The position numbers and the translations under genes were made by a program. A stretch of 64,000 nucleotides of DNA, from contig CAYODQ010000001.1 in the NCBI GenBank assembly GCA_964402785.1, forward strand, positions 18,124 through 82,123, in the 5' to 3' direction. A model generated the notes under the pieces. It worked only from the letters and a program-made list of their open reading frames with translations, did no database searches and was not told the DNA's origin. Position 1 is the stretch's first letter; each line of letters starts with the position of its first letter. This document shows, one piece after another, positions 1 to 64,000 of the stretch. Source of the stretch: an uncultured Planctomycetia bacterium (GTDB lineage: Bacteria > Omnitrophota > Gorgyraeia > 2-02-FULL-51-18).

Positions 1-974
1 ATCATACGGCGATCGCGGCTTTGGGTTCAGACACGGGTGGGTCTATCCGTCAGCCGGCGGCGTTTTGCGGCGTGGTGGGTATTAAGCCGACTTATGGCCG
101 CGTGTCACGTTATGGTTTGATCGCGTTTGCTTCGAGTTTGGATCAAATTGGCCCTATCACCAAAGATGTGCGCGATGCGGCGATGATCTTATCCGTGATC
201 GCTGGGCATGATCCGAAAGATTCGACGTCTGCGGATGTGCCGGTGCCGGATTATACGACTTTTTTGGGCAAAGATATCAAAGGGATGAAGATCGGTATTC
301 CCAAAGAATACGTGGCAGAAGGCTTGAGTCCGGAGCTTCAAAAAGTTTTCAAAGCCGCCTGTGAGATTTTCAAAAAATTGGGCGCCGAGCTGGTGGATGT
401 GTCGCTTCCACACACCAAATATTCGGTGAATGTGTATTACATTGTGGCGCCGTCAGAGGCCAGTTCAAATCTTGCGCGTTTTGATGGTGTGCGTTTTGGG
501 CATCGCACAAAAGAAGCCAAAAATTTGACCGAGATGTATGAGATGTCGAGAGGTGAGGGGTTTGGTGCCGAAGCCAAGCGTCGCATCATCCTCGGAACGT
601 ACAGCCTTTCCAGTGGATATTACGATGCGTATTATCTCAAGGCGATGAAGGTGCGCACCAAGATCAAACAGGATTTTGATGAGGCGTATAAAAAAGTGGA
701 CGCTATTTTGACGCCCACGGCGCCGAGCGGAGCGTTTAAATTGGGTGAAAAATCATCCAATCCGATCGAGATGTATTTGTCGGATATTTTTACGATCGCC
801 GCCAATCTTGCTGGTGTGCCGGCCATCTCATTTCCATGCGGCGTGACAGAGAAGGATTCGCTTCCGCTTAGCATGCAGCTCATGGGTAAACCTTTTGACG
901 AAGGCAATCTATTCCGGCTGGCGCATGCTTTCGAGCAATCCACGGATTATCATAAAAAATTGGGAAATGTGTGA
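1..974 (+). CDS. gatA: Glutamyl-tRNA(Gln) amidotransferase subunit A, 5'-truncated at window edge (reading frame continues upstream of the listed ORF start at 21)
   Basis: Amidase signature [32 protein letters not shown]; frame is open from nt 3; gatB immediately downstream. Confidence 0.93.
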
Positions 975-2416
975 TGGCTGAAAAGATTCTTGTTACCATC
1001 GGTCTTGAAGTGCATGTTCAGTTGGGGACGAAGACCAAGATATTTTGCAGCTGTGCAGTGGAATTTGGCTCAGCGCCAAACAAAAACGTATGTCCTGTAT
1101 GTCTTGGCCTTCCAGGGGCGCTTCCGGTGCTGAATCGCGAGGTTTTTGAGCTTGGTTTGAAAGGTGTCCTGGCTTTGGGCGGCACTCCTTCGAATTTAGT
1201 GAAATTCGACCGTAAGAATTATTTTTATCCGGATCTTCCCAAGGGCTATCAAATATCTCAGTACGATCATCCGATCGGCCGCGGCGGATTCATTGAAGTC
1301 ACGTCGCAGGACACTACCAAAAAGGTACGTATCAACCGTCTTCATTTGGAAGAAGACGCGGGGAAGCTTTTGCATGACCAAGTGCCGGATGCCAGTGTGG
1401 TGGATCTGAACCGTGCCGGCACGCCCCTGGCTGAGATCGTCAGCGAGCCGGATTTGGAGAGCGCGGAAGAAGCTTATGAGTATTTGAATTCATTAAAGGC
1501 CATCATGCGCGCCGCAGGCGTTTCGGATTGTGACATGGAAAAAGGCCAGCTGAGATGCGATGCCAATGTGTCGATACGCCGAAATCAATCGGATCCCTTG
1601 GGTCGCCGCGTTGAAGTGAAAAATTTAAATTCTTTTAAGGCTGTACGCTCGGCCATTTTATATGAGATCACTCGTCAGTCCGAAGTGATGGAGAGGGGTG
1701 AAGTATTGGCGCAGGAGACAAGGCTTTGGGATGACGCGAGGCAGAAAACGTTTTCTATGCGCTCCAAAGAAGAGGCGCATGATTATCGGTATTTTCCTGA
1801 GCCGGATTTGGTGCCGTTTTATATTAGCGCCGATAAAATAGAGCTTATCCGCAAAAATCTACCTGAGTTGCCAAAGGCGAGAGAAGAGCGCTTCGCGGCA
1901 GCCTACGGTCTGAGTGCATATGATGTCAAAATATTGAATTTAGACCCTGATGTTGCTGCGTTTTTTGAGTCTTGTGTCAAAAAAGGCGCCAAGGCCAAGA
2001 CGGTGTCCAATTGGCTGACGGGCCCCATAGCTGCTTTCTTAAATGCTCAAGGCTTGATATTTTCGGAGTGCAAACTCACGGAAGCACATCTCTTGGATAT
2101 GATCGCCTTGGTGGACGGGCAGAAGATCAGTTTCCAAGCCGCCAAAGAAAAGCTTCTGCCCGAAGTCCTCACACACCAAAAAGACCCTCAGGCCGTGATG
2201 AAAGAAAAAGGCCTCGAACAAGTTTCGGACTCCGGGCAAATTGACGGCTGGATATTGGAAGCCATACAAGCCAATCCCAAAGTCGTGGCAGATTTTAAAT
2301 CCGGCAAAGACACGGCCGCCATGTTTTTGGTGGGGCAGGTGATGAAAAAAAGCCAAGGCAAAGCCAATCCCATCAAAGTCAAAGAGCTGATGGTTGAAAA
2401 ATTAAACCAAGCATAG
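971..2416 (+). CDS. gatB: Aspartyl/glutamyl-tRNA(Asn/Gln) amidotransferase subunit B
   Basis: N-terminus [14 protein letters not shown] and C-terminal GatB/YqeY-like tail; GTG971 or ATG974 start overlapping gatA stop. Confidence 0.95.
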
Positions 2417-2427
2417 CGTTTCTTCTT

Positions 2428-3588
2428 GTGAAAAATAAAACATCCTATATTTTGATCGGCATTTCTCTTCTTTTCTTTCCCGTCATCTTGTTTTTGAGCC
2501 CATCTTTTGCCGGTTGGCAAAATGGTTTTGGATCCAAGACGGAAGCGGATCAGATCGGAACCGTGATCGCGATGGTCAAAGAAGGTTATGTTGAGCCGGT
2601 TGATAGTTCAAAATTGGTGGCGGGGGCGTTGACCGGCATGCTCAAGACATTGGATCCGTATAGCCTTTATTTGGATCCGGCCACCTACGAGGAATTTAAG
2701 CGTGACGCGGGCGGCGAGTTTGGCGGAATAGGCCTTGAGGTTAGTATCAAAGGCGGCCCTCTTCATGTATTGTCGCCATTGGATGGCTCTCCCGCAGCTC
2801 TGGCGGGCCTTAAGCCGGGTGACATGATCTTGAAGATCGACGGCGTCGCCACCAAAGATATGTCGATGTTGGAGGCTGTCAAAAAAATGCGCGGCAAGCC
2901 CGGCAGCCATGTCAAACTCACGGTGATGCGAGAGGGTGAAAGTAAGCTTTTAGAGTTCGATATCGAGCGCCAAAAAGTGATTGTGGAGGGCGTGCGTGAA
3001 GCCAAAGTGTTGGAAGGCCAGGTCGGTTATATTCGTATCGCGGAGTTTCAGCGCTCGACCTCGGCTGATTTCAAAAAAGCACTTCACGCGCTTTTGTCTC
3101 AAAATATCAAAGCTCTGATCATTGATGTGCGTAATAATCCCGGTGGTTTATTGCACAGCTCATTGCAAGTTTTGGAAAATTTTCTTCCTGAGAAACATTT
3201 GATGCTGGTGACCAAAGGCCGAGATCCCAAAAAGAATCGCAGCTATTATTCACCGCGTAAAAAAGCGGGTGCTATCGAATGGGGATCCAAGCCCATCGTT
3301 GTCCTGATCAATCGCGGCAGCGCCAGTGGTTCGGAGATCTTGGGAGGTGCTTTGCAGGATACGGGTTTGGCCAAGCTTGTGGGCAGTAGGAGTTATGGAA
3401 AAGGCTGTATTCAGACATTGACGGCCTTGGATAAGGGCGGGGCTGTGCGTATCACCACGAGCCGGTATTATACGCCCAATGGCCGTCTCATTCATGAAGT
3501 GGGGCTGGAGCCGGATGTATCCGTGCCTGATAATAAAGACAATGAGGATGCTCCGCTCAAAGAAGCGCTCAGGATATTAAACGCATGA
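2428..3588 (+). CDS. ctpA: Carboxyl-terminal processing protease (S41 peptidase with PDZ domain), secreted
   Basis: N-terminal TM/signal, PDZ region (GGIGLEVS..LKPGDMILKIDG), S41 catalytic region (LINRGSASGSEIL..GKG); GTG start. Confidence 0.9.
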   Translation: MKNKTSYILIGISLLFFPVILFLSPSFAGWQNGFGSKTEADQIGTVIAMVKEGYVEPVDSSKLVAGALTGMLKTLDPYSLYLDPATYEEFKRDAGGEFGGIGLEVSIKGGPLHVLSPLDGSPAALAGLKPGDMILKIDGVATKDMSMLEAVKKMRGKPGSHVKLTVMREGESKLLEFDIERQKVIVEGVREAKVLEGQVGYIRIAEFQRSTSADFKKALHALLSQNIKALIIDVRNNPGGLLHSSLQVLENFLPEKHLMLVTKGRDPKKNRSYYSPRKKAGAIEWGSKPIVVLINRGSASGSEILGGALQDTGLAKLVGSRSYGKGCIQTLTALDKGGAVRITTSRYYTPNGRLIHEVGLEPDVSVPDNKDNEDAPLKEALRILNA

Positions 3589-4466
3589 AGCGCACCTTAA
3601 GATCCGTATTATCCGTGCTGTTCGTCGTGTTGGTTGCTTATGCTGTGGCACGCGGTTGTATCCAGAAAAAGCCCTTATTCGATCACCGCTCATATGAGGC
3701 ACCGGCAAAAGCGATAAAGATCAAAAAAACATCTCCAAAAAGCGCGCCAAAGCCTGCGCCCATCGTAGCGAAGGCCGTCCCTAAGCCGGCGCCTGCCCGC
3801 AGCGCCTCGGCCAAAATGGCGATCATCCTGGATGATTGGGGTATGAGCACTTCTCTCATGAAACAAGCCATAGACCTAAAAAGGCCGATCACCCTTGCGA
3901 TCATTCCTCATCTTGCGCACAGCGCCGACATTGCCAAATCCGCCAAGGCCAATGGCTTGGGAGTTATGCTTCATATGCCCATGCAGCCCAAAAATCTAAG
4001 ACAGCCCAAAGAGCCTTATACGATCACGACCCAAACCTCCGAAGAAGAAATAAATAAGCTTTTGGGAGATGCTTTGGCAACGATCCCTCATGTGGAGGGC
4101 GTCAACAACCATCAAGGTTCTGCCGCGACCAGCGATTTGCGCGTCATGAAAGCTGTTGTGGCTTATCTTAAAAAAAGAAAATTGTTTTTTGTCGACAGCA
4201 ATGTCATCGCGACCACGGTTGGGTGGAAGGTGGCGCGCGATGCGGGATTGCCGTATGCCAAACGTGATGTATTCATAGACAACGAAGCCAATGTCGAGTC
4301 GATCCGCGCACAGCTTAAAAAAGCAGAAGATAAAGCTTTGGCCAATGGCTCCGTTGTGGTGATCGGTCATGATAAAAGGGCGACGCTTGAGGCGATCCGA
4401 GATGCGATCCCGGAGATCGAAAGCCGCGGGATCGAGTTGGTGTTGGCTAAGGAACTTTTGCAATGA
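3585..4466 (+). CDS. Divergent polysaccharide deacetylase family protein (YibQ-like), N-terminal TM, Ala/Pro/Lys-rich linker
   Basis: MAIILDDWGMS..NNHQGS motifs typical of the YibQ/DUF610 family; ATGA overlap with ctpA stop. Confidence 0.72.
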   Translation: MKRTLRSVLSVLFVVLVAYAVARGCIQKKPLFDHRSYEAPAKAIKIKKTSPKSAPKPAPIVAKAVPKPAPARSASAKMAIILDDWGMSTSLMKQAIDLKRPITLAIIPHLAHSADIAKSAKANGLGVMLHMPMQPKNLRQPKEPYTITTQTSEEEINKLLGDALATIPHVEGVNNHQGSAATSDLRVMKAVVAYLKKRKLFFVDSNVIATTVGWKVARDAGLPYAKRDVFIDNEANVESIRAQLKKAEDKALANGSVVVIGHDKRATLEAIRDAIPEIESRGIELVLAKELLQ

Positions 4467-5482
4467 TCACGCTTGGGATCGAAACGTCGTGTGATGAGAC
4501 ATCCGTCGCCCTCGTCAAAGACGGGCATAAGATCCTTTCCAACGTGATCTATTCGAGTCTCAAAGAGCATAAACCCTATGGCGGTGTGGTGCCGGAGATC
4601 GCGTCTCGCTCGCATGTGGAGACGATCTTGCCTTGCCTGGAAGCGGCTCTTAAAAAATCTAAGACATCTCTTCAACAAGTTGATCTGGTCGCGGTGACTT
4701 GCGGGCCGGGACTGATGGGTTCGCTGTTGGTGGGATTTTCGGCGGCCAAAGCATTGGCGTATGCATTGGACAAGCCATTTGTTGGGGTCGATCATGTGAT
4801 CGCTCATGTGTATGCCGGTTTCTTGGCGGATCCAAAGCTGAAATTCCCATGCCTTGGTTTGGTGGTTTCCGGCGGACACACGCTATTGCTTAAAATGAAC
4901 TCTCCACTAAAGGTGGAAGTTTTGGGCCGCTCGATCGACGATGCGGCTGGAGAGGCATTCGATAAAGTTGCCAAAATCTTGGGCTTGGGGTATCCTGGTG
5001 GTCCAGAGATAGATCGTTTAAGCCGGGGCATTGATCCAAAAAAAGTAGTTTTTAGCCGGCCCTTTCTTTCTAAGCAATCACTTGATTTTAGTTTTAGCGG
5101 GATCAAAACAGCTGTTTATTATCATGTGCTGAGATCCAAAAAAAAGCCTGCCCTGAAAGCCAAAAAAGAGATCTGTTCAGGGTTTCAGGAAGCTGTGTGT
5201 GAGGTTTTGGTCAAGAAAGCATTGATGGCGGCGGGCGCAGAAGGGCTCAAGACCATTATTGTGGGCGGCGGTGTCAGTGCTAACAGTCGTTTGCGGCAGA
5301 TGATGCAGCAAGCGGCCAAAAAAGAAGCGATACAGGTCATATTTCCTGATCTCATCCTTTGCCAGGACAATGCGGCCATGATCGCAGCGCTTGGTTCGGC
5401 CATATTCAAGGCCGGGCACAAGGACAGTTTATCGCTGGGTGCTTATGCCCAGTTTAGCGAAAGATCACAACATGCAAATTAA
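4463..5482 (+). CDS. tsaD: tRNA N6-adenosine threonylcarbamoyltransferase
   Basis: MITLGIETSCDETSVALV, Kae1/YgjD family signature; ATGA overlap with upstream gene. Confidence 0.95.
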   Translation: MITLGIETSCDETSVALVKDGHKILSNVIYSSLKEHKPYGGVVPEIASRSHVETILPCLEAALKKSKTSLQQVDLVAVTCGPGLMGSLLVGFSAAKALAYALDKPFVGVDHVIAHVYAGFLADPKLKFPCLGLVVSGGHTLLLKMNSPLKVEVLGRSIDDAAGEAFDKVAKILGLGYPGGPEIDRLSRGIDPKKVVFSRPFLSKQSLDFSFSGIKTAVYYHVLRSKKKPALKAKKEICSGFQEAVCEVLVKKALMAAGAEGLKTIIVGGGVSANSRLRQMMQQAAKKEAIQVIFPDLILCQDNAAMIAALGSAIFKAGHKDSLSLGAYAQFSERSQHAN

Positions 5483-5843
5483 AAAAGAAGAAATGAACGA
5501 GTTTTTGACAGAAGACCTGATCAGTCTCAAAGAGGCAGCCGGCCTTCTGGAAGTAACCGAGGCAGAAGTCAAAGAGCTGATCGAAAAACATCGTGTTCCG
5601 TCGCATCAAGTGGCGGGAGCCTTTTTGCGTTTCAAGCGCAAAGAGATCGAAGGCCTCAAGAATAAATGGCGTATCGAACGCGAACTTTTCCCCAAAAAAT
5701 CGGATCATTTTGTGCATGAGGCATCGCTGGCAAAGGCTAGTTTTTTTGACCGCATTGCGGATTTTTGGCATTTCAACGATTTTTATATCCTTTGTTCGAT
5801 CTTGATCATGCTGCTTTTGTATGTTGTTCTGTCCTACCAATAA
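5472..5843 (+). CDS. Excisionase-family (MerR-like) helix-turn-helix protein with C-terminal transmembrane helix
   Basis: Internal ATG at 5472 (11-nt overlap with tsaD); LISLKEAAGLLEVTEAEVKELIEKHRVPSHQVAGAFLRFKRKEIEGL resembles excisionase-type DNA-binding domains; C-terminal hydrophobic stretch ILCSILIMLLLYVVL. Confidence 0.55.
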   Translation: MQIKKEEMNEFLTEDLISLKEAAGLLEVTEAEVKELIEKHRVPSHQVAGAFLRFKRKEIEGLKNKWRIERELFPKKSDHFVHEASLAKASFFDRIADFWHFNDFYILCSILIMLLLYVVLSYQ

Positions 5844-5905
5844 AAAGGCCATAAAATAAAAAGTCACAAAGTCACACGTTACAAGGTCATAATAAAAAAT
5901 AATCG

Positions 5906-8608
5906 ATGAAATATATTTTGTTGGATGGTAATTCGTTCTGTTACCGCGCCTTTTACGCGATCCGCGATCTTCGCACATCCAAAGGTGAGCCCACCAACGC
6001 CATCTATGGCGTGATCGTGATGCTGGAGAAGATCGTTAAACATATCAAGCCGGATGGCGTAGCGGTCACTTTCGACTTAAAGGGCCCCACCCATCGCCAT
6101 GAAAAATTCGATCAATATAAGATCCACCGGGCACCCATGCCGGGTGACCTGGTGAGCCAGATGCCCAAGATCAAGGAAGTGATCGAGGCGATGAATATCC
6201 CCATTTTTGAAAAAGAGGGCTACGAGGCCGATGACATCATCGCAACGCTCGCAACCCATCTTGAAAAAAAAGGCCACGAGGTTTTTATCGTCACGGGCGA
6301 CAAAGATATGATGCAGCTTGTGACCAAGAAAGTAAAAGTGGTCAACCCGCAAAAAGATAATCTGGTTTACGATGCGGCAGAGGTCACCAAAAAATTTGGC
6401 GTGGGGCCCGATAAGGTAGTCGAAATATTGGCGCTCATGGGGGATGCCTCCGATAATATTCCCGGCGTGCCGGGGATAGGGGAGAAAACAGCGACCACCC
6501 TCGTGACGGAGTTTGGCTCCGTTGAGAATCTTCTTAAGAATTTAAATAAGTTCGACGCTCTTTCCAAGCGCTATCCCAGGGTTTTTACGGATAAGCTGAA
6601 AGAGAATTTACAGAAACACAAAGAAGACGCGGTTCTTTCCAAAGATCTTGCCACCGTGATGCGCGATGTACCGATAGACTTTGATGTGGAAGGTATGCGT
6701 ATTCAGGAACCCAATCAAAAGAAGCTCACGGATCTATATCAACAATATGAATTTCGCACGCTGCTTAGGCACGTGCCATCAACCGAGCCCAAGAATGCCG
6801 ATGACAAAGAGCTGTCGTACCATCTCATCACCAGTAAAGATGGTTTTGAGGCGCTCAAGAAAAAGCTTTCTTCGCATAAAAAATGGGCTTTTGATTTTGA
6901 AACCACGGATGTTAACCCCATGATCGCAAAGCCTGTGGGAGTCTCATTTTCTTTTAAAGCCAGAGAGGCATTTTTTGTTTCTTTTGCAGGAGAACTCAAA
7001 GCCAAAGATTGCCTGCATTCTCTTAAGAGTCTTTTTGAGGACAAACATTTCTTAAAAGTCGGCCAAAATATCAAATACGAGATCATGATCTTGAAGAATT
7101 TTGACATCGATCTACAGGGAGTAGATTTTGACACTATGGTGGCTTCTTATTGCCTCAATCCCGCTAAACCCAATCACAATTTGGATGATATTGCCATGGA
7201 GCATCTGGGTGTGAGGATCACCGATATCGTGGAGCTGATCGGCACAGGAAAAAGTCAGATCACCATGGATCAAGTCGATCTCGACAAGCTTTATCGATAT
7301 GGCTGCCAGGACAGCGATGTGACGCTGAGGCTTTCAGATGTGCTCTCCCAAAAACTCGAAGAAAAAGACCTGATGACACTTTTTAGGGAGATCGAGATGC
7401 CTCTTGTGAAAGTGCTGGCCGATATCGAGTTTGCGGGTGTGGCTATCGATACTCAGATGCTAAACGATCTATCTCGGGAGATGGAGAAGAGTTTGGCCGA
7501 GCTGACCAAGACCATCCACAAAGAAGCGGGGGGTGAGTTCAATATCAATTCGCCCAAACAGCTGGCAGAGATTTTGTTTGAAAAGCTGGGCCTTCCTATG
7601 GTAAAAAAGACTAAGACAGGCGCATCCACGGACGTGGGGGTTCTTCAAGAGCTTTCCGAAATTCATTCTCTTCCCAAGGAAATACTTAAATTCAGAGAAC
7701 TTTCGAAGCTAAAATCGACCTACGTAGATGCCTTGCCGGAGCTGGTCAATCCCCATACAAAAAGGGTGCATACCTCCTTCAACCAAACCGTGACGGCTAC
7801 GGGCCGGTTATCCTCGACGGATCCGAATCTTCAGAATATACCCGTTCGTACGGCTGAAGGACGAAAGATCAGGCGTGCATTTGTGGCGGGATCGCCGGGT
7901 GCCGTGTTGCTTTCGGCGGATTATTCTCAGATCGAGCTGAGGGTATTGGCGCATTTGTCGGGCGATGAGAAATTGATAGAAGCTTTTAAAAAAGGCGCGG
8001 ATATTCACCGGTTCACAGCGGCGCTCATTTACAATGTCGATATCAAGGATGTGACCGACACTATGCGGTCTTCGGCCAAAACGGTTAATTTTGGCGTGCT
8101 GTATGGGATGGGCGCTTTTAGCTTGGCCAAAAGCCTGGGTATCAAGAATGATGCCGCCAAAGATTTTATCAAAGCTTATTTTGACCGCTATCCGAGCGTG
8201 AAAGCGTATTTGGATAGCTCGATCGAAAAAGCGAAAAAAGACGGGTTTGTTTCAACGGCGTTCAAAAGACGCCGCTATATTCCTGAGATCCACTCGAGCG
8301 ACCCTAGGGTCAGGAGTTTTGCGGAACGCACCGCGATCAATGCTCCGCTTCAGGGTACGGCAAGTGACGTGATCAAGATCGCCATGATCCGTATCGCAGG
8401 ACTATTCGAGAAAAAGGGGATCAAGACCAAGATGATCTCTCAGGTGCATGACGAGCTTTTGTTTGAAGGCCCGCAAGCTGAGATCAAGCAGATCGCGGAT
8501 CTTGTCCGAAGGGAGATGTCGGGTGCTGCGGATTTTGTGGTGCCGCTTGATGTGTCAGTGAAGATCGGGCCCAATTGGCTGGATATGAAAGAGATTGATA
8601 ATAAATGA
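5906..8608 (+). CDS. polA: DNA polymerase I (5'-3' exonuclease, 3'-5' exonuclease and polymerase domains)
   Basis: 900 aa; N-terminal FEN-like region, polymerase motifs RRAAKTVNFGVLYG and QVHDELLFE. Confidence 0.97.
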   Translation: MKYILLDGNSFCYRAFYAIRDLRTSKGEPTNAIYGVIVMLEKIVKHIKPDGVAVTFDLKGPTHRHEKFDQYKIHRAPMPGDLVSQMPKIKEVIEAMNIPIFEKEGYEADDIIATLATHLEKKGHEVFIVTGDKDMMQLVTKKVKVVNPQKDNLVYDAAEVTKKFGVGPDKVVEILALMGDASDNIPGVPGIGEKTATTLVTEFGSVENLLKNLNKFDALSKRYPRVFTDKLKENLQKHKEDAVLSKDLATVMRDVPIDFDVEGMRIQEPNQKKLTDLYQQYEFRTLLRHVPSTEPKNADDKELSYHLITSKDGFEALKKKLSSHKKWAFDFETTDVNPMIAKPVGVSFSFKAREAFFVSFAGELKAKDCLHSLKSLFEDKHFLKVGQNIKYEIMILKNFDIDLQGVDFDTMVASYCLNPAKPNHNLDDIAMEHLGVRITDIVELIGTGKSQITMDQVDLDKLYRYGCQDSDVTLRLSDVLSQKLEEKDLMTLFREIEMPLVKVLADIEFAGVAIDTQMLNDLSREMEKSLAELTKTIHKEAGGEFNINSPKQLAEILFEKLGLPMVKKTKTGASTDVGVLQELSEIHSLPKEILKFRELSKLKSTYVDALPELVNPHTKRVHTSFNQTVTATGRLSSTDPNLQNIPVRTAEGRKIRRAFVAGSPGAVLLSADYSQIELRVLAHLSGDEKLIEAFKKGADIHRFTAALIYNVDIKDVTDTMRSSAKTVNFGVLYGMGAFSLAKSLGIKNDAAKDFIKAYFDRYPSVKAYLDSSIEKAKKDGFVSTAFKRRRYIPEIHSSDPRVRSFAERTAINAPLQGTASDVIKIAMIRIAGLFEKKGIKTKMISQVHDELLFEGPQAEIKQIADLVRREMSGAADFVVPLDVSVKIGPNWLDMKEIDNK

Positions 8609-8734
8609 AGAGTTCGGGGTCCTGCCGCTGCGCCAGCTCGTTTTTCAGCAAGTGCTTCGCCTTGCCGAAAAACAAGCACTCTGGCTCCGCGTCACCCCTC
8701 ACTGCTGCTATTGGCTATTTGACATCTTTATAAT

Positions 8735-10147
8735 ATGAAGAAAAAAATCAATACCAAGGTAAAGAGTAAGATAAAAGTGTTGTTTGTCGCTTCTGAAGTG
8801 GCGCCGTTTGAAAAAACGGGAGGACTTGCGGATGTAACGGGGTCTTTGCCCAAGGCGCTCGCCAAGCAAGGTGTCGATTTTTTGGTGGTGATGCCCAAAT
8901 ATCGTGGCATTCCATGGCCTTGGAAGCGGATAGCACCAGGCATCCAGATCTATTTCTCTGAACACGAGGAGTATTTTAACCGAGCCGGTCTTTACGGCAA
9001 TGATCGCGGCGAATATCCGGACAACTTGGCTCGTTTTTCGTATTTTTGCCATGACGCGCTTGCAGCTTGTAAGCGGATGGGGTTCAAGCCGGATATTGTG
9101 CACGCGCATGATTGGCAGGCGGCTTTATTGCCGGTTTTGCTTAAGACGCAATACGCCAAAGATCCTTTTTTTGAGAATACTCGATCTATTTTGACCGTGC
9201 ACAACCTGGCCTACCAAGGACAATTTGCGCATCGTCAATATGGCCATTTGGGTTTGGATCCATCTTTATTTTCGATCGATGGATTTGAGTTTTACGGCAA
9301 GATCAATTTACTCAAGGCAGGGCTTTTGTTTGCGGATCGTATCTCGACGGTGAGCCCCACGTATGCTGAGGAGATGAAGACGTCCGAATTTGGGTACGGA
9401 TTGGACGGAGTGGTCAGAAAACGAGAGGCAGATTTGACGGGTATCTTGAACGGGATCGATCTGGTGATGTGGAATCCACAAAAAGACAAAAAGATCCCTG
9501 TTAATTTTTCAGCGGTTAATCGTGCGGGTAAAGCAAAGTGCAAAGAAGCGCTGCAGAAAATGTGTGGTTTTGAAGTACATCCTGATGTGCCGGTGTTTGC
9601 GATCGTCAGCCGCCTAGCGGAGCAAAAGGGTTTGGATCTGTTATCTGAGATCCTGGATACACTTTTGCTGAGGCGCGTGCAGTTTGTGATTTTAGGGGAC
9701 GGCGAAGAAGCTTATAAAACTACTTTTCGTAACGTCGCCAAACGCCACCCCAAAAACGCAGCGGCGTTCATGGGTTTCCATGCCAAAGAAGCACATTCGA
9801 TCTATGCGGGGGCTGATTTTTTTCTGATGCCGTCTTATTTTGAGCCATGCGGACTGGGGCAAATGATCAGTATGCGATATGGCACTGTTCCTATTGTCCG
9901 CAAAACAGGTGGTTTGGCGGATACCGTGGTCGATGTGGACGCGGATACAGTTTCGGGCAACGGTTTAGTATTTAAGGAAAAATCACCGGAAAAGCTGTTG
10001 CATGCGTGCGAGCGTGCCATACGGCTATTTCAAAATAAAGAGCGCTATGCTTGGGCGCAAAAAAATGCTATGAGCGCAGATTTTTCTTGGGAGAAAAGCT
10101 CAGTGGCGTATAAAAATCTATATCAAGAACTTTTGAGGGCGGCGTGA
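8735..10147 (+). CDS. glgA: Glycogen/starch synthase (GT5)
   Basis: KVLFVASEVAPFEKTGGLADVTGSLPKAL N-terminal motif. Confidence 0.93.
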   Translation: MKKKINTKVKSKIKVLFVASEVAPFEKTGGLADVTGSLPKALAKQGVDFLVVMPKYRGIPWPWKRIAPGIQIYFSEHEEYFNRAGLYGNDRGEYPDNLARFSYFCHDALAACKRMGFKPDIVHAHDWQAALLPVLLKTQYAKDPFFENTRSILTVHNLAYQGQFAHRQYGHLGLDPSLFSIDGFEFYGKINLLKAGLLFADRISTVSPTYAEEMKTSEFGYGLDGVVRKREADLTGILNGIDLVMWNPQKDKKIPVNFSAVNRAGKAKCKEALQKMCGFEVHPDVPVFAIVSRLAEQKGLDLLSEILDTLLLRRVQFVILGDGEEAYKTTFRNVAKRHPKNAAAFMGFHAKEAHSIYAGADFFLMPSYFEPCGLGQMISMRYGTVPIVRKTGGLADTVVDVDADTVSGNGLVFKEKSPEKLLHACERAIRLFQNKERYAWAQKNAMSADFSWEKSSVAYKNLYQELLRAA

Positions 10148-10731
10148 TGCAGGTGATCGGGGTGACGGGGAGTCTGGCTTGTGGCAAGTCAGCTGTTTCA
10201 AGTTTCTTTAAAAAATGGGGCGCTCAGGTGATCGATGCGGATCGCTTGGCGGCCGATTTGACCCGCAAGGGGACGCCGATCTATAAGGCGATCGTCAAGA
10301 TATTTGGGAGCGAATTTGTCCAAAAAAACGGGCAGTTGGATCGGCGGCGCTTGGCGGAGCGTGTTTTTAGCCATCCCAAGGATCTCAAAAAACTCAATGT
10401 CTTGATACACCCGAGCGTGATCTTGGAAACGTACAAAATAATCGAGAAATTCAAAAACAAAGATGGCCTTATCGTATTGGATGTTCCTCTTTTGTTTGAA
10501 TCTAAAATGGAGAAGCTTGTAGAAAAGGTCATCCTGGTGAGCTCAAATCAGCCCATGATCTTGCGGCGCGCCGCAGCTCGTGGGATCCCTCCAGCACTGG
10601 CTAAAAAAATATTATCATCACAATGGTCTTTGGCTCGCAAGGCCAAGATGTCTGATTTTGTGATCCACAATAATGGAACCTTGGAAGAACTCGAAGCCAA
10701 GGCAAAAAAAATTTTCGAGAATATTAAGTAA
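10144..10731 (+). CDS. coaE: Dephospho-CoA kinase
   Basis: P-loop GVTGSLACGKS; 195 aa; GTG10144/ATG10147 start overlapping glgA stop. Confidence 0.9.
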   Translation: MMQVIGVTGSLACGKSAVSSFFKKWGAQVIDADRLAADLTRKGTPIYKAIVKIFGSEFVQKNGQLDRRRLAERVFSHPKDLKKLNVLIHPSVILETYKIIEKFKNKDGLIVLDVPLLFESKMEKLVEKVILVSSNQPMILRRAAARGIPPALAKKILSSQWSLARKAKMSDFVIHNNGTLEELEAKAKKIFENIK

Positions 10732-10759
10732 ATCATAGTTTAACGGAGGAAGATCGAAG

Positions 10760-12019
10760 ATGGATATAGATTTAGCGAAACTTAAGAAAATGAAAATGTC
10801 GGAGCTGAACGACATCGCCCATAAGATGAAAGTGAATGGTGTCAGCGGACTCAAGAAACAGGATCTGATCTTTAAGATCCTGCAGGCGCAGCCCGAACAG
10901 GATGGCGTCATGACGGGGGAGGGTGTACTGGAGATCCTGCAGGACGGCTTCGGATTTTTACGCTCACCCAATTACAATTATTTGCCTTGCCCGGATGATA
11001 TTTATGTATCTCCGTCTCAGATTCGCAAATTCAATTTGCGCACGGGTGATACTGTAGCCGGTCAGATCCGCCCGCCCAAAGAGGGTGAGCGTTATTTCGC
11101 CATGCTGATGGTGAACAAAGTGAACAATGAGTCGCCTGGTGATGTGCGCGAAAAGGTGCTGTTCGATGACCTGACGCCCATTTATCCAAACCATAAATGG
11201 CAGATGGAGACGGGCGGTTCCGACGTATCGACACGCATTTTAGATCTATTGGCTCCTATTGGTATGGGTCAGCGTGGTCTTATTGTGGCGCCGCCCTACA
11301 GCGGTAAAACCGTGCTGATGCAGAAGATCGCCAATAGCATCACCACCAATCACCCGGATGCGGTGATGATCGTGCTTCTCATCGATGAGCGCCCGGAAGA
11401 AGTCACGGATATGCAACGCCTGGTGAAGGGTGAGGTCATAAGCTCCACCTTTGATGAGCCGGCTGAGCGTCATGTGCAGGTGGCTGAGATGGTGTTGGAG
11501 AAGGCTAAGCGTTTGGTTGAATGCAAAAAGGATGTTGTGATCCTTTTGGACTCGATCACTCGTCTCGCACGTGCCTATAACACAACTGTCCCACATTCAG
11601 GTAAGATACTGTCAGGCGGTGTGGACTCGAATGCGCTTCACAAGCCCAAGCGGTTCTTTGGTGCTGCGCGCAGCATCGAAGAGGGCGGCAGTTTGACCAT
11701 CATCGCGACGGCTCTGGTGGACACGGGCAGCCGCATGGACGAAGTGATCTTTGAAGAATTTAAGGGTACCGGTAATATGGAAGTTCAGTTGGATCGCAAT
11801 TTGTTCCAACGCCGTATTTATCCGTCTATCGATATCAAGCGCTCCAACACAAGGCGCGAAGAGTTGTTGGTGGAAAAAGATGACTTGGCCAAGATATGGA
11901 TCTTGCGCAAAGTGTTGAATGAACTGAGTAGCGCGGAAGCGATGGAGCTTTTGATCGATAAGGTCTCAAAGACCAAAACGAACCGCGAATTTTTGAAAAA
12001 TATGAACAAGGTGTCATAA
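10760..12019 (+). CDS. rho: Transcription termination factor Rho (full length: N-terminal RNA-binding domain + ATPase domain)
   Basis: N-terminal Rho_N/CSD-like region; P-loop APPYSGKT; Q-loop and R-loop motifs ([20 protein letters not shown]). Confidence 0.97.
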
Positions 12020-12030
12020 AGGAGAAAGTC

Positions 12031-12237
12031 ATGAAAGAGAAGATACATCCCAAATACAACGAGACGACGATCACATGCAATTGTGGCAATGTGATCCACA
12101 CGCGCTCGACCAAGCCGAATATCCGCGTGGAGATCTGCGCCAACTGTCATCCGTTTTTCACGGGACAACATAAGCTTATCGACAGCGCCGGACGCGTCGA
12201 GAAGTTCCAAAAGAGATACAATAAGAAGGCAAACTAA
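12031..12237 (+). CDS. rpmE: 50S ribosomal protein L31
   Basis: [29 protein letters not shown] zinc-ribbon L31. Confidence 0.95.
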
Positions 12238-12384
12238 AAATCTGCTGAAAAAGCCTCATCTGCGTTGTTGTGCCACTCGTTCGCTTGTGCCTGCCTGCCG
12301 ACAGGCAGGCGACGCTATTCCCATAGCGCCTCCGCGCTCACTCGTGCACGCCTAGCATATGAGGCTTTTTGAGCAGATTTTTAG
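12238..12384. repeat. MITE-like palindromic intergenic repeat, copy A (terminal inverted repeats ATCTGCTGAAAAAGCCTCAT / ATGAGGCTTTTTGAGCAGAT), carrying a 22-nt near-perfect palindrome core GCCTGCCTGCCGACAGGCAGGC at 12289-12310
   Basis: Long hairpin directly after rpmE stop; the reverse complement aligns along its length with the element at 61664-61790 except for the core insertion. Confidence 0.7.
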
Positions 12385-12422
12385 TTTTCTCTATATATAA
12401 ATTTTTATAATCGATTGATCTG

Positions 12423-13484
12423 ATGAGATTTATCAAAAAAGTAGAAGAGAAGGTCAGGCGCTACGAAGAAGTTCGTAAGCTCCTAGAAGATCCCACGGTG
12501 ACGAGTGATCAAACCAAGTTGCGCGATCTGGGTAAGGAGTTCCGTGCCCTTGAGCCCATCACGTCTCTCTTTAAGAATTATCTCAAAGCCCAGGAAGAGA
12601 CCGAGGAAGTTCAAAAAATTTTAAATGACAAATCCCAGCCTGCCGACATGCTTGAGATGGCGAAGGCCGAAGCGGCTTCTTTGGAAACGCAGCTGAAGCA
12701 GATCACCAAAGACATTGAGGGTTGTTTGATTCAAGAAGACCCCATGCTTCAGAAAAACGTGATCCTGGAAATTCGGGCAGGAACGGGAGGTCTTGAAGCG
12801 GGTCTTTTTGCAGCTGAGCTGTTTCGTATGTACACCCGATTTGCTCAAAAGCTGGGTTTTAAAGTAGAGGTGTTGTCTAGCTCGCCCAACGAAGCGGGTG
12901 GCCTCAAAGAACTCATCGCCAATATTTCCGGCTCCGGCGCTTATGGTAAGTTTAAGTTTGAGAGCGGCACGCATCGTGTGCAGCGCGTACCCGCGACCGA
13001 AGCTTCTGGCCGTATTCACACATCCGCTGTCACGGTCGCTATTATGCCGGAAGCAGAGGAAGTCGAGATCGAGATAAAAAATGAAGATCTTCGCATCGAT
13101 GTTTTTCGCTCCGGCGGCCCTGGCGGTCAGAGCGTCAACACCACCGATTCAGCTGTCCGTATCACTCATATTCCTTCGGGTTTGACCGTCAGTTGCCAGG
13201 ACGAGAAATCACAACTGAAGAACAAACAAAAAGGACTCAAGATCCTTCGTGCACGTTTGTATGACAAGATCACTTCCGAGCGCAATGCTGAGCTGGCCAA
13301 ACAGCGCAAAGAGCAGGTGGGTTCGGGTGATCGCAGCGAAAAAATTCGCACCTACAATTTTCCTGACAGGCGCGTCACCGATCATCGTATCGGGCTGACT
13401 CTGTATAATCTTGAAGCCGTGATGGAGGGGGAGATCGGCGAATTCGTCGAAGCCCTCTTTCAGGCAGAGCTGGAGAAAATGTGA
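12423..13484 (+). CDS. prfA: Peptide chain release factor 1
   Basis: GGQ motif SGGPGGQSVNTTDSAVRITHIPSG; followed by prmC. Confidence 0.96.
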   Translation: MRFIKKVEEKVRRYEEVRKLLEDPTVTSDQTKLRDLGKEFRALEPITSLFKNYLKAQEETEEVQKILNDKSQPADMLEMAKAEAASLETQLKQITKDIEGCLIQEDPMLQKNVILEIRAGTGGLEAGLFAAELFRMYTRFAQKLGFKVEVLSSSPNEAGGLKELIANISGSGAYGKFKFESGTHRVQRVPATEASGRIHTSAVTVAIMPEAEEVEIEIKNEDLRIDVFRSGGPGGQSVNTTDSAVRITHIPSGLTVSCQDEKSQLKNKQKGLKILRARLYDKITSERNAELAKQRKEQVGSGDRSEKIRTYNFPDRRVTDHRIGLTLYNLEAVMEGEIGEFVEALFQAELEKM

Positions 13485-14335
13485 GAGAGCTCTTGAAGCA
13501 TATGGAAGAGCAGTTGGGTCGAGCCGGCGCTTTGTCTCCTCGCGTCGAGGCAGAGCGTATTCTGGAGCATTGCTCTGGTAAGGATCGCCTTAGTTTTTAT
13601 TTGGACAGTAAGACGCTTGCGCCCATGACACTCAAAAAAGTCAGCCGCATTTTACGGGCTCGCGAGGAGGGTATTCCGTTGGCGCATGTGATGGGTGAAG
13701 CTCCGTTTTATGGCCGCCTTTTTGCTGTATCGCCCGACACGCTGATCCCCAGGCCCGAGACCGAGGTGTTGGTGGAGGAAGTTTTGGCGCTTATGCGAGG
13801 ACGTTTTAAAGACAAGGCGCCCAAAATATTGGATTTGGGAGCCGGTACTGGTTGTATTGCCATAAGTTTGACAATAGACGGCCCCCCCTGTAGAATGACG
13901 GCTCTGGATGCTTCCCCAAAGGCACTTAAAATTTGTCGTAAGAATCTGAAACGCTTTGGGTTAGGTGAAAAGATAAAAGTTGTCGAAGGCTTTACTTTTT
14001 TGCCTTTCAAGAAGACAAAAGCAGTTTGGGACATTATTGTGTCCAATCCGCCGTATATACCCGACGAAGATTGGGCGGGTCTTTCCGGGGAAGTTCAGCG
14101 CGAGCCTCGGTTGGCACTTTTAGGCGGGTCGTTGGGACTGGATGTGATCAGGGAGATCTTATCCGAAGCTCCTTCGCGATTAAATTCGGACGGAGTACTG
14201 CTCATGGAGATAGGTCAGGGGCAATCCAAGATTTTGCAACAGGATCTAAAAATAAATAAACATTACAAAAATATCCGATTCATTCAAGATCTGAACGGCA
14301 TCGATAGAATTTTAATAGCGGAAAAAAATGGATAA
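13481..14335 (+). CDS. prmC: Release-factor glutamine N5-methyltransferase (HemK)
   Basis: NPPY motif (SNPPYIP), SAM-binding LDLGAGTGCIA; GTGA overlap with prfA. Confidence 0.92.
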   Translation: MRELLKHMEEQLGRAGALSPRVEAERILEHCSGKDRLSFYLDSKTLAPMTLKKVSRILRAREEGIPLAHVMGEAPFYGRLFAVSPDTLIPRPETEVLVEEVLALMRGRFKDKAPKILDLGAGTGCIAISLTIDGPPCRMTALDASPKALKICRKNLKRFGLGEKIKVVEGFTFLPFKKTKAVWDIIVSNPPYIPDEDWAGLSGEVQREPRLALLGGSLGLDVIREILSEAPSRLNSDGVLLMEIGQGQSKILQQDLKINKHYKNIRFIQDLNGIDRILIAEKNG

Positions 14336-15596
14336 ACTGGTCATTGAAGGCGGCCGAAGGCTGCAAGGCACGGTCGAAGTAAGCGGCGCCAAAAATTCTG
14401 CGCTGCCGATATTGGCCGCCGCATTTTTATCGCGCGAAAAATCAGTTATTAAAAATGTTCCGCAAGTTGCGGACGTCTTCACGATGGTGAAGATCATGCG
14501 GCAGCTGGGCGCCAAAGTGAATCATGCCGCGGATACGGTCGAGATCGATTCGGCGGCTGTGAAGAACCCCGTTCTTTCTTATAAGCTTGTCAGCACCATG
14601 CGTGGCTCTATTTGTTTTCTAGGCCCACTTTTGGCACGATTTGGACATGCGCAGGTGTCGTTTCCGGGCGGATGCGTGATCGGCCCGAGGCCTATTGATT
14701 TGCATATCAAAGGCATGAAGGCATTGGGCGCGGATGTGACATTGGAGCACGGATATGTATTGGCCAAAGCCAAGCAGCTCAAAGGTCGCCGTATATTTCT
14801 GGGCGGCGCGTTCGGATCCAGTGTTTTAGGAACCGGCAATGTGATGATGGCCGCGTGTTTGGCTAAAGGCCGCACCGTGATCGATAACGCTGCTTGTGAG
14901 CCTGAGGTCGTAGACCTTGGAAATTTTCTGAAGAAAATGGGCGCTAAGATCGAGGGGCTCGGTTCTCCGTCGATCGAAATCGAGGGTGTCAAAAAATTAC
15001 ACGGAGCCACGTATACCGTGATCCCGGATCGCATTGAAGCCGGGACGTACGTGATGGCCTCTGCGATGACCAAGGGCGACGTGACGCTTAAGAACATGAA
15101 TGCCAACATGCTCGGCGCCATGGTGGATAAATTAAGGGACGCGGGCGTTCATATCCTTGAGAAGAACGGGGATGTGCGTGTGCGTCGTGAAAGAGTTTTG
15201 CGGCCGGTGTCGGTGACGACACTTCCTTATCCAGGTTTTCCGACGGATTTGCAAGCGCAAATGATGGCACTTATGTGCATCGTGCCCGGCATCAGCGTGA
15301 TCACTGAGAAGATTTATCCGGATCGTTTTATGCACGTGGCCGAGCTCAATCGTATGGGCGCCAATGTGATGTTGGAGGGCAATAGTGCGATCGTCAGCGG
15401 AAAGAAGAAATTGTCTGGAGCGCCTGTGATGGCATCCGATTTGCGCGCAAGCGCTGCCTTGGTATTGGCGGGGTTAGTCGCCGAGGGAACTACGGAAGTT
15501 TCTCGTGTGTACCATCTCGACCGTGGGTATGAGAATTTGGTGGCCAAGCTTCAAAGCTTGGGAGCAAAAATAAGAAGAGAAAAAGATTTAAGATAA
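14328..15596 (+). CDS. murA: UDP-N-acetylglucosamine 1-carboxyvinyltransferase
   Basis: MDKLVIEGGRRLQGTVEVSGAKNSALPILAA canonical MurA N-terminus. Confidence 0.96.
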   Translation: MDKLVIEGGRRLQGTVEVSGAKNSALPILAAAFLSREKSVIKNVPQVADVFTMVKIMRQLGAKVNHAADTVEIDSAAVKNPVLSYKLVSTMRGSICFLGPLLARFGHAQVSFPGGCVIGPRPIDLHIKGMKALGADVTLEHGYVLAKAKQLKGRRIFLGGAFGSSVLGTGNVMMAACLAKGRTVIDNAACEPEVVDLGNFLKKMGAKIEGLGSPSIEIEGVKKLHGATYTVIPDRIEAGTYVMASAMTKGDVTLKNMNANMLGAMVDKLRDAGVHILEKNGDVRVRRERVLRPVSVTTLPYPGFPTDLQAQMMALMCIVPGISVITEKIYPDRFMHVAELNRMGANVMLEGNSAIVSGKKKLSGAPVMASDLRASAALVLAGLVAEGTTEVSRVYHLDRGYENLVAKLQSLGAKIRREKDLR

Positions 15597-15608
15597 AGGA
15601 GAAGTGAT

Positions 15609-15857
15609 ATGGCAGTTGTTATTCGTTTAAAAAATACCGGAACCAAGAAAAAGATCAAGCACCGCTTGGTCGTGACGGATTCGAAGTTTCCGCGTGATGG
15701 ACGTTTTATCGAAGAAGTGGGTTATTGGAATCCAGCAACCACTCCTGCGGACATGAAGGTCAACACCGAGCGCGTTACATTTTGGATGAGCAAGGGCGCA
15801 AAGCCATCTGAGACCGTACGTTCTATCCTCAAAAAAGCGGGGATGAAGCTCAGCTGA
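15609..15857 (+). CDS. rpsP: 30S ribosomal protein S16
   Basis: MAVVIRLKNTGTKKKIKHRLVVTDSKFPRDGRFIEEVGYWNP. Confidence 0.95.
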   Translation: MAVVIRLKNTGTKKKIKHRLVVTDSKFPRDGRFIEEVGYWNPATTPADMKVNTERVTFWMSKGAKPSETVRSILKKAGMKLS

Positions 15858-15868
15858 AGATCCATGTT

Positions 15869-16573
15869 TTGACGCTTTTCCCGGGGATGTTCGATTCGTT
15901 TTTATCGCATTCCATGGTGAAGCGGGCTCTTGAGAAGAAGGCTGTTTCGATCCAGATCCACAATTTAAGGGACTGGACGCATGACAAACACAAGACTTGT
16001 GATGACAAGCCTTTTGGTGGCGGCCCCGGCATGCTGATGAAGCCGGAGCCTATTTTCGAGGCCTATGATAGTTTGTTTGGCGGATCCACAAAGAAGCGCG
16101 GTTTGCGTTTTGTTTATCTGACACCGTCCGGAAAGCCATTTAATCAGGCTATGGCCACCGAGTTTTCGAAGGAAAAAGAGATCGCTTTCCTTTGTGGGCA
16201 TTATGAGGGTGTGGACGAGCGGGTTATTGAGGGATTGGTAACCGATGAGGTCTCTATCGGGGACTACGTGATGACGCAGGGCGAGACACCTGCCATGGTG
16301 GTGATGGATACGGTGATCCGGCTCTTGCCGGGAGTGCTGGGATGTGCAGATTCGAAGGAATTTGAAAGTTTCACCCTAAATCTGCTAGAATACCCCCAAT
16401 ACACTCGACCTGCCGTATACCGGGGTTTAAAAGTCCCTGACGTCTTGTTGTCGGGGGATCATAAAAAAATAGCCGATTGGCAGCAGAAACAGGCTCTTTT
16501 GAGGACGAAGAAAAGGCGGCCGGATCTGTTGAAAAAAGAGGCCAGGGTAAAAAGTAAAAAAAGTAAGACTTAA
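15869..16573 (+). CDS. trmD: tRNA (guanine37-N1)-methyltransferase (TTG start; no rimM between rpsP and trmD)
   Basis: [31 protein letters not shown] motifs. Confidence 0.92.
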
Positions 16574-16592
16574 GGCAGTCAGGAGTTTAAAA

Positions 16593-16967
16593 ATGCATCC
16601 GCTAGTCAAGGCTATTGAGGCCGAACAAACAAAAAAAGATGTGCCAGCATTCTCGATCGGAGATACGGTTCGGGTGTCGGTCCGCGTGGAAGAAGGCGAC
16701 AAGATCCGTACACAGGTTTACGAAGGAACCGTGATGCGTAAAAAGGGCTCAGGGATCCGCGCCACTTTCACAGTGCGCAGAGTTTCTTTTGGTGAAGGTG
16801 TGGAGCGCCATTTTCCGGTTCATTCACCCACAGTTCAGAAGATAGAGGTGGTTCGTAAGGGCAAGGTGCGTCGCGCCAAGCTTTACTATCTTAGAAAATC
16901 TACCGGAAAGAGAAATCGTATTGAGGAAGAAAAGCGAGAAGAGGCTCCAGCAGCTTCTTCTGCATGA
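16593..16967 (+). CDS. rplS: 50S ribosomal protein L19
   Basis: [35 protein letters not shown]. Confidence 0.95.
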
Positions 16968-17556
16968 TCTAAAGTTTCTCGATCAGGGGTTTAAGTCCCT
17001 GGCGGGCGTGGATGAAGCGGGTCGTGGCCCATGGGCGGGTCCAGTCGTCGCTTCAGCCGTGATCGTCAGGGACTTTTCATTTTTATCGGATATTGATGAT
17101 TCGAAGAAAATGACAGCTCGTACCCGTGAAGAGGCATACACGGAGATCCTTGCTAAGTGTGATGTGGGGGTCGGTATCGTGGATGCGGTATCCATTGATC
17201 GTTGGAATATTCTCCAAGCGACATTTCGTGCGATGGAGCTGGCGGTCTCTAAACTGCCCGCTCAGCCGGAATGTGTTTTGATCGATGGGGATAAAGTTCC
17301 GAAGTTGGAGGCGCGTCAATTTCCTGTTATCGGGGGAGACCGGATATCGTTGGCGATCGCCTGCGCTTCCATCGTTGCTAAAGTGACGCGTGATCGTTTG
17401 ATGGATACGTATCACAACCAGTACCCGGAGTATGGATTTGCTGATCATAAAGGTTATGGCACGGCACAGCACTCTGAAGCGTTGAAAGTTCACGGGCCCT
17501 GTGAGATCCATCGAAAAAGTTTTGCACCAATAAAGGTTTTATTGAATCCCAATTAA
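16921..17556 (+). CDS. rnhB: Ribonuclease HII (only in-frame ATG/GTG/TTG upstream of the GVDEAGRG motif is at 16921, giving a 47-nt overlap with rplS; true start uncertain)
   Basis: [23 protein letters not shown] catalytic motif. Confidence 0.82.
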
Positions 17557-17584
17557 TTCGAATCAACTCTAAAAGGATTTTTAT

Positions 17585-19123
17585 ATGGAAACTCTTTTAA
17601 TCATTGATTTTGGTTCTCAGTATAATCAACTTATTGCCCGCCGCGTCCGAGAAGCTAAAGTTTTTTGTGAAATTGTCCCTCCAACCATCTCCATCGACAA
17701 AATTTTATCCAAAAACGTAAAAGGGATCATTCTTTCCGGAGGGCCGGCGAGTATCTATCAAAAGAATTCACCCAAGCTTAACCCTGAGTTTTTGCAGCTG
17801 AAGGTGCCGGTGCTGGGTATTTGTTATGGTATGCAGGCTATTTCTCATCTACTGGGCGGTGAGGTTCGCAAGGCGCGGCATCGTGAATACGGCCGCGCGG
17901 ATGTATACACGGTTTCGGGTGGAGGTTCTCTTTTTAGGGGCACGCCTCGCCGATGGACATCTTGGATGAGTCATGGCGATTACGTCTCACGTGTGCCCAA
18001 AGGCTTTGTCCGCACCGCTTATACCAAAAATACGCATATGGCTGCTTTTGAGAATCGGGAGCAGAAGATATATGGTGTGCAATTCCATCCCGAAGTGATG
18101 CACAGTCAGTTCGGAACGAATGTCATCCAAAATTTCTTGTTCGGTGTCTGCCAATTCAAGAAAACATGGACCATGGATAATTTTATCCGTGAGACTGTGC
18201 TTAAGATCCGTGATCAAGTTAAGAATGACCGCGTGATCTTGGGTCTCTCCGGTGGAGTCGATTCTTCGGTGGCCGCCGCATTGCTTTCAAGGGCGATCGG
18301 AAAAAAGTTAACATGTATCTTTGTCAACAATGGCCTTCTTCGCAAAGACGAAGTGGATCAGGTGAGACAAGCTTTCAAAGGTAAATTCAATCTGAATATG
18401 CAGATCGTGCACGCTGAAAAACATTTTTTGAGAAAACTCAAAGGTGTCACGGATCCCGAGAGAAAAAGGAAGATCATCGGCCACGAGTTTATCTATGCGT
18501 TTGACCGCGAGGCCAAGAAGATCAAAAAAGTGAAATATTTGGCGCAGGGGACACTTTATCCGGACGTGATCGAGTCGCAGTCGGCGTTTGGCGGGCCAAC
18601 CGCCGTGATCAAGTCACATCACAACGTGGGTGGCTTGCCGGAAAAAATGAATCTCAAGCTCATCGAGCCGCTCAGGGAGCTTTTCAAGGATGAGGTTCGT
18701 GCGCTGGGCCTAAAGCTGGGCTTGCCTTCTTATTTGATTGGTAGGCACCCATTTCCGGGCCCCGGCTTAGCAGTGCGTGTGCTGGGAGATATCACCGAGG
18801 AGCGGCTCAGGATCCTTCGCGAGGCCGATGTGCGCTTCATAGATGAGATCCGCAAAGCGGGATTGTATGACAAGATTTGGCAGGCATTTGCTGTGATCCT
18901 TCCTGTCAAAACGGTGGGCGTTATGGGTGACGAAAGAACTTATGACAATGTGATAGCGCTTCGTGCTGTGACATCGGTGGACGGGATGACAGCCGACTGG
19001 TTTGAATTTCCTCGGGATGTGATGGCCAGAATTTCCAACCGAATTATCAATGAAGTCAAAGGTGTCAACCGCGTGGTTTATGATGTCAGCTCCAAACCAC
19101 CCGCCACCATCGAATGGGAGTAA
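17585..19123 (+). CDS. guaA: GMP synthase (glutamine-hydrolysing)
   Basis: GATase domain (ICYGMQ), ATP-PPase SGGVDSSV, C-terminal dimerisation domain ending IEWE. Confidence 0.97.
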
Positions 19124-19235
19124 GCGCCTGAGCTTTCGTATGCCCTGGAGGCTTAGGATCCTCTTAGCTGTGCTTCGGGGTTTCCTGAGAAACCCCCTTG
19201 TCGCGTTTGAGCGCGTTAGTCAAGTGACAATCGAA

Positions 19236-19811
19236 ATGAAATCCCTTTATAATTTCAAGCTCCATATTCATGGCGCTGATTTTTTACGCGATCTTGTTGA
19301 TGCATCTTCACAGCTTGGTATGAAGCCCTTTTTAATGTGGGGCACGCTTCTGGGTCAGGTGAGAGAGGGGCGGTTTTTGGAGCATGACTATGACATTGAC
19401 CTGGGGATGCTGGACGATGATTACGCCAAAAAGGACGAACTTATTCGTGCAATGAAAAAAAGAGGTTATAAGGTTAGGCATGACGTGCCCTACTCATTAT
19501 CTTTTGTAACGGCCGATGGATTGCTATATTTGGATATCGATCGTATTTACAAGCACAAGGGTAAAATGATTCAGTCCGCGCGATCGGAGCTCTCGGGCGA
19601 GATCACGGCATATCATTATCCAGACCATGTGTTCAATGAGTTCGTATCAAAGATTTTTGTCGCTGGGATCCGTGTGTGGGTACCGACGCGTGCGGAGGAT
19701 TTACTGGAGTCGATCTATGGCGATTGGCGAACCCCGGCCAAGGACTATAATTATATGACCGGCCCTCGAAACGCCATCACCGATCAGGATTTTTTGAAAA
19801 CATTAAGATAG
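19236..19811 (+). CDS. LicD-family (nucleotidyltransferase-fold) phosphotransferase; start trimmed to ATG19236 (the listed ORF start at 19050 overlaps guaA in another frame)
   Basis: MWGTLLGQVREGRFLEHDYDIDLGM matches the LicD DxD-containing core. Confidence 0.68.
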   Translation: MKSLYNFKLHIHGADFLRDLVDASSQLGMKPFLMWGTLLGQVREGRFLEHDYDIDLGMLDDDYAKKDELIRAMKKRGYKVRHDVPYSLSFVTADGLLYLDIDRIYKHKGKMIQSARSELSGEITAYHYPDHVFNEFVSKIFVAGIRVWVPTRAEDLLESIYGDWRTPAKDYNYMTGPRNAITDQDFLKTLR

Positions 19812-19862
19812 GGCAACAATGCCAGCTAGTGTGATATTATTAACAACAAATGGAGGGTTCGT

Positions 19863-20102
19863 ATGAAAAAGTTTATCACCGGTTTAATGATTCTAATGGT
19901 TTGCGCGGCTTCGTCGGGTGTCGCTTTGGCTCATTGCGGCAAGTGTGGTATGGATGGTGAGCATGGCGATAAAAAAGAATGCACTATGTCTGCCGACAAG
20001 AAGCAATGTTCGATGAAAAAAGACAAAAAGTCTTGCGAAACGCATTGCAGCAAGCCTTGTTGCAATAAAGCCAAGACGAATTTTGGCCCGAGAAAGAGAT
20101 AG
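19863..20102 (+). CDS. Small secreted Cys- and Lys-rich protein (79 aa)
   Basis: Signal peptide MKKFITGLMILMVCAASSGVALA followed by HCGKCG..C..C..C..CC pattern; good RBS GGAGGG upstream; own terminator downstream. Confidence 0.55.
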   Translation: MKKFITGLMILMVCAASSGVALAHCGKCGMDGEHGDKKECTMSADKKQCSMKKDKKSCETHCSKPCCNKAKTNFGPRKR

Positions 20103-20112
20103 TTTAAATAAA

Positions 20113-20152
20113 TGGGGATGGCGGCATATGCTGCCATCCCTCTTTTTTTACT
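20113..20152 (+). terminator. Rho-independent terminator (GGGGATGGCGGCA-TATG-CTGCCATCCC + T-tract)
   Basis: Perfect GC-rich hairpin followed by TCTTTTTTT. Confidence 0.8.
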
Positions 20153-20164
20153 GGGAATCCCTCC

Positions 20165-21361
20165 GTGTCCGACGATCGCTTTAGGCTTCTGTTTGAACAT
20201 TCCTCCGATGCGCATTTCATCATTATTGATGACGTTATTACTGATTGTAATCAAGCCACGGTTTCACTGCTGAACGCTAAAAGCAAAGAAGATGTTTTAA
20301 AGATCCATCCCGGACTGCTCTCTCCTGAGTTTCAGCCGGATGGAAGGTTATCGCGCGATAAACTGATCGAAATGGATTGGGTCGCAAGAGAAAAAGGGTT
20401 CCACCGATTCGAATGGGTCCATCGTAAGCTCACAGGCGAAGATTTTCCGGTTCAGGTAACGCTCAACACGCTGGAGATCGGCGGGCGGCCCGGCATGATC
20501 GCAGTCTGGCATGACCTGACGGAGCTCAAAGAAAAGGAATCCGAGCTCAGGCAAGCGCATGACAAGATGAGGGCGGATCTTGAAGCAGCAGCTGTGATCC
20601 AGCGGTCGCTTCTTCCGGTATCCTCGCCGCGCGTGAAGGGCCTTCGTTCGGGTTGGGCTTTCAAGCCTTCGGATGAATTGGGAGGGGATATTCTTAATAT
20701 TTTCCCTTTAGATGAAAAGCATGTCGGGATGTACGTGTTGGATGTGACCGGCCACGGAGTCGGTGCGTCGCTTTTGTCAGTGGCCGCCAGCCATTTTCTT
20801 TCGCCATTTTCAGAAGCTTCATTTATCCGCAGCAAACTAGGCAGTCAATCAGGCTTGGCGCGGCCTGCCGAAGTAGCTGAAAAATTGAACCGTCATTTTA
20901 CCGCCAATCCGGATCTACTTCACTTGTTTACGATGCTGTATGGCGTGCTCAATGTTCAAACGCTGGAGTTTTGTTATGTATGTGCAGGCCATCCTCTCCC
21001 AATCGTAGTCTCCAAAGAAGGAAAAGCTCAAGCGGCCGCCGGTTCCGGGATGCCGATAGGTGTGGATCAAAATTTTGAGTATTCGGAGCTTTGTATGAAA
21101 CTTAAACCGGGGGATCGGTTTTATTTGTATTCAGATGGCCTGACCGAAGCAAGGGGTCGCCGGCGTGAACAGTTCGGAGAAGAGCGTCTAATGGCTCATC
21201 TGTCCCAGATGCGGCGATCGTCGTTATTTGAAAGCGCCCAAAGTGTCATTCGCGAAGTTGAAAATTGGTGCTCACCATCAAAACCGGATGACGATATGAC
21301 TCTTTTAGCTTGCGAACTGGTGGAAGGATGTGATGGCAAGACTCTTGAGGAGTGTTTATGA
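20165..21361 (+). CDS. PAS-domain PP2C-type serine phosphatase (RsbU/SpoIIE family)
   Basis: N-terminal PAS-like region then PP2C core GGDILNIFPLDEKHVGMYVLDVTGHGVGASLL. Confidence 0.85.
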   Translation: MSDDRFRLLFEHSSDAHFIIIDDVITDCNQATVSLLNAKSKEDVLKIHPGLLSPEFQPDGRLSRDKLIEMDWVAREKGFHRFEWVHRKLTGEDFPVQVTLNTLEIGGRPGMIAVWHDLTELKEKESELRQAHDKMRADLEAAAVIQRSLLPVSSPRVKGLRSGWAFKPSDELGGDILNIFPLDEKHVGMYVLDVTGHGVGASLLSVAASHFLSPFSEASFIRSKLGSQSGLARPAEVAEKLNRHFTANPDLLHLFTMLYGVLNVQTLEFCYVCAGHPLPIVVSKEGKAQAAAGSGMPIGVDQNFEYSELCMKLKPGDRFYLYSDGLTEARGRRREQFGEERLMAHLSQMRRSSLFESAQSVIREVENWCSPSKPDDDMTLLACELVEGCDGKTLEECL

Positions 21362-21705
21362 AAAAATCCGAATTTCTAACCTATATCCTCGAAGATGCCA
21401 TGCGTGAGGTGAGGGGGATCACGGCGAAAGCCATGTTTGGAGGATATGGCCTCTATAAAAATGGGGTTATATTCAGCATCCTGGTCGAAGATGAGCTTTA
21501 TTTCAAAGTCGATGATAAAAATCGAGCTCAATTTGAAAAGCGAAAGTCATCACCATTTTCATATGAAACCAAAAAAGGCAAAAGAGTGGCCATGTCCTAC
21601 TGGAAACTCCCCGCCGATATCCTCGAAGACCCCTCCCAGCTAAGCATTTGGATAGACGCCTCCGTCCAGGCCACCAAACGTTCCACAGCCAAAAAGAAAA
21701 CATAG
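21358..21705 (+). CDS. TfoX/Sxy N-terminal-domain protein
   Basis: MFGGYGLYKNGVIFSILVEDELYFKVDD matches TfoX_N; ATG21358 overlaps phosphatase stop (ATGA). Confidence 0.68.
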   Translation: MKKSEFLTYILEDAMREVRGITAKAMFGGYGLYKNGVIFSILVEDELYFKVDDKNRAQFEKRKSSPFSYETKKGKRVAMSYWKLPADILEDPSQLSIWIDASVQATKRSTAKKKT

Positions 21706-21737
21706 CTCTTTTTATATTTCTCTCTCACGCCTATCAT

Positions 21738-22024
21738 GTAGTCGGTAACAGGTTTCGCTTTTGCCCACCCTTGCCCTTTTCCTCGCATAGCTTTGTCATA
21801 AATGGCATGGACCCCTGCCTGCCGGCAGGCAGGCTCGCCAAAAGTCCGTTGGCCTCGAAGGTACACTCGTGCGGTATGCCTAAAAGAGCCATGACGCACT
21901 CGCGCTATATTAAAGGCTCGGCCAATGGGACTTTCAAGTGGCGTCTCCATTGCCATTTATGACAAAGCTATAAGCGCTCGGAAAAGGCCGGGATTGGTCA
22001 AAAACGAAACCTGTTACCGACTAG
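21738..22024. repeat. Giant imperfect palindrome G1 (about 290 bp, nested inverted repeats) containing a perfectly palindromic 20-mer CCTGCCTGCCGGCAGGCAGG at 21814-21833
   Basis: Outer arms GTAGTCGGTAACAGGTTTCGCTTTTG / CAAAAACGAAACCTGTTACCGACTA; inner arms CTTTGTCATAAATGGCATGG / CCATTGCCATTTATGACAAAG. Confidence 0.65.
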
Positions 22025-22092
22025 ATGCTAGACGGGCACTCGGCTATTAATTGATCTATCAGGGCGAGTGCCAGTTTAGAGCCTAAGCCGTT

Positions 22093-22333
22093 GCTCGATC
22101 TTTGTTTTCTTTGTTCCCGGCCCTTTTGGAGCGCTTATGGTTTTGTTGTAAGTCGTTTGGAGACGGCACGAGCCCTGAGTTTAGAGTCTAGCGAGCTGGA
22201 AATCCACCGGACGCTTCGCCCTGTTGATATAGGACTACTACCGAAGCGTCTTGGATTTTGTCCGAGGATCCAAATGACTTACAACAAAACCATGCGAGAA
22301 AAGGGGTAAGGGCAAAGAAAATAAAGATCGAGC
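22093..22333. repeat. Giant imperfect palindrome G2 (about 240 bp), related to G1 (shared CCTTTTCCGAGCGCTTAT-like arm motif)
   Basis: Arms GCTCGATCTTTGTTTTCTTTG..CCTTTTGGAGCGCTTATGGTTTTGTTGTAAGTC / GACTTACAACAAAACCATGCGAGAAAAGG..CAAAGAAAATAAAGATCGAGC. Confidence 0.6.
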
Positions 22334-22378
22334 GACGGCTTGCATCTATGACTTAGAGAGATAATTGAAAGGTTCTTC

Positions 22379-22405
22379 TTGGATAAACGATATTTGCGTT
22401 ATAAT
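22379..22405 (+). promoter_or_regulatory. Putative sigma70 promoter for rarA operon (TTGGAT-15 nt-TATAAT) with SD-like AGGT before ATG22416
   Basis: Hexamers read from sequence; 15-nt spacer is short. Confidence 0.4.
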
Positions 22406-22415
22406 GAGGTACTGT

Positions 22416-23714
22416 ATGGATCTCTTCGAGTCGCGCTCTCAGGGTAGTTCTGGACATGAACCTCTTGCTGTTCGTATGCGGCCGTCTTTGTTGGCGGAAT
22501 ATACGGGGCAGGAGCATATATTGGCGCCGGGGAAATTGCTGCATCGCGCCATTATTTCGGATCGAATTTCATCGATCATTCTTTATGGACCGCCGGGTAC
22601 AGGCAAGACCACCCTCGCGACGGTTATCTCCAATGAAACCAAGTCACATTTTGAGGCGTTGAATGCGGTTTCCAGCAGCGTTGCTGAGATCCGCAAAGTC
22701 ATAGAGGGCGCCAAGCAGCGTATCGCTGTTAAAAAGCAAAAGACGATCTTGTTCATCGACGAGATCCATCGGTTCTCAAAGTCGCAGCAAGATGTTCTTA
22801 TGCCGGATGTGGAGAGGGGGAATCCGATCCTTATTGGTGCGACGACACAAAATCCATTTTTTTCGATCGTACCGGCGCTTTTGTCTCGATCGCTCGTGTT
22901 TGAGCTGAAGTCTCTCTCGGAAGCGCATATACAAAAAATCATTCTCAATGCTTTGCAAAATAAAGAGAAGGGGTTGGGAGCGTTCCCGGTCCAGTTGGAT
23001 ACAGATGCTCTGGAGCTGCTGTCGATCAAGTGTGATGGCGATGCGCGCCGGGCTTTAAATGCGTTGGAGATCGGGGTATTGACGACGCCCAGGAATGAGT
23101 CGGGGCAGATCGTTTTCACAAGAGATGTTGCGGAAGAGTCTATCCAAAAAAAAGCCGTTGTTTATGATGCGGATGGGGATGGGCATTATGATACGATATC
23201 TGCATTCATTAAGTCGATGCGCGGCTCGGATCCGGATGCGTCGCTTTATTATCTGGCCAAGATGCTGTATGCCGGCGAGGATCCAAGATTTGTCGCACGT
23301 CGTATCGTGATCTGTGCTTCCGAAGATGTGGGCAACGCTGATCCTAGGGCGCTCATGATCGCCAATGCTGCATTTCAGGCAGCGGAGTACCTGGGGATGC
23401 CGGAGGCTAGGATACCGCTGGCTCAAGCTGTGGTTTATATTGCATGCGCACCCAAATCGAATGCCAGCTATCTAGCCATCGATAAAGCTTTGAAGGATAT
23501 AGCCGAAAATAAAACACTGGAAGTGCCCAAGCATCTAAAAGATGCCAGTTATAAAGGGGCGCAGGTGTTGGGTCATGGTGAGGGATATAAATATGCCCAC
23601 GATTATGAGGGGCATGTCGTGGCGCAAGACTATCTTGAAAAGCGAATTCAATATTACTTTCCAACAGATCAAGGATATGAAAAAACTATGAAACAGAATT
23701 TGAGGAAGTCGTGA
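22416..23714 (+). CDS. rarA: Replication-associated recombination protein A (AAA+ ATPase MgsA/RarA); start trimmed to ATG22416
   Basis: LYGPPGTGKTTLA Walker A, FIDEIHRF Walker B, C-terminal MgsA helical domain. Confidence 0.92.
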   Translation: MDLFESRSQGSSGHEPLAVRMRPSLLAEYTGQEHILAPGKLLHRAIISDRISSIILYGPPGTGKTTLATVISNETKSHFEALNAVSSSVAEIRKVIEGAKQRIAVKKQKTILFIDEIHRFSKSQQDVLMPDVERGNPILIGATTQNPFFSIVPALLSRSLVFELKSLSEAHIQKIILNALQNKEKGLGAFPVQLDTDALELLSIKCDGDARRALNALEIGVLTTPRNESGQIVFTRDVAEESIQKKAVVYDADGDGHYDTISAFIKSMRGSDPDASLYYLAKMLYAGEDPRFVARRIVICASEDVGNADPRALMIANAAFQAAEYLGMPEARIPLAQAVVYIACAPKSNASYLAIDKALKDIAENKTLEVPKHLKDASYKGAQVLGHGEGYKYAHDYEGHVVAQDYLEKRIQYYFPTDQGYEKTMKQNLRKS

Positions 23715-24679
23715 GAGATTTTAGATCCCAAAGGCAAGGCGGCAACAATCATTGGCGCTCTCAGACGGCGCATGGCCGCAGACCGATGCATCAGCCTGCC
23801 GTTCGGCAAGCAGATGAGTTTGAGAAAAAATTTTATGCAGGCACCGCTGTAGATCCATCGCCGCGGATCCGGCTCGAGTCGGGCAGCTCGGAGCTGACGA
23901 TGCGCGCTATGGATCTGATCTGTCCGATAGGGATGGGGCAAAGGGGTTTGATCGTAGCACCGCCCGGTTCCGGAAAGACCACTTTTTTGAAGCATATTTG
24001 TCAGTCGGTCGCAAAAGGTTATCCGGATATCAAATTGTACTGCCTCTTGATCAATGAGAGGCCGGAGGAAGTTACGGATTTTAAACGCAGTGTGGCTGCG
24101 ACGGTTAAAGCATCATCATCCGACGAAAGTTACGAGCAGCATATTCGCGCTGCGGATGAATTATTGAGAGAGGCGTTTCGCGAGGTCTCGGAGGGAAAGA
24201 ATGTTATGATCGTGATCGATTCTCTGACGCGCCTTGCTCGCGTGCACAATGCCGAGCGCCATTCGAGTGGTCGCACGTTGTCAGGCGGTGTGGATGCGAG
24301 AGCTTTGGAGGCGCCCAGGAGGATATTTGGCGCCGCCAGAAAGATCGAGAACGGGGGATCGCTCACGATGTTGGCGACGATCCTGGTACAGACAGGTAGC
24401 CGTATGGACGATGTGATCTTTGAGGAATTTAAAGGCACGGGCAATATGGAGATCGTCTTGTCCAGAGAGATATCTGGCCGGCGTATTTTTCCGGCGATTG
24501 ACATTCCCAAGAGCGGTACCCGAAGAGAGGAGTTGTTGTTAGGCTCCGAAGAACTTCTGAAGGTGCGCAAGTTGCGCCGTACTCTGGCGGAATTGGGCGC
24601 AGTCGATGCGGCAAGGACATTGGTCGAACATCTAGAAAAACATCGGAATAATCAGGAATTATTGGACGCAATTCGATGA
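23711..24679 (+). CDS. Rho-like ATPase: paralogue of Rho comprising only the C-terminal RecA-like ATPase/translocase domain (no N-terminal RNA-binding domain), Arg-rich N-terminal tail
   Basis: [70 protein letters not shown] align along their length with Rho 10760-12019 from residue ~165; GTG start overlapping rarA stop. Confidence 0.8.
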   Translation: MRDFRSQRQGGNNHWRSQTAHGRRPMHQPAVRQADEFEKKFYAGTAVDPSPRIRLESGSSELTMRAMDLICPIGMGQRGLIVAPPGSGKTTFLKHICQSVAKGYPDIKLYCLLINERPEEVTDFKRSVAATVKASSSDESYEQHIRAADELLREAFREVSEGKNVMIVIDSLTRLARVHNAERHSSGRTLSGGVDARALEAPRRIFGAARKIENGGSLTMLATILVQTGSRMDDVIFEEFKGTGNMEIVLSREISGRRIFPAIDIPKSGTRREELLLGSEELLKVRKLRRTLAELGAVDAARTLVEHLEKHRNNQELLDAIR

Positions 24680-25080
24680 GCGATGGGGGATATACCATGA
24701 AAAAAAGGGCATGGCCCATATTGCGCAGCTTTTATAAAGCCAGTATTTTGTATTATCTTTGGTTGCTTGTTTTGATTGGTAAGAAGTTTTGGCCCCAGAT
24801 TGTGTTTTGGTATGAAAGTGGATTTTTGGTAGCGTATTTCTTTCTTCCCTGCGCTCAGCTTTTTCTTCTTTGGCTTCATTTGGCAATATTGCGAGGGATT
24901 GCCAAGGATCAGCCGTGGGCGCTCATGGGCAGTTTATTGGTGGCCGGCACTCACACAATGTGTGCGATAGCTTTGCCGGGGCTAGATATTTACACAAGGT
25001 ACTTTTTGATCGCATCCGCAGCTGTATTCCTTTCAACTCTCACTCAGTTTTTCCTCCGTCTGGCCGAACTGCGTTCATAA
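24676..25080 (+). CDS. Small polytopic membrane protein (hypothetical)
   Basis: About 4 hydrophobic helices; ATGA overlap with upstream gene. Confidence 0.5.
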   Translation: MSDGGYTMKKRAWPILRSFYKASILYYLWLLVLIGKKFWPQIVFWYESGFLVAYFFLPCAQLFLLWLHLAILRGIAKDQPWALMGSLLVAGTHTMCAIALPGLDIYTRYFLIASAAVFLSTLTQFFLRLAELRS

Positions 25081-25083
25081 TCC

Positions 25084-25953
25084 ATGAAGAAATGCGTTTA
25101 TTTTGCTTTTCACGGTGGTTTGAACGAATATTTCGAAAAAGGGCTTGAAGTAGCCGTTCGTAGTGTGCGCTTTACCAACCCGCATTTGCCGGTTTTTGTT
25201 CTCCATGATGGGTTTTCGGATGAGCAAAAAAGAAAGCTGAATGGATGCGAATTCATAAAAATAGATCCTTCGTATCTCACCAATGATCATCGCGGGGATC
25301 TTACCGTGGGTGCTTATTTTAAGTTATTCGTTGAAAAACTGACCGATTTTGACCGGGTTCTTTATTTGGACAGCGATCTAGTCGTTTTGGATGATCTTGA
25401 GCCGATCTTCTCGTATCGAGGGCCCGTCGCTGCTAGGCGAGAGATGTATACCCTTGCACACGAATTTTCAGACCCTGAGTCCGTCAAGCGCCGCGAAGGT
25501 TTGACAGATCAAAGTTTTTTTCTGAATAGTGGTGTGATGCTGCTGGATCCCCGTTATTGGGCGGCCGAAAAGATACTGGATCAATGTTTTGAGATCGCCC
25601 GATCTTATGGGTGGGAGTTTTTTAAAAATGCCGATCAAGGGATCTTGAATATTTTGTTTCATCGTTATGGTCGTTTTACCGAACTTCCGAGAGAATACAA
25701 TTATTGTCTTTGGCCGGATATGGCGTGTAGTCTTTACTCACATACCATTAAAAACAAAAGGAATTTGCGGGCTCCCGTTATTTTGACGCGAACCCAGCAG
25801 CGATTGGCGGCGATGGGCCTGCCGGGGCCCTGGAAGAGAGGGGTTTCGGCTCGTGTGGTTCATTGGAATGGTCGCGAGAAGCCTTGGAAGAATGAATCGT
25901 TAGAAGACAAAAAAGTTAAATATTATAGATCGGTGTACGAGCAGTTTTTATAA
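25084..25953 (+). CDS. Glycosyltransferase family 8 (LPS glucosyl/galactosyltransferase-like)
   Basis: DxD (LYLDSDLVVLDD) and NSGVMLLD motifs. Confidence 0.85.
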   Translation: MKKCVYFAFHGGLNEYFEKGLEVAVRSVRFTNPHLPVFVLHDGFSDEQKRKLNGCEFIKIDPSYLTNDHRGDLTVGAYFKLFVEKLTDFDRVLYLDSDLVVLDDLEPIFSYRGPVAARREMYTLAHEFSDPESVKRREGLTDQSFFLNSGVMLLDPRYWAAEKILDQCFEIARSYGWEFFKNADQGILNILFHRYGRFTELPREYNYCLWPDMACSLYSHTIKNKRNLRAPVILTRTQQRLAAMGLPGPWKRGVSARVVHWNGREKPWKNESLEDKKVKYYRSVYEQFL

Positions 25954-26001
25954 AGACCTCGACTTGACTAATCAAATCCCGTCATCCATACTCTGCTACC
26001 T

Positions 26002-26814
26002 ATGACCACCCGCGTGGAATTCAACCAAAATGGCTATATCGCGCTAAGGAACTTTTTCACCCAAGACGAGGTAAAAGAACTCCACGAAGAGATTAAAGTC
26101 ACCTCACATTATTATGATAAGCCAGCCGACGAAGATACAAATCGGATGCATTTTTTTCACAATCTATACCGCCGTAGTAAAAATCTTCAAAATTTCTGCA
26201 GCCAGCCAAAACTCATCCGTCTTTTGAGACAATTTGCCGGTTCGTCTTTTTGGATAAGATGGGATCATGCGGTGCTTAAAAATTCTGGCGGAGAAGAATA
26301 CCCATGGCATCAGGACAATGGATACAGCAAGGTCAAGGACGCATCCTTTCAATTATGGGTGGCTTTGACGGATGCCGATGAGAAAACGGGTGGGTTGCAA
26401 TTTCAAAAGGGCAGCCATCTCAGGGGACATCAACTTCATAAGCCGCACAAGGGACGACATATCATTTGTGACGCCAAGGTGGGTGAAGAGGTATTGGTTC
26501 ACGCCAAGGCGGGGGATGTGGTCATTTTTTCATCGATGATCTTGCATCGTAGCGAGTCCAATAAGTCTGACGGGGAAAGATGGGTTTATATTGTGGAGTA
26601 TATGAAGTCAAAACACTATGATCCTACCATCAAGCCGCCGTATTTCATGGTGGCAAAAAATGGTGAGCCCAAACCAAGATTTGTATCTACGTTTCGGGGT
26701 AAATTAAGCCCACTCAACCAACTTAAATATTATCGCTACATTCCAGCCGTTCAAAAGGCTCGTCATTTTGGGCGGCAAACGTTGAATGCGCTGACCGGCC
26801 ATTCTAAGGGATGA
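26002..26814 (+). CDS. Phytanoyl-CoA dioxygenase (PhyH) family Fe(II)/2-oxoglutarate oxygenase
   Basis: WHQDNGY (HxD) ... ILHRSESN second His, PhyH-like spacing. Confidence 0.78.
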   Translation: MTTRVEFNQNGYIALRNFFTQDEVKELHEEIKVTSHYYDKPADEDTNRMHFFHNLYRRSKNLQNFCSQPKLIRLLRQFAGSSFWIRWDHAVLKNSGGEEYPWHQDNGYSKVKDASFQLWVALTDADEKTGGLQFQKGSHLRGHQLHKPHKGRHIICDAKVGEEVLVHAKAGDVVIFSSMILHRSESNKSDGERWVYIVEYMKSKHYDPTIKPPYFMVAKNGEPKPRFVSTFRGKLSPLNQLKYYRYIPAVQKARHFGRQTLNALTGHSKG

Positions 26815-27686
26815 GTCGCCCTCACATTTTATTTGTTTCCCTCAATAAACGGTTCTTGGATTATGCGAACTGTTTTCTTAAGTCTCTGGATAAGGCGTAT
26901 CCTGATCACCCGGAGCTCATTATTTATCACACGGATCTGAGTGAAGAAGAGTGTGCCGGGTTAAGGAGATTTGCCCGTGTCACAACCGTCCAAGTAGGTT
27001 TTGAAGAATTTAAAACCGGTCCTGCGATGGCCAGCCATCATCCCAAATTTGCCGACCCACGGATCAGCTATTCACGATTTTTGATATGGACACGGCGTTT
27101 TGACGCTTATGAAACCGTGGTGCATTTGGACACCGATATTATCGTGCGGGGCTCGCTTGAGCCTCTTTTAAACACGGATAAATTTTTGATCTATCCTGAA
27201 ACATACACAGGGGATGATGCTATTTTTTATAACAGGAAGGATCCAAAGCTGATCAAGCTTTTGAGCGAAGATGGCATCGCGATGCCCACGCGTGCCGCCA
27301 ATGCGGGTATTTTTGCGATCCCCAGATCGCTCCGAACGCAGGAGAATTATGAACTATTGAATCATCTGATCGATCGGTACGATGAACATATCAAATGGTC
27401 AGATCAGTCCATCCTTAATCTTTGGATGGCCAAAAAAGGCATCCCGCTCACCGAGGACTTCACGTTCAATTTTCAGAACAGATTGTTATACAAGGATAAG
27501 GCTAGAGAAGTTCAGCATGCAAAAATATTCCATCTGAATGGTGTTGATCTGGCTTATCGTCTATTTCTCATGCAAACTCTCTCGCAAATCCACCGCTGGC
27601 CCGGTGGATGGATCCTTTACCGCTCTCTAGAAAAGATCTGCCAACGCCTCATCAAAATCTGGCGCTCACGCCCACGCCTCACCTAA
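26811..27686 (+). CDS. Glycosyltransferase family 8-like protein
   Basis: HLDTDIIVRGSLEPL DxD region and NAGIFAIPRS; ATGA overlap with PhyH gene. Confidence 0.72.
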   Translation: MSRPHILFVSLNKRFLDYANCFLKSLDKAYPDHPELIIYHTDLSEEECAGLRRFARVTTVQVGFEEFKTGPAMASHHPKFADPRISYSRFLIWTRRFDAYETVVHLDTDIIVRGSLEPLLNTDKFLIYPETYTGDDAIFYNRKDPKLIKLLSEDGIAMPTRAANAGIFAIPRSLRTQENYELLNHLIDRYDEHIKWSDQSILNLWMAKKGIPLTEDFTFNFQNRLLYKDKAREVQHAKIFHLNGVDLAYRLFLMQTLSQIHRWPGGWILYRSLEKICQRLIKIWRSRPRLT

Positions 27687-27820
27687 ATTAAGCAAGATCC
27701 AATTGCCGGAAATTCCCAAGGGCGCTTCTGGATTTTTGTGGCGTGGTATTGATAAGTAGAATTGTATGATGTATAATATTGATAAGATATAGTAATTATT
27801 GATAATTGTGGAGACGGGTT

Positions 27821-28198
27821 ATGAGGAAGAGAATTCTCGTGGTGGATGACGAGAAAAATATCACAATTTTTTTAAGAAGCTATTTAGAGGATACCGGTCA
27901 TTACACGGTCATGACTGAAAATGTTGGTTTGAATGCGATCGAAACAGCCAGGAAGTTTAAGCCGGATCTGATTTTGCTGGATATTATGATGAAGGACGTG
28001 AGTGGTGATAGCCTGGCCGACGAGATCAAGAACGACCCGGATCTTCATAATGTCCCTATAGTTTTTTTGACAGGTATCGTCACCAAGGAAGAGGTAGAGG
28101 CCAACGGTGGTATTATTGGTGGTTACACCTACATCGCAAAGCCCATATTGGCCATGCATGAACTTATCGATTGCATAGAAGCCAACCTTATCAAGTGA
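27821..28198 (+). CDS. Single-domain response regulator (REC only)
   Basis: ILVVDDEKN..LILLDIMM..FLTG receiver motifs; ATG27821 chosen over TTG27806. Confidence 0.85.
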   Translation: MRKRILVVDDEKNITIFLRSYLEDTGHYTVMTENVGLNAIETARKFKPDLILLDIMMKDVSGDSLADEIKNDPDLHNVPIVFLTGIVTKEEVEANGGIIGGYTYIAKPILAMHELIDCIEANLIK

Positions 28199-28208
28199 GC
28201 CATTTTCT

Positions 28209-30176
28209 GTGAATTCTCCCGTAAAGGTCCTGCTGTTGGAAGACATGCAATCCGATGCGGATCTTATTTTCAATGAGCTGAAGGCATCCGGAATCTCATT
28301 TGATTTTAAGCATGTTGAATCGAAGTCGGATTTTGTAAAAGCTCTTATATATTTCAATCCACAACTTGTTCTCTCAGATTATATGGTGCAAGGCTACAGC
28401 GGTTTGGATGCTTTGCATGAGGTTCAAAAAAACTGTCCACTTTGCCCATTTATTTTTATTTCTTGGGAAATACATCAAGACTCTGTAGTGGAAGCACTCA
28501 AGGCAGGTGCCACAGATCACGTTTTTAAAGAAAGGATCGGGCGGCTAACATTTTCTGTACATCGCGCCCTTCGCGAAGCCAAGGAGAGGCAAGCTCTTGA
28601 GGCGGCGCACCGTGCGCTTCAGATCAGCGAGGAGTATTTCCGTTCTCTCATCGAAAATTCAAGCGATATCATCACCGTTATTGATCAAGCCGGGAAAATT
28701 TATTATGCCAGCCCATCCGTCGAGAAGGTTTTGGGCTACGATACCGCGGAATTTATCGGCCATCATTTATATGAATTCATACACCACGAAGACCACGAAA
28801 ATGCAAAATTCATCCTAAACGAGGAAGGCCAGAAGAAAGACGTGTCTCTGGAATTCCGTTTCCAGCATCATGATGGATCTTGGCGTGGTTTGGAGGCGAT
28901 TGGAAAGCGCGTAACGGTGGAGGGTGAGTCGCGAGTGATCTTGAACGCTCGGGATGTCACGGATCGTCTTTTGGAGCAAGAGGCGTTGCGTGAAAGTATT
29001 ATCCGACATCTCAAAACACAGACTGAGCTTCAGAAAACACAGCAGAGGATCATCCAGCAAGAGCGCTTGGCGGCGATTGGACAGATGGCCAGTGGTATTG
29101 CCCATGACTTTTCTAATGCTCTAATGCCTGTTCTGGGTTTTAGCGAGATCTTAATGAATCAACCAGAAGCGCTAAAAGACCTGACGAAAGTAAAAAAATA
29201 CCTAGAGATGATCAATACTTCCGCCAGAGACGCTATGCATATCGTAGGTGGTTTGAGAGATTTTTATCGCACCAAGGAAAAGAATGAACATTTGGTAGCG
29301 ACCAATGTGAATAAAGTGGTTGAGCAAGCTGTGATGTTGACGCAACCCAAATGGAAAGAGGAGAGCCGTGCCAAAGGGATAGAGATTGAAACGAAGATGG
29401 AGCTCAAAAATGTTCCGGATATGATCGCGAATGAATCTTCTCTTCGCGAGGCTTTGACCAATCTTATTTTTAATGCCGTAGATGCAATGCCGGAGGGCGG
29501 GAAGATCATTTTTAGGAGCCGAGAGGAGGATGGATACGTTCTTCTGGATGTCTCAGATACAGGGCAGGGTATGCCGGAGGATGTAAGAGAGCGCTGCTTT
29601 GAGCCTTTTTACTCGACCAAAGGAAAAGGTGGAACAGGTTTGGGATTGGCGATGGTGTACGGTGTTGTTCGTCGGCATGACGGGGCTATCGATGTCAAAA
29701 GTATTCAGGGGGTTGGAACCACGTTCATGATTCGTCTGCCTGTCAAACAAGTCAAAGGCAAGGACGTTGGTGTACCCGCTCCGGCGACCTTAGAAATGAG
29801 CCGAAAACTTTGGGTGCTTGTGGTGGATGATGAGCCCATGGTTCGCGAAGTCATGACCGAATATCTAAAAGGGGACGGCCATTCGGTGGACACGGCCTGC
29901 AATGGTGTCGAAGCGCTCAAAATATTCAAGGAAAAAAAATTCGACCTTATGATCACCGATCGCGCGATGCCTGAGATGAGTGGTGATCAGTTGACTCAGG
30001 AGATCAAAAAAATTTCTCCGCATATTCCGGTTATTATGTTGACAGGATTTGGCGAATTGATGAAAGCTAAAGGCGAACAACCCCAGGGAGTGAATTGTCT
30101 TTTAAGTAAACCGCTTACTTTTGAAGCCTATCGAAATGCGCTTTTGCGTGTTTTCCCACATGTTAAAAATGCTTAA
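28209..30176 (+). CDS. Hybrid sensor histidine kinase (REC-PAS-HisKA-HATPase_c-REC), cytoplasmic
   Basis: N-terminal REC (VLLLEDMQSD..LSDYMV), PAS, H-box IAHDFSNAL, G-boxes, C-terminal REC (LVVDDEPMV..LMITDRAMP). Confidence 0.9.
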   Translation: MNSPVKVLLLEDMQSDADLIFNELKASGISFDFKHVESKSDFVKALIYFNPQLVLSDYMVQGYSGLDALHEVQKNCPLCPFIFISWEIHQDSVVEALKAGATDHVFKERIGRLTFSVHRALREAKERQALEAAHRALQISEEYFRSLIENSSDIITVIDQAGKIYYASPSVEKVLGYDTAEFIGHHLYEFIHHEDHENAKFILNEEGQKKDVSLEFRFQHHDGSWRGLEAIGKRVTVEGESRVILNARDVTDRLLEQEALRESIIRHLKTQTELQKTQQRIIQQERLAAIGQMASGIAHDFSNALMPVLGFSEILMNQPEALKDLTKVKKYLEMINTSARDAMHIVGGLRDFYRTKEKNEHLVATNVNKVVEQAVMLTQPKWKEESRAKGIEIETKMELKNVPDMIANESSLREALTNLIFNAVDAMPEGGKIIFRSREEDGYVLLDVSDTGQGMPEDVRERCFEPFYSTKGKGGTGLGLAMVYGVVRRHDGAIDVKSIQGVGTTFMIRLPVKQVKGKDVGVPAPATLEMSRKLWVLVVDDEPMVREVMTEYLKGDGHSVDTACNGVEALKIFKEKKFDLMITDRAMPEMSGDQLTQEIKKISPHIPVIMLTGFGELMKAKGEQPQGVNCLLSKPLTFEAYRNALLRVFPHVKNA

Positions 30177-30185
30177 ATACGTTTG

Positions 30186-30214
30186 TTGACACTCGCTTCC
30201 AGCGGGAGTATACT
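30186..30214 (+). promoter_or_regulatory. Sigma70-type promoter TTGACA-17 nt-TATACT upstream of lipoprotein gene
   Basis: Consensus -35 and near-consensus -10 with 17-nt spacer. Confidence 0.55.
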
Positions 30215-30271
30215 CCATTTCAGTTTGAAATTTCGCTCACAAATTGACCCCGAAAAAAGGAAGGAAATGCG

Positions 30272-30802
30272 ATGAAGCATTGGAAAGTTGGATCAGTTGC
30301 GTTGCTAGTCATTATTTTTGCAGCCAGTGGTTGTGCCAAGAAGTCAACAGAGCAGGCAAGTATCGCGGGAACGGGTTTTGACTCGCTTTCCTCCACAGAA
30401 GAGTTGGCACAGTTGCCATCGACTTCTACTGCCAGCCAACAGGGCGCCGTTGAGGTGCTTCCGATCGAAACATCGCCCATTACTCAGGGTGTTCCTCCGA
30501 TCGCGGGACCCACATCCTCTCAAGCCACTTTGTCAGCTGGGACCGTGACAGAAGCGGTATCCGCTGTTGCTGGTTCACTGACTCGTGATCAGCAAATTCA
30601 AACCGCACTTAAGAACGCTGGTTTGTACGCCGGAAATATTGACGGAAAGATCGGCCCTGCATCCAAGCGTGCTATCCAAGAGTTTCAACGTCAAAATAAT
30701 TTAAAAGCAGACGGAAAAGTCGGCCCCAAGACTTGGGCTGCCATGGAACACTACTTGCAGGGTGCTCCCGAAACACAGACTCAGCAAAGCGTCGATCAGT
30801 AA
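30272..30802 (+). CDS. Lipoprotein with C-terminal peptidoglycan-binding (PG_binding_1) domain
   Basis: Lipobox ASGC; LKNAGLYAGNIDGKIGPASKRAIQEFQRQNNLKADGKVGPKTWAAM. Confidence 0.75.
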   Translation: MKHWKVGSVALLVIIFAASGCAKKSTEQASIAGTGFDSLSSTEELAQLPSTSTASQQGAVEVLPIETSPITQGVPPIAGPTSSQATLSAGTVTEAVSAVAGSLTRDQQIQTALKNAGLYAGNIDGKIGPASKRAIQEFQRQNNLKADGKVGPKTWAAMEHYLQGAPETQTQQSVDQ

Positions 30803-30821
30803 CAATACTTGGTTCGAATCT

Positions 30822-30873
30822 CCGCCCTTTCTTGGCTCCGCGCGAGCTTGGAAAGGGCGGTTTTTATTTGTTT
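30822..30873 (+). terminator. Rho-independent terminator (CCGCCCTTTC...GAAAGGGCGG + TTTTTATTTGTTT)
   Basis: 10-bp GC-rich stem with internal GCTC/GAGC sub-stem, U-tract. Confidence 0.75.
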
Positions 30874-30896
30874 AAATCCTCAGTCCTCTATATAAT
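30868..30896 (+). promoter_or_regulatory. Putative sigma70 promoter TTGTTT-17 nt-TATAAT for the sodC operon
   Basis: Hexamers and spacing read from sequence; followed by TTCGTAA direct repeats and a GGAG RBS. Confidence 0.5.
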
Positions 30897-30938
30897 AAAC
30901 TTTCGTAATTTTAATGTTCGTAACGGATCGGAGTATCT

Positions 30939-31457
30939 GTGATCAGAAGAGTTTTGATCGTAACTTTTTTGTTTTTGGCGTATCTTGTTTCGCCGGCATT
31001 TGCAGAGAAGGGTGTGGCTCGTATTCGTGCAACACAGGAAGGTAAGAGTTACACGGGCAATGTTTTGTTTGAGGACACGGATAACGGTCTTAAAGTATCG
31101 GCTGAGCTGCAAGGATTTGTTCCAGGCGACCATGGATTTCATATCCACCAGTTTGGCGACTGTTCCGACACCGGCAAAGCAGCCGGAGGCCACTACAATC
31201 CAGATGGAGCACCGCACGGACTCATCACCAAAGATGGTGTTCAGCACGCCCATGCCGGCGATATGGGCAATGTGACCATCGGGCCGGATGGAACAGGTAA
31301 GGCAGTGGTGGTGATCCCAGCTCTCAGCCTGCTGTCGGGACCATACGCTGTTGCGGGCCGCAGTGTGATCGTACACGAGAATAAAGACGACTTTAGCCAA
31401 CCCCTCGGAAATGCGGGCTCCCGTGTTGGTTGCGGAGAGATCGTTATTTCATCATGA
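30939..31457 (+). CDS. sodC: Periplasmic Cu/Zn superoxide dismutase
   Basis: Signal peptide; GFHIHQFGDCS, HYNPDGAPHG, HAGDMGN metal-ligand motifs; GTG start. Confidence 0.93.
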   Translation: MIRRVLIVTFLFLAYLVSPAFAEKGVARIRATQEGKSYTGNVLFEDTDNGLKVSAELQGFVPGDHGFHIHQFGDCSDTGKAAGGHYNPDGAPHGLITKDGVQHAHAGDMGNVTIGPDGTGKAVVVIPALSLLSGPYAVAGRSVIVHENKDDFSQPLGNAGSRVGCGEIVISS

Positions 31458-32968
31458 ATTTGATATTTCCGTTTTTGTTATCTCAAACGGAATCCACTTC
31501 GGTTGTTTCCCCGACAGCCGTGATCGTTATTCTGTCCTCCATTTTCGTTGCTATTGTGACCGCGTTTGCGCTAAATCGCGCAGCTCATTCTAAAAAAGAA
31601 ATTCGTATTGAAAGCGGATCTATTCCCAAAAAAGAATTTGTGGCTGAAAACCCGGCCACAACAACCGCCCTCAAAGAAAAATTAGCCAGGCTTCCTGTTC
31701 GAATACCCGACCGTGACAATACGATCCAGGAAATATCCAAGATAATCGAAGAGGAGACCGAAACGCGCCTGAAAGAAGTGAAACAAGAATATTCCGTCAA
31801 ATACCAGGTCATGGTCCAGGAAAAAAATAAAGAAGTGGAAGGTGTCCGGCGTGAATTCAATAAGACGGTCGAAAAATACGACGAGGTGAAGCGTCTTTAT
31901 AAACGCACCGAGATCGAAAAAAAGAATACAGAAGCAGTTGTGAAGAGTATTGCGGATGGGCTAGTGGTGGTCAATGACAAAGGTGAGGTTTTGTTGATGA
32001 ATCCAGCCGCCGAGAAGATACTTGGCACGCAAAGCCAAAAAAAAGTTGGAAAAAATGTGATGGAGGGGCTGGGTTCTGAGCATCTTGTATCCATGAGCCG
32101 CCAGTTGGACGAGAGCGGGGAGAAGGTGGTGGAATACACCTCCAAAGATGAGAATGTCAAAAAAGTGATACGCTCTTCAAGTGCCGTGATCCAGAACGAG
32201 GACGGACAAACGATAGGTATGGTCAATGTGTTGACGGATGTGACCAAACAAAAAGAGTTGGATGAGATCAAAACACGTTTTGTTTCCAATGTCACCCATG
32301 AGCTTCGTACACCGATCGTGGCCATGCAAAAGGCGATCGAGATCCTGATGGACAAAAAAGGCCCTCCGCTTAGTGATATGCAGCAAAACTTTTTGGGGAT
32401 TGTGCAGCGCAATATGGCAATGCTTTCACGTTTGGTGGAAGATCTGCTGGATATGGCTAAGATCGAGTCCGGTAAGATGCGCCTTAAGTTTTTGCCGGTC
32501 AGGATCGATAAAGTGGTGAGCGATGCCTGCGAAGCGCTGGTGACTTGGGCCAACTCCAAAGAAATCCAGCTCGAGAAGGACATTGATAAAAGTTTACCCG
32601 AATTGACCGTGGATTCTGTTAAAATAACTCAGGTATTGAATAACTTGATAGGAAATGCTATCAAGTTTACGCCCAAGACGGGCAAAATATTCGTCAGTTG
32701 TGGCTGGCATGATGCTCAAAATGTTAAAATAGCGGTTCGCGATACGGGTGTTGGTATCGCAAAAGAGAATATCGCTAAGTTGTTCGGGCGCTTTGAGCAG
32801 TTTGGTGATTTACAAGGGATCAGTGGTACGGGGCTCGGTTTATGCATCTCCAAGGAGATCGTGGAGAGGCATGGCGGCAAGATTTGGGTGGAAAGTGAAG
32901 AAAAAAAAGGGGCGACGTTTACGTTTACGCTCCCCATTAAGCAGCAAGCAGTGATAGGAGGCGTTTGA
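31454..32968 (+). CDS. Membrane sensor histidine kinase (TM-coiled coil-PAS-HisKA-HATPase_c)
   Basis: H-box VTHELRTPI; N/G boxes [21 protein letters not shown]; ATG31454 overlaps sodC stop (ATGA). Confidence 0.9.
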
Positions 32969-33363
32969 TGGCGAAGGAAATTTGTATTTTATTTGTCGAT
33001 GATCAGCCGGATTTTTTGGAGACGATGACGTATTGGATGCGTAATCGTGGCTATCAAGTGATCACTGCTGGTGGCGGCCCCGAGGGTATAGATCTTCTCA
33101 AGAAAAATGAACAAGTAGATATCGTTTTCGCCGATTTTAAAATGGAAGGCATGAACGGTATCGAAATGATCACCAAGATCCGAGAGTTCAATAAAACGAT
33201 CCCGATCGTGATGGTCACGGCGCATGCAGACGATGCCATGATCCATAAGACCAAAGACCTCAATATCTCAGGTTTCTTCTCAAAAATGGGTGGTTTTGAG
33301 GATCTGGAACAGGTGATCGAAGTGGTGCTTCGCAGCATCAAGCGATCGAAGGGCAACGCCTGA
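32965..33363 (+). CDS. Single-domain response regulator (REC only)
   Basis: [25 protein letters not shown]; ATGA overlap with kinase. Confidence 0.85.
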
Positions 33364-33373
33364 GGTTTTTTAC

Positions 33374-34507
33374 ATGAATCTCAAAGCAGCTATTTTTTTT
33401 CTACTCTGCTTTACTATTACTACATCTCTCCTGGCCGAAGACAATGATGTTGTTTTGGGTTTGGTAGCGCCGCTTACGGGTGACCAGTCGTTCATTGGCA
33501 TTGGTATGAGGCAGGGCGCCGAGCTCGCTATCGAAGACGCCAATATCAAGGGCCCTATTTTTGGGGCATCCAAGATCAAGCTTCAAGCCGAAGACGACCA
33601 GCACAACCCAACCCAAGCTGTTCTAGCCGCCAATAAACTCATCGCCAATCCGGATGTGATGGCAGTTGTCGGACATTTTAATTCCAGCTGCACGAAAGCC
33701 GCCTCCACGATCTATCATGAAGCGCGGCTGACTCAAGCAACACCCGCCTCCACCAACCCCGAGATCTCGCAGCAAGGATTTGATACTTTTTTTCGTATGT
33801 GTGCGACCGATGATGTGCAAGCGCCCGCTGCAGCTGAGTTCGTCAAAAATGATCTGCATGTATCGGAGATCGTGGTCATCGATGATCAAACCACTTATGG
33901 CCGAGGGCTGGCGAACGAGTTCGAAAAAAAATTCAAATCAATGGGCGGTGTTGTGCTTCATCGGGATGGTATTACTCAGGGAGATAAGGATTTTATGTCT
34001 CTTTTGACCAAGGTCAAATCCAAAAAACCGCAGGCTGTCTTTTTTGGTGGCATCTATCCTGAGATGGCTTTGCTGTTGAAACAATCCAAAAAGGTGGGCC
34101 TCAAAGCTCCTTGGATAGGGGGCGATGGGATCTATGATGCGACACTTATTCAGCTGGCCTCACCCGAACTTGCTGAGGGCACCTACGCCACGATGTTGGG
34201 GGTAGATCCTAAAAGTTTGCCTGCCGCACAGGATTTTGTGACGCGTTACGAAGCGAGGTTTGGGGCGTTGGGGTCGTATTCCGCTTACGGTTATGATACG
34301 GCAGCGATCCTGATCGAAGCTATTCGCCGCGCGGGTAAAAAGGATCGTGAGGCTGTATTATCCGAGATGAAAAAAATGAAAGATTTCCCCGGGATCCTGG
34401 GTGCCGTCAATTTTGACGCCAAGGGTGATGCGATCGGGCGAAGTGTGGGTGTGTTCAAGGTCGAAAACGGCAAGTTCATTTTTATCAAAGAAATGAAATC
34501 CAATTAG
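33374..34507 (+). CDS. Branched-chain amino acid ABC transporter substrate-binding protein (LivJ/K family)
   Basis: Signal peptide, type I periplasmic binding fold motifs, followed by livHMGF. Confidence 0.9.
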   Translation: MNLKAAIFFLLCFTITTSLLAEDNDVVLGLVAPLTGDQSFIGIGMRQGAELAIEDANIKGPIFGASKIKLQAEDDQHNPTQAVLAANKLIANPDVMAVVGHFNSSCTKAASTIYHEARLTQATPASTNPEISQQGFDTFFRMCATDDVQAPAAAEFVKNDLHVSEIVVIDDQTTYGRGLANEFEKKFKSMGGVVLHRDGITQGDKDFMSLLTKVKSKKPQAVFFGGIYPEMALLLKQSKKVGLKAPWIGGDGIYDATLIQLASPELAEGTYATMLGVDPKSLPAAQDFVTRYEARFGALGSYSAYGYDTAAILIEAIRRAGKKDREAVLSEMKKMKDFPGILGAVNFDAKGDAIGRSVGVFKVENGKFIFIKEMKSN

Positions 34508-35413
34508 TTGCAGCTTTTTTTTCAGCAATTATCCAACGGCCTTACGGTAGGCCTTATATACGCGCTGATCGCTCTGGGTTACACCATGGTGTACGGCGTT
34601 CTTCAGCTTATCAATTTTGCGCATGGTGAAGTGTTCATGGTGGGTGGTTATTTAGCGCTCACTGCGATAGCCTTGACCACATTTCTTTGGCCCAACCTAC
34701 CATTCTGGCTGGCTATTCCATTGGTTGTGATCTTTACTGTCCTTGGAACCTCTTTTTTGGGAGCTCTGATTGAAAAGACGGCTTACCGGCCTTTGCGCGG
34801 TTCTCCCAAGTTGACCGCATTGATCAGCTCTATCGGAATATCATTTTTTCTTCAGAACATCGTAATGCTGATCTATGGTTCTAAGGAACAGGTGGTGCCT
34901 GAAATTCTTCCTTCATGGCAGGTCGACGTGGGTGACGTCACGATCACGCTAGTACAGGTGATCATTTTGATCATATCGGTCAGCCTCATGGTTTTTTTAA
35001 ATTGGTTCATACGTTCCACACGAACCGGCCGGGCGATGCGGGCTGTGTCTGAGGACACAGAAGCGGCTTATCTTATGGGAATATCAGTGAATCGCGTTAT
35101 CCAAGCTACATTTGTATTGGGCTCAGCGTTGGCGGCTGTGGGAGGCACTCTTTTTGCTATGAATTACGGAAGTCTCAATTTTCACGATGGCTATATGGCA
35201 GGGCTCAAGGCGTTTACGGCGGCTGTTTTTGGCGGCATCGGATCCATCTCAGGCGCTATGCTGGGCGGCGTATTATTGGGAGTTTTTGAGGTTTTTGGAG
35301 CGGGTTATATTTCATCCGAATGGAAAGATGTTTTTGCATTTGTTCTCTTAGTGGTCATGCTGCTTTTTAAGCCATCCGGTATTTTGGGTGAGCCTACTTC
35401 GGAAAAAGTTTAA
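34508..35413 (+). CDS. livH: Branched-chain amino acid ABC transporter permease
   Basis: Polytopic; LivH-like. Confidence 0.9.
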   Translation: MQLFFQQLSNGLTVGLIYALIALGYTMVYGVLQLINFAHGEVFMVGGYLALTAIALTTFLWPNLPFWLAIPLVVIFTVLGTSFLGALIEKTAYRPLRGSPKLTALISSIGISFFLQNIVMLIYGSKEQVVPEILPSWQVDVGDVTITLVQVIILIISVSLMVFLNWFIRSTRTGRAMRAVSEDTEAAYLMGISVNRVIQATFVLGSALAAVGGTLFAMNYGSLNFHDGYMAGLKAFTAAVFGGIGSISGAMLGGVLLGVFEVFGAGYISSEWKDVFAFVLLVVMLLFKPSGILGEPTSEKV

Positions 35414-36379
35414 GTGAAATTTTTTAAACATCCCATTCTAAGATATCTACTTCCTTTTGCGCTTATCCCGCTCGTCGATCACAACCGTTATCACCTCGAC
35501 GTGCTGACCGGCGTGGGTTTGTATGCGTTATTGGCAGTGGGACTGAATGTTGTTGTCGGGATGGCGGGATTGCTTAATTTAGGATATGCCGCATTTTTTG
35601 CCATCGGAGCCTATACGTGTGCTTTGGCCAATTTGCATTGGCATTGGAATTTTTGGCTTAGCCTGCCGCTTGCCGGACTTGTTTCTATGTTGTTTGGGTT
35701 TCTGATCGGGCTTCCATCTATTCGCGTGCGTGGAGATTATCTTGCGATCACGACGCTGGGTTTTGGGGAGATCGTCAGGATCTCTTTCAATAATCTAGAC
35801 ACCTGGACCGGCGGCCCCAATGGTTTGCTGGGAATATCCCGCCCGACCGTTTTTGGTTACACTTTTTCTGTGAATCCCGAGCCATATTATTATCTGATCT
35901 TATTTTTGTTGGCCAGCACGATCTATTTTCTATTGCGATTAAGTGACTCCAAAATGGGGCGGGCTTTGGTGGCGATCCGCGAGGATGAGCTGGCAGCTTC
36001 CTGTATGGGTATTCCCGTTGTACAGGTGAAGCTGGTGGCATTTGGGATCAGTTCTTTTATTGCCGGGATGGCGGGCGCTTTTTTTGCATCCAAACAAACG
36101 ATGATCACGCCTGATAGTTTTGATTTTGTGTTCTCTGTTTTGATCTTGGCGATGGTGGTGTTGGGCGGTATGGGCAATATTTGGGGCGCGGTTCTGGGGG
36201 CGCTGGTTCTAGGTTTATTGCCTGAGCTTTTGCGTAGTTTTGCAGCGTATCGCATGCTCATTTTTGGGGTGCTCATGATCGTGATGATGATCTTCCGGCC
36301 TCAAGGGATATTGGGAAATCACATTATTAGCCGGGAGCTTAGATCCAGAAAATCCGAGGTTGAAGATGCCTCTTCTTGA
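35414..36379 (+). CDS. livM: Branched-chain amino acid ABC transporter permease
   Basis: Polytopic; LivM-like. Confidence 0.88.
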   Translation: MKFFKHPILRYLLPFALIPLVDHNRYHLDVLTGVGLYALLAVGLNVVVGMAGLLNLGYAAFFAIGAYTCALANLHWHWNFWLSLPLAGLVSMLFGFLIGLPSIRVRGDYLAITTLGFGEIVRISFNNLDTWTGGPNGLLGISRPTVFGYTFSVNPEPYYYLILFLLASTIYFLLRLSDSKMGRALVAIREDELAASCMGIPVVQVKLVAFGISSFIAGMAGAFFASKQTMITPDSFDFVFSVLILAMVVLGGMGNIWGAVLGALVLGLLPELLRSFAAYRMLIFGVLMIVMMIFRPQGILGNHIISRELRSRKSEVEDASS

Positions 36380-37133
36380 AGTGGAGTCCGTTTCCAAACG
36401 GTTTGGCGGTGTCCAGGCGCTCAAGAATGTCAGCCTGACGATCTCCGAGGGGGAGATCGTGGGTTTGATCGGACCCAACGGTGCCGGAAAAACCTCATTT
36501 TTTAATTGCATCACCGGGCTTATGCCGATCGATGAGGGGCAGGTTTTACTCATGGAGAGGAGTATTTCTCTCAAGTCTCTGGCACCTCATCGGATTCTTG
36601 AAAGTGGCGTGGCGCGCACTTTTCAAAATTTAAGGATATTTAAGAATATGACTGCGCTGGAGAACGTGGCAGTTGGTTTTCATTCACGTATTCGGTATGG
36701 GATCTGGGAATCCACGATTCGTTCCAAAAGGTTCGCAGAAGAGGAGAAGATGATCTTTCAGAGAAGCCATGATCTTTTGAAGTTGATCGGGCTGGAGAAT
36801 AAGGGTAATGAGATCGCTGGCAATCTATCCTATGGCGGCCAAAAGCGCCTTGAGATAGCGCGCGCATTGGCGTCCGAGCCCAAACTGCTGCTTTTGGATG
36901 AGCCGGTGGCGGGTATGAACCCAACCGAGAAAGAAGAGCTTTCGGATCTGATCCGTAAGATCCGGTCGCGCAATGTTGCTATTCTACTCATCGAGCATGA
37001 TATGAAGGTCGTAATGCCTTTGTCGCAGAGGATCGTGGTCTTGGATGAAGGACAAAAGATCGCCGAAGGCACCGCCGATAAGGTCAAGAACGATCCTCGT
37101 GTTATCAAGGCTTATCTGGGAGAGTCGCTCTGA
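36360..37133 (+). CDS. livG: Branched-chain amino acid ABC transporter ATP-binding protein
   Basis: GPNGAGKTS Walker A, LSYGGQKRLEIARAL signature. Confidence 0.92.
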   Translation: MKMPLLEVESVSKRFGGVQALKNVSLTISEGEIVGLIGPNGAGKTSFFNCITGLMPIDEGQVLLMERSISLKSLAPHRILESGVARTFQNLRIFKNMTALENVAVGFHSRIRYGIWESTIRSKRFAEEEKMIFQRSHDLLKLIGLENKGNEIAGNLSYGGQKRLEIARALASEPKLLLLDEPVAGMNPTEKEELSDLIRKIRSRNVAILLIEHDMKVVMPLSQRIVVLDEGQKIAEGTADKVKNDPRVIKAYLGESL

Positions 37134-37840
37134 TGCTAGAGATGAGGCATGTTTATACACGGTATGGCCAGGTGGAGTGCCTGAAAGGCATTAACTTTAA
37201 GGTTCAAGAAAATGAGATCGTTGCACTCCTCGGAGCCAATGGTGCCGGAAAGACCACGGTTCTCAAAACTCTTTCTGGTTTAGTACGTCCCACGGCCGGC
37301 GAAGTTCTATTTCAGGGTAAAAAAATATCTTCATTATCACCGGAGACGATCGTGCGGGTTGGCATCTCACATGTACCTGAAGGCCGCAAAATTTTTCAAA
37401 AATTGACCGTGTTGGAAAATCTGGCTTTGGGGGCTTACACAAGGCGCGATGCCGCACAGATCAAAAAGGACATGGAGAGCAACTTTGAACTTTTTCCCAT
37501 TTTAGAAAATCGCAGACATCAGAAAGCCGGGACATTGTCTGGGGGTGAGCAGCAAATGCTGGCGCTGGCCAGGGCGCTGATGGCACGCCCATCTGTGCTT
37601 TTGTTGGACGAACCGTCGCTGGGGTTGGCTCCCATATTTGTTTCCACGATCTTTAAAATGATCGAAACTATCCACCGCCAAGGCAAAACGATCTTGATCG
37701 TGGAGCAAAATGCGAGCATGGCGCTAAAGATCGCCAGTCGCGCGTATGTTCTGGAGATAGGGCAGATTGTTTTGGAGGGAGATGCAAAAACGGTGAAGAG
37801 CAGTGCTGCGGTTCAAGAAGCTTACCTGGGTGGCTCTTAG
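37133..37840 (+). CDS. livF: Branched-chain amino acid ABC transporter ATP-binding protein
   Basis: GANGAGKTT, LSGGEQQMLALARAL. Confidence 0.92.
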   Translation: MLEMRHVYTRYGQVECLKGINFKVQENEIVALLGANGAGKTTVLKTLSGLVRPTAGEVLFQGKKISSLSPETIVRVGISHVPEGRKIFQKLTVLENLALGAYTRRDAAQIKKDMESNFELFPILENRRHQKAGTLSGGEQQMLALARALMARPSVLLLDEPSLGLAPIFVSTIFKMIETIHRQGKTILIVEQNASMALKIASRAYVLEIGQIVLEGDAKTVKSSAAVQEAYLGGS

Positions 37841-37847
37841 AGTATTT

Positions 37848-38057
37848 TTAGATCGCCTTTTTCTTCAAGACAAAACAAAGGTTCTTCTTTTCATCCATGG
37901 TGATATCCAGCGTGCGATCCTGAAGCGCTTTTTTATGCTGCCTGCAGAGTAGGACAGGGAACATGTCATCCGGCTGCGGCATCACATTGGTCACCGTTTC
38001 AATGTCCACGTGTTCTTCGGTACCGCACACTGAGCATATTTTTTCGAGCTTGGGCAT
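37848..38057 (-). CDS. Small hypothetical protein (69 aa) with CxxC...CxxH zinc-ribbon-like pattern
   Basis: CSVCG ... LLCRQH; SD-like AAGAGG 5 nt upstream of ATG on minus strand; convergent with livF. Confidence 0.45.
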   Translation of the reverse strand: MPKLEKICSVCGTEEHVDIETVTNVMPQPDDMFPVLLCRQHKKALQDRTLDITMDEKKNLCFVLKKKAI

Positions 38058-38158
38058 CTATAACCTCTTAAGGAGAGCTATCTTAACACAAAACACTGAT
38101 TTTCATCCACCACTTAAAGATGCTTAATCTTGATGAACGTTTATGCTAGAATACCGCC

Positions 38159-38548
38159 ATGACAACGCACAGATCTCTCAATAAATTAGAATTCAAGGCT
38201 CATATGAGCATTCACGATATGGTGGATGTGAAAGAGGGCGAGACCCATGAAACCAATTACACGCGTGATCGGTTTGGGAGGACTCATCGTTTAGCCAATG
38301 AAGATGGGTCTAAGCGAATACAGATCTTGCGCCACATGGTATTGGCGGGATTTTTCGTGTCATCACTATTGGCGGGTTCATTTGCGACGGCAAGCCCCAA
38401 CACTAAGGTTTCGAGTGACGATATGTCGAGTTTTTGGGGAATCGGTTTCAATGAAGAAAAAGAAGAGCCGTTCAATTTTTTAAAAAACGGGGACACCGCC
38501 TTGGGCTTCAATGAAGATGGTGACCCTAGTTTGAGCACTCGGTTTTAG
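38159..38548 (+). CDS. Hypothetical protein (possibly a shorter secreted peptide starting at ATG38336)
   Basis: ORF only; weak RBS; internal signal-peptide-like MVLAGFFVSSLLAGSFATA. Confidence 0.3.
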   Translation: MTTHRSLNKLEFKAHMSIHDMVDVKEGETHETNYTRDRFGRTHRLANEDGSKRIQILRHMVLAGFFVSSLLAGSFATASPNTKVSSDDMSSFWGIGFNEEKEEPFNFLKNGDTALGFNEDGDPSLSTRF

Positions 38549-38554
38549 AGAGGC

Positions 38555-39415
38555 ATGATAAAAAAGAAGTCTCGGTTTCGGATCCTTCCGATTTTTGCAG
38601 TATTGGTGTCTCTTATATTTGCCCATCCGTGCGCTGAAGCTAGAACGCGCTCTAAATCAAGATCCAAATCAGTCAAACCTTATTTAACAGCCAAGTCTTA
38701 TGCGGTTGTGGATGTTGATGATGGGCGGATATTGCATTCCAGGCTTCCGCATTTGAAGCTGCCTCCAGCATCGACCACCAAAGTAATGACAGCGCTTCTT
38801 GTGTTGGAGTATTTGCCGCTAGAGATGCCGGTTGTGGTGAGTAAGCGCGCTGCCAATGCTGCTCCCAGCAAAGCTGGGCTCAAAGCAGGTGTCAAATATA
38901 CGGTCAAGGATCTACTCAGAGCGACCGTTGTATCTTCTTCAAATGACGCAGCGGTCGCTCTCGCTGAGACGGTGGCCGGATCTGAGAGCGAGTTTGTCAA
39001 CCTGATGAACAAAAAAGCACGCCAGCTCGGTATGATGGAGACGAAATTTGTGAATGCTACAGGGCTGCCCATAAAAAATCAAAAACAATACACCACAGCC
39101 TATGACCTGACGCGGCTTATGAGAGTCGCTATTAAAGATAAGCGCGTGGATGAGATGATGGCTATTGTGAATACCAGCATCACGGGGAGTGACGGCGTGG
39201 TGCTGCCGCTCAAAGCGCATAATAAAATGCTCTGGAAAAAGCCCAAATGGGTCAAAGGCAAAACAGGTTGGACGCAGGCTTCGCGACACACATTTGTGGG
39301 CACCAATTACGAAAGAAACAAATCGATCGCGTTTGCCATGTTGTCTTCTCAAAAACCTTGGACGGATATCGAGCGGTTGGCTTCTTTCGGAATTATCCTT
39401 GAGCGCAGACGGTAA
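38555..39415 (+). CDS. Low-molecular-weight penicillin-binding protein, D-alanyl-D-alanine carboxypeptidase/endopeptidase (S11)
   Basis: Signal peptide; SxxK (ASTTK), SxN (SSND), KTG (KGKTGWT) motifs. Confidence 0.88.
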   Translation: MIKKKSRFRILPIFAVLVSLIFAHPCAEARTRSKSRSKSVKPYLTAKSYAVVDVDDGRILHSRLPHLKLPPASTTKVMTALLVLEYLPLEMPVVVSKRAANAAPSKAGLKAGVKYTVKDLLRATVVSSSNDAAVALAETVAGSESEFVNLMNKKARQLGMMETKFVNATGLPIKNQKQYTTAYDLTRLMRVAIKDKRVDEMMAIVNTSITGSDGVVLPLKAHNKMLWKKPKWVKGKTGWTQASRHTFVGTNYERNKSIAFAMLSSQKPWTDIERLASFGIILERRR

Positions 39416-40676
39416 TTCGCGTATAGCCGTCGTTGGTGCAGGAGCGGCTGGTTTGATGGCGGCCATTTCAGCAGGCATGGAGAGAGAGGGTCGGTATCAG
39501 GGTAATTTAAATCCCACCATTTTTTTACTGGATAGCCGAAAAAAGATCGGCGCCAAGATCCTTGTCTCAGGCGGTACCCGCTGCAATGTCACCAACACCA
39601 AAGTTTCTGAGTTGGATTATCAGACAAGCTCGCGCCGCTTTGTGAAGCAGGTGCTGCAGTCGTTCACATCCGAGCGAACGATCTCATTTTTTGAGTCCAT
39701 AGGTGTTGATCTGGTGCTTGAGCCCACTGGCAAATACTTTCCAACGACACATTCGGGGCGCACCGTATTGGATGCGCTTGTGAATGAGACGGAACGCCTC
39801 AAAATCCATCGCCGCTATGGGTGCAAGGTGATCGCTATTCAAAAAAAAGCCAAACATTTTGAGCTGAAATTAAGTACAGATGCGGGTGAAGAAGTCTTGT
39901 TGGTTGACAGAGTGATCCTGGCGACAGGGGGCTTATCTTATCCAGAGACCGGGAGTGATGGCACAGGTTTAAAGATAGCAGCCGCGTTGGGACACAAGAT
40001 CCTGCCCACGAGCCCTGCTTTGACTCCTTTTACGACGATGGACAAGGATTGGCCATCTTTGAGTGGAGTGGCTTTTCCGGTCAAATTAACTTGCTTTTGG
40101 GATGGACGATCGGCAGCTGAGTTCAAAGGCGCCATGCTTTTTACTCACACAGGTTTTAGCGGGCCAGTGGCTTTGGATATCAGCCGATTTTTTACAAATC
40201 CCCCAAAAGGTATCAAGCCAACCATTCGGGCTAGTTTTCTGCCGGATGAGAATGATGATTCGCTAAGACAAGCATTCATGGAAACGCCTCAAAAAAATCT
40301 TACACTCCTTAAATTTATCAGCAAACGATGGGATTTGCCTGAACGATGGGTGACGGTATTTCTTAAAAAAACAAAGATCCGGCCCGATGTATCGTTGGGC
40401 CAATTGACGATCAAAATGCGCACGGAACTTATACAGAAATTGTTGCATTATCCTCTTGAGGTGTCCGGTGTCATTGGTTATAAAAAAGCCGAGGTGACGG
40501 CGGGAGGGGTGGATCTAAACGAGATAGATCCTAAGACCATGCAATCCAAAAAAGTGCCTGGTCTTTATATGTGCGGAGAGGTTTTGGATGTGGATGGACG
40601 TATCGGGGGTTTTAATTTTCAATGGGGCTGGTCCAGCGGGCGCTTGGCGGGCATGTCTGCGGTGAGGTCTTTATGA
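39399..40676 (+). CDS. HI0933/BaiN-family FAD-dependent flavoprotein (aminoacetone oxidase family); TTG39399 start proposed
   Basis: RIAVVGAGAAGLMAA dinucleotide-binding motif at N-terminus; KILVSGGTRCNVTN; listed ORF start 39189 lies inside the PBP gene. Confidence 0.82.
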   Translation: MSADGNSRIAVVGAGAAGLMAAISAGMEREGRYQGNLNPTIFLLDSRKKIGAKILVSGGTRCNVTNTKVSELDYQTSSRRFVKQVLQSFTSERTISFFESIGVDLVLEPTGKYFPTTHSGRTVLDALVNETERLKIHRRYGCKVIAIQKKAKHFELKLSTDAGEEVLLVDRVILATGGLSYPETGSDGTGLKIAAALGHKILPTSPALTPFTTMDKDWPSLSGVAFPVKLTCFWDGRSAAEFKGAMLFTHTGFSGPVALDISRFFTNPPKGIKPTIRASFLPDENDDSLRQAFMETPQKNLTLLKFISKRWDLPERWVTVFLKKTKIRPDVSLGQLTIKMRTELIQKLLHYPLEVSGVIGYKKAEVTAGGVDLNEIDPKTMQSKKVPGLYMCGEVLDVDGRIGGFNFQWGWSSGRLAGMSAVRSL

Positions 40677-41242
40677 TCTTGTATCTTGCATCCACATCTC
40701 CTCGCAGGATTTTTTTGCTCAAACAAGCGGGATTTAAGGTTCAAAAAATAAAACCCGTCTACACCGAGGTGGATCACAAACATTTATCCACACAAGAGCT
40801 GATCAAAAAGCACGCACTGGGCAAAGCGTTGTCGGCTGCTCATCAGGTCAAAGAGGGTATCCTGGTTTCTGCGGATACGCTGGTGGTTTTTCAGGCTCGC
40901 CGCATTGGGAAACCCAAAAATATAAAAGATGCTTATCGCATCCTATCCATGCTTCAGGGCCGCACGCATGTTGTGTGGACGGGTGTAGCGGTGCTGAAGA
41001 TCTTGGGAGGCAATATCCAGGCGCAAAAATATTTTGTGGTAAAAACTAAAGTTAGTTTAAAGCCCGTCGGAAGAAGTCAGATGAAAGCCTATTTTAAACG
41101 TATCAACCCGCTCGATAAGGCGGGCGCCTACGCGATCCAGGCCCAAAAAAATAGTATCGTTTCTAAGGTGATTGGCTCATACACCAATGCGGTGGGTTTG
41201 CCGATGGAGAAATTGAAAAAAGTGCTGGATATGCTAGAATGA
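40673..41242 (+). CDS. maf: Maf-like nucleoside triphosphate pyrophosphatase
   Basis: MILYLASTSPRR; ATGA overlap with upstream gene. Confidence 0.9.
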   Translation: MILYLASTSPRRIFLLKQAGFKVQKIKPVYTEVDHKHLSTQELIKKHALGKALSAAHQVKEGILVSADTLVVFQARRIGKPKNIKDAYRILSMLQGRTHVVWTGVAVLKILGGNIQAQKYFVVKTKVSLKPVGRSQMKAYFKRINPLDKAGAYAIQAQKNSIVSKVIGSYTNAVGLPMEKLKKVLDMLE

Positions 41243-41261
41243 GTTTTTGCTAGAGGAGATT

Positions 41262-41738
41262 ATGTCCGACGAAAGAATTCCGATGTCCCATGAGGGGCAT
41301 GCCAAGATGTTAAAAGAGCTCGAGTATCTCAAGACGGTCAAGCGTCGCGAGATAGCCGAGGATATCGCACGTGCCCGCGCGTTTGGCGATCTCAAAGAAA
41401 ATGCCGAATACGACGCCGCCAAGAACAATCAGGCATTCAACGAAAAGCGTATCTCCGAATACGAAGATAAGCTTTCCCGTATCCAGCTTTTTGATGAGTC
41501 CAAACTCCCCAAAGACCAGGTTGTGGTGGGGGCGCACGTTCTTCTGAAGGATCTAAAAACCCAAGATGAGTTCACCTATATCATGGTCACTCATGATGAG
41601 GCCAATTTTGATGAAGGTAAGATCTCGATCTCTTCGCCGATTGCCAAAGGTTTGCTGGGTAAGAAGGTGGGGGAGTTTGCTGAGATCAAGATCCCTGCAG
41701 GGATCCTAAAATACAAGATCCTTAAAATTTCACGCTGA
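41262..41738 (+). CDS. greA: Transcription elongation factor GreA
   Basis: REIAEDIARARAFGDLKENAEYDAAK coiled-coil finger; FKBP-like C-domain. Confidence 0.95.
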   Translation: MSDERIPMSHEGHAKMLKELEYLKTVKRREIAEDIARARAFGDLKENAEYDAAKNNQAFNEKRISEYEDKLSRIQLFDESKLPKDQVVVGAHVLLKDLKTQDEFTYIMVTHDEANFDEGKISISSPIAKGLLGKKVGEFAEIKIPAGILKYKILKISR

Positions 41739-42710
41739 AGGCCGGTAAGCTCCGAAGTCCTCTATAATTTTTCGCATCTCGTCCGCTTTTTTGCACACAT
41801 TGATCTTGCCGCGAAATTCGTTGGCGCCGGGTACGTTCTTAAAATACCAGCAGGCGATGCGCCGCATGTGCAGTACAGCGGTATACTCGTCGCGATAGGC
41901 CAGCTCCAAATCGAAATGCCTGAGAAGTACTTTCTTTTTTTCTTCGATGGAAGGCGCTTCGTATTGCGATCCTCCCTTTAAAGCGCTGGCCACTTCTTTG
42001 AAGATCCATGGATTGCCTAATCCACCTCGGCCAACCATAACGCCGTCCACACCGGCAATTTCTTTCATGCGAAGCGCATCTTGTGCGGAGTTGATATCGC
42101 CGTTGCCAAACACGGGGATCTTCACGGCATTTTTCACTCGGCGGATAGAATCATAATTGGCTTGCCCGGAATAACCTTGCTCACGCGTGCGGCCATGCAC
42201 GGTGACGGCATCAAGACCGCAGTCTTCTGCGATCTTAGCGATCTGCGCGGCTTCTTCACCGGAGTTATCTTTGATGCCGAGGCGCATTTTCACGGTCACC
42301 GGGATCGTTTTAACCGCATTTCGAATGGCTGTAAAGATCTCTCGTGATTGTTGTGGCCGGCTCAGCATGGCAGAGCCCGCACCGAGACCAAATATTTTGG
42401 GGACGGGGCATCCAAAATTGATATCAATGAGATCATATCCCATATCCTCGATCATGCGAGCCGCTTCACCCATCGCTTCCGGGCGGCAGCCGACGATCTG
42501 CGCACCTAGCGGCTTATCCTTGACCGTGGTTTTCATGATCTCATGCGTATTGTCATTGCCGCGCACCAAAGCCTCCGCCGAGACCATCTCAAGGAAACAA
42601 AACTCCATCCCATACTCTCTCGAGAGCAGCCGATAAGCCAGATCCGTACACCCCGCCATCGGAGACTGGATAACAGCATCGTTGAGCACCAAAGACTTAA
42701 GCTTTACCAT
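41730..42710 (-). CDS. dus: tRNA-dihydrouridine synthase
   Basis: SPMAGCTDLAYR FMN-binding/catalytic Cys motif; start trimmed to ATG at 42710. Confidence 0.9.
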   Translation of the reverse strand: MVKLKSLVLNDAVIQSPMAGCTDLAYRLLSREYGMEFCFLEMVSAEALVRGNDNTHEIMKTTVKDKPLGAQIVGCRPEAMGEAARMIEDMGYDLIDINFGCPVPKIFGLGAGSAMLSRPQQSREIFTAIRNAVKTIPVTVKMRLGIKDNSGEEAAQIAKIAEDCGLDAVTVHGRTREQGYSGQANYDSIRRVKNAVKIPVFGNGDINSAQDALRMKEIAGVDGVMVGRGGLGNPWIFKEVASALKGGSQYEAPSIEEKKKVLLRHFDLELAYRDEYTAVLHMRRIACWYFKNVPGANEFRGKINVCKKADEMRKIIEDFGAYRPSA

Positions 42711-42966
42711 GGCCGTATTGTAACACGGTAATGGTTCAAATGCCGGAAACCACCCTCTCCAGGACCGTCTGATTTCTCCCACCGAGAGAAATCAGACTCG
42801 GAAATCTCCTCGCTCGTCTTTCTGTATAAATAGCTAAAAAAGAATGCAAAACCTAGAGGTGACACCTGGCCGCTCGTCGATTTAACGTCCCTCCGAGGGC
42901 GCTTTCCGGCATTTGAGCCATCCAGAAAAAATATTCCAAGTTCCTGCCAAATACTGGAGTTCCGAT

Positions 42967-42995
42967 TTGGCTAGTTTGCAGAAGAAGAGTAAAAT
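42967..42995 (+). promoter_or_regulatory. Sigma70 promoter TTGGCT-17 nt-TAAAAT, -10 ends 6 nt before ATG43002 (leaderless or near-leaderless transcript)
   Basis: Hexamers and spacing read from sequence. Confidence 0.5.
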
Positions 42996-43001
42996 AGAAC
43001 G

Positions 43002-43574
43002 ATGCTCATTAGCTATCCTGATAAGGTTATGTACTATAGCGGACACCCATTGATGCCGAGACTGGAGGAGGGGAGGTTGCGCCCTATCGGAGCCGAGCTA
43101 GTTTTTTTTAGTAAGGATATGAAGCAAAAGTTTTTTACGATACCGCTTAGCCAAATACAAAGTGTGGTTGTCGAGCAGCAGAAACTGAGCGCATCTCAAA
43201 AAAGAGGCGGTTTTTTTGGCAGCTACGCAGCACCGTCTCTTGCTTTCTTTGCGGAAGATAATATTTATGTGAGTTATTTAGATAGTTCTGATCTGCTGCA
43301 CAAAATACATTTTGCAACAAAATATGATGACGGAGCCTCGCTAAAATTAGAGATAGAGGATCGAATATCAAGATCCAGCGGTTTAAACTCATCACCTTTA
43401 GATATTGCACGAGGAAATCTTATATATGTTTTGTTGCAAAGCGCTGTAAATAGCAAGCTTCGCCCTTTGAATTCATACTATCGGTTCAATATGCCATGGG
43501 GAGCTAAAATTCTTTTAGCGCTCTCTATTGCTATTATTTTAGGCATATATTTTGTGTACGCACTTCCCAAGTAG
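43002..43574 (+). CDS. Hypothetical protein, low-GC gene, C-terminal transmembrane anchor
   Basis: 190-aa ORF; AT-rich codons (tta, ata, agt) versus ~50% GC neighbours; C-terminal AKILLALSIAIILGIYFVYAL. Confidence 0.55.
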   Translation: MLISYPDKVMYYSGHPLMPRLEEGRLRPIGAELVFFSKDMKQKFFTIPLSQIQSVVVEQQKLSASQKRGGFFGSYAAPSLAFFAEDNIYVSYLDSSDLLHKIHFATKYDDGASLKLEIEDRISRSSGLNSSPLDIARGNLIYVLLQSAVNSKLRPLNSYYRFNMPWGAKILLALSIAIILGIYFVYALPK

Positions 43575-43599
43575 GCTCGCATCGCGCCAAAACCACACA

Positions 43600-43860
43600 T
43601 GGTTATCACGTAAATCAAATCTTAGCCTCTATTTCTGTGGAAACAAGTCACGCATCTAGCCTCCATAAATAAGCACCTAAGCCGGCAAGGGGTGGCCTTC
43701 GTACGACCTCCGCGACCCCCGAGCCGCACGGAACATAGCTCTATTTTAAACATGGGCGAGGGGGCAAGAAGAGCGAGGTGCCTCGCAGGGGCACCGGAGC
43801 GTGTCGGTAGAAGGCTGCCCCTTGCCGGCTTTTACGTAAAATCATTTAGGCTAGATTCTT
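43600..43860. repeat. Structured inverted-repeat element upstream of bipA (arms CCTAAGCCGGCAAGGGGTGGCC / GGCTGCCCCTTGCCGGCTTT; flanking ACGTAAA(A)TCA..TTAGCC direct-repeat-like ends)
   Basis: Read from sequence; overlaps the spurious N-terminal extension of the bipA ORF. Confidence 0.45.
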
Positions 43861-43889
43861 GGGGAGTATATGGTATACTTCTCGGCTCT

Positions 43890-45704
43890 ATGAAAAACAT
43901 ACGTAATGTCGCTATTATCGCTCACGTTGACCATGGCAAGACGACCCTTGTGGACGCCTTGCTCAAGCAGTCCAACGTCCATCGCAATATCAATGAGATG
44001 GGCGAGTGCATCATGGACTCCATGGATCTTGAAAAGGAACGTGGTATCACGATCCGCGCCAAGAACGCCAGCGTGGAGTACAAAGGCCACAAGATAAACA
44101 TTATTGATACCCCGGGCCACGCAGACTTTGGTGGCGAGGTGGAGCGCACGCTTCGTATGGCGGATGCTGCTCTTCTGGTGGTGGATGCCAAAGACGGTCC
44201 TATGCCTCAAACCCGCTTTGTGCTTCGCAAGGCTCTCGAGCAAGGACTCAAGATCATCGTTGTGGTCAATAAGGTCGATCGCAATGACTCTCAGATCGAT
44301 GATGTCATGAATCGCACATTTGACCTTTTTTGTGAATTAAACGCCACCAGCGATCAGCTGGATTTTCCGACGGTGTTTGCGTCTGCGCTCAAAGGCACGG
44401 CGACCTTGGATATGAAACACCCCAATGACAATATTTTCCCGCTTTTAGACCTTATCATTGAAAAAGTGCCCGAGCCGCAGGGTGACGAAAAGGCACCGCT
44501 TCAGATACTGGTGCTTTCGCTGTCTCAAGACTCTTATAAAGGAAAGATGGGTATCGGAAAGCTTTCCAATGGCACGATCGAAAAGAATCAAAATGTGGCA
44601 TTGATCCGCCGAGACGGCACACAAGTGAATTCAAAAGTGATCGGTCTTTTGACCTATCGCGGTCTTGAAAGGGTCGAAGTTGAGAAGGCGGTCGCAGGCG
44701 ATATTGTGTCCGTGGCCGGTTTTCAGGAGATCGGTATTGGTGAGACCATCACGGATGCCTCCAATCCCATGCCGCTTCCGACGCTTAAAATTGACGAGCC
44801 CACCGTTCAGATGACATTTGGTGTCAATACCAGTCCTTTTGCCGGGCGTGAGGGTAAATTCGTGACGTCACGCATGATCCGCGACCGTCTATTTAAAGAG
44901 TTGGAGACCAATGTTTCTCTTCGCGTGGACGAGACCGACAGTCCCGATACTTTTTTGGTATCAGGCCGCGGCGAGTTGCACCTTTCTATTTTAATTGAAA
45001 CAATGCGCCGCGAGGGTTTTGAGTTGCAGGTGTCGCAGCCTGTTGTTATATTTCACGAAGAAAACGGCGTAAAAATGGAACCATTCGAGCTTTTGATCAT
45101 AGACGTGCCGGCCGAATATCAAGGCACGGTGCTCGAAGAGATAGGCCGCCGGCGCGGTGTCATGAAGAATATGTCCCAAACGCCGACAGGTGAATTGCAT
45201 TTGGAATATCAAATCGCCACGCGGGGCGTGATCGGTCTCAAAGGTTTGTTCATGACCAAAACGCGCGGCACGGCGATTGTCCATCATGTATTTGATGAAT
45301 ATAAACCGGCTATCGATGCGTCCTGGAATACTTTTCCTCATGGCTCGCTCGTGGCTTGTGAAACGGGCACGGCGACATCGTATTCGCTTTGCAGCTGCCA
45401 AGAGCGCGGTGATCTATTTATCAAGCCGGGCATCGAAGTGTACGACGGCATGATCATTGGCGAGAATTCTCGTGGCGAAGATCTTGAGATTAGTCCTTGC
45501 AAAACCAAAAAAATGTCCAATATGCGTTCGGTGAGCGCGGATGATGCGTTGGTTTTGACGCCTCCACGCGAGCTGACGCTTGAGCTCTCCATTGAATTCA
45601 TCGGCCCTGATGAGCTCGTCGAAGTGACTCCCAAAAATATCCGGTTGAGAAAAAGGCTTCTCGACCCACTCCAAAGAAAACGCGTCAAACGCCAAACCGC
45701 CTAA
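43890..45704 (+). CDS. typA: Translational GTPase BipA/TypA; start trimmed to ATG43890
   Basis: NVAIIAHVDHGKTTLVDALL G1, DTPGHADFGGEVER G3; EF-G-like domains. Confidence 0.95.
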   Translation: MKNIRNVAIIAHVDHGKTTLVDALLKQSNVHRNINEMGECIMDSMDLEKERGITIRAKNASVEYKGHKINIIDTPGHADFGGEVERTLRMADAALLVVDAKDGPMPQTRFVLRKALEQGLKIIVVVNKVDRNDSQIDDVMNRTFDLFCELNATSDQLDFPTVFASALKGTATLDMKHPNDNIFPLLDLIIEKVPEPQGDEKAPLQILVLSLSQDSYKGKMGIGKLSNGTIEKNQNVALIRRDGTQVNSKVIGLLTYRGLERVEVEKAVAGDIVSVAGFQEIGIGETITDASNPMPLPTLKIDEPTVQMTFGVNTSPFAGREGKFVTSRMIRDRLFKELETNVSLRVDETDSPDTFLVSGRGELHLSILIETMRREGFELQVSQPVVIFHEENGVKMEPFELLIIDVPAEYQGTVLEEIGRRRGVMKNMSQTPTGELHLEYQIATRGVIGLKGLFMTKTRGTAIVHHVFDEYKPAIDASWNTFPHGSLVACETGTATSYSLCSCQERGDLFIKPGIEVYDGMIIGENSRGEDLEISPCKTKKMSNMRSVSADDALVLTPPRELTLELSIEFIGPDELVEVTPKNIRLRKRLLDPLQRKRVKRQTA

Positions 45705-45707
45705 GCT

Positions 45708-46439
45708 GTGGAGAGGCTGCAGGTTTTCCTAGCCCGGCACGGGATCGCCAGTCGTCGCGGAGTCGTCCAAAGCATCGAGTCCGGTGATGTCAAAGTAAAC
45801 GGCCAGGTTGTCCGCGAAAAAGGTTTCCGTGTAGATCCTCTGAAGGACAAGGTCGAATATCAAGGCAAGCTTCTCTCTGCCAAAAAACCCGATTTTGTGT
45901 ATTACCTTTTTTACAAACCCCTGGGCGTCACCACAACTTTATCCGATCCTCATGCCAAAAATATGGTCTCCGATTATTTTAAGGATGTGCCGGAGCGTGT
46001 CTATCCTGTGGGCCGTCTCGATCGAGAGACGACAGGTGTGCTTCTTATGACCAACGATGGCGAGCTTTCGTTTCGGCTGGCGCATCCCAGCTACGGTATC
46101 GATAAAACATATTTTGCGCGTGTCATGGGGATCATCACGGATGATAAAAGAGATTTTTTGCAAGAAGGTGTTCAATTGGAAGAGGGGATCACAGCACCTT
46201 GCAAAGTGGAGATCCAGCAGATCTTGAAGAATGAGACCGAGATCGTCATGACACTTCACGAGGGGAAAAAACGTCAGATCAGACGGATGTTGGATTTGAT
46301 CGGCAATCCTGTTATAAAGTTAGAGAGGATACAGTACGCCAATTTGACTCTCGGGAGCCTCATGCCAGGCCAGAGGCGGGAGTTGACGGCAGATGAAGTG
46401 CGGACGCTAAAACGAATGGTTCAATTGGAGAAGACTTGA
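45708..46439 (+). CDS. rluB: Pseudouridine synthase (RsuA/RluB family) with S4 domain
   Basis: S4-like N-terminus RLQVFLARHGIASRR; catalytic VYPVGRLDRETTGVLLMTNDG. Confidence 0.88.
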   Translation: MERLQVFLARHGIASRRGVVQSIESGDVKVNGQVVREKGFRVDPLKDKVEYQGKLLSAKKPDFVYYLFYKPLGVTTTLSDPHAKNMVSDYFKDVPERVYPVGRLDRETTGVLLMTNDGELSFRLAHPSYGIDKTYFARVMGIITDDKRDFLQEGVQLEEGITAPCKVEIQQILKNETEIVMTLHEGKKRQIRRMLDLIGNPVIKLERIQYANLTLGSLMPGQRRELTADEVRTLKRMVQLEKT

Positions 46440-46681
46440 TGGACCCCGGTGTAGTTATCTACACAACCAATTATTGCCCCTATTGCCACGCCGCCAAGGA
46501 ATTCCTCAAGTCCAAAAAAGTTCCCTTTAAAGAAGTCGATGTCTCCACGGATGAAGTCATGCGTCAAAAATTAGTTGAGTTATCCGGGCAGGAGACGGTG
46601 CCTCAGATCTTCAGTGGTGGCCGCTCCATAGGAGGGTATCAGGATCTGGTGCGATATTATCAAGAGGGGCATCGGCTATGA
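46436..46681 (+). CDS. grxC: Glutaredoxin
   Basis: CPYC active site, TVPQIF, GG motif. Confidence 0.9.
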   Translation: MMDPGVVIYTTNYCPYCHAAKEFLKSKKVPFKEVDVSTDEVMRQKLVELSGQETVPQIFSGGRSIGGYQDLVRYYQEGHRL

Positions 46682-47040
46682 CGGGAGACTCTTGGGCCGA
46701 GAAAAGACGCCACAAGCGTTTCCCTAAAACTCTGATCGTTAAATGGCAACCCGAAGGCTCGGGTGCTTCCAATGCTTGGAAAACAGCTTTTTTGAAAGAT
46801 ATTAGCCGTGGTGGATTGGCTATGCAATGTGGCGAAGCAGTGACCATGGGTGATAAACTAAGATTTCAGGTGACGGTGGATCTTGAGACGCCTCCATTTA
46901 CTTGTGTGGGCCAGGTGGTGCGTGTTCGCCGGATCGCGTCGCCTGCCGGATACGATGTTGGTATATTTTTTACGGCCATCGATCCGCGGGATGCAGATTG
47001 TATTGATATGCTTGCTGAGGGCCACGACAGAAATATTTAA
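46678..47040 (+). CDS. PilZ-domain protein (single domain) 1
   Basis: RRHKR (RxxxR) and DISRGG (DxSxxG) c-di-GMP motifs. Confidence 0.8.
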   Translation: MTGDSWAEKRRHKRFPKTLIVKWQPEGSGASNAWKTAFLKDISRGGLAMQCGEAVTMGDKLRFQVTVDLETPPFTCVGQVVRVRRIASPAGYDVGIFFTAIDPRDADCIDMLAEGHDRNI

Positions 47041-47051
47041 GCAGGAGGCTT

Positions 47052-47438
47052 ATGGGTTATTTTGGTCAGGAACGAAGAAAAAATAAAAGGCTGCCTGAGC
47101 TTTTTTTTGTCAAATGGCAGCAGGATTCAAAAGAGTCTCCGAAAAATTGGACAACAGCTTATCTTAAGAATATTAGTCGCTCAGGCCTAGCTATGCAGTG
47201 TAGCCAAAAGCTTGTGGTCGGCGACAAGCTGAATCTTTTGGTCACTGTTCATGTCGAAACGGCTCCGTGCATGTGTGCGGGTCAAGTTATTTGGATACAA
47301 AAAACACCTGACAAGCTTGGCTATGAGGTTGGGGTGGCTTTTACCAGTATTGATAACAAAGATGCGGATTGGATCGATGTATTGGCGGAGGAATTTGAGC
47401 GCAGAGCTGAGCGAGAGAGAGGGGAGACTGCTACTTGA
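47052..47438 (+). CDS. PilZ-domain protein 2
   Basis: RRKNKR and NISRSG motifs; paralogue of 46678-47040. Confidence 0.8.
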   Translation: MGYFGQERRKNKRLPELFFVKWQQDSKESPKNWTTAYLKNISRSGLAMQCSQKLVVGDKLNLLVTVHVETAPCMCAGQVIWIQKTPDKLGYEVGVAFTSIDNKDADWIDVLAEEFERRAERERGETAT

Positions 47439-47794
47439 GCTATACGGGACCGGAGCGCCGCAAGTCGGATCGCATTCGTAAACAATTTACTATTCGCCTA
47501 AGAAGGATCTCAAACAGCTTTGCGGGTGATTGGGATATCGTCTTGTTGAAAGATATATCTAGGAGTAGTTTATCATTCCAGCATGATCGTCCTTTTGGTG
47601 AAGGGGATTTGCTAGATTTAAAGATCAGCATTGGTTCGGATGCCACGCCTATTAGTTGCCGCGGCGAGGTCGTTCGTGTCGAAGAAGCGGGCATTTCAAG
47701 AGCACATGAAATTGCCGTAGTTTTTGTCGATATTCAGCCGAATGATATGGAGCGCATCCAGAAGACCATTGACGAGCTCAGGAAGACGCTGTGA
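47435..47794 (+). CDS. PilZ-domain protein 3 (second motif degenerate: DISRSS)
   Basis: RRKSDR present; Gly of DxSxxG replaced by Ser. Confidence 0.75.
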   Translation: MSYTGPERRKSDRIRKQFTIRLRRISNSFAGDWDIVLLKDISRSSLSFQHDRPFGEGDLLDLKISIGSDATPISCRGEVVRVEEAGISRAHEIAVVFVDIQPNDMERIQKTIDELRKTL

Positions 47795-48585
47795 GTCAGG
47801 CCAACAAGGCTCGTTTTGCTCTCATTACCGGGGCTTCTAGCGGTATCGGGTATGAGCTTGCACATGTTTTTGCAAAAAACGGATGGAACCTAGTGCTTGT
47901 CGCCAGGCGCTTGGATAGGCTTTTAGCGTTGTCGCAGCAACTTTCCAAATCATTTGGTGTGTCCGTTTTTGTGATCGAAAAAGATCTGACGAAGCCCCAA
48001 GCTTCCGAAGAGTTATTCCGAGAAACCAGCTCCAAGAATTTAGTGATCGATGCTTTGGTGAATAATGCCGGAGTGGCTACCTACGGGATGTTTAGCCGAA
48101 CGGAACTGAAAGCCGAAACGGATCTGCTTGAGATCAATATAGGAGCGCTTACAAAATTGAGTAAGTTTTATTTACGTCCAATGCTGGAGCGAAAAAAGGG
48201 ATGGATCTTGAATGTCGCATCCACCGCCGCTTTTCAACCGGGCCCGCTCATGGCTGTGTATTACGCATCAAAAGCGTATGTGCTTTCCTTTTCCGAGGCG
48301 CTAGCCAATGAGCTTGAGGGAACCGGTGTTTCTGTCACTGCTTTGTGTCCAGGCGCTACCAAAACAGAATTTAAAGATGCGGCCAAGATGGGGGACTCCA
48401 AATTATTCCAAAAACAGGTGATGTCCGCCGAACGGGTTGCCCAGGAAGGGTATCGAGGTATGATGCGGCGAAAAACCATTGTTATTCCGGGTGTCAAAAA
48501 CACGATCATGGCTTCGTCGGTGAGATGGGCTCCCAGATGGCTCGTTCCCAGGGTCGTGAGAAGATTGCAAGAAACCCGATCTTAA
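47791..48585 (+). CDS. Short-chain dehydrogenase/reductase (SDR)
   Basis: TGASSGIG cofactor motif, YxxxK (YASKAY). Confidence 0.9.
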   Translation: MSQANKARFALITGASSGIGYELAHVFAKNGWNLVLVARRLDRLLALSQQLSKSFGVSVFVIEKDLTKPQASEELFRETSSKNLVIDALVNNAGVATYGMFSRTELKAETDLLEINIGALTKLSKFYLRPMLERKKGWILNVASTAAFQPGPLMAVYYASKAYVLSFSEALANELEGTGVSVTALCPGATKTEFKDAAKMGDSKLFQKQVMSAERVAQEGYRGMMRRKTIVIPGVKNTIMASSVRWAPRWLVPRVVRRLQETRS

Positions 48586-49232
48586 AAGGTCGAGCGAAGC
48601 AGCGCCCAAGGGTTATAGGTTGCTTTGATGCTGTCTTTGACCTTTCCTGTTTTATCGATCACCAGACCACCCTCCAAGTGCAGCATGTCTGATTCACAAT
48701 CCAGGATATTCAGCCGGGTGAATTCGCGATTTTGAACGACATTCAGCCGGATATCTTTTATTGCTATCGGCTTATGCATAAGATATCCCCATTTCTTGAG
48801 CGCGGGCTGATCTTTATAGTATTCCTTGGTGAAAAAAACATTTTTTAAGTTGATCTCCGTCTCGAAGACGGCTTGTTTTTTGAGCTCCATTTTCCTTAAT
48901 TTAAAACTACCTTTTGAGCCATAAATAAGTTCACGGCCTGCTTTGGATCGGATGCGGATCGATGCAAAATGAATCTCTGACCAATTTTTAAAGACGACGC
49001 GAGAGACGCGTACGGGGCAGTCATAGCGTTCGGACAAAATATCGGAAAAAGCCACATCCACCCAATTTCCTCGTATTTGCTGCAGCGCCACATCGGAGAG
49101 ATTTTTGGACCAGCATGGAAGGGAGGCAGCGATCCATGTGATAAAAAAAAGAAGAATCAGTTTTTCGGGTAGCGTATACAGCGCCCCCAATATCTGAAAT
49201 TCATTTCTACTAACAACGGCCTTTTTGTCCAT
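48582..49232 (-). CDS. Hypothetical protein with N-terminal membrane anchor
   Basis: ORF with hydrophobic LILLFFITWIAASL; start chosen at MDKKAVV; convergent and 4-nt overlapping with SDR gene. Confidence 0.5.
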   Translation of the reverse strand: MDKKAVVSRNEFQILGALYTLPEKLILLFFITWIAASLPCWSKNLSDVALQQIRGNWVDVAFSDILSERYDCPVRVSRVVFKNWSEIHFASIRIRSKAGRELIYGSKGSFKLRKMELKKQAVFETEINLKNVFFTKEYYKDQPALKKWGYLMHKPIAIKDIRLNVVQNREFTRLNILDCESDMLHLEGGLVIDKTGKVKDSIKATYNPWALLRSTF

Positions 49233-49344
49233 ACTAAAAATATACATTACACTTAATAAGTATTCAATTTTAACTAAAATATATATAATATTAATTAATA
49301 ATTAGTACTTGAGGGGAAAAACGGCTGTGGTAAACTAACTAGTC

Positions 49345-49869
49345 ATGAAGAAGCAGCTATTGTGGGTTGTCCTGATCATCTTTTTTTGCCCAAATTTTTC
49401 TGGCGCATCCGAAACAGCCACGTTCACACACAAGCATTTTCTGTACACCATGGATTACCCAGCTGCTTGGCACGTGAGAGAATTGAACAAAATAGCGTCA
49501 TTTTACTCGCCTTTGGACTCCCCGCAGGATAAGTTCGCTGAAAATGTGAGCGTGGTGGTCGAAGATCTGAGCCATGTGGAAGAGGATGTGCAGCTTATCG
49601 ATTATCATCGCAAAGGGATGGCTTCTGCAAAAAATAGCCTTCGAGATTTTAGAGTGCTGGAAGAAGCCAAGACAGATTTTAAGGGGCGCGAGGCTATTGT
49701 GGTCTTATACACCATGACTGACCGGGGCGTTGCCTTCAAGATCCGTTCGCTCACTTTTTTTGTGGATAAAGAAGTGTATGTGTTGACATATAGCGCAACG
49801 CAAGCGGACTACGATAAATATTTCAAAGCAGCTGAAAATTGTATTCGATCCATACGGGTCAGCCCTTGA
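49345..49869 (+). CDS. Hypothetical secreted protein
   Basis: Signal peptide MKKQLLWVVLIIFFCPNFSGA; AT-rich divergent promoter region upstream. Confidence 0.55.
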   Translation: MKKQLLWVVLIIFFCPNFSGASETATFTHKHFLYTMDYPAAWHVRELNKIASFYSPLDSPQDKFAENVSVVVEDLSHVEEDVQLIDYHRKGMASAKNSLRDFRVLEEAKTDFKGREAIVVLYTMTDRGVAFKIRSLTFFVDKEVYVLTYSATQADYDKYFKAAENCIRSIRVSP

Positions 49870-51161
49870 CTCGGTCCGAAAAAAATCTGGGAGTATTATT
49901 TGTATTTTTTACGGCCTGCTGTGTTATGGCCAGGCTCCTGTCTCAATGGAGTTACAAAACAGCCGCGATTCTTTGTTTGTTCGTTTGGATCTATTTTTTT
50001 TATGAGACCATCCTAAGAAAAAGATCGGCCATCTACGGCCCGCGAGATGAAAGGCTTTTTTTGTTGTTGCTGGTGTTGTCGGGCACATTGGTGCGTTTGA
50101 TGGTGTCGATCGAAGGATACGGCAACTACGATAGCGTTTCCTGGGAACAGGTGGGGGATATCCTAGCTCGGGGTGAGAATGTTTTTAATAACACGACCCG
50201 GTACAACACGAGCCCTGTTTGGTTCTGGATCTTGGGCACACTCAAAAAAATATCCGCCATCTTTACTTGTATTTCATATCGATCCTGGATACGCGTATTT
50301 TTAAGCGTTGTGGATCTTGTGACGTTGGGGGTGCTTTGGCGGAAGGCCGGGCATTTTTTAATGCCGCGGACCACACTGGTGGTCTTATTTTATTTGAACC
50401 CCGTTTCTATTCTTTTGTCTAGCTATCATGCGCAGTTCGAGAACCTAGCTATTCTTTTTTTGCTGATAGGAATCGCTGTTTTTTTGAGTGGCCCGACGGA
50501 TTCTCGCCGTCATCAATGGGCATCGTGGGCGTGGGTTACTCTGGGGCTGGTCACCAAGCACAACATTTGTTACGAGATCCCTATATTTCTAAGATTTGTT
50601 TATGGTAAGTTTCAGAAATGGGTCTTGTGGTTTGCGCTTTCTTGTCTAGTTTTCTTTATTTTCTTTTTGCCATACTGGAAAGAGTCGCATGAAGCGATCA
50701 TCAAAAATGTATGGCTGTATGGTTCCTACCCAATGAAATACGGTATTAGCACGTTCGGTGGTTGGCAGCACGCCAAGTATATTTTTTTGGCAGCTCTTTT
50801 TTTGTATGCTTTTATCCAAAGATCGCGCGATCTAGTGATCCGATGTTTGCAGGGAGTGTTGTTCTTTTTGACGTTTACGCCGGGTTTTGGGCATCAATAC
50901 TTGGCGCTTCCCGTGGCGCTAGGCGCTTTGAGGCCTTCACGCGCTTATTTCGCCTTTACGATGATCGCTTCGCTGGCCATCATGGGAAGCGATCGCAACA
51001 TTTACATCAAAGCACTTTCATGGATCCCTCTCAATGCGGTGTGGTTGGCGATATTCATCTGGTTCATCTTAATCCATGCCCAAGCGACCCAGGCGGCCGG
51101 ATCTCTGGGAGGAGCGGTACATGGTTCCAAAAAAGATCCCAGCTCCGATAAAATAAACTAA
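49839..51161 (+). CDS. Polytopic (about 12 TM) integral membrane protein, possibly GT-C-fold glycosyltransferase-like
   Basis: Many hydrophobic helices; no confidently recognised motif; 3' end overlaps convergent ABC-2 permease gene by 93 nt. Confidence 0.55.
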   Translation: MYSIHTGQPLTRSEKNLGVLFVFFTACCVMARLLSQWSYKTAAILCLFVWIYFFYETILRKRSAIYGPRDERLFLLLLVLSGTLVRLMVSIEGYGNYDSVSWEQVGDILARGENVFNNTTRYNTSPVWFWILGTLKKISAIFTCISYRSWIRVFLSVVDLVTLGVLWRKAGHFLMPRTTLVVLFYLNPVSILLSSYHAQFENLAILFLLIGIAVFLSGPTDSRRHQWASWAWVTLGLVTKHNICYEIPIFLRFVYGKFQKWVLWFALSCLVFFIFFLPYWKESHEAIIKNVWLYGSYPMKYGISTFGGWQHAKYIFLAALFLYAFIQRSRDLVIRCLQGVLFFLTFTPGFGHQYLALPVALGALRPSRAYFAFTMIASLAIMGSDRNIYIKALSWIPLNAVWLAIFIWFILIHAQATQAAGSLGGAVHGSKKDPSSDKIN

Positions 51162-51875
51162 ATTAAGCGCCAGTCCCGTCCAAAAGAATTGGGCCGGCAT
51201 TTGCTTTTCGGAGACGACAAGGCGGATCCCCTCAAAAACATAGGTGCTCGGAAGGCACCAAGAGATCGTTTGCAGCCATTTGGGCAGGATCTGAACTGGG
51301 TAATAGATAGCCGAGATGGGTTGCAGTAGATAAGGGATGCCCCACACCAACGCTTCGGCGGCGTGCCCCCATCGAATGATAAGTCCGGATGTAAATATAC
51401 CAACAGCCCAACCAAAAAGTAGTAAATTAAGTGCTAGTGGTATCAAATAAAATCCAAGACTGCTGATCAAGCTGTATTGATAGAGTCCAAAAGCGATCAA
51501 GGACAAAATAAGCACAATGACAGAAATTTTGAGAAGGCCATAAAGGCATGTGGCTAAGAGCCATTCCCATATCTTGAGGGGCGACACAAGAATATTCACG
51601 ATATTTTGCGTCCAAATATCCTCTACGATGGCGATGCTCACTGCTTGCTGGCTGCGATACAGTACATCCCAAAAGATCATAGCGCTCACGAGAGCATAGA
51701 CGATATGGGACAATGTTCCCGGTGATAGGCTCTGAATGTACAGCGATACGAATCCCCACACTAGAAGCTCCATGACGGGCCAGAACACGATCTCCAGGGC
51801 GCGGGGTAAGCTTCTCTTGTGCAGAAAAAGATAGCGCAAGATCATAGCCTGGATGCGGCCTAGACTATTCTGCAC
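51069..51875 (-). CDS. ABC-2 family transporter permease
   Basis: 6-TM ABC-2 architecture; adjacent to ABC ATPase. Confidence 0.82.
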   Translation of the reverse strand: MQNSLGRIQAMILRYLFLHKRSLPRALEIVFWPVMELLVWGFVSLYIQSLSPGTLSHIVYALVSAMIFWDVLYRSQQAVSIAIVEDIWTQNIVNILVSPLKIWEWLLATCLYGLLKISVIVLILSLIAFGLYQYSLISSLGFYLIPLALNLLLFGWAVGIFTSGLIIRWGHAAEALVWGIPYLLQPISAIYYPVQILPKWLQTISWCLPSTYVFEGIRLVVSEKQMPAQFFWTGLALNLVYFIGAGIFFGTMYRSSQRSGRLGRLGMD

Positions 51876-52635
51876 GACGCCTCACTAGGTCCCCGGAGCG
51901 GACGATCTTGATGAAGACTTGATCCAATGATGAGCTGTTGAAGTGGGCGAGTATTTCTTTGGGGGAGCCTTGCGCGATCATCTTACCGTCATTGATAAAA
52001 TAGATGCGATCACAAATTTCTTCCACCTCAGGCATATTGTGAGAGGTGTAAAGTATGCCGATATTCCTTTCCCGCCGGATCTTTTTTAGTACTTGTCGAA
52101 CCGTATCAGCCATCTCGGGATCCAGACTTGCCGTGGGTTCATCCAAAAGCAAGAGTTCGGGATCATTGAGTAGGCATTTCACCAGATTGAGCCGTGTTTT
52201 TTCTCCGGCAGATAAGGCGCCGCATTTACGGTTGTAAAGTTTCGCGATATCGAATAAAGATAAAAGCTCTCTGATCTTATCGGAAACTTTTTTAACGCCA
52301 TAAAGCTTTGAAAAAATAAAAAGATTTTCTGATACGGTCAAATTTGACGGAAGCTGAACATACGCTGAACAAAAATTGATCCGCTGAGAAATGGCGTGGC
52401 GATGGTGAAGAGGATCCAGTCCCAACACGCGGGCTTTGCCGCTGGTGGGGGAAAGAAGGCCCAGAAAAATATGGATAGCCGTTGTTTTTCCAGCGCCATT
52501 AGGACCCAAGAGGCCCACGATTTCTCCTGCGCGCGCTTGAAGCGACAGATCATTCAGAGCTGTCGTATCATCATAGACTTTACAAAGCGCTTGCGCATCC
52601 AAAAGTGTATTGATCATGAAGTTATTATACGACAC
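51865..52635 (-). CDS. ABC transporter ATP-binding protein (ABC-2 exporter partner)
   Basis: GPNGAGKTT, LSAGEKTRLNL, LLLDEPTASLD. Confidence 0.92.
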   Translation of the reverse strand: MSYNNFMINTLLDAQALCKVYDDTTALNDLSLQARAGEIVGLLGPNGAGKTTAIHIFLGLLSPTSGKARVLGLDPLHHRHAISQRINFCSAYVQLPSNLTVSENLFIFSKLYGVKKVSDKIRELLSLFDIAKLYNRKCGALSAGEKTRLNLVKCLLNDPELLLLDEPTASLDPEMADTVRQVLKKIRRERNIGILYTSHNMPEVEEICDRIYFINDGKMIAQGSPKEILAHFNSSSLDQVFIKIVRSGDLVRRRAE

Positions 52636-52653
52636 TTTAGAGAGATTTTTTCA

Positions 52654-52681
52654 TTGCATCATGAGAATCCGAGGGTATAAT
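52654..52681 (+). promoter_or_regulatory. Putative sigma70 promoter TTGCAT-16 nt-TATAAT
   Basis: Hexamers read from sequence; GGAGG RBS before ATG52734. Confidence 0.5.
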
Positions 52682-52733
52682 CATCTCAAAGTCCACGTGA
52701 ACCGAAATTATTTATGGAGGAAAAAGCTGCAAT

Positions 52734-53183
52734 ATGAAGCAAGCACTCATCCGATTTAGTCTACTTCCGATCCTAACTATTTTTGTCGTCTCAGGTTGTG
52801 CTACGACGCGTCCCAAGAGAGTGGATGCACAAGATCCCAACGCACAGATCTCCGCCTTACAAAATGAATTGATGGCGAAAGATCAACAGATACAGGATCT
52901 TCAGTATCAGCTGAACAATGCACAAGCTCCCGTGCCCAGCACCAACTTCACATCCGGTTCATCCAGTGACTCCTCCGATAAATACAATCTTTTGCGCGTT
53001 TCTGGGGTGAGCGGTACGGATGTTCAAAAGGCTTTGAGACGTGCCGGATTTGACCCCGGGCCTATCGATGGGCGCCTTGGCAAAAAAACCAGATCTGCGA
53101 TCAAGGCATTTCAAAAAAGAGAAGGCCTTACCGCTGATGGGATCATCGGGGAGAAAACCTGGTCTGCCTTGCGGTCCGCTTGA
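52734..53183 (+). CDS. Lipoprotein with coiled-coil and C-terminal peptidoglycan-binding domain
   Basis: Lipobox VSGC; VQKALRRAGFDPGPIDGRLGKKTRSAIKAFQKREGLTADGIIGEKTWSAL; paralogue of 30272-30802. Confidence 0.75.
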   Translation: MKQALIRFSLLPILTIFVVSGCATTRPKRVDAQDPNAQISALQNELMAKDQQIQDLQYQLNNAQAPVPSTNFTSGSSSDSSDKYNLLRVSGVSGTDVQKALRRAGFDPGPIDGRLGKKTRSAIKAFQKREGLTADGIIGEKTWSALRSA

Positions 53184-53196
53184 TCTAAGGTCGTTT

Positions 53197-53475
53197 GTGT
53201 TTATACATCAAGTACTTTTTAAGATCAAAAAAAAAGACGTAAAGATTTACAAGGCCGATTGCAAGATCTGGCGCCAAGAAGCGAAAAAGCATGCCGGTTT
53301 TTTGGATTGCCGTACATTGACACGCACCAACGCCAAAGATCAGTACGCATCGTTTTATGTATGGAAAAACGAAGGGTATCACAAACGGTTTATGGATAAG
53401 CACCATGACAGATTGGTGGGTTTGTCTAAATGCCCTGTGGAGGTTCTCGGTTACTATAACTTCAGTGTCATCTAA
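53197..53475 (+). CDS. ABM-domain (antibiotic biosynthesis monooxygenase-like) small protein, GTG start
   Basis: VLFKIKKKDVKIYKADCKIWRQEAKKHAGFL...ASFYVWKNEGYHKRFMDKHH pattern; the listed ORF start 53041 overlaps the lipoprotein gene. Confidence 0.55.
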   Translation: MFIHQVLFKIKKKDVKIYKADCKIWRQEAKKHAGFLDCRTLTRTNAKDQYASFYVWKNEGYHKRFMDKHHDRLVGLSKCPVEVLGYYNFSVI

Positions 53476-53499
53476 AGTGAGTTCAAGTGATCCCGCCTT

Positions 53500-54879
53500 A
53501 TGAATGAGCAGCCCCAATCGATAGCTCTTTTTTTTCCCGAAATAAGAGAGCTCTTAAATGAAAAAAATTTCGCTCTTCTAAAGCAAGTCCTGAAAGCTTG
53601 CAGCCCGCTTGATTTTGCGGATGTTTGGCGCAAATTCACCGAGGAAGAGCGTATTCAGATCTTCAAGCTCTTACCTTCTAATTCCGCTTTGAAATTATTT
53701 GAAATTTTAGATCTTGAGGATCAACGCTTTCTGCTGGGCAAGCTCAATGAAGAGAATGTGACGCCTATTTTGGAAAATATGGACTCCCCGGATCTGGCAA
53801 AGTTATTTCACAAGATGTCACCGCGATCCGTGAAAAAAATGACCAGTTTGATCAAGCGCCAGGAAGCTTTGGCCCATATTGATATTGTGATGAAATACCC
53901 AGAGAACACGGCGGGTAGTCTTATGCATCCTGAGTTTGTGAAGCTAACGCCGCGTATGACGGCCAAGCAGGCGCTTTTGAGGCTGCAAGCGATCACTCGT
54001 CCTGGGCAAAAAGAACATTTATACGCTCTTTATGTCACCGAGGATAGTGGAAAGGTGCTGGGAACTTTGACGCTTCAAGATCTGGTCAGCGCTCCTCCGG
54101 ATGAGCAGCTTTATGAAATGATGAATTCGGTTGAGATGATCAAGATGAAGCCCGAAACAGATCAAGAAGAAGTATCAAAGCTTTTTGCCAAATACCAGAT
54201 CAATACGGCGCCTGTCGTCGATGAATCCAATCGGTTGATAGGTGTGCTGACGGTAGGGGATATCATAAGTGTCGTTCGCCAAGAGGCTACCGAAGACATT
54301 GCCAAGATGGCCGGTACGCGTGCATCGGATATTGCTGAGCATTCCGTATTTCGTATCGTTCGCTACCGCATGCCTTGGTTGGTGATCACCTTGTTGGGTG
54401 GTCTTGTGATCTCTCAGATCATTCGTTCTTTCGAGCCCTTGATCCAACGCATTGTTGCTCTAGCTTCTTTTTCGCCTTTGATCGCCGGCATGGGCGGAAA
54501 TGTAGGCTCTCAGTCCGCCACGATCATTGTTCGTGGTTTGGCGCTTGGTCAAATATCGCCCACTCAGCAGTTTAAGGCGGTTTTTCGTGAGGCGCGCGTA
54601 GGGATGTTACTAGGACTTTTGTACGGAACATTGTTGGGATGTTTGGCATTTGTTATTTATGGTGATAAATATGGGGCAGCGTTTGCGATATGCGTATCTG
54701 TGGGCATGATGACCTCTATGACGATCGCGGCCACAATGGGTGCTATTGGACCGCTTTTATTGAATCGGTTCGGTGTGGATCCTGCGACCGCGACAGGCCC
54801 GCTTATCACGACGACAACCGACATCATCAGCAATTTCACCTATTTTATTCTAGCAACAATCCTTTTGGCCTCATTCTAA
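53500..54879 (+). CDS. mgtE: Magnesium transporter MgtE (MgtE_N, tandem CBS, TM domain)
   Basis: Domain order and conserved TM segment with GNVGSQSATI. Confidence 0.93.
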   Translation: MNEQPQSIALFFPEIRELLNEKNFALLKQVLKACSPLDFADVWRKFTEEERIQIFKLLPSNSALKLFEILDLEDQRFLLGKLNEENVTPILENMDSPDLAKLFHKMSPRSVKKMTSLIKRQEALAHIDIVMKYPENTAGSLMHPEFVKLTPRMTAKQALLRLQAITRPGQKEHLYALYVTEDSGKVLGTLTLQDLVSAPPDEQLYEMMNSVEMIKMKPETDQEEVSKLFAKYQINTAPVVDESNRLIGVLTVGDIISVVRQEATEDIAKMAGTRASDIAEHSVFRIVRYRMPWLVITLLGGLVISQIIRSFEPLIQRIVALASFSPLIAGMGGNVGSQSATIIVRGLALGQISPTQQFKAVFREARVGMLLGLLYGTLLGCLAFVIYGDKYGAAFAICVSVGMMTSMTIAATMGAIGPLLLNRFGVDPATATGPLITTTTDIISNFTYFILATILLASF

Positions 54880-55347
54880 ATGCCGCATATCCATAAGTTG
54901 TATGATTTTGTGGTCTCGATCTTTATATGTCACAAGGATCGAGTACTTCTTATTTATCACAAAAAATACAATGAATGGCTGCCGATCGGTGGACACATAG
55001 ACTTGAACGAAGATCCTGAAATAGCCCTTCTTAAAGAGATCGACGAGGAAAGCGGCCTTACGGTCAAGATCCTGGCCGACAAGCCCAAGATCGCACATCC
55101 CGGCGTTAAACCCATATGGACACCGTCGTATGTGGATGTGCATCGTATAACGGATGTCCATAAACATATTGCTTTCATTTATTTTGGTATAAGCCGGTCA
55201 GACAAGGTCCGGCTGTGCGAAAGAGAACATCGGGAGTTTCGTTGGCTGACCGAAAAGGAGATCGATAGCCCCAAATACGCACTCACGCGTTCCATCCGGT
55301 TCTATTGCTGCAAAGCGCTCCAGGCAGCCGCGCGCGCCAAACGATGA
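54880..55347 (+). CDS. NUDIX hydrolase
   Basis: Nudix box GGHIDLNEDPEIALLKEIDEESGL. Confidence 0.85.
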   Translation: MPHIHKLYDFVVSIFICHKDRVLLIYHKKYNEWLPIGGHIDLNEDPEIALLKEIDEESGLTVKILADKPKIAHPGVKPIWTPSYVDVHRITDVHKHIAFIYFGISRSDKVRLCEREHREFRWLTEKEIDSPKYALTRSIRFYCCKALQAAARAKR

Positions 55348-56012
55348 GAACAAGATCTTTTTTTATATTAGCCCTGTTTCCTTTGCTTTTTTATTCTTCC
55401 TCCGCTTCCGCCGAGATCGATTTTATTAAAGTAGTTGAAATACAAGGCCGAGCGGATGTATATGACCCAAAATCATCGCAATGGATCCTTCAAACCGCCA
55501 CGCCCGTTCGTTTGAAAGCGGGTTCGCGGCTACGTACTTATCCCGACAGTTCGGCTGAGATTGTGATGAGCAATCATTGGGACAGGCTTGTTTATTTGGC
55601 GGAAAACTCCAGGATCAGCGTTTTGGACGACGGCTTGAGCCGCTTTGCGCTGGACGAGGGCCATGTGTATGTTTTATGCGAAGACGACAGTTGCTTGGCA
55701 AAGCCACTTAAATTTCTAACCAAAGACGCTCTCGTGGAGTTGAGCGTGGCGGGAGCCGGTATTCGATCCGATGCCACAGGCACTCACGTGCAGGTGTTTG
55801 CCGATTTTGTTACCGTTTTTCCCAAAAAAAGTGGAAAATATGGGCTTTCGGGTGCATCTCTACAAGAAGGATTTCAGGCGGCGTATGTGTCTGACGCTGA
55901 AACAAATACGCCGACCCGGATGACGTTTGATGACTATTGGAAATGGCAGGCATGGCTTAAGGCTCGGTATGCTAAAAAAGATAAACTCCTCTCAAAACGC
56001 GCCAACCGATAA
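55344..56012 (+). CDS. Hypothetical secreted protein
   Basis: Signal peptide MRTRSFFILALFPLLFYSSSASA; ATGA overlap with NUDIX gene. Confidence 0.5.
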   Translation: MRTRSFFILALFPLLFYSSSASAEIDFIKVVEIQGRADVYDPKSSQWILQTATPVRLKAGSRLRTYPDSSAEIVMSNHWDRLVYLAENSRISVLDDGLSRFALDEGHVYVLCEDDSCLAKPLKFLTKDALVELSVAGAGIRSDATGTHVQVFADFVTVFPKKSGKYGLSGASLQEGFQAAYVSDAETNTPTRMTFDDYWKWQAWLKARYAKKDKLLSKRANR

Positions 56013-57690
56013 CAAGACCTTTTTTTGGTTTTGCTTAGTACTGGTTTTTAGTCTGACGCTTTTCTTTTTCCGCCTGGGCGAGCGGCCTTTGCGTAATCCT
56101 GATGAGGGACGTTATGCGGCCATTGCAAAAGAAATGGTCGTGAGTGGTGATTGGGGTGTGCCGACCTTATTTGGTTTGGCTTATCTCAAAAAACCGATTT
56201 TGTTTTATTGGCTAACCGCCGGCTCTTTTCGGTTTTTGGGTTTTAGTGAGTGGGCTGCGCGTGCAGTACCGGCGCTTTTTGGTGTGCTGGGTGTACTTCT
56301 TGTCTTTTTATTCTGTCTAAAGCACTTCGGAAGAAAAACAGCGGTCACCGGCTGTCTTTTATTGGCTTCCAATTTTTGGTATTTGCAGACCGGGCGTTAT
56401 CTTGTGATCGATATGGTGTTTAGTTTTTTTCTCGTCGCTGCTGCGTTTTCGTTTTACGTGGCCCATGCTTCGACCTCTAAAGGCGCAAAGCGCGTATATT
56501 GGCTATTTTTTGCGCTTTTAGGATGCGCTGTCCTGACCAAGGGGCCTGTGGCAATCGCGGTGTCCGGTAGCTCCATTTTGGCATATTTGGTTTTGACCAG
56601 GCAATTGGGCCGCGCATTGTCGGAGATCAATTGGGTCGTCGGGTTTTTGCTATTTGGACTCATAACGCTGCCATGGTTCATGTGGATCAGCCAAAAGGAG
56701 CCGTTTTTTTTAAAACTTTTTTTTGGGCACGAGAACTGGAATCGTGTTTTTTCATCCGGTTTTGAGCATCAGGAGGGTTGGTATTATTATTTCATGCTGA
56801 TGATTCCAATGTTGATGCCGTGGATCTTGTTTGCGAGGCCTTTCAAATTTTCTTGGCAGGCCGTGGCTCGCGAAAATCGGACGGGTGGGCCACTTTTTTT
56901 TCTTACCGTGTGCGGTGTTGTGACGATCTTATTTTTTTCTTTGGCGAAAGCCAAGCTTGCAACCTACATCTTGCCTAGTGTTGTTTTTCTGTTGATCCCA
57001 CTGGCTCGTGGTTGGGAGCTTTGGCTTGAAGACATGGACGCAAAAGGATCATGGCTCGATTTTTTTCCGATCGTTCTTTTGATGTTGGCGGGGATCGGCT
57101 TGATCGTTGTGTCACCATGGTATGTGCTGGAGCGATCCGCCGGTAAATATCCCGCACAGATTGCAAGTGATTTTCAGTTTATGGGAGGGGTGTTGCTTGC
57201 GGGCGGAGTGTTTGGCATCAAATCCTTGCGGCAAAAGCGCCGAGCAAAGTTGATGTATTCGTTGATAGCTGTATGGGCACTGATCTCGATGATCTTTCCC
57301 GGCGTCATGGAAGCCATGAATCCCAATTATTCCACAAAAGCCTTTGCCAAGGAATTATCTCCCAAGATCAGGCTATCGGAGGACATATATGTGTATGATC
57401 AGCCCGGAGCGTTTTATGATTTTGGATTTTATCTGGATCATCCTGTTAAATTAGTAGGCTTGGAAGGGGAGATGGAGTTTTCCCGCATGGATAAAAAAGC
57501 ATCCAGCGTCTCCGTGACTCGTGATCGGTTCCAAGAGATGCTTGCGGGCAACGAGAAATTCTATTGTTTGATCCGGAAATCAGATTTTATTGATCTACCG
57601 CCTGACATTCAGTCCAGGTTGCGAATCTTGAGAGAAGATAAGCGTAAGGTACTGTTTCAATCGGGAGTACACGAAGGAGCGATGCAATGA
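55969..57690 (+). CDS. ArnT/PMT-like GT-C glycosyltransferase (GT39/GT83 family; undecaprenyl-phosphate sugar dependent)
   Basis: RNPDEGRYAAIAKEMVVSGDWGVPTLFGLAYLKKPILFYW signature loop; about 11 TM; start 55969 overlaps upstream gene by 44 nt. Confidence 0.85.
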   Translation: MLKKINSSQNAPTDNKTFFWFCLVLVFSLTLFFFRLGERPLRNPDEGRYAAIAKEMVVSGDWGVPTLFGLAYLKKPILFYWLTAGSFRFLGFSEWAARAVPALFGVLGVLLVFLFCLKHFGRKTAVTGCLLLASNFWYLQTGRYLVIDMVFSFFLVAAAFSFYVAHASTSKGAKRVYWLFFALLGCAVLTKGPVAIAVSGSSILAYLVLTRQLGRALSEINWVVGFLLFGLITLPWFMWISQKEPFFLKLFFGHENWNRVFSSGFEHQEGWYYYFMLMIPMLMPWILFARPFKFSWQAVARENRTGGPLFFLTVCGVVTILFFSLAKAKLATYILPSVVFLLIPLARGWELWLEDMDAKGSWLDFFPIVLLMLAGIGLIVVSPWYVLERSAGKYPAQIASDFQFMGGVLLAGGVFGIKSLRQKRRAKLMYSLIAVWALISMIFPGVMEAMNPNYSTKAFAKELSPKIRLSEDIYVYDQPGAFYDFGFYLDHPVKLVGLEGEMEFSRMDKKASSVSVTRDRFQEMLAGNEKFYCLIRKSDFIDLPPDIQSRLRILREDKRKVLFQSGVHEGAMQ

Positions 57691-58625
57691 TCGGCACGAT
57701 TACTTTGAACCCATCCATCGACCAACACATCCTTGTTCCTGATTTTGTCAAAGATGATGCCAATCGAGCGACCAAGATCATTGAGACGCCGGGCGGCAAG
57801 GGGATCAATGTTTCAAAGGTGATCCGTGAGTTGGGCGGACAAACGCATGCGTTTGCGCTTTTGGGTGGTTTGACGGGTCAGCGCATACGCGAATTGGTCA
57901 AGAAATTGGATTTTCCTTTGACGTCGGTCGCCATCAAGGGTAATACGAGGGTTAATACTGTTATTTCTGACCTCAAAGATAAAACCCAGTCACGCATCAG
58001 CGCGCCTGGGCCCGAGATGCAAACGCGCGATATTTTGAGATTGGAGCGTGTGTTGTGCCGGTTTCGTCCCAAGCCACGTTTTTGGGCTTTTGGAGGCAGC
58101 TTAGCACCCGGTATGCCTGTCTCAACCTATCGAGATCTGATCCGTTGTCTTCAGAAAAGAGGCGTTCCTTGCATCTTGGATGCGGATAATGAGGGTTTGA
58201 AAATCGGATTGTCGGCAAACCCCTTTATGATCAAGCCCAATGAATTTGAGCTCGAGCGGCTGGTGGGCCGCAAAATGCATTCTATGAAAGATTTTCTGTC
58301 GGCCGCCAGGCATTTGGTGGATCTATATCGCATTCACTTGGTCAGTGTGTCTCTTGGGGCAAAAGGTGCGTTATTTGTTACCTCTGAAGAGGCATTTCAC
58401 GCTTCTGCGCCCGTGGTCAAAGTACGCAGCAAAGTCGGTGCGGGAGACTCGTTGATCGGGGGGGTGCTTTGGGGGTTGGCGAAACGCAAGACACTCAAAG
58501 AAGCCGCCAAGATCGGCATTGCCGCTTCCACGTCGGCGGTCAACCGTGAAGCGCCCCGGTTGTGCCACAAGGCTGATATTTCAGGTCTAGCCCGAAGGGT
58601 TGTTATTCGCGACCTAAAGGTGTAA
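57687..58625 (+). CDS. PfkB-family carbohydrate kinase (1-phosphofructokinase/tagatose-6-P kinase-like)
   Basis: TLNPSID N-terminus, GGKGINVS, C-terminal GAGDS ATP motif; ATGA overlap. Confidence 0.88.
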   Translation: MIGTITLNPSIDQHILVPDFVKDDANRATKIIETPGGKGINVSKVIRELGGQTHAFALLGGLTGQRIRELVKKLDFPLTSVAIKGNTRVNTVISDLKDKTQSRISAPGPEMQTRDILRLERVLCRFRPKPRFWAFGGSLAPGMPVSTYRDLIRCLQKRGVPCILDADNEGLKIGLSANPFMIKPNEFELERLVGRKMHSMKDFLSAARHLVDLYRIHLVSVSLGAKGALFVTSEEAFHASAPVVKVRSKVGAGDSLIGGVLWGLAKRKTLKEAAKIGIAASTSAVNREAPRLCHKADISGLARRVVIRDLKV

Positions 58626-58666
58626 AATACGCTTTCTAAAATTTTCCCTAAGGAGGAATCTTAACC

Positions 58667-59215
58667 ATGTCAGCAGTCGAAACAAAGAACGGAAATTCGC
58701 TTCAAGTAGGTCAGTCTGTGCCTAATTTTGCCGCACAAGCTTTGATGGGTGATGGAAGCTTCAAAGAAGTGAAGTTGTCGGATTATAAAGGAAAATGGGT
58801 TGTCCTTTTCTTCTATCCGCTGGACTTTACCTTTGTTTGCCCCACTGAGATCCAGGGTTTCAACAAGAACTATCAAGAATTCAAAAAGATGAACACCGAG
58901 ATCCTTGGCGCATCCACGGACAGTGTTTATTCTCACAAAGCATGGACCGAGCAGGCGCTTGGGAAGGTCCAGTTCCCGATCTTGGGAGACACTAGCCACT
59001 CTGTCGCGCGCTGTTTCAATGTTCTCTTGGAAGACAAGGGAATTGCGCTTCGCGGGACATTTGTGATCGATCCCAACGGTATTTTAAAGTCAGCCGTTGT
59101 CAATGACCTGCCCGTGGGTCGCAGCATCGAAGAGACTCTGCGCACGGTTCAAGCTTTGCAAACCGGCAAGCTTACGGGTTGTGGTTGGAAGCCCGGCGAA
59201 AAAACCCTAAACTAG
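58667..59215 (+). CDS. Peroxiredoxin (AhpC/TSA 2-Cys type)
   Basis: FYPLDFTFVCPTEI peroxidatic Cys motif; resolving Cys near C-terminus. Confidence 0.93.
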   Translation: MSAVETKNGNSLQVGQSVPNFAAQALMGDGSFKEVKLSDYKGKWVVLFFYPLDFTFVCPTEIQGFNKNYQEFKKMNTEILGASTDSVYSHKAWTEQALGKVQFPILGDTSHSVARCFNVLLEDKGIALRGTFVIDPNGILKSAVVNDLPVGRSIEETLRTVQALQTGKLTGCGWKPGEKTLN

Positions 59216-59248
59216 TTTTTGGGTTTGTATTGACCGGATAATAATTGT

Positions 59249-59287
59249 GTAGGGGCACGGCATATGTCGTGCCCCTACTTCGTTTAG
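59249..59287 (+). terminator. Rho-independent terminator (GTAGGGGCACG-GCATATGT-CGTGCCCCTAC + TTCGTTT)
   Basis: 11-bp perfect stem, short U-rich tail. Confidence 0.72.
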
Positions 59288-59290
59288 AAA

Positions 59291-60616
59291 ATGTCTGATA
59301 AAAAACTCATCGCACTCACGATTTTAAACCGCCTGCGCTCCCAAGGCTACGAAGCCTATTTTGTAGGCGGCTGTGTGCGGGATCTTCTGCTTAAAAAAAC
59401 TCCCAAAGATTTTGATATCGCTACCAATGCCACTCCAGACGTGGTGCAAAAATTATTTACCAGGACAGTGCCTGTGGGCGTGCAATTTGGTGTGGTCTTG
59501 GTGATGGAGGAGGGCTTGTCTTTTGAGGTCGCTACTTTTCGATCCGACAAAGGCTATCAGGATGGGCGTCATCCCAGCAAGATCGAATTCACCAATGCAA
59601 AAGAGGATGCGGTCCGTCGCGATTTTACGGTCAACGGCTTATTTTATGATCCGATCGGGAAAAAAGTTTTGGATTGGGTGGGCGGCGAGAAAGATCTGAA
59701 AAAGAGACTCATTCGTGCGATCGGGGATCCGAAGAAGCGATTTTCTGAGGACAAGCTTAGGATGTTGCGTGCTGTGCGTTTTGCCAGCGTCCTGGGATTT
59801 AAGATCGATCCAAAAACCATGGCATCCGTGCGCGCTTTAGCGCCACAGATCAAAGTGGTTAGCCAGGAACGTATTCGGGAAGAGCTTGTCAAAATGTTCA
59901 CAGGCCCTGATCCTGGCGGAGCACTTCGTCTCTTGGATAAGTCGGGTCTTTTAAAAGAGGTGCTTCCGGAAGTTGAGAAAATGAAAGGCGTGCAGCAGCC
60001 GAGGCAATTTCACCCCGAAGGTGATGTGTTTAAGCATACTTTGATGTTGATGGATCAGCTTAAGAGCCCAAGCGTTGTTTTGGCGTTTGGCTGTCTATTA
60101 CACGATGTGGGAAAGCCTGCCACTTTCAAGCGTCTAGACCGGATACGATTCAATGGCCATGATCGCGTGGGCGCTCGCATGACGGAGACGATCCTGACCC
60201 GTCTGCGTTTTTCAAATGATCTCAAAGAGCAGATCGTGGCTTGTGTCGACGGGCATATGCGATTCAAGGATGTAAAGCAGATGAAGCAAAGCACACTCAA
60301 GAAGTTCATGCAGCGGCCTACCTTTGATACCGAGCTCACTCAGCACAAGATAGATTGTCTTGCTAGTCATGGCGATATCTCGAACTGGCGTTTTTTAAAG
60401 AAGAAGCTCAGCGAATTCAGCGCAGAGCAGATCAGGCCTATTCCGCTCTTGAACGGTAAGGACCTGATCCAGTTGGGCTACAAAGAAGGGCCTCAGATCG
60501 GACAGATCTTAAAAGCGGTCGAAGAAAGACAATTGGAAGGACAGTTGGACAAAAAAGAAGATGCGACTGCGTGGGTTCAGAAACAATATAAAAGAGTTAA
60601 ACCAAGCGGGGGATGA
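59291..60616 (+). CDS. cca: CCA-adding tRNA nucleotidyltransferase with HD domain
   Basis: YFVGGCVRDLLL..DFDIAT polymerase beta head; HD motif LLHDVGK. Confidence 0.9.
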   Translation: MSDKKLIALTILNRLRSQGYEAYFVGGCVRDLLLKKTPKDFDIATNATPDVVQKLFTRTVPVGVQFGVVLVMEEGLSFEVATFRSDKGYQDGRHPSKIEFTNAKEDAVRRDFTVNGLFYDPIGKKVLDWVGGEKDLKKRLIRAIGDPKKRFSEDKLRMLRAVRFASVLGFKIDPKTMASVRALAPQIKVVSQERIREELVKMFTGPDPGGALRLLDKSGLLKEVLPEVEKMKGVQQPRQFHPEGDVFKHTLMLMDQLKSPSVVLAFGCLLHDVGKPATFKRLDRIRFNGHDRVGARMTETILTRLRFSNDLKEQIVACVDGHMRFKDVKQMKQSTLKKFMQRPTFDTELTQHKIDCLASHGDISNWRFLKKKLSEFSAEQIRPIPLLNGKDLIQLGYKEGPQIGQILKAVEERQLEGQLDKKEDATAWVQKQYKRVKPSGG

Positions 60617-61239
60617 TGATGCCAAGGATTATTTTGCAGGGCGGATGGGTGATGATCCCTATTATTTTGGGGTCGGTCGTGGCGTTGGGTTTTGTGCTGG
60701 AAAGAGCCTGGTATTTCTCTTCGATCCGGTTGAATCTTCAGAGATTTACAGATGAAATTTTTTCATCTGTAAAACAGGGGCGATTGGATGATGCGGTAGA
60801 ACTTTGCCGGAAGACAAGGCATCCATTGGGCCGCGTATTCGAGCAAGGCCTAGCGTACGCTGATGAAGATCGGGATGAGATCGAACGGATCATGGAGCGC
60901 GAAGGAAACCGCCAGATCTTGCTGGTCGAAAAAAACCTGACTTCCCTTGTGGTGGTGATCGGCGTTGAGCCCCTGCTGGGGTTTTTGGGCACTATCCTGG
61001 GTTTGATCCAGGCTTTCATGGTTTGGGAGAAATTCTCAACCTCGGTCACCGTGAGTACACTCGCTGCCGGTATCTATCAGGCCATGATCACAACAGCGGC
61101 CGGACTCATCGTGGCGATCCCGTATTACGTGATCTACAATATTTTTCTCTCCAAGGTGAATTCTACGGCTCGCGATATCAATCATTATGGTGATGAGCTG
61201 ATCAGTGTTCTTGTGAAACTTAAAAAGGTATCAAAATGA
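60613..61239 (+). CDS. exbB: MotA/TolQ/ExbB proton-channel family protein
   Basis: 3-TM architecture, conserved TTAAGLIVAIP segment. Confidence 0.88.
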   Translation: MMMPRIILQGGWVMIPIILGSVVALGFVLERAWYFSSIRLNLQRFTDEIFSSVKQGRLDDAVELCRKTRHPLGRVFEQGLAYADEDRDEIERIMEREGNRQILLVEKNLTSLVVVIGVEPLLGFLGTILGLIQAFMVWEKFSTSVTVSTLAAGIYQAMITTAAGLIVAIPYYVIYNIFLSKVNSTARDINHYGDELISVLVKLKKVSK

Positions 61240-61658
61240 AGGTTCAGGTATCCAAAAAATCGTTTCTATCCCTCGAATCGGTTGCCATGACGGATATCGT
61301 GATGAATTTATTCATATTCTTTTTTATCAGCTTTAGCTTGCTTTACACATTCAATCCCAACAAAGAATCCAAGATCGAGGTCAAGCTTCCCGAGGGCGTC
61401 ACTCAAAAGGAAGGGAAATCGGAAGAGCCTCTTGTGATATCGATCACCGCAGGAAACGAGATCTTTGTGGGGTCTACCCGCGTATTGCCCGACGCCATCA
61501 AAAAAGAAATAGAAAAAAGAAGTCCTTCCGAAAAAAAATCAGGGGTCCTGGTCAAATCCGATAAATCCGCCTCGGTGGATTATCTGGTCAAAGCTCTGGA
61601 CGCCGCCAAACAAGCCGGAATTCAGAAGCTAGGCGTCGCCATCCAACAGCAAGGGTAA
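61236..61658 (+). CDS. exbD: ExbD/TolR biopolymer transport protein
   Basis: N-terminal TM MTDIVMNLFIFFFISF, periplasmic ExbD fold motifs. Confidence 0.85.
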   Translation: MKVQVSKKSFLSLESVAMTDIVMNLFIFFFISFSLLYTFNPNKESKIEVKLPEGVTQKEGKSEEPLVISITAGNEIFVGSTRVLPDAIKKEIEKRSPSEKKSGVLVKSDKSASVDYLVKALDAAKQAGIQKLGVAIQQQG

Positions 61659-61663
61659 CAGAT

Positions 61664-61790
61664 AATAATCAGCTTAAAAGCCTCAGATGCGAGGCGCGAG
61701 AGAGCGAGCGAGGAGGCGCTATGGTAATAGCGTCGCACAAGCGAACGAGCTGTGTAACGACGCAGATGAGGCTTTTTGAGCTGATTATTA
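61664..61790. repeat. MITE-like palindromic intergenic repeat, copy B (same family as 12238-12384, opposite orientation, lacks the palindromic core insert)
   Basis: TIRs ATCAGCTTAAAAGCCTCAG / AGATGAGGCTTTTTGAGCTGAT; internal GAGGAGGCGCTATGGTAATAGCGTCGCACAAGCGAACGAG matches reverse complement of copy A. Confidence 0.7.
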
Positions 61791-61897
61791 AGATTTGTTA
61801 AAAATTAGTGTAAATCTGTTAAAAGATATGGTAGAATTCTGAAGATATAGGAAGCCAGCTTGGTCACGGCAAACTTTTAGGAGAAAAGAGGAACCAT

Positions 61898-62131
61898 ATG
61901 CCAGAAGACAGAGAGAGTAAGGATAAGAAACCACAGCGTACCCAGATCATGACGCTCAAGGAAGTGGCGAAATATTTGGGCGTTCATTCGATGACGGTGT
62001 ATCGCCTTTTAAAAGAAAAGAAGTTGCCTGGATTCAAAGTGGGCGGCCAATGGCGCACCAAGAAAGAAGTGCTGGATAATTACCTGCTTCGGGAAATCGA
62101 AAAAAACCCGCAAGAATTCAAAAAAAAGTAA
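61898..62131 (+). CDS. Excisionase-family (MerR-like) HTH DNA-binding protein
   Basis: MTLKEVAKYLGVHSMTVYRLLKEKKLPGFKVGGQWR. Confidence 0.7.
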   Translation: MPEDRESKDKKPQRTQIMTLKEVAKYLGVHSMTVYRLLKEKKLPGFKVGGQWRTKKEVLDNYLLREIEKNPQEFKKK

Positions 62132-62143
62132 TATAGCTCTTCT

Positions 62144-63052
62144 ATGGAAGTTCGCATGAAGTCACCTCTGACTTCAGCGGAGAGGATCCGTCGAGTCAAG
62201 GTCATCCTATGGGTGACTCTGATCCTCAACTGGGGCACCGCTCTCCTGAAGATCACTTATGGGTGGGCGACTCATACCATGGTCATCACGGCTGACGGAT
62301 TTCATTCCTTGTCGGATGGCACTTCGAATATCATCGGGCTTATTGCGATCGCGATATCCGGCCACCCAGCTGACGAAAATCATCCCTATGGCCATGAAAA
62401 GTACGAGACCATGGCGTCTATTGTTATTGCGATGCTGCTTCTGGTGGTTTCTTATGGCATTTTTTATCAGGCGTTTTTGGGTCTTCAAAATCCTCGTCAA
62501 CCGGAAGTAACCCCGCTTAGCTTTATCCTGATGGGCGGTACTTTATTGGTGAATATCTTGATCGTTTGTATGGAGAGATGGGGAGCCAAGGAATTCCAGA
62601 GCGAGATCTTGCACAGCGATTCATGGCATACCCTGACAGATATTTTTATTACGATGGGTATTTTTGTAGCGCTGGCAGCTATACGTTTCAATATACCCAT
62701 CCTTGACCCGCTTTTCTCAATGTTGATAGCTGGGATCATTGCGTATGTCGCTTTTCGTATTTTAAAGCAAAGCTCCGATGTGTTGTGCGATAAGGCTGTG
62801 TTTTCGACGGACGACATCGAGACAATAGTTCGGAAAGTGCCAGGTGTTTCGGATTGCCACGAGATACGGACTCGAGGGAAAAATCACGCCGGTTATGTGG
62901 ATCTGCATGTTTTGGTCGACCCCCACATGTCGGTGCAAGAATCTCATCGCTTGGCAAATATCATCGAGCGTGATATTAAAGAGGGACTGCCGGGCGTGCT
63001 GGATGTGGTGGTGCATATAGAACCCACCACGCACGACCATGATGAGCTATAA
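62144..63052 (+). CDS. Cation diffusion facilitator family metal efflux transporter
   Basis: HSLSDGTSN..HxxxD metal sites, 6 TM + cytoplasmic domain. Confidence 0.92.
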   Translation: MEVRMKSPLTSAERIRRVKVILWVTLILNWGTALLKITYGWATHTMVITADGFHSLSDGTSNIIGLIAIAISGHPADENHPYGHEKYETMASIVIAMLLLVVSYGIFYQAFLGLQNPRQPEVTPLSFILMGGTLLVNILIVCMERWGAKEFQSEILHSDSWHTLTDIFITMGIFVALAAIRFNIPILDPLFSMLIAGIIAYVAFRILKQSSDVLCDKAVFSTDDIETIVRKVPGVSDCHEIRTRGKNHAGYVDLHVLVDPHMSVQESHRLANIIERDIKEGLPGVLDVVVHIEPTTHDHDEL

Positions 63053-63081
63053 TAAGTAACATTCTAAATATTAGGGAACTT

Positions 63082-63450
63082 ATGACAGAAAAAAAGCTTT
63101 TAGTGATCGATGATGAGCCCAATTTTGCCGAGATGATATCGGAGTATTTCAAGTCAAAGGGTTATGATGCGCGCATGGCACTCAATCTGGAAGATGCGAT
63201 CAATGTATTTCGCACTCTGAAGCCCAAGGTTGTGCTGCTGGATTTCAATATGCCCATGGTGACGGGTGACAAATTTTTACCCATTCTTCAGACCATGAAC
63301 CCGCTTGTGAAGATCATCGTCGTGACGGGCATGATCCAAGAAGAGGTAGAGGAGAAATTCAAAGGCCTGGGGTATTATGGTTTTTTTGAAAAAGGAACCA
63401 CGCCCTTGGAAAAAATGCTCCAGAAGGTCAACGAGGCTTTGGAGGCCTAG
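63082..63450 (+). CDS. Single-domain response regulator (REC only)
   Basis: LLVIDDEPN..VLLDFNMPMV..VVTG. Confidence 0.85.
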   Translation: MTEKKLLVIDDEPNFAEMISEYFKSKGYDARMALNLEDAINVFRTLKPKVVLLDFNMPMVTGDKFLPILQTMNPLVKIIVVTGMIQEEVEEKFKGLGYYGFFEKGTTPLEKMLQKVNEALEA

Positions 63451-63453
63451 TCT

Positions 63454-64000
63454 ATGAAGAGGCTTGGGATCATTCTATTTGTTGTTATCGTGGTTTTTTT
63501 TACTTTCCTGGTTGGCAAAAATCTGCTTGCCAAGTCTTTACTGGCAGGCGGCCTCTCACAAGCGGCTCATGTGCCGGTTAGCATCGGAAGCACTCGTGTT
63601 GAGCTTAAAAACGCAAAAATTAGCCTAAAAGATCTTCGTGTTAAGAATCCTCGCGGCTTCCATGAGGATTTGATGCTGGATGCGCCCGAGATAGCCATTG
63701 ATTTTGATCTGAAAGCGTTTTGGCAGGGGAAAACCCATTTTCAAGAAGTCCGGCTGGACTTGTCGGAGCTTGTGGTGATCCGTAACCGTGATGGGCAGCT
63801 CAATGTGGATGCATTGAGGCCTAAAGATACATCTCGCAAAGAGTCAGGGCAACAGGCCTCTTCCGCTAAGACCGCAACGCCCAAATTCCTTATCGATAAG
63901 CTCATTTTGACGGTCGGCAAGGTGACCTATAAAGATTATTCGGTGGGTCCCGAGCCGGCTATTCAAGAGTTCAATGTGGGTATCCGGGGTCGTGAATACA
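63454..64000 (+). CDS. AsmA-like outer-membrane assembly family protein, 3'-truncated at window edge (open frame not in the ORF track because no stop is reached)
   Basis: ATG63454 then uninterrupted frame to nt 64000; N-terminal TM + SIGSTRVELKNAKISLKDLRVKNPRGF typical of AsmA N-termini. Confidence 0.5.
   Translation, partial: MKRLGIILFVVIVVFFTFLVGKNLLAKSLLAGGLSQAAHVPVSIGSTRVELKNAKISLKDLRVKNPRGFHEDLMLDAPEIAIDFDLKAFWQGKTHFQEVRLDLSELVVIRNRDGQLNVDALRPKDTSRKESGQQASSAKTATPKFLIDKLILTVGKVTYKDYSVGPEPAIQEFNVGIRGREY

Follow-up and report, generated by a model that had tools for sequence, protein, structure and literature searches.

A promoter, sodC, a PAS histidine kinase gene, a gene for a stand-alone receiver (REC) and livK-H-M-G-F probably form an eight-gene operon of Candidatus Omnitrophota (30868–37840) in the stretch of DNA that was analyzed (64,000 nucleotides; "the window"), with sodC as an optional first cistron. 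It is an ordinary clade-specific operon made of known parts, and literature searches on Omnitrophota superoxide dismutases, sodC-histidine kinase operons, and Omnitrophota two-component systems turned up no account of the arrangement. The first-pass annotation had regarded the first three genes as a dedicated superoxide- or copper-sensing module, a reading that is unsupported because sodC is an optional first gene among relatives.

All eight genes, from sodC to livF, lie on one strand, with successive spacings of −4, −1, +10, 0, 0, −20, and −1 nt. The livK-H-M-G-F block (33374–37840) starts 10 nt past the REC stop codon and is packed as tightly as the three genes before it. A single coupled mRNA had been proposed earlier, and this holds for sodC, kinase, and REC; the three-gene extent does not, as a boundary at 33363 cuts the eight-gene unit. 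Using gene order and spacing as the criterion for a coupled operon, we observed a common strand, overlaps or gaps below ~20 nt, no terminator between genes, and conservation in relatives. These features support a predicted mRNA on which sodC, kinase, and REC are translationally coupled. Because the kinase start lacks a well-spaced Shine–Dalgarno sequence, its translation may partly depend on ribosomes that finish sodC. Such coupling ties two translation rates together and sets no ratio, so the fixed enzyme-to-sensor stoichiometry suggested before does not follow from it.

Both borders of the operon are marked. Upstream, a strong intrinsic terminator on the plus strand (30822–30869; fold z = −2.99) closes a gene for a peptidoglycan-binding-domain protein (30272–30802). 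It comprises a 16-bp hairpin (30822–30860) and then the U-run UUUUUAUUU, and a hairpin with a T-run occupies the equivalent position in five relatives (L002, L009, L012, L014, and L016). Downstream, a convergent small ORF on the minus strand (37848–38057), which encodes 69 aa with a CxxC motif, starts 8 nt past livF; minus-strand ORFs of 69–78 aa are found at the matching location in L002, L003, and L007. A terminator 3′ of livF was considered and rejected, the fold of the gap being unconvincing (z = −0.54), and the operon end was set by the convergent ORF instead. A consensus scan for promoters and terminators returned 15 internal promoter-like sites versus 14.6 expected, none above chance; Omnitrophota promoters are uncharacterized, and a site density equal to chance can neither call nor exclude internal promoters. 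An Rfam scan of the whole window gave no leader or riboswitch match upstream of sodC.

The promoter candidate that had been pointed out in front of sodC, TTGTTT-17-TATAAT, is indeed present (30868–30896, plus strand; −35 at 30868–73 and −10 at 30891–96). Its −35 element fits the consensus at just three of six positions, which is why the consensus scan missed it. The counterpart in L002 reads TTGTGC-17-TATAAT, and relatives retain both the −10 block and the 17-nt spacing. The −10 block is common to sodC-bearing and sodC-less loci: sodC-less relatives have the homologous promoter directly 5′ of the kinase, where the block (TATAATAAACT / TATACTAAACT) is kept in L011 and L010. Between the −10 element and the sodC ribosome-binding site, the 5′ leader carries a perfect direct repeat, TTCGTAA-N8-TTCGTAA (30902–30923, plus strand), the sole exact match in the window and possibly a putative operator. 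The L002 and L011 leaders likewise contain the motif CGTAAC.

The sodC gene (30939–31457, plus strand) encodes a Cu/Zn superoxide dismutase of 172 aa. It starts with GTG at 30939, 5 nt after a GGAG (30930–33), and ends with TGA at 31457. The Sod_Cu domain was detected with an E value of 7.5e-38 and 130.4 bits (Pfam gathering cut-off 28.9), covering profile positions 2–133 of 133. Multiple alignment of nine orthologs revealed invariant H68, H70, H85, H93, H105, D108, H146, C75, C165, and R162, which align with the Cu ligands (His46, 48, 63, and 120), Zn ligands (His63, 71, 80, and Asp83), disulfide (Cys57–Cys146), and Arg143 of human SOD1. In every ortholog the N-terminus (here MIRRVLIVTFLFLAYLVSPAFA, followed by EKG) runs from a basic part through a hydrophobic part to AXA; the predicted signal peptide would end at AFA, before E, and a periplasmic location is putative. 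None of the NCBIfam SodC equivalog cut-offs is reached, be it the Caulobacter (72.5 vs. 250 bits), enteric (63.9 vs. 165), or mycobacterial (41.3 vs. 230) type.

The second gene encodes a membrane-anchored sensor histidine kinase of 504 aa (31454–32968, plus strand). As noted earlier, its ATG overlaps the sodC stop codon within ATGA (31454–31457), and its own stop is TGA at 32966–32968. Plausible starts at 31430, 31454, 31460, and 31475 all overlap sodC or stay within ~20 nt of it. The alternative TTG at 31430 would overlap sodC by 28 nt and give an N-terminus that looks more like a signal peptide; sodC coding constrains the same bases. Pfam analysis identified HisKA (1e-16) and HATPase_c (5e-32), and 28 orthologs show no variation in the H box (H282-E-L-R-T-P) or the N, G1, and G2 boxes (N397/N401, D430-x-G-x-G, and G458-T-G-L-G-L). 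Based on Pfam, alignment, hydropathy, and an AlphaFold2 model, the protein consists of an outside tail of ~20 aa, a TM helix (~20–45), an 80-residue helix, and the PAS, HisKA, and HATPase domains. Alignment and hydropathy gave one TM helix with an outside tail of 0–30 residues, and in several orthologs the TM helix begins at residue 1; a periplasmic sensing role had been proposed, and this topology does not bear it out. No folded domain precedes the TM helix in the AlphaFold2 model, no extracytoplasmic sensor domain (typically > 50 residues between two TM helices) is found, and a Pfam scan of the conserved N-terminal 159 residues with E values up to 10 gave no domain. At least 90% of the 28 orthologs have Cys359, located where the ATP-binding domain begins; the alignment contains no conserved cofactor-type Cys or His in the PAS domain. 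The best NCBIfam match is WalK (7.6e-81), and VicK-like 4i5s was matched in PDB (7.8e-43). The scores for WalK (272 vs. 725 bits), PnpS (262 vs. 400), and PhoR (220 vs. 334) are all below the cut-offs.

The third gene (32968–33363, plus strand) encodes a REC-only response regulator of 131 aa, which overlaps the kinase stop as TGATG. A 132-aa protein starting at TTG 32965 had been annotated; the overlap with the kinase stop holds, and ATG 32968 appears to be the more likely start: AGGAGG lies 6 nt 5′ of it, and the orthologs in L002 and L003 have a 1-nt overlap. Response_reg (7.9e-25) spans residues 7–117 as the sole domain, with D11, D12, D56, T84, and K106 readable. The earlier description as a CheY-like, non-DNA-binding output stands insofar as the protein is REC-only; the resemblance to CheY does not, the nearest solved structures being Spo0F, with CheY2 only at 1e-9, and no che or flagellar genes appear in the neighborhoods read. 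The window contains three REC-only genes (27806–28198, 32968–33363, and 63082–63450), in agreement with the earlier count.

The remaining five genes, all on the plus strand, follow the order livK-H-M-G-F and encode a HAAT/Liv-type importer: a type I substrate-binding protein, a pair of BPD_transp_2 permeases, and a pair of ATPases. The livK-like gene (33374–34507; 10 nt after the REC stop) encodes a periplasmic substrate-binding protein (Peripla_BP_6, 3.7e-61), whose best NCBIfam match, a branched-chain amino acid binding protein, is under the cut-off. It is followed by livH-like (34508–35413; LivH 9.8e-85) and livM-like (35414–36379; LivM 1.9e-93) permease genes, each after a 0-nt gap, and by livG-like (36360–37133; 20-nt overlap; LivG 8.9e-86) and livF-like (37133–37840; 1-nt overlap; LivF 4.7e-78) ATPase genes, the latter being the last gene of the operon. 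The best Pfam and NCBIfam matches follow the order K/H/M/G/F, all under equivalog cut-offs, and hence a type is assigned and not a substrate.

To compare gene order, we used 79 species-level Omnitrophota loci, the testable subset differing for each neighbor. Of 75 testable loci, 69 have the REC-only gene right behind the kinase, and 428 stretches from a genome scan were confirmed by tblastn. A search for sodC-kinase-REC triplets had been suggested as a check; the kinase-REC part is borne out, and sodC lies upstream in only six of 73 testable species loci, all in one clade. As for conservation of gene order, whose lack had been named as grounds for rejecting the module, the sodC-kinase junction is tight in all eight sodC-bearing species (the window, L002, L013–L016, L021, and L025; −4, −1, 3, 3, 9, 9–17, ~45, and ~49 nt) and absent in 67 of 73 loci. 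The kinase-REC-livKHMGF order is kept in relatives at 88, 74, 60, and 53% kinase identity, with tight packing in every clade member; liv genes follow the pair in nine of 67 testable loci, and the other 58 have none nearby.

sodC is missing in L009–L012 and L017, and close relatives with 68–75% kinase identity lack it, yet retain terminator, promoter, kinase, REC, and liv. In a neighbor-joining tree of the kinase, sodC-bearing loci are spread over the clade and include the basal L021, indicating repeated loss of sodC. Conversely, metagenome contig L097 shows the peptidoglycan-binding protein gene, sodC, REC, and livK without the kinase, and L091 shows sodC-livK-livK-livHMGF without kinase or REC. 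Reverse synteny from SodC agreed: among the 80 closest metagenome SodC loci, two are of this operon type, both kinase-less. Elsewhere in the phylum the kinase-REC pair is followed by MerR-ExeA-like-secretin or STT3 genes. Envelope-type neighbors include the peptidoglycan-binding protein upstream and a D-Ala-D-Ala carboxypeptidase downstream, and elsewhere LysM, YkuD, and STT3 genes.

Of 74 loci, 12 have ROS-defense or repair genes beside the pair, in two or three independent arrangements, and 62 have none with the probes used. In the L019/L090 lineage, sodC lies in a same-strand cluster 5.8 kb downstream of kinase-REC-REC. In the clade of L022, L024, L026, L031, and L035, Ogg, EndoIII, PNPOx, and peroxiredoxin genes flank the pair, with MsrBA additionally in L022 and L024. 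A phylum-wide oxidative-stress theme was rejected, as an unbiased Pfam census of ~55 distant loci was led by MerR/AAA_22 (15–16 loci) and STT3 (nine), not ROS genes; the theme is limited to two or three lineages. The recurring tie of the pair to oxidative-stress genes in two clades is weak and stays a lead.

A dedicated module in which sodC, kinase, and REC sense periplasmic superoxide or copper stress would account for the overlapping genes, the shared promoter, the position of sodC immediately 5′ of the kinase (≤ 50 nt) in eight species of one clade, and the two further lineages with oxidative-stress genes beside the pair. We regard it as very unlikely, since the kinase has no periplasmic domain and, at neutral pH, periplasmic superoxide does not pass through the membrane. 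Moreover, the pair is found phylum-wide without sodC, the nearest relatives have lost the gene while keeping the rest of the operon, L097 and L091 carry the operon sodC without a kinase, no copper-handling gene occurs in any neighborhood read, chemotaxis genes are absent nearby, and the receiver is nearest to Spo0F. Sensing of H2O2 or redox state in the cytoplasm by the PAS domain or Cys359, with the adjoining ROS genes as one response, is similarly improbable. It is consistent with the membrane permeability of H2O2, the product of SodC, with the conservation of Cys359, and with the two or three independent arrangements of ROS genes; however, most loci lack such genes, the PAS domain has no cofactor-suggestive Cys or His, the arrangements are too few for statistics, and a receiver without DNA-binding output would not explain co-regulation. 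A more far-reaching version, which we consider highly improbable, is that the phylum-wide pair is an envelope and oxidative-stress signaling hub. In this clade SodC, as an accessory that generates the signal, would turn periplasmic superoxide into membrane-permeant H2O2, the cytoplasm-facing kinase would read it via Cys359 or the PAS domain, and the receiver would post-translationally tune the importer or other envelope machines. If true, the leader cistron of a two-component system would encode the enzyme that produces the input of that system.

Because the kinase lacks an outside sensor domain, it could instead read the transport state of the Liv-type importer and tune physiology to amino-acid supply, with sodC as a passenger. 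PhoR is documented to sense via the Pst transporter and PhoU through its PAS domain in the parts of the sources consulted (PMC9239213, PMC13577022), and the short outside part, cytoplasmic PAS and HisKA domains, best NCBIfam matches to PhoR, PnpS, and WalK, and tight packing with livKHMGF in every clade member all fit this analogy. This reading is unlikely, given that 58 of 67 loci have the pair followed by other genes, that no PhoU-like adaptor is present, that L091 has the liv operon without kinase or receiver, and that all kinase family scores are below cut-offs.

The eight-gene operon that we favor starts from gene content, overlaps, conservation of promoter and terminator, modular presence and absence, and kinase topology, all observed directly. 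The upstream terminator and the convergent downstream gene would insulate the operon. Kinase and receiver would be a cognate pair inherited phylum-wide, which in one clade came to lead an operon for a Liv-type ABC importer. Early in that clade sodC was probably present as an optional first cistron, downstream of the shared promoter and ahead of the kinase gene with which it would be co-transcribed, and it would later have been lost several times. The kinase probably does not read the periplasm; it would be a PAS kinase with PhoR/WalK-type architecture, tethered to the membrane and facing the cytoplasm, and the receiver may act by protein–protein contact or as a phosphorelay or sink component. 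The signal, the receiver target, and the functional reason for the sodC position are what we infer here; for the last, the most likely reason is just that an enzyme protecting the envelope is co-expressed with an envelope/transport operon that is well expressed. Three observations run against this explanation: the sodC-kinase adjacency, with its very short junctions, persists down to 52% kinase identity and outlasts what is expected of a purely neutral neighbor; the L019/L090 lineage keeps sodC in its cluster; and oxidative-stress genes flank the pair in the Ogg/EndoIII/PNPOx/peroxiredoxin clade. Together they hint at a real link between the kinase pair and oxidative stress.

The significance of the operon itself is very small: a clade-specific combination of sodC, a two-component pair, and a Liv importer in an uncultivated phylum. 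A stop/start overlap with a kinase gene is no evidence that the neighboring enzyme defines what the kinase senses. The kinase and REC-only pair is among the most widely conserved signaling pairs of Omnitrophota and adjoins clade-specific, envelope-related cassettes (Liv importer, secretin/ExeA-like, STT3 glycosylation, and ROS repair). Because these cassettes vary by clade, the pair is a reasonable first target if experiments become possible in any Omnitrophota bacterium.

Several known systems resemble parts of this operon. Bce-type modules, described in the parts of the sources consulted as an intramembrane-sensing kinase with an ABC transporter as co-sensor (PMC3023708, PMC11009047), likewise encode a kinase without outside sensor beside an ABC transporter; however, Bce kinases span the membrane with two TM helices and lack a cytoplasmic PAS domain, and neither the BceAB-type exporter with its large extracellular loop nor the DNA-binding regulator applies here. 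PhoR-PhoU-PstSCAB shares the membrane anchor, negligible outside part, cytoplasmic PAS-HisKA-HATPase, and linked ABC importer genes, and differs in having two TM helices, PhoU, a PhoB-type DNA-binding regulator, and a Pst instead of a Liv-type transporter; the PhoR score is below its cut-off, and most orthologs of the kinase are transporter-less. WalK/VicK gives the best NCBIfam and PDB matches, and the neighbors here are often envelope-related, whereas our kinase has neither an extracellular domain nor HAMP and is partnered by a REC-only protein, not an OmpR-type WalR. The receiver is similar to the Spo0F/CheY/DivK/CpdR class in its ~130 aa, REC domain alone, and acidic pocket, phospho-Asp, Thr, and Lys positions, but no Hpt/Spo0B-like phosphotransferase, chemotaxis, or motor genes are seen nearby. 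The sodC gene of E. coli forms a monocistronic unit that requires the stationary-phase sigma factor. Compared with bacterial SodC (PF00080), the gene described here opens a kinase/transporter operon and falls far under the NCBIfam equivalog cut-offs; it shares the full-length Sod_Cu domain, six His and Asp ligands, disulfide pair, and catalytic Arg, and its Sec-type signal peptide is putative.

A full-length Cu/Zn superoxide dismutase gene (sodC; Pfam Sod_Cu, 7.5e-38) runs on the forward strand from a GTG at 30939, with GGAG 5 nt 5' of it, to a TGA ending at 31457. Direct reading of the sequence confirmed that its stop overlaps the ATG of a 504-aa kinase on the same strand (HK; ATG 31454, TGA 32966–32968; Pfam PAS, HisKA and HATPase_c domains) in an ATGA at 31454–31457. 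The kinase stop in turn overlaps a forward-strand gene for a protein whose sole domain is a receiver (REC; 7.9e-25), one of three receiver-only genes correctly noted in the window (at 27806, 32968 and 63082). The first-pass annotation began this protein at TTG 32965 (132 aa); its start is probably ATG 32968 (131 aa), judging from the TGATG junction and an AGGAGG 6 nt upstream, and a 1-nt overlap is also found in the orthologues of two related loci, L002 and L003. No Shine-Dalgarno sequence is well positioned for the kinase start (a GGAGAG stands 12 nt before it), and kinase translation is therefore likely to rely on ribosomes that finish sodC. The proposed translational coupling can be kept in the sense that the two rates would be linked; the fixed stoichiometry drawn from it cannot, because coupling sets no ratio.

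The promoter proposed for these genes is present (TTGTTT from 30868, 17 nt, TATAAT at 30891–30896), and our consensus scan did not list it because the -35 hexamer agrees with consensus at only three of six positions. Directly upstream is the terminator of the preceding peptidoglycan-binding-domain (PGB) gene, a 16-bp hairpin at 30822–30860 followed by a U-run; L002 likewise has TTGTGC-17-TATAAT behind a terminator hairpin. The promoter block (TATAATAAACT / TATACTAAACT) also precedes the kinase in L011 and L010, which lack sodC. Since sodC-bearing and sodC-less loci share this block, one homologous promoter appears to drive either sodC and kinase or kinase alone, which supports co-transcription and shows sodC to be a removable first cistron. 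Within the unit from sodC to livF, promoter-like sites occurred at chance density in the consensus scan. The top sigma-70-like site of the scanned 28000–40000 (TTGACA-17-TATACT, 11/12, at 30186–30214) precedes the PGB gene at 30272. The leader carries a perfect direct repeat, TTCGTAA-N8-TTCGTAA, at 30902–30923, downstream of the -10 and ahead of the sodC ribosome-binding site; the window has no other exact match. CGTAAC is found again in the L002 and L011 leaders, and this repeat may therefore be an operator. An Rfam scan of the window returned no element.

A three-gene unit ending at 33363 proved too short. A Liv-type ABC importer cassette continues on the same strand, with livK (substrate-binding protein) starting at 33374, ten bases after the REC stop, followed by livH (34508) and livM (35414), each with a gap of 0 nt, livG (36360; -20 nt) and livF (37133–37840; -1 nt). 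A convergent reverse-strand ORF of 69 aa with a CxxC motif (37848–38057) lies 8 nt past the livF stop, and minus-strand ORFs of 69–78 aa without Pfam match occupy the corresponding position in L002, L003 and L007. Given the tight packing onward to livF and the convergent ORF, the transcription unit is most simply predicted as eight genes, sodC-HK-REC-livKHMGF (30939–37840), a same-strand unit with conserved promoter, terminator and short junctions.

The signalling content of the window is dense. A REC-only gene and a hybrid REC-PAS-HisKA-HATPase-REC kinase gene (27806–30176), kept within the clade, lie directly upstream, a PAS-SpoIIE (PP2C-type phosphatase) gene (20165–21361) about 10 kb upstream, and three adjacent genes at 46678–47794 (120, 128 and 119 aa) each encode one PilZ (c-di-GMP-binding) domain. 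A 129-aa ORF (38159–38548) without Pfam or NCBIfam match, located between the liv operon and a D-Ala-D-Ala carboxypeptidase gene (38555–39415), is kept across the clade.

A genome scan (one genome per species) gave 428 confirmed relatives, and window proteins were mapped onto the best 80. Kinase homologues fall nearly all in Candidatus Omnitrophota MAGs; some orthologue records (L025, L027, L059, many 'binchicken') carry the names Eisenbacteria, Methanosarcinales archaeon, Ratteibacteria or 'uncultured Planctomycetia', which probably reflects noise in binning or labelling. The kinase-receiver pair is phylum-wide. Among the best 80, 69 of the 75 loci that could be tested have REC no more than 300 nt after the kinase, LivK follows REC in 9/67, and sodC is directly upstream of the kinase in 6/73 (eight species with the window and L002). 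The sodC- and liv-bearing loci of this set are confined to a clade in which kinase identity is 52% or higher. L002 (88%) has PGB-sodC-HK-REC-livKHMGF, L003 (74%) the same order without sodC, and L005 (60%) and L007 (53%) sodC-HK-REC-liv preceded by UDG and LigT genes. Distances from sodC stop to kinase start are short in all eight sodC-bearing species: -4 (window), -1 (L002), 3, 3, 9, 9–17, ~45 and ~49 nt. In a neighbour-joining kinase tree, sodC-bearing loci span the whole clade, basal L021 included, and the sodC-less L009–L012 are paraphyletic around the window and L002; in the simplest history, sodC would have been present in the ancestor and lost two or three times.

In the reverse direction, a SodC alignment served as query against a metagenome collection, and the operon proteins were placed on the 80 SodC loci closest to it. 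The operon type appeared in two: L097 (PGB-sodC-REC-livK, no kinase, sodC-REC gap 27 nt) and L091 (sodC-livK-livK-livH-M-G-F, neither kinase nor receiver, a hairpin after sodC). These orders indicate a modular operon head, in which any one of sodC, kinase and receiver can be missing ahead of a constant liv cassette. A dedicated sodC-sensor module, as first suggested, is hard to square with this. L097 also carries twice (307–328 and 1277–1298) a 22-nt GC-rich palindromic element, GGCCGGCCGGCCTTTGGCCGGC, each copy within the first, signal-peptide-coding part of a gene for a periplasmic protein (sodC, livK).

Elsewhere the pair has other neighbours. In an unbiased Pfam survey that took in two neighbours on each side at ~55 distant loci, MerR_1 (16 loci), AAA_22/AAA_16 (15), STT3 (9) and Ogg (3) lay downstream and a mixed set upstream (HemN-type radical SAM, LysM, YkuD, ETF). 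Two arrangements were HK-REC-MerR-ExeA-like ATPase-T2SSC-like-secretin (L045, 11040–14946, and about 15 others, ~16/52 loci; MerR-type HTH, AAA_22 ATPase) and HK-REC-STT3-GT2 (e.g., L047, 10865–14540; STT3 oligosaccharyltransferase, 9 loci). Probes for oxidative-stress genes detected them near the pair in 12/74 loci. Seven of these have sodC, six directly upstream of the kinase and one (L019) after tkt and tal-pgi, 5.8 kb downstream; the other five have Nth, PNPOx and Prx, with Ogg in four and MsrBA in L022 and L024. In one clade (L089, 3310–12835, which is L022; also L024, L026, L031 and L035) the pair lies within an oxidative-damage repair cluster of MsrBA, two peroxiredoxins, Ogg, EndoIII, PNPOx and a stand-alone PAS protein. 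This association recurs in a minority of loci, in two or three arrangements and counted without a matched control, and is a lead rather than a finding.

What the kinase senses was considered from its layout, on which a 28-orthologue alignment, hydropathy and an AlphaFold2 model (pLDDT 69.8) agree: one transmembrane helix (~20–45), a disordered stretch, an 80-residue helix (87–167), PAS (170–262), DHp and CA. The same three sources gave no periplasmic sensor domain; only a tail of 0–30 residues lies outside, and in several orthologues the transmembrane helix begins at residue 1. The kinase therefore faces the cytoplasm, which argues against the periplasmic sensing initially proposed, and its signal would be cytoplasmic or membrane-borne. 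The juxtamembrane helix is strongly conserved but matches nothing in Pfam. In the neighbourhood we saw no genes for copper handling, chemotaxis or Hpt proteins, which leaves the suggested copper-stress sensing and CheY-like output without local partners. By analogy with PhoR (PMC9239213 and PMC13577022), the input might be transporter state; it might also be redox or H2O2, for which a nearly invariant Cys359 in the 28-orthologue alignment speaks, or envelope state, and computation cannot separate the three.

Among named kinases the best matches were WalK, PnpS and PhoR, all below cut-offs, and among solved structures a VicK-like kinase came closest. Spo0F, rather than CheY, is the nearest match of the receiver, which may act through protein contacts or a phosphorelay. 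No description of a sodC-two-component-liv arrangement was found in the literature searched; every part of the operon belongs to a known family, and the order in which these known parts stand is specific to the lineage.

What the first reader, a model, noticed from the sequence alone, without database searches (positions are those of the whole stretch)
42967..43574. Low-GC orphan gene with a consensus promoter abutting its start codon
The 190-aa ORF is visibly AT-richer than its neighbours and uses rare codons for this genome. It has a near-consensus TTGGCT-17-TAAAAT promoter whose -10 ends 6 nt before the ATG (leaderless-type transcript). It encodes a soluble domain plus one C-terminal TM helix, and it is bracketed by structured DNA (hairpin at 42756, inverted-repeat element at 43600-43860). 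This is the profile of a horizontally acquired single-gene cargo, such as a phage-derived membrane effector, an abortive-infection-type protein or a bacterial PH/GRAM-like domain protein.
Basis: partly seen in the sequence, partly recalled or inferred. Interest (0 to 1): 0.6.

Follow-up and report, generated by a model that had tools for sequence, protein, structure and literature searches.

The report
Lineage-specific orphan membrane gene, hairpin-flanked
A real gene, found in very few genomes, encodes a small membrane-anchored protein in a variable spot of an uncultivated Omnitrophota genome, flanked by two inverted copies of an undescribed hairpin-forming element; nothing links it to phages and its function is unknown.

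Summary
ORF 43002-43574 has the lowest GC (0.405), GC3 (0.384, z=-4.1) and codon-adaptation index of 55 ORFs in the window. TTGGCT-17-TAAAAT ends 6 nt before the ATG.

The gene is real: dN/dS is about 0.10 against an orthologue. It is extremely narrow: four proteins among about 15 billion. It lies in 1.18 kb between dusB and typA, which are direct neighbours in about ten related Omnitrophota species, so it is a lineage-specific insertion at a variable spot.

It is not recent. Three lineages with saturated dS carry it, all still AT-rich.

The start-abutting promoter is not special. dusB and typA have the same leaderless-type layout across the phylum.

A medium-confidence AlphaFold model gives a cytoplasmic PH-like sandwich, a helix and a C-terminal membrane anchor. 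All fold and sequence matches are below threshold.

No phage, PADLOC or Pfam match was found. In relatives, a separate and recently moved PDC-S05 (ORF6N) defence-candidate gene sits next to it. That gene is absent here.

The two flanking structures are inverted copies of one dispersed, strongly covarying element family (about 150 nt). It is absent from Rfam and occurs at unrelated loci in other genomes. This is the most novel result.

The parts
42967..42995 (+). Sigma-70-type promoter of the ORF: -35 TTGGCT (42967-42972), 17-nt spacer, -10 TAAAAT (42990-42995). The -10 ends 6 nt before the ATG, so the transcript is predicted to be leaderless.
   Evidence: Both hexamers, the spacing and the gap are conserved in L001 and L002 while the spacer diverges. 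The distant homologue P0004 has TTGACC-17-TAAAAT-7-ATG. The transcription start site is inferred, not measured.
43002..43574 (+). Orphan gene, 190 aa. It is under purifying selection, AT-rich, and has no Shine-Dalgarno sequence.
43071..43376 (+). Residues 24-125: predicted cytoplasmic PH-like domain (4+3 beta strands capped by helix 111-125). Invariant residues are G24, R25, L26 ... F44, I47, P48 ... S63, Q66, R68.
43497..43562 (+). Residues 166-187: a single C-terminal transmembrane helix (tail anchor), with only Pro-Lys after it.
   Evidence: Hydropathy peak; AF2 helix with pLDDT 75-81. The segment stays hydrophobic but varies in sequence among orthologues.
42731..42921 (+). Structured element copy A, read on the + strand. 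It has a 27-bp closing stem, an inner hairpin at 42767-42797 with loop CCACCGA, and a 3' motif CCTGGCCGCTCG..AACGTCC. Its 5' end lies about 20 nt from the dusB start codon.
   Evidence: Covariance-model hit at 42737-42915, 82.7 bits. Orthologous copies in L002 (full) and L001 (core deleted) have compensatory stem changes.
43655..43856 (-). Structured element copy B, read on the - strand, so it is inverted relative to A. Core plus closing stem span 43679-43831; the outer stem is 43655-43663/43848-43856. On the + strand the hairpin is followed by CTTTT and could end the ORF transcript (inferred).
   Evidence: Covariance-model hit of 130.3 bits. BLAST finds a 38-nt, 89% match to the L009 copy. 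An orthologous copy in L001 has compensatory changes.
43615..43640 (.). Apparent empty site of the ORF6N/PDC-S05 cassette that lies between the ORF and element B in L001 and L002 (aaatcttagcctctatttctg).
   Evidence: Junction comparison. There is no ORF6N remnant in the window. This is an inference from three sequences.
42708..42725 (-). Start of dusB (ATG at 42710-42708 on the - strand) with an extended -10, TGTTACAAT, ending 6 nt upstream. This is the native leaderless-type layout for comparison.
   Evidence: The same layout is seen in L006, L010, L012, L013 and L017.
43871..43892 (+). typA/bipA start (ATG 43890) with an extended -10, TGGTATACT, ending 10 nt upstream.

Best explanation
The ORF is a genuine, lineage-specific accessory gene of one Omnitrophota clade.

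It lies in an expanded, variable intergenic spot between the divergent core genes dusB and typA. Its own sigma-70-type promoter starts transcription at or next to the start codon. This leaderless layout is the normal design for operon-first genes in this phylum.

The product is a tail-anchored inner-membrane protein. About 125 N-terminal residues form a PH-like beta-sandwich in the cytoplasm, followed by a helical linker and one C-terminal transmembrane helix. The most likely mode of action (inferred) is a membrane-tethered binding module that recognises a protein, peptide or lipid ligand at the inner face of the membrane.

The gene was gained before the three sampled lineages split and has been inherited vertically under purifying selection since then. 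Its low GC appears to be a lasting property of the family rather than a fresh-transfer signature.

The two flanking structures are inverted copies of a dispersed, covarying hairpin element family that also occurs alone at other loci. They are most simply explained as independent residents of the same insertion-prone gap. Copy B probably also acts as the ORF's transcript-ending hairpin.
For: Real gene:
- dN/dS is about 0.10.
- dN of 0.150 matches neighbouring rluB (0.148) and grx (0.160) for the same pair of genomes.

Narrow distribution:
- 3 hits in 5.8 billion clusters.
- A profile search of 1.84 billion representatives adds only P0004.
- A profile re-search gives 4 in total.

Insertion at a variable spot:
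- dusB and typA are 32-270 nt apart in L006, L007, L010-L013, L015, L017, L018 and L021, against about 1.18 kb here.
- Other cargo occupies the same spot: a transposase in L014, cspA in L016 and L019, and an AmmeMemoRadiSam-like gene in L008.

Native-type promoter: conserved footprint, and the same design at dusB, typA and several other genes.

PH-like domain plus tail anchor.

The family is AT-rich in another host too: the P0004 gene has GC 0.386 in a locus of GC 0.429.

Element family:
- The covariance model finds both window copies and three independent hits in other Omnitrophota loci.
- 89.5% of cells are paired, against 65.7% in shuffles and 37-48% in slid controls.
- 35 of 37 pairs show changes on both sides.
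- Single copies lie next to nuoA, bcp, rpsP and miaA in metagenomes.
Against: The fold assignment rests on an AF2 model with mean pLDDT 58.7 built from only 4 sequences. No structural or sequence match passes a significance threshold.

Residues 77-118 resemble a BNR/SBBP propeller blade (hhalign 80.6%), which competes with the PH reading.

No functional evidence exists. The transcription start, membrane topology and ligand are all inferred.

Persistent low GC3 after saturated dS is unexplained. GC3 is below even the non-coding GC.

A and B have their 5' ends facing outwards at the two extremes of the inserted DNA. That symmetry could be more than coincidence.
Confidence: 0.6

Rival explanations
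1. The ORF is an anti-phage or abortive-infection effector. The PH-like domain senses an infection cue and the tail-anchored helix then oligomerises and damages the membrane. On this reading the dusB-typA gap is a small defence hotspot.
For: Single-TM small proteins with a sensor domain are a common effector layout (general knowledge). In L001 and L002 the next gene is an ORF6N protein that matches PADLOC PDC-S05 at E=1.6e-56. A PDC-S05 representative reduced plating of T7, T5 and T4 in E. coli (bioRxiv 10.1101/2024.09.26.614923). The gene is an accessory, AT-rich orphan at a variable site.
Against: The ORF itself has no PADLOC, PHROGs or Pfam hit. The PDC-S05 gene is a separate, recently moved cassette: its dS is 0.12 between L001 and L002 while the ORF's dS is saturated. 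It is absent from the window, so the two genes are not a co-evolving pair. Other cargo at this spot is not defence-related. P0004 sits among small membrane proteins next to an M48 peptidase, not among defence genes.
Confidence: 0.15
2. The ORF is the cargo of a hairpin-bounded cassette. The two inverted element copies are the functional ends of a unit that was moved or recombined as a whole, in the manner of folded-DNA recombination sites or REPIN-like elements.
For: A (+) and B (-) belong to one family and lie at the two extremes of the inserted DNA with their 5' ends facing outwards. The A ... ORF ... B arrangement is kept in L001. Stems are almost purely Watson-Crick: 6 G-T and 10 A-C cells against 419 Watson-Crick cells. 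There is no strand bias, which is compatible with a DNA-level hairpin.
Against: Every other copy found is single and at an unrelated locus. The distant homologue P0004 has no such elements nearby. No recombinase or transposase lies within the window region and there is no tRNA. Closing stems differ between copies instead of being conserved terminal repeats. No target-site duplication is visible. L001 has lost the core of copy A but keeps the ORF.
Confidence: 0.1
3. The soluble part is not PH-like. It derives from a fragment of a BNR/SBBP beta-propeller protein (about one to one and a half blades), so the orphan arose by exaptation of a repeat-protein fragment.
For: The profile search hit 16 multi-blade propeller proteins. 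BLASTP gives 36% identity over 75 residues, spanning residues 78-150 and including a second partial unit. hhalign against a blade alignment gives probability 80.6% and E=1.3e-5 over residues 77-118. The targets are BNR_2/SBBP proteins.
Against: Scores are inflated by summing 5-11 near-identical repeats, and the best single segment would not be significant database-wide. P0004 alone shows no similarity. The DDGAS turn is not conserved in L002 or P0004. The target was chosen after the fact. AF2 places these strands as the second sheet of a PH-like sandwich.
Confidence: 0.1
4. The ORF is a chance open frame in AT-rich intergenic DNA and not a gene.
For: There is no Shine-Dalgarno sequence, the composition is atypical, and no family match exists.
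Against: pN is 0.136 against pS 0.644, indels are in-frame, the frame is open in three loci at 63-75% amino-acid identity, and a 35%-identical homologue exists elsewhere. By my estimate from base composition, a 190-codon open frame in 40% GC DNA has a chance of about 4e-6.
Confidence: 0.02

Closest known systems
Bacterial PH-domain membrane proteins (Pfam bPH_2 PF03703, e.g. YdbS/YdbT; YokE-like bPH_3 PF14470)
   Same: A small PH-like beta-sandwich with a capping helix is tethered to the cytoplasmic membrane. The sequence pattern G-x-L...L-x-F...F-x-I-P...I-x-x-V is typical of these and of GRAM domains (my knowledge of the families). Function is largely unknown in those families too.
   Different: No HMM match to any bPH or GRAM family at E<=10. 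The anchor is a single C-terminal tail helix, not N-terminal helices. In P0004 it is a single N-terminal helix.
Eukaryotic GRAM/PH-like domains (FAN N-terminal PH PF25400; Vps36 GLUE; PTB; Ran-binding domains)
   Different: All matches are below significance with identity of 3-17%. There is no evidence of phosphoinositide-binding residues. The context is bacterial.
C-tail-anchored bacterial inner-membrane proteins (e.g. E. coli ElaB/YqjD/YgaM)
   Same: A cytoplasmic N-terminal domain with one transmembrane helix at the extreme C-terminus and only a few residues beyond it (my knowledge).
   Different: No sequence relation was found. Their soluble part is helical (DUF883), not a beta-sandwich.
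PADLOC PDC-S05 (ORF6N / RhuM-like single-gene defence candidate)
   Same: It occupies the same intergenic gap directly downstream of the ORF's orthologues in L001 and L002.
   Different: It is a different protein, absent from the window, with its own Shine-Dalgarno sequence. It moved recently (dS 0.12).
Palindromic intergenic repeat elements (REPIN/REP, ERIC, Correia/NEMIS-type MITEs) and folded recombination sites (integron attC)
   Same: The flanking elements are 150-200 nt imperfect hairpins dispersed in intergenic DNA in either orientation. Their stems are maintained by compensatory change.
   Different: In this family the internal core is conserved and the closing stem varies, which is the reverse of MITEs and REPINs. 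No terminal repeats, target duplications, RAYT gene, transposase or integrase were seen. The attC R''/R' core sites are not evident by inspection. There is no Rfam match.

Membership tests
Pfam bacterial PH families (bPH_2 and others) and GRAM | Sequence match to the family HMM at or above the gathering score | tested here: not met
   The window protein has 0 Pfam families at E<=10. Among the 4 family members, the only PH-type hit is PF25400 PH_FAN for P0004, at 16.4 bits against a cut-off of 27.
PH-like superfold | Seven-stranded (4+3) antiparallel beta-sandwich closed at one end by a C-terminal alpha-helix | tested here: inconclusive
BNR/Asp-box or SBBP beta-propeller | Four or more tandem blades, each with an S-x-D-x-G-x-T-W type turn | tested here: not met
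   There is at most about 1.4 blade-like units (residues 77-150). hhalign probability is 80.6% over 42 columns. The turn motif is not conserved in L002 or P0004.
Leaderless gene | The -10 hexamer ends about 5-8 nt before the start codon, with no Shine-Dalgarno sequence and transcription starting at the start codon | tested here: met
   The geometry is met and conserved in three loci and in P0004, and there is no SD motif. The transcription start itself cannot be tested with these tools.
Horizontally acquired island or cargo | Atypical composition and absence from the syntenic site in relatives | tested here: met
   GC3 z=-4.1, CAI lowest of 55. Absent between dusB and typA in about 15 related species.
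Horizontally acquired island or cargo | Mobility signatures (integrase or transposase, tRNA target, direct repeats) or an identifiable donor | tested here: not met
   No tRNA in the window. No mobility gene in the gap. No relatives in IMG/VR, PHROGs or BFVD. The gene predates a split with saturated dS.
Known anti-phage defence systems (PADLOC) | Match to a defence-protein HMM | tested here: not met
   The ORF has 0 PADLOC families at E<=1. Only the neighbour in L001/L002 matches PDC-S05.
Rfam RNA families (for the flanking elements) | Covariance-model match | tested here: not met
   No hit at gathering score in the window. At E<=10, 42600-44000 gives only a coding-region artefact (AsrC within typA). 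A typical metagenomic copy (L089) gives only nhaA-II at 17.9 bits against 70.4, and a lncRNA artefact.
MITE / REPIN-type mobile palindromes (for the flanking elements) | Conserved terminal inverted repeats shared by copies, target-site duplication, and a cognate transposase in the genome | tested here: not met
   Closing stems differ between copies while the core is conserved. No duplication is visible at the ends. The transposase cannot be assessed from 64 kb.

The most novel reading that the evidence does not exclude
The hairpin element with a conserved CCNCCGA(G) loop may be a new class of functional nucleic-acid element in Omnitrophota. It could be a folded-DNA recombination or mobility site, or a structured RNA. 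In this reading, an inverted pair of such elements delimits a gene cassette, and the orphan tail-anchored PH-like protein is its cargo and acts as a membrane defence effector at a dusB-typA hotspot.
Probability: 0.07. Interest if true: 0.8.

Novelty: new variant of a known kind. Interest (0 to 1): 0.42.

Why it matters
For the gene: it is a clean example of a long-lived, purifying-selected orphan in an uncultivated, possibly host-dependent phylum. It has a recognisable fold class (a PH-like domain on a tail anchor) and a well-defined presence/absence polymorphism. That makes it a tractable candidate for heterologous tests.

For gene prediction: leaderless, -10-abutting starts seem to be the rule for operon-first genes in Omnitrophota. 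Gene callers that rely on ribosome-binding sites will misplace starts. One did so for P0003, which was called 18 residues short.

For RNA and mobile-element biology: the flanking element is a strongly covarying structure of about 150 nt that is not in Rfam. It is present at unrelated loci in several genomes and metagenomes. Its nature (RNA or DNA, mobile or not) can be tested directly.

Tried and rejected
1. Pfam, NCBIfam, PHROGs and PADLOC scans of the ORF gave nothing.
2. The first AF2 run, with 3 sequences, had pLDDT 41 and was unusable.
3. The AFDB50 fold library was not available.
4. A genome-contig scan with the ORF profile found no relatives. The source genome or its orthologues are not among the GTDB representatives.
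5. An IMG/VR scan for the ORF and for two element motifs found nothing.
6. The Rfam 'AsrC' hit at 43881-43967 is the conserved GTPase N-terminus of typA read antisense. It was rejected.
7. I considered element B as a typA 5' leader or riboswitch. I rejected this because the typA -10 lies downstream of the element, 10 nt from the ATG, and most relatives have only 32-100 nt between dusB and typA.
8. I considered 6S, SRP and RNase P RNAs, tmRNA, retron ncRNA and attC for the elements. There is no Rfam support, no adjacent reverse transcriptase or integrase, and the family is multi-copy.
9. The G-U versus A-C asymmetry test for the transcribed strand gave 6 against 10 cells and is uninformative.
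10. PilZ-like reading of the ORF (three PilZ genes lie downstream): the RxxxR / DxSxxG motifs are absent and there is no Pfam hit.
11. Internal Met40 as the start: it is not conserved (Leu in L001 and L002).
12. Paralogues in the window: none.
13. The literature searches returned no description of this element and nothing on leaderless gene starts in Omnitrophota; the bacterial PH-domain/tail-anchor search returned only unrelated papers.
14. Correction: I first took the dusB start one codon too far upstream. The ATG is at 42710-42708. The intergenic lengths printed are therefore about 3 nt short, and the conclusions are unaffected.

Full report
1. WHAT IS IN THE SEQUENCE

The finding's coordinates are accurate:
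- -35 TTGGCT at 42967-42972
- a 17-nt spacer
- -10 TAAAAT at 42990-42995
- six bases, then ATG at 43002
- stop codon ending at 43574 (190 aa)

An in-frame TAA overlaps the -10 box, so 43002 is the first possible start.

The window has GC 0.479. Among 55 ORFs of at least 150 aa, this ORF is the lowest on three measures:
- GC 0.405 (z=-3.5)
- GC3 0.384 (z=-4.1)
- a leave-one-out codon-adaptation index of 0.676, against 0.753+-0.024 for the others

Its GC3 is even below the mean GC of the non-coding gaps, 0.457.

A simple promoter scan finds this site. It also finds as many sites in shuffled sequence (3 against 3.2), so the hexamers alone prove nothing.

2. IS IT A GENE?

Yes. A search of 5.8 billion protein clusters returns three proteins: the ORF itself, one at 74% identity and one at 62%.

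The contigs that carry them (L001 and L002, both from assembly GCA_021733565.1) are syntenic with the window. The order is dusB (minus strand), the ORF, then typA, rluB, grx and PilZ genes.

- Window against L001: pN 0.136, pS 0.644, dN/dS about 0.10.
- The ORF's dN (0.150) equals that of rluB (0.148) and grx (0.160) in the same genome pair.
- The gene has therefore been inherited with its neighbours at an ordinary rate since those lineages split.
- Synonymous sites are saturated, so this is not a recent arrival.

The first 17 codons differ mainly by synonymous changes. The L002 orthologue starts with GTG at the equivalent position. This fixes the start at 43002 and shows that the database protein P0003 was called 18 residues short.

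3. THE PROMOTER

All three orthologous loci share TTGGCT, exactly 17 nt, TA[A/G]AAT, 6 nt, then ATG or GTG. The spacer matches at only 6-9 of 17 positions. That is a phylogenetic footprint of a functional promoter whose predicted start site is the start codon.

This layout is not peculiar to the ORF:
- dusB has TGTTACAAT-6 nt-ATG.
- typA has TGGTATACT-10 nt-ATG.
- Both layouts recur in other Omnitrophota species.
- Several other operon-first genes in the window have a -10-like box 6-9 nt before the start and no Shine-Dalgarno sequence.
- The distant homologue P0004 has TTGACC-17-TAAAAT-7-ATG.

The start-abutting promoter is therefore native style, not a sign of foreignness.

4. WHERE IT SITS

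The best matches to TypA (82% identity and below) are Candidatus Omnitrophota MAGs.

In ten of those species dusB and typA are direct divergent neighbours, 32-270 nt apart. The window has about 1.18 kb there.

In other species the same gap holds other things:
- an rve-type transposase (L014)
- cspA (L016, L019)
- an AmmeMemoRadiSam-like gene (L008)
- 560 nt of non-coding DNA (L009)

The gap is thus an insertion-prone, variable spot, and the ORF is a gain in one clade.

In L001 and L002 an ORF6N-domain gene lies between the ORF and typA. It matches PADLOC PDC-S05 at E=1.6e-56. A preprint reports strong protection of E. coli by a PDC-S05 representative (10.1101/2024.09.26.614923).

That gene is a separate, recently moved cassette:
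- Its dS between L001 and L002 is 0.12, while the flanking ORF is saturated.
- It carries its own GGAGG ribosome-binding site.
- It is absent from the window, which looks like the empty site.

5. THE PROTEIN

There are no Pfam, NCBIfam, PHROGs or PADLOC matches.

An exhaustive profile search of 1.84 billion representatives adds one true relative, P0004. It has 170 aa, is 35% identical over about 115 residues, and comes from a different genome and context. In P0004 the same domain follows an N-terminal membrane helix.

With four sequences, AlphaFold gives a medium-confidence model: mean pLDDT 58.7, and 60-74 in the domain. The model has four strands, a conserved loop (LSxSQKRG), three strands and a capping helix (residues 24-125). 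A low-confidence helix follows at 132-152, then a confident C-terminal helix at 166-187. That last helix coincides with the only hydrophobic segment.

Fold and sequence comparisons:
- Foldseek's best PDB hits are also Ran-binding and PTB domains, at E of 0.04 or worse.
- The viral structure library gives nothing.
- The weak sequence hits point the same way: PH_FAN for P0004 (16.4 bits, cut-off 27) and the Vps36 GLUE domain (E=1.5).

I read this as a probable PH-like domain, at roughly two chances in three.

The charge distribution fits a cytoplasmic domain held at the membrane by a tail anchor: four basic residues before the helix and only Pro-Lys after it.

A competing signal exists. Residues 77-150 resemble 1-1.5 blades of BNR/SBBP propeller proteins. 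Those scores are inflated by repeat summation, the target was picked after the fact, and P0004 does not share the similarity. I leave this as inconclusive.

6. THE FLANKING STRUCTURES

Copy A (42731-42921, read on the + strand) and copy B (43679-43831, read on the - strand) share one architecture:
- a long closing stem of 20-40 bp whose sequence differs between copies
- a short stem
- a hairpin with a conserved CC[ACU][CG]CGA loop, followed by UCGCUC
- a second stem
- a 3' motif of the form CCAUGGCNCUCGCGG...CAACGGUCC

A copy in L009, next to dusB and without any ORF, links the two by sequence.

A motif scan of metagenomes found further clear copies at five distinct loci (seven contigs), next to nuoA, bcp, rpsP and miaA and at one locus on a short contig, in either orientation.

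A covariance model built from 11 copies scores the window copies at 130 and 83 bits. It also finds independent copies in L010 (54 bits), L013 (44 bits) and L015 (partial).

On the 13-sequence alignment:
- 89.5% of cells are paired, against 65.7% in shuffles and 37-48% in slid controls.
- 35 of 37 pairs show changes on both sides.

Orthologous copies (window against L001 and L002) also differ by compensatory changes.

The family is not in Rfam, and neither of two core motifs was found in IMG/VR. Pairs are almost purely Watson-Crick, with no G-U over A-C excess on either strand. I therefore cannot say whether it acts as RNA or as folded DNA.

Long hairpins of this general kind are frequent in the window's intergenic gaps. 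Examples are 12231-12387, 21728-22034, 22085-22341 and 61660-61795, with z from -7.5 to -9.8 for the three gaps tested.

Since every other family member found is solitary, the simplest reading is that A and B are separate residents of an insertion-prone gap. On the + strand, B is a very stable hairpin followed by CUUUU, so it probably ends the ORF transcript (inferred). The outward-facing symmetry of A and B keeps a cassette reading alive at low probability.

7. MECHANISM, COMMITTED

Most likely (0.6 for the descriptive core): a leaderless mRNA from a native-type promoter encodes a tail-anchored inner-membrane protein. Its cytoplasmic PH-like domain binds a partner at the membrane.

Status of the steps:
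- Shown: the gene is real, constrained, narrowly distributed, compositionally odd, syntenically inserted, and has a conserved promoter.
- Inferred: the transcription start, the topology, the fold and the binding role.

Rivals:
- defence or abortive-infection effector (0.15)
- hairpin-bounded cassette cargo (0.10)
- propeller-fragment origin (0.10)
- not a gene (0.02)

8. COMPARISON AND NOVELTY

By fold and membrane tethering, the protein works most like bacterial PH-domain membrane proteins and GRAM-type domains. It fails every sequence membership test, and its anchor is at the opposite end.

It is an orphan family of four sequences: a new variant of a known kind, and of modest interest on its own.

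The persistent low GC3 (0.38-0.45 in three lineages despite saturated dS) is unexplained. P0004 is likewise AT-rich in its own host.

The element family is the more novel observation and deserves its own follow-up.

Overall interest: 0.42.

Noticed in passing
window 42731-42921 (+) and 43679-43831 (-); also L009 4482-4632, L010 8393-8531, L013 7806-7957, L087, L089, L090, L091, L094, L095: A dispersed, strongly covarying structured element family of about 150 nt. It has a variable long closing stem and a conserved core with a CCNCCGA hairpin loop. It is absent from Rfam and IMG/VR and occurs at unrelated loci (next to nuoA, bcp, rpsP, miaA). Whether it acts as RNA or DNA is unresolved.
   Followed up: yes
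window 12231-12387, 21728-22034, 22085-22341, 61660-61795: Four further very stable long hairpins (140-310 nt) in intergenic gaps; folding z was -7.5 to -9.8 for the three tested (22085-22341 was not folded). The 12.2-kb and 61.7-kb copies share a core (GACGCTATTNCCATAGCGCCTCC) in opposite orientation, and closing stems of the form AAAAGCCTCA...TGAGGCTTTTT. The 21.8-kb one scores weakly (13 bits) with the element model. Long-hairpin elements seem to be a general trait of this genome.
   Followed up: partly
L001 973-1482 and L002 1696-2205 (absent from the window; putative empty site 43615-43640): An ORF6N-domain gene that matches PADLOC PDC-S05 lies directly downstream of the ORF's orthologues. 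It is 96% identical between two loci whose flanks are saturated (dS 0.12). It therefore looks like a discrete, recently moved cassette of about 600 nt.
   Followed up: partly
L008, L009, L014, L016, L019 (dusB-typA gap): The same intergenic gap holds different cargo in other Omnitrophota species: an AmmeMemoRadiSam-like gene, an rve transposase, cspA, or non-coding DNA with one element copy. It is an insertion hotspot between two conserved divergent promoters.
   Followed up: partly
window 42708-42725 (-), 43871-43892 (+), also near 52617 (-), 49345, 26002, 62144; L006-L017: Operon-first genes commonly have an (extended) -10 box 6-10 nt before the start codon and no Shine-Dalgarno sequence. 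Internal operon genes do have GGAG-type sites. Leaderless initiation appears widespread in this phylum and led to at least one mis-called start (P0003).
   Followed up: partly
window 43230-43451 (ORF residues 77-150): This stretch resembles 1-1.5 blades of BNR/SBBP beta-propeller repeat proteins (36% identity over 75 aa; hhalign probability 80.6%). It includes an internal repeat, DNIYVSYLDS / GNLIYVLLQS. It may be a chance beta-meander resemblance or a trace of the orphan's origin.
   Followed up: partly
window 42933-42944: The block ATTCCAAGTTCC, about 25 nt upstream of the -35, is conserved in L001 (ATTCCAGGTTCC) while its surroundings diverge. It may be a regulator site or UP-like element for the ORF promoter.
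   Followed up: no
L004 7583-9734: The distant homologue P0004 sits in a run of small predicted membrane proteins with no Pfam match, upstream of an M48 peptidase gene. It is also more AT-rich than its locus (0.386 against 0.429).
   Followed up: partly
window 43881-43967 (-): A sub-threshold Rfam hit to AsrC (22.8 bits against a gathering score of 111) falls inside the typA coding region. It reflects the conserved GTPase N-terminus and is an artefact.
   Followed up: yes

Follow-up and report, generated by a model that had tools for sequence, protein, structure and literature searches.

Among c-di-GMP receptors, PilZ proteins are the most common and, to our knowledge, neither partner nor affinity is known for most stand-alone members of the family. 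The locus analysed here, part of a 64-kb stretch of DNA (the window), encodes three such proteins in a row, the last of which has a changed ligand motif. Is this third protein still a receptor, and how might the three copies divide the work?

Organisation of the locus and its motifs

The three genes lie within a tightly packed, co-directional cluster with the order typA-rluB-grx-pilZ1-pilZ2-pilZ3-SDR:

43890..45704, + strand: typA/bipA, translational GTPase, 604 aa; heads the cluster
45708..46439, + strand: rluB-type pseudouridine synthase, 3 nt past the typA stop; Pfam S4 and PseudoU_synth_2
46439..46681, + strand: grx, glutaredoxin, 80 aa, with CPYC; Pfam Glutaredoxin, E 1.2e-24
46678..47040, + strand: PilZ1 (P1), 120 aa, ATG start; Pfam PilZ, 45.1 bits, E 1.3e-11
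47052..47438, + strand: PilZ2 (P2), 128 aa, ATG start; Pfam PilZ, 49.8 bits, E 4.7e-13
47435..47794, + strand: PilZ3 (P3), 119 aa, TTG start; Pfam PilZ, 47.3 bits, E 2.8e-12
47791..48585, + strand: SDR, short-chain dehydrogenase/reductase, 264 aa; Pfam adh_short, E 1.7e-47; closes the cluster

The original prediction had placed three adjacent single-domain PilZ paralogues at 46678-47794 on the forward strand, and this is what we find: PF07238 is the sole Pfam match in each protein, covers profile positions 1-98 of 102 and scores above the gathering cut-off of 22.5 bits in all three ORFs. Each is an ORF in its own right, in a different frame from the other two and with a stop and a ribosome-binding site of its own. 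Regarding the predicted spacing, the 4-nt overlap between P2 and P3 (TTGA) is correct, but the gap between P1 and P2 is 11 nt rather than 12; this spacer holds an AGGAGG Shine-Dalgarno sequence. Overlaps of 4 nt also join the grx stop to the P1 start (ATGA) and P3 to the GTG start of the SDR gene (GTGA). The TTG start of P3 is supported by the alignment, since in its orthologues the corresponding residue is an ATG start. Within the cluster, no internal promoter or terminator was convincing, and the gene spacing suggests that the trio and its neighbours are co-transcribed. Across the 64-kb window, there were no rRNA, tRNA or Rfam matches.

Two sequence motifs define the ligand site in this family, RxxxR and [D/N]hSxxG, and they were located as follows, all on the forward strand:

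46705-46719: P1 RxxxR, R10-R-H-K-R14 (KRRHKR)
46798-46815: P1 second motif, canonical, D41-I-S-R-G-G46 (DISRGG)
47076-47090: P2 RxxxR, R9-K-N-K-R13 (RRKNKR)
47169-47186: P2 second motif, canonical, N40-I-S-R-S-G45 (NISRSG)
47456-47473: P3 RRxxxR, with R9-K-S-D-R13 (RRKSDR)
47552-47569: P3 second motif, D40-I-S-R-S-S45 (DISRSS), with the glycine replaced by Ser45 (codon agt, 47567-47569)

Thus, all three proteins have RxxxR, both arginines of which are invariant across all orthologues, and P1 and P2 combine it with D/NxSxxG, as had been predicted; the loss of the motif glycine in P3 was also read correctly. P1 and P2 are 47% identical, whereas P3 is 24-29% identical to either. P2 has in addition an acidic/basic C-terminal tail.

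Fold models cover P1 and P3 (P2 is the closer relative of P1, at the identity given above). AlphaFold predicts six strands and a C-terminal helix for both P1 (pLDDT 79.0) and P3 (pLDDT 77.8), with a disordered N-terminal loop that in P3 spans residues 1-14 (pLDDT <50). As predicted folds, the two models are canonical PilZ barrels. In Foldseek, both match c-di-GMP-bound PilZ structures with a probability of 1.0 (Alg44 4rt0/4rt1, MotI 5vx6, MrkH, PlzD 2rde and YcgR); for P1, the PilZ domains of MotI, Alg44 and PlzD are hit at that probability, and for P3, those of Alg44, MotI and MrkH. PA4608 (1ywu, 5y4r_D) and PA0012 (8u0i) are also among the fold matches, while the non-binding or tPilZ-type structures 3dsg, 7lkm and 3ph1 match weakly. 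These similarities come from fold comparison only: neither the single P3 sequence nor a 22-sequence profile found a solved PilZ structure by sequence, and partners are not transferable by homology because no sequence-level similarity to solved or characterised PilZ proteins is detectable.

Conservation of the trio and of the variant serine

The original prediction had named a lack of conservation as a point against itself. That objection falls away: six further metagenomic contigs (L002, L003, L004, L006, L007 and L009) have the whole trio in unchanged order, and a seventh, L008, whose 5' end is cut, retains only P3. Orthologues share 50-97% amino-acid identity across the trio (56-93% for P1). 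Directly upstream of P1, grx is present on L002, L003, L007 and L009 and probably on L004 (a weak 37-aa match), whereas on L006 that place is taken by an unassigned 42-aa fragment. Further upstream, typA orthologues carry Pfam GTP_EFTU and BipA_C, and a tblastn comparison spanning 604 aa puts L002, L003 and L007 at 92-93% identity. Downstream, L002, L003, L006 and L009 have the SDR gene, L007 retains 75 aa of it as a remnant and L008 lacks it; the trio is kept even where the SDR gene is gone. Wherever dS is unsaturated, dN/dS is 0.05-0.2 for P1, P2 and P3 (0.06-0.14 for P2 orthologues), and all three are, as judged by these ratios, under purifying selection. Three significant domain matches in a row, their recurrence on other contigs and dN/dS well below 1 place the trio far beyond chance.

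The trio is conserved in a narrow group of uncultivated bacteria. A scan of species-representative genomes with the P3-clade alignment returned no orthologue; its sole match, a 198-aa PilZ protein of a Syntrophorhabdus MAG (L005), is 31% identical, adjoins motA/motB and a REC-HD-GYP gene, and was rejected as an orthologue. A scan of metagenome contigs gave no match.

Within this group, the serine of P3 is constant. It occupies the glycine position in 10 of 10 P3-clade sequences, and the orthologues follow the pattern DIS[RK][SGA]S. Outside the clade, approximately 170 of the 174 nearest PilZ domains have glycine, and serine is limited to the P3 clade and two strays. Glycine is also present in every one of the nearest outgroup representatives (38-41% identity to P3), which places a single change to serine on the P3 stem. 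Among P3 orthologues at 50-97% identity, the invariant residues are E7, R8, R9, R13, D40, I41, S42 and S45. On these alignments, Ser45 marks the clade as a fixed residue rather than a sign of decay, since every P3 orthologue has it while nearly all of the nearest other PilZ domains have glycine. The earlier description of the P3 motif as degenerate is therefore misleading: an invariant serine, maintained down to 50% identity under purifying selection together with RRxxxR, Asp and Ser, is what one would expect if the ligand site is functional and carries a fixed variant.

Does the third protein bind c-di-GMP?

The stand-alone canonical PilZ receptors of c-di-GMP include MapZ/PA4608, PA0012 and HapZ/PA2799 of P. 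aeruginosa and DgrA of C. crescentus. Like them, the members of the trio are proteins of approximately 120 aa with a single PF07238 domain, a flexible RRxxxR loop, a [D/N]hSxxG turn, a six-stranded barrel and a C-terminal helix; unlike them, the trio genes are conserved together, and P3 has DxSxxS instead of DxSxxG. We consider it probable that the three are subfunctionalised stand-alone receptors of canonical fold, produced by tandem duplication and co-expressed, and that P3 still binds ligand. The only NCBIfam match is TIGR02266, a Myxococcus paralogous PilZ-type family that likewise consists of lineage-expanded small PilZ domains, but scores of 36.5, 39.4 and 24.3 bits fall below its cut-off of 68.7 and place the trio outside it.

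The most serious alternative, suggested in the original prediction and in our view possible but clearly less likely, is that the serine abolishes c-di-GMP binding and leaves P3 a ligand-blind adaptor acting through protein-protein contacts only, like XC1028/Xac1133 and P. aeruginosa PilZ. The glycine is nearly invariant among the nearest PilZ domains and, in the portion of PMC6741139 that cites Christen 2007, DgrA binding is stated to require the motif Asp and Gly; taken together, Ser45 could abolish binding. P3 also evolves faster than its neighbours, with 60% identity between the window and L002 compared to 69% for P2 and 81% for P1. However, the known non-binders have lost far more than one residue. 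Those of the XC1028/Xac1133 and PA2960 type, and tPilZ (XCC6012/FlgX), share with P3 a PilZ fold and a deviant consensus motif, but are missing RxxxR together with the greater part of the second motif (10.1101/814665; 10.1101/2020.02.11.943704) or have a two-helix insertion. P3 keeps ERRxxxR, Asp40 and Ser42 without exception, and neither its length nor those of its neighbours (119-128 aa) nor the models, which have no inserted helices, correspond to the tetramer-forming tPilZ type with its insertion between the first barrel strands. If no ligand were bound, it would be difficult to see why an arginine motif should stay invariant in a loop with predicted disorder, and position 5 of the second motif stays small (S/G/A), consistent with a preserved tight turn. 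PA2989 provides a precedent, as its second motif is altered to xxSEGG and it still binds with micromolar affinity (10.1101/2020.02.11.943704). Our literature search found no mention of DxSxxS-type variants and, for mutants of the motif glycine, returned unrelated papers only. On the sequence evidence, the invariant ERRxxxR, Asp and Ser argue for retained nucleotide binding by P3 over a ligand-blind adaptor, perhaps with altered affinity.

A different arrangement, which we think rather unlikely, would have P1, P2 and P3 assemble into a hetero-oligomer, the unfused equivalent of PilZ-PilZ or YcgR-like xPilZ-PilZ proteins, in which variant and canonical sites cooperate. Those proteins (Bll4394, SMc00999, YcgR, PlzD, MotI) are also products of tandem pilZ duplication (10.1101/814665). 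The trio genes always occur together in the same order with junctions suited to translational coupling, two PilZ stretches are present in approximately 15 of the 150 nearest representatives, proteins of 190-253 aa, and MotI, PlzD and YcgR contribute PilZ domains that rank among the best fold matches. On the other hand, none of these two-PilZ relatives clearly fuses a P1/P2-like with a P3-like domain, and numerous PilZ proteins of the stand-alone type work as monomers. The trio also differs in having its domains in separate ORFs, with stops between them and different frames, rather than in one polypeptide, and in the extent of the motif change, which is one residue in the last copy here but complete loss in the N-terminal copy of YcgR-like proteins.

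The other signalling genes of the window bear on where the trio might take its input and pass on its output. No GGDEF, EAL or HD-GYP gene is present in the 64-kb window by six-frame motif scan or by Pfam search of the signalling and unassigned ORFs, as had been predicted (the remaining ORFs were identified by reading their translations), and for the receptor reading the lack of a visible diguanylate cyclase or phosphodiesterase in the window is a point against; the further suggestion that the array is a hub for c-di-GMP made elsewhere finds no support in our analysis. Docking to the REC-only regulators was another earlier proposal. The window encodes a hybrid histidine kinase, a second kinase and three REC-only genes, which lie 13-19 kb from the trio:

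27806-28198: REC-only gene
32965-33363: REC-only gene
63082-63450: REC-only gene

By analogy with HapZ, a single-domain PilZ protein that binds the REC domain of SagS (10.1101/2020.02.11.943704), the trio might dock onto one of these regulators or onto the hybrid kinase. We consider this improbable. The REC genes belong to other gene clusters, the conserved neighbourhood of the trio (typA, rluB, grx, SDR, a 221-aa protein and a PsbP-like protein) contains none, and no REC gene occurs near the trio in 14 kb of the related contig L003; the docking proposal thus gains no support.

It is highly implausible that the trio consists of recent, redundant duplicates, or includes a decaying one, without separate roles. 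In favour of this, the paralogues stand in tandem, the P2 orthologue of L004 has NIAREG (Ser to Ala) and the N-terminus of the P1 orthologue P0014 resembles that of P2, a hint of gene conversion, but the three form distinct orthogroups at the paralogue identities given above, each kept across synonymous-site saturation with dN/dS ≤0.2.

A candidate mechanism and its significance

Under the favoured reading of three subfunctionalised receptors, tandem gene duplication, by which PilZ proteins are known to evolve (10.1101/814665), would have produced the trio, with P3 diverging first and P1 and P2 separating later. One packed cluster would express all three, and translation would be coupled where the genes overlap. 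In each protein, the flexible (R/K)RxxxR loop at the N-terminus would capture c-di-GMP together with the D/N-h-S-x-x-G/S turn linking strands 2 and 3, and the protein would then show a ligand-dependent surface to its own putative protein partner. Binding by P1 and P2, its retention by P3 and the distinctness of the partners are all inferred. P3 most likely keeps nucleotide binding with an altered affinity or threshold, in which case the three proteins would respond at different set points to c-di-GMP from enzymes encoded elsewhere in the genome.

We also considered whether the trio is linked by redox chemistry to the upstream grx via an invariant Cys75/76. As a trio-specific link this was rejected, because among approximately 165 nearest unrelated PilZ domains the cysteine is present in 130 and Trp33 in 144.

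A bolder version would take the DxSxxS site of P3 to define a PilZ subtype whose ligand behaviour has changed, and P1-P2-P3 to be a three-tier or heteromeric sensor whose output is tied to its presumed co-transcribed neighbours, the ribosome-associated GTPase BipA/TypA, RluB and glutaredoxin. Changed behaviour of this kind could be, for example, a much higher threshold, binding of monomeric rather than dimeric c-di-GMP, or recognition of another cyclic dinucleotide. We regard this version as a long shot; if true, c-di-GMP would be connected in this lineage with translation or with the biogenesis of ribosomes.

In more modest terms, the trio belongs to a known signalling family with a minor motif variant in P3, and the locus is otherwise ordinary second-messenger wiring in an uncultivated lineage. 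What sets it apart is that it amounts to a small natural experiment, with three paralogues that are probably co-expressed, one of them with a clade-fixed change from glycine to serine at a nearly invariant ligand-contact position. As such, it bears on the contribution of the motif glycine, and on tandem PilZ arrays as graded-threshold sensors.

Organisation and fold of the pilZ trio

The window encodes three consecutive stand-alone PilZ proteins, PilZ1 to PilZ3, and, beyond the end of their cluster, two genes that recur in related contigs:
46678-47040, + strand, ORF for PilZ1 (120 aa, PilZ)
47052-47438, + strand, ORF for PilZ2 (128 aa, PilZ)
47435-47794, + strand, ORF for PilZ3 (119 aa, TTG start, PilZ)
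48582-49247, - strand, gene for a 221-aa protein, converging on the pilZ cluster and beside it in all relatives
49345-49869, + strand, next after the 221-aa gene, gene for a PsbP-like/DcrB-like putative lipoprotein

Direct reading of the DNA shows that the glutaredoxin gene (grx) and pilZ1 overlap at stop and start (ATGA), that an 11-nt spacer containing AGGAGG separates pilZ1 from pilZ2, and that 4-nt overlaps join pilZ2 to pilZ3 (TTGA) and pilZ3 to a short-chain dehydrogenase/reductase gene (SDR; GTGA). Upstream, rluB begins 3 nt after typA, and its stop is overlapped by grx. Since consensus scans also gave no convincing promoter or terminator within the cluster, the trio is embedded in a seven-gene operon-like unit, typA-rluB-grx-pilZ1-pilZ2-pilZ3-SDR, whose spacing suggests co-transcription. 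The 221-aa protein has no match in Pfam or NCBIfam, and the putative lipoprotein weakly matches the Leptospira LIC_13215 family.

PilZ is the sole Pfam domain in PilZ1, PilZ2 and PilZ3, at 45.1, 49.8 and 47.3 bits, respectively (E-values 1e-11 to 5e-13; curated cut-off 22.5 bits). AlphaFold2 models of PilZ1 (mean pLDDT 79.0, pTM 0.70) and PilZ3 (77.8, 0.66) share one topology, in which an unstructured 14-residue N-terminal loop carrying RxxxR leads into six beta-strands and the chain ends in a long helix, and their fold matches include Alg44, MotI, MrkH, PlzD/VCA0042, YcgR, BcsA, PA0012 and PA4608. By profile and fold, all three are thus members of the PilZ domain family; none is of the tetrameric, two-domain or motif-less kind. 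Sequence searches detected no solved PilZ, not even when a 22-sequence profile was used, so no characterised PilZ is a close relative and homology supplies no partners. The NCBIfam matches were all sub-threshold, to TIGR02266, a family of paralogous PilZ-type domains from Myxococcus.

By analogy with established PilZ biology, each protein would hold c-di-GMP between its (R/K)RxxxR loop and the strand 2-3 turn, and binding would order the N-terminal loop, creating or removing a partner-binding surface. PilZ1 and PilZ2 are 47% identical, and PilZ3 shares 24-29% with either. The conserved surface segments also differ between orthogroups (VKWQ, GLAMQC and DADxIDxLAEE in PilZ1 and PilZ2; IRMRK, GDWD, SLSF and IEEARK in PilZ3), which argues for different partners or thresholds. 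Alternatively, the three may well assemble into a hetero-oligomer: the trio junctions suggest translational coupling, and among the 150 nearest representatives about 15 are fusion proteins with two PilZ domains.

The Gly-to-Ser change in PilZ3

The arginine-loop and second ([D/N]hSxxG) motifs read KR-R-H-K-R and DISRGG in PilZ1, RR-K-N-K-R and NISRSG in PilZ2, and RR-K-S-D-R and DISRSS in PilZ3. The original prediction was accurate here, in that PilZ3 lacks only the glycine that ends the second motif. On sequence, PilZ1 and PilZ2 would qualify as canonical c-di-GMP receptors in every respect and PilZ3 in all but this glycine. All 10 PilZ3-clade sequences carry DIS[RK][SGA]S, with position 6 always Ser (Ser45 in PilZ3) and position 5 always small. 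Of the 187 domain matches retrieved and aligned to the PilZ3 profile, 170 have Gly at position 6 and 12 have Ser, 10 of the latter from this clade. Because the nearest outgroup representatives (38-41% identity to PilZ3) all have Gly, the change arose once, on the stem of the PilZ3 orthogroup, and was then kept.

We consider it somewhat probable that PilZ3 still binds c-di-GMP, probably at altered affinity. E7, R8, R9, R13, D40, I41 and S42 are invariant among its orthologues, and the first four lie within residues 1-14, which are nevertheless predicted to be disordered; a strictly conserved, disordered arginine loop is the pattern that a ligand-clamping segment would show. A ligand-blind PilZ3 seems rather unlikely. 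In its favour, a review states that the Asp, Ser and Gly of the second motif contact base and ribose (PMC7288161), and DgrA, according to a secondary citation (PMC6741139), needs the motif Asp and Gly. However, ligand-blind PilZ proteins are described as lacking both motifs (10.1101/814665; 10.1101/2020.02.11.943704), whereas PilZ3 differs only at the final Gly, and PA2989, with a second motif altered in another way (xxSEGG), still binds at ~3 uM (10.1101/2020.02.11.943704). A fuller scenario, in which PilZ3 is an altered-specificity sensor acting with PilZ1 and PilZ2 and tied to the ribosome functions of TypA and RluB, would be highly speculative.

Other variation was seen within the family. 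On the more divergent contig L004, the PilZ2 orthologue (556-924) has NIAREG, a second natural motif variant in which the motif Ser is Ala. The PilZ1 orthologue on contig L006 (P0014, 148-507) has a PilZ2-like N-terminal segment (GYSGKERRRHKRFPELFFVKWQ), suggesting gene conversion between adjacent paralogues. Trp33 and Cys75 (PilZ3 numbering; 47531-47533 and 47657-47659) are invariant across all three paralogue families, but among the closest unrelated PilZ domains, about 165 in all, 144 also have the Trp and 130 the Cys, so the two residues mark a wider subfamily of stand-alone PilZ proteins rather than the trio.

Signalling genes in the window

A six-frame scan of the window revealed no GGDEF, EAL or HD-GYP signature, nor did Pfam scans of its signalling and unassigned ORFs, bearing out the prediction that such genes are absent; the ligand would therefore have to come from elsewhere in the genome. 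A ligand made elsewhere is normal for PilZ genes and gives no support to the proposal that the array is a hub. The window is signalling-dense (20165-21361, 27806-33363 and 63082-63450), encoding a PAS-SpoIIE phosphatase, a REC-PAS-HisKA-HATPase-REC hybrid kinase, a second PAS histidine kinase and three REC-only proteins:
27806-28198, REC-only gene 1
32965-33363, REC-only gene 2
63082-63450, REC-only gene 3

These REC-only genes, suggested as docking partners of the trio, are real, and the PilZ protein HapZ, which binds the REC domain of SagS (10.1101/2020.02.11.943704), offers a precedent. However, they lie 13-19 kb from the trio in other clusters, the trio's conserved neighbourhood in relatives contains no REC gene, and nothing connects the two, making docking very improbable.

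Elsewhere in the window, two Rho-type ORFs (10760-12019 and 23711-24679) comprise a full-length rho (419 aa) and a second ORF (322 aa) whose translation, read by eye, resembles the ATPase portion of Rho lacking its usual N-terminal domain. The + strand carries about 65 of the 73 candidate ORFs, GC skew is positive almost throughout, and the 64 kb contain no tRNA or Rfam-recognised RNA.

Distribution, synteny and selection

A word-indexed search of 5.8 billion proteins returned only 9 relatives of PilZ3 and 12 of PilZ1 and PilZ2, on contigs that trace to six further sequencing samples or assemblies. When 1.84 billion cluster representatives were searched exhaustively with HMMER, the PilZ3 profile gave 530 matches at E<=1e-3 and only two at <=1e-30; the orthogroup is thus essentially a single 50%-identity cluster. 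GuaA, Rho, L19 and MurA from the 173-kb NCBI contig that holds the window are singletons at 90% identity, indicating a rarely sampled source organism. The only match in species-representative genomes was a 198-aa PilZ protein of a Syntrophorhabdus MAG, encoded between a REC-HD-GYP gene and motA/motB (L005, 62-3595), a classic flagellar-brake context unlike that of the trio.

Trio order and tight junctions are the same on the related contigs L002, L003, L004, L006, L007 and L009 wherever enough contig is present; on L008, whose 5' end is missing, only pilZ3 is visible. Upstream, typA-rluB-grx is kept on L002, L003 and L007, and grx alone is visible on L009 and probably L004; downstream, the 221-aa and PsbP-like genes are conserved. 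SDR (47791-48585 in the window) is a 75-aa remnant in L007 (4493-4717) and absent in L008 (411-419), yet L007 keeps the trio and L008 keeps pilZ3, so SDR is not an obligatory partner.

The window's TypA shares 92-93% identity with its counterparts on L002, L003 and L007, against 75-83% for PilZ1, 67-70% for PilZ2 and 58-60% for PilZ3; by these sequences the lineage is narrow and PilZ3 its fastest-evolving copy. Nei-Gojobori dN/dS on codon alignments was 0.05-0.2 for all three genes in every pair with unsaturated synonymous sites. The pilZ3 values include 0.09 (window versus L009), 0.05 (L002 versus L003), 0.05 (L003 versus L007) and 0.13 (L002 versus L006). The trio is under purifying selection, and pilZ3 is being maintained rather than decaying as a duplicate.

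Tandem duplication is already described as a main evolutionary route of the pilZ family (10.1101/814665), and the literature searched makes no mention of a DxSxxS variant. What is new here is small: a conserved three-gene pilZ array in an uncultivated lineage, together with a clade-fixed DxSxxS variant.

Follow-up and report, generated by a model that had tools for sequence, protein, structure and literature searches.

RUP, the 127-bp ERIC and the Correia elements, which occur in forms of 107 and 155 bp, are described as having terminal inverted repeats (TIRs), ends with TA and transcripts folded into long stem-loops (PMC2229807), and ERIC sequences are co-transcribed with their neighbours, with orientation-dependent effects on mRNA stability having been reported (PMC2229807). 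REPIN hairpins contain conserved parts beside parts in which only pairing is kept, with frequent compensatory changes (PMC3116915). SDRs have been mentioned as small dispersed repeats (PMC3116915).

Two repeats, copy A and copy B, in the window (the whole 64-kb stretch of DNA analyzed here) belong to a family from Candidatus Omnitrophota that resembles each of these systems in part. The likeness to the Correia/NEMIS elements of Neisseria lies in a length of 100–160 bp, TIRs of about 24–26 bp, TA ends and an intergenic position near gene ends (PMC2229807), as well as in long stem-loop transcripts and in long and short forms distinguished by an internal segment (PMC2229807). In Correia/NEMIS this segment is a 50-bp family-specific sequence, whereas in the Omnitrophota family it is an independent 20-nt micro-palindrome. 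Unlike Correia/NEMIS, the Omnitrophota family has a core that is asymmetric, strand-specific and near-invariant across species. With ERIC/IRU it shares an imperfect palindrome of about 127 nt, occurrence in either orientation and fixed internal insertion sites for larger variants, but ERIC has TIRs of about 7 bp and is palindromic throughout, whereas the Omnitrophota family has long arms, a non-palindromic core and a GNRA-capped hairpin, and the two are not related in sequence. REPINs are comparable as single-strand hairpins of about 100 nt with compensatory changes and vertical persistence in a lineage (PMC3116915). However, a REPIN is a symmetric doublet of inverted REPs, whereas the center of the Omnitrophota family is asymmetric and the repeat is not made of two inverted REP units. 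No RAYT gene was seen in the inspected fraction (64 kb) of the source genome.

Two inverted copies at gene ends

The initial annotation had described A and B as oppositely oriented members of one palindromic family, situated at gene 3′ ends, with an insert in copy A at a precisely defined point, and our comparisons bear this out (Table 1). Copy B aligns end to end with the reverse complement of copy A at about 85–90% identity, with a single 20-nt gap. The local alignment score of 131.5 compares with 16.6 ± 2.8 (maximum 29.5) in 1000 shuffles, placing the identity above that of random GC-rich hairpins; the shuffles and a window-wide comparison rule out chance likeness or convergence of such hairpins. 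Alignment on the same strand scores 45 and matches the palindromic arms only. Two inverted-repeat pairs (I1 and I2) join the copies through arms of 61 and 56 nt that are 84–85% complementary, and copy A is itself an inverted repeat (I6) with 33-nt arms that are 94% complementary. A search of the window (cmsearch) with a covariance model of 23 family members recovered copy B with 130.9 bits (E = 2.5e-31) and copy A with 116.7 bits (E = 1.3e-27), and no third family copy in the 64 kb. The family-homologous limits differ by 1–3 nt from those initially assigned.

Table 1. Positions of the two repeat copies, their parts and neighboring features in the window
Feature	Position	Strand	Description
Copy B	61663..61790	+	128 nt; + is the better-folding (“B”) strand; cmsearch, RNA fold, alignment
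P1 5′ arm TAATAATCAGCTTAAAAGCCTCAGATGC	61663..61690	+	Pairs with 61762–61790; A-run 61676–61679; G.A step 61686–61687
P1 3′ arm GCAGATGAGGCTTTTTGAGCTGATTATTA	61762..61790	+	G.A step 61765–61766; T5 run 61773–61777
Asymmetric conserved core	61691..61761	+	Junction, P2, internal loops GAG.GAGCGNGGAG / GCACAAGCGAACGA, P3
P3 hairpin GGCGCTAT-GGTA-ATAGCGTC	61715..61734	+	Loop 61723–61726
Unoccupied insertion point	61735..61736	+	Where copy A holds the 20-nt palindrome
Copy A	12235..12383	-	149 nt (129 + 20); folding strand is -; palindrome extends to 12231–12387
Nested 20-nt micro-palindrome CCTGCCTGCCGACAGGCAGG (+ strand)	12290..12309	.	In copy A; not in copy B or L028
Perfect window copy CCTGCCTGCCGGCAGGCAGG	21814..21833	.	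Within another large inverted-repeat element (D13, I19)
rpmE	12031..12237		Ribosomal_L31 (Pfam match)
rpmE stop TAA	12235..12237	+	Terminal triplet of copy A
exbD	61236..61658		ExbD
exbD stop TAA	61656..61658	+	4 nt upstream of copy B

The sole long gap between the copies falls between GTCG and CACAAG of copy B, and GC on both flanks leaves its placement uncertain by 1–2 nt. Copy A is reproduced base for base, insert included, in an independent metagenome assembly (L035), and copy B is reproduced with two SNPs in L001.

At the rpmE-prfA locus of the orthologous L028 (PrfA 89% identical), an element scoring 135.7 bits with the model occupies the position of copy A and points the same way. The initial annotation had pointed to empty sites in relatives as a check on the insert of copy A, and L028 provides one: the 20 nt are missing at exactly that junction, where GTTCGCTTGT is directly followed by GCGACGC, indicating that the insert is a later, separate event. 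In P1, copy A and L028 differ by a double compensatory change (ATCTGC/GCAGAT versus ATTCGC/GCGAAT). Sites devoid of the whole element also occur, although they come from distant relatives and are not base-precise: in L029, L030 and L017 (PrfA 80–74% identical) the rpmE-prfA spacers of 111, 151 and 70 nt are unrelated and gave no model match. At the exbD-HTH locus, L033/L034 (76%) have no element and keep the promoter-like stretch before the HTH gene.

The exbD-HTH element is present in the window, in L001 and in L032, which comes from the same assembly as L028 and encodes an ExbD that is 94% identical. L032 shares the locus-specific outer arm (TAATAATCAGCT) with the window and carries the core on the other strand (minus, 117.8 bits), so that its element is 89.8% identical to the reverse complement of the window element vs. 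64% to the same strand; the exbD stop codon lies inside the terminal TAATAA of the element. This is an in-place inversion, arising through recombination between the arms or a template switch from one to the other, with a slight chance of an assembly artefact, as the contig is 2.7 kb long.

At both window loci, the element is better conserved in nucleotides than the flanking genes. Between the window and L028, identity is 90.2% in the element, 82.7% in rpmE, 78.1% in prfA and about 74% in the spacer; between the window and L032, it is 89.8% in the element (reverse complement), 72–82% in exbB, exbD and HTH_17, and 85% in the spacer.

The extra 20 nt of copy A form a separate micro-palindrome (CCTGCCTGCCGRCAGGCAGG). 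Besides the perfect copy elsewhere in the window, for which shuffles gave an expectation of zero matches, matches of 18–20 nt occur at L017:866 and L025:5832, giving four copies in all. The L017 copy lies in frame inside a gene, which by eye we take to be tsaD-like, and reads ...RRLPAGRQVS..., while the L025 copy lies near the start of a membrane-protein ORF. No consistent target duplication was found at the micro-palindrome copies. A different pair of small hairpins, 57 nt in total, occupies another position in the family core in L014, and the related loci are rich in similar small GC-rich hairpins. Very small palindromic units situated inside other repeats, and in frame in coding sequence, are known as the SDRs of cyanobacteria and the Rickettsia palindromic elements. 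The 20-nt insert is like them in being a tiny palindrome both inside another repeat and in frame in a gene, but is unrelated to them in sequence. Going beyond the initial annotation are this dispersal of the insert, the asymmetric core with stems covarying across species, and the apparent in-place flip of orientation.

Dispersed and tRNA-adjacent members of the family

An exact 22-mer of the central hairpin retrieved 14 loci in six genome bins, three labelled Candidatus Omnitrophota and three “uncultured Planctomycetia”, all of which were treated as one group, and a second pattern (21-mer) retrieved 12 metagenome contigs. One bin holds five exact-core copies, and two further bins hold three apiece. 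Among PrfA and ExbD homologs with source names, the closest are mostly labelled Omnitrophica/Omnitrophota, and pattern scans of viral contigs gave 0 matches. Twenty-three full copies were aligned with almost no indels (alignment A3) and used to build the covariance model (R1). Apparent core conservation in this set is inflated by retrieval with exact core 21–23-mers; core positions outside the search patterns are likewise conserved. The flanks of the copies are unrelated, identifying them as occupants of dispersed intergenic sites in several species.

Rfam gave no match in the window at the gathering score, none at E ≤ 10 around copy B, and only tRNA/tmRNA at the related loci, and a search of the literature on Omnitrophota repeats and RNA motifs found nothing relevant. 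The family is thus new to Rfam and to the literature searched. A small peptide (GGAGG-N4-ATG plus 15 codons in the core) was considered and rejected: its codon 2 varies like the GNRA loop, and in both window copies indels of 1 nt and 20 nt disrupt the 15-codon frame that opens at the loop ATG. No conserved ORF was found in the element.

Members fall into two classes. Dispersed copies, including A and B, have the arm consensus TAACAGTCTGCTCAAAAAGCCTCAGATGC and sit between tightly packed genes in either orientation. Most have the ends TA(A/G)...(T/C)TA, and in at least eight copies (A, L028, L032, L005, L020, L022, L024 and L026) the terminal triplet is the stop codon of the inflowing gene, mutated to TGA in L005. 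A variant with a duplicated left arm occurs at two unrelated loci (L022 and L023), indicating that the unit is copied as a whole.

Copies of the second class lie 0–3 nt from a tRNA 3′ end or a duplicated tRNA 3′ fragment, and follow the last tRNA of a run (Arg-Lys in L025, Ala-Leu in L013, Leu(CAG) in L027/L006 and Met in L015). Their B strand, defined as the strand reading GGAGGCGCTATGGNAATAGCGTC, is always antisense to the tRNA, and this single orientation points to locus-specific function or targeting rather than random insertion. Their arms begin with ATTTT(T)CG and are then wholly different at each locus but complementary, enclosing the same core as in the dispersed copies. Two orthologous pairs from different species, L006/L027 at tRNA-Leu(CAG) and L010/L025 at tRNA-Lys, have diverged, compensated arms.

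Wholly different outer stems around the same core could mean that only the core of about 84 nt is mobile and enters the loops of hairpins that already lie downstream of genes, with the outer stems belonging to the host. Elements that target hairpins or terminators include IS1397, which inserts into REPs, and class C group II introns, which insert after terminators. However, the outer arm TAACAGTCTGCTCAAAAAGCC is common to dispersed copies at unrelated loci in different species, the tRNA-adjacent arms share the outer end ATTTT(T)CG...CGAAAAT and thus look like old, diverged homologs, and the empty loci of L033 and L017 contain no long hairpin of a similar kind. Mobility of the core alone is therefore very improbable.

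Fold and conserved core

Read as RNA, copy B folds at −62.1 kcal/mol (z = −7.9). The closing stem, P1, has about 25 pairs in four runs, with the inner end CAGAUGC opposite GCAGAUG(AG) and tandem G.A/A.G, i.e. side-by-side mismatches, in 17 of 23 copies. In its columns (5–34/127–154 of A3), pairing reaches 94%, and both partners have changed in 20 of 25 pairs. P2 has six pairs, with a second tandem G.A in 11/23 copies and Watson-Crick pairing elsewhere (GCGGGC/GCCCGC, GCCCGU/ACGGGC, GCGUGU/ACACGC). P3 is an invariant 8-bp hairpin, 99.5% paired, whose second pair (61/78) is G.U in 15 copies and A-U in 8; its loop is GGGA in 16 of the 23 copies, GGUA in 3, GGAA in 3 and GAGA in 1, and is therefore GNRA in 20 (GGGA, GGAA, GAGA). 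The internal loops, GAG(U/A)GAGCGCGGAG and GCACAAGCGAACGA, are almost invariant. Of 25 distinct copies, 21 measure 84 nt from CAGATGC to GCAGATG, the exceptions being the window lineage (85 nt), copy A (105 nt, with its insert), L014 (141 nt, with its nested insertion) and the L013 variant (65 nt).

Overall, 92.0% of cells are paired vs. 79.4% in column shuffles and 33–45% in slid controls, and in 25 of 39 pairs both bases vary, values reached by 0 of 500 shuffles; as the alignment was made from related repeat copies, this covariation alone is no proof of RNA. G.U pairs outnumber A.C pairs 43 to 15 (28 to 15 without the P3 pair), and the L013 variant has three further G.U pairs on the same strand, indicating that the fold belongs to one strand. 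Both strands fold well beyond shuffles (z about −7 to −8), and the model scores the reverse strand at about 40–50 bits vs. 117–154 bits for the forward strand. The junction nucleotide after AUGC covaries with the dinucleotide preceding the 3′ GC (U/AC, G/AA, A/CA or CG). A base pair was rejected as the explanation, the combinations being Watson-Crick on neither strand; the covariation could mark subfamilies or reflect a tertiary contact.

Such a fold could belong to a functional structured RNA (a cis-acting element, an sRNA or a ribozyme) whose core would serve, e.g., in 3′-end processing or protection of tRNA operons and mRNAs, with the dispersed copies as a secondary MITE-like expansion. P1 and P2 covary around the invariant internal loops, the tandem mismatches and GNRA-like loop are one-strand motifs, G.U is preferred to A.C, the core span is fixed, and the core is more conserved than adjacent coding DNA. 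In addition, copies abut last-tRNA 3′ ends with a P1 that is unique but compensated, including at the orthologous pairs of loci. However, where a protein gene ends at the element, the better-folding strand is antisense to that gene in about 10 of 14 cases, and beside tRNAs it is always antisense, so that read-through transcription would mostly yield the other strand, and a scan found no promoter-like site in or beside the copies. The two window copies are oppositely oriented, and at an orthologous locus the orientation is reversed with no obvious consequence, and the element is dispensable at both window loci in more distant relatives. There is no Rfam match, and the ssDNA hairpins of REPINs show the same compensatory changes (PMC3116915). 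A structured RNA as the primary identity of the family is thus possible but rather unlikely.

The initial annotation had further proposed that both copies probably double as terminators, a role that is plausible. The surroundings are favorable: each copy lies between the end of a transcription unit and the next promoter (rho-rpmE and prfA for copy A, cca-exbB-exbD and HTH_17 for copy B), and a −35/−10-like stretch follows copy B and is also present in the element-less L033. The inner part of P1 (GCCTCA...TGAGGC), flanked by A4–5 and T5 in dispersed copies, and the stability of the folds on both strands would likewise suit bidirectional intrinsic terminators that are alike through duplication or convergence and selected for termination. 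However, a consensus scan found no terminator at either copy; the “loop” would be the 84-nt structured core, and the T5 run is buried in a longer stem, where it pairs with the A-run. The tRNA-adjacent members have the order T-run, stem, A-run, the reverse of what intrinsic termination would need in either direction. The alignment statistics exclude chance and convergence, a neighboring gene encodes Rho, and selection for termination leaves the invariant asymmetric core, its fixed length and its conservation across species unexplained. Termination is accordingly an improbable selected function; as a secondary effect of A and B, termination is plausible, as is cleavage of the 25-bp stem by RNase III.

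Classification and proposed behavior

On balance, we lean toward viewing A and B as copies of a previously undescribed, non-coding and non-autonomous MITE/REPIN-like palindromic repeat of about 128 nt from Candidatus Omnitrophota. The unit is a long hairpin in which inverted terminal arms of roughly 25–30 nt enclose a core of 84–85 nt. As in MITEs, a small non-coding unit with terminal inverted repeats of 28–33 nt occurs in dispersed copies that are present or absent at orthologous sites. The placement is based on size, arms, TA-type ends, dispersal, gain and loss, the copy-and-paste variant and the lack of coding capacity. TA is itself palindromic and the empty sites are not base-precise, so that in TA(A/G)...(T/C)TA ends a TA duplication and an inverted repeat are indistinguishable. 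Among the 20 ORFs of the window, 14 match ordinary housekeeping families in Pfam and six have no match, and none matches a transposase, RAYT or reverse transcriptase. No autonomous or longer elements, and no solo ends, with the same arm were found in the 274 kb examined.

A typical selfish MITE has conserved ends and a middle that drifts, and here the opposite is seen. Core identity is about 90%, vs. 72–83% nucleotide identity in adjacent coding DNA, and the near-invariant core across species, together with the saturated but compensated tRNA-adjacent arms, makes the family a poor fit to a typical MITE. Rather tentatively, the core module could be a new Omnitrophota nucleic-acid fold resident at last-tRNA 3′ ends, of which copies such as A and B would be mobilized offspring; it could act as a processing signal, a ribozyme or the recognition structure of a tRNA-targeting mobile system.

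If the MITE/REPIN-like reading is correct, an enzyme acting in trans would recognize the folded single strand (ssDNA or RNA) through core and arms and copy the element. In this compact genome, where most intergenic gaps are below 30 nt, the 3′ ends of genes would be the only places where copies persist, and the TA(A/G)...(T/C)TA ends would fall on or recreate the stop codon of the neighbor, a pattern compatible with TA-targeted insertion. Once lodged, the core may be inverted via recombination or template switching between the arms, and the element may be invaded by smaller palindromes such as the 20-nt insert of copy A. In transcripts, the long stem P1 and its A5/T5 tracts would probably serve as a 3′-end hairpin (a terminator, stabilizer or RNase III site), as a side effect rather than as the main function.

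To our knowledge, annotation of the non-coding DNA of the uncultured Omnitrophota is essentially lacking. The family covariance model is ready for use in masking and annotating a recurrent intergenic element. Assemblies can break at the element: several contigs end in it or carry N runs there. The family files best with the MITE/REPIN-like class, in which it is unusual for its asymmetric core, inversion, nested palindromes and copies at tRNA ends. A very compact genome here carries three layers of small-repeat activity, namely insertion at stop codons, apparent in-place inversion, and invasion by 20-nt micro-palindromes, including in frame. The conservation of the core beyond that of neighboring genes, and the fixed position and orientation of some copies beside tRNA genes, make the family a candidate for a new single-strand recognition structure, for ssDNA transposition or RNA function.

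Junction covariation and variants of the family

The base following AUGC in the family core (column 35 of the alignment of family copies) covaries with the two bases preceding the 3' GC (columns 125-126), which in copy B of the window correspond to 61691 and 61759-61760, respectively. U occurs with AC, G with AA, and A with CA or CG in 22 of 24 copies, and the covariation is also seen between orthologues, on comparing the window with L028, the orthologue of the copy A locus. Watson-Crick pairing between column 35 and columns 125-126 was ruled out on both strands.

Two variant members in contigs of relatives were scored with the covariance model built from 23 copies. Because both retain the outer stem P1 and the junctions CAGAUGC.AGGCG / GCAACG..GCAGAUG, and depart from the family in having another P3 hairpin or a shorter core, the family belongs to a wider superfamily. 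Several public contigs terminate in family copies or have runs of N there (L002:2985-3065, L013:4664-4673, and the L008 and L009 contig ends). Short-read assemblies apparently break or go wrong at the repeat.

Repeat elements in the window and in contigs of relatives
Feature	Location	Detail
Variant family member	L010:373-517	81 bits
Variant family member	L013:4686-4800	49 bits
Large nested inverted-repeat element 1	window 21728-22034	arms 55+21 nt
Large nested inverted-repeat element 2	window 22085-22341	arms 43+25 nt
Second GC-rich element, ~130 nt	L006:5050-5195; L013:4880-5010; L010:520-640	adjoins family copies

Organization of the window and its nested repeats

Across the window (1-64000) the genome is highly compact and shows a marked strand bias, with about 60 of the 73 ORFs on the + strand, a GC skew that is positive all along (0.01-0.14), many gene starts overlapping the preceding stop by 4 nt, and no tRNA genes. 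Two gaps without a long ORF, 16574-16920 and 5483-5905, share 78% and 70% nucleotide identity with 12856-13179 and 1836-2077 of the relative L017, respectively, and probably represent short genes or non-coding elements. An Rfam search of the window, including both gaps, gave no match.

The neighbouring large inverted-repeat elements occupy a ~1-kb gap between genes for a SpoIIE-type phosphatase and an MgsA-type ATPase. Their arms are 81-100% complementary and their outer arms are related in sequence (AAAAGGG.AAGGG...); no copy of either was found in the other DNA of this analysis. The first harbours the 20-nt micro-palindrome that is also nested in copy A.

Micro-palindromes and tRNA-associated elements in relatives

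At L017:866-883, a putative tsaD-type gene identified by eye contains the 20-nt micro-palindrome in frame (…RRLPAGRQVS…), much as Rickettsia palindromic elements insert in frame. At L010:55-290, a series of small hairpin repeats with the pattern CCGCC-ACAGAAC.T.-GGCGG interrupts a duplicated copy of the 5' part of tRNA-Lys, and P3 of the L010 variant is formed by one such hairpin; these hairpins are another micro-palindrome family.

The second conserved element (...GCGCCGACGCC...GTCGGCGCG..GCCGACCCG.AGCGAGCACAGCC...) had no Rfam match in L006, L013 or L010, and is flanked by inverted or duplicated pieces of the T-arm and 3' end of the adjacent tRNA. This arrangement suggests that recombination or integration takes place at the 3' ends of tRNAs.
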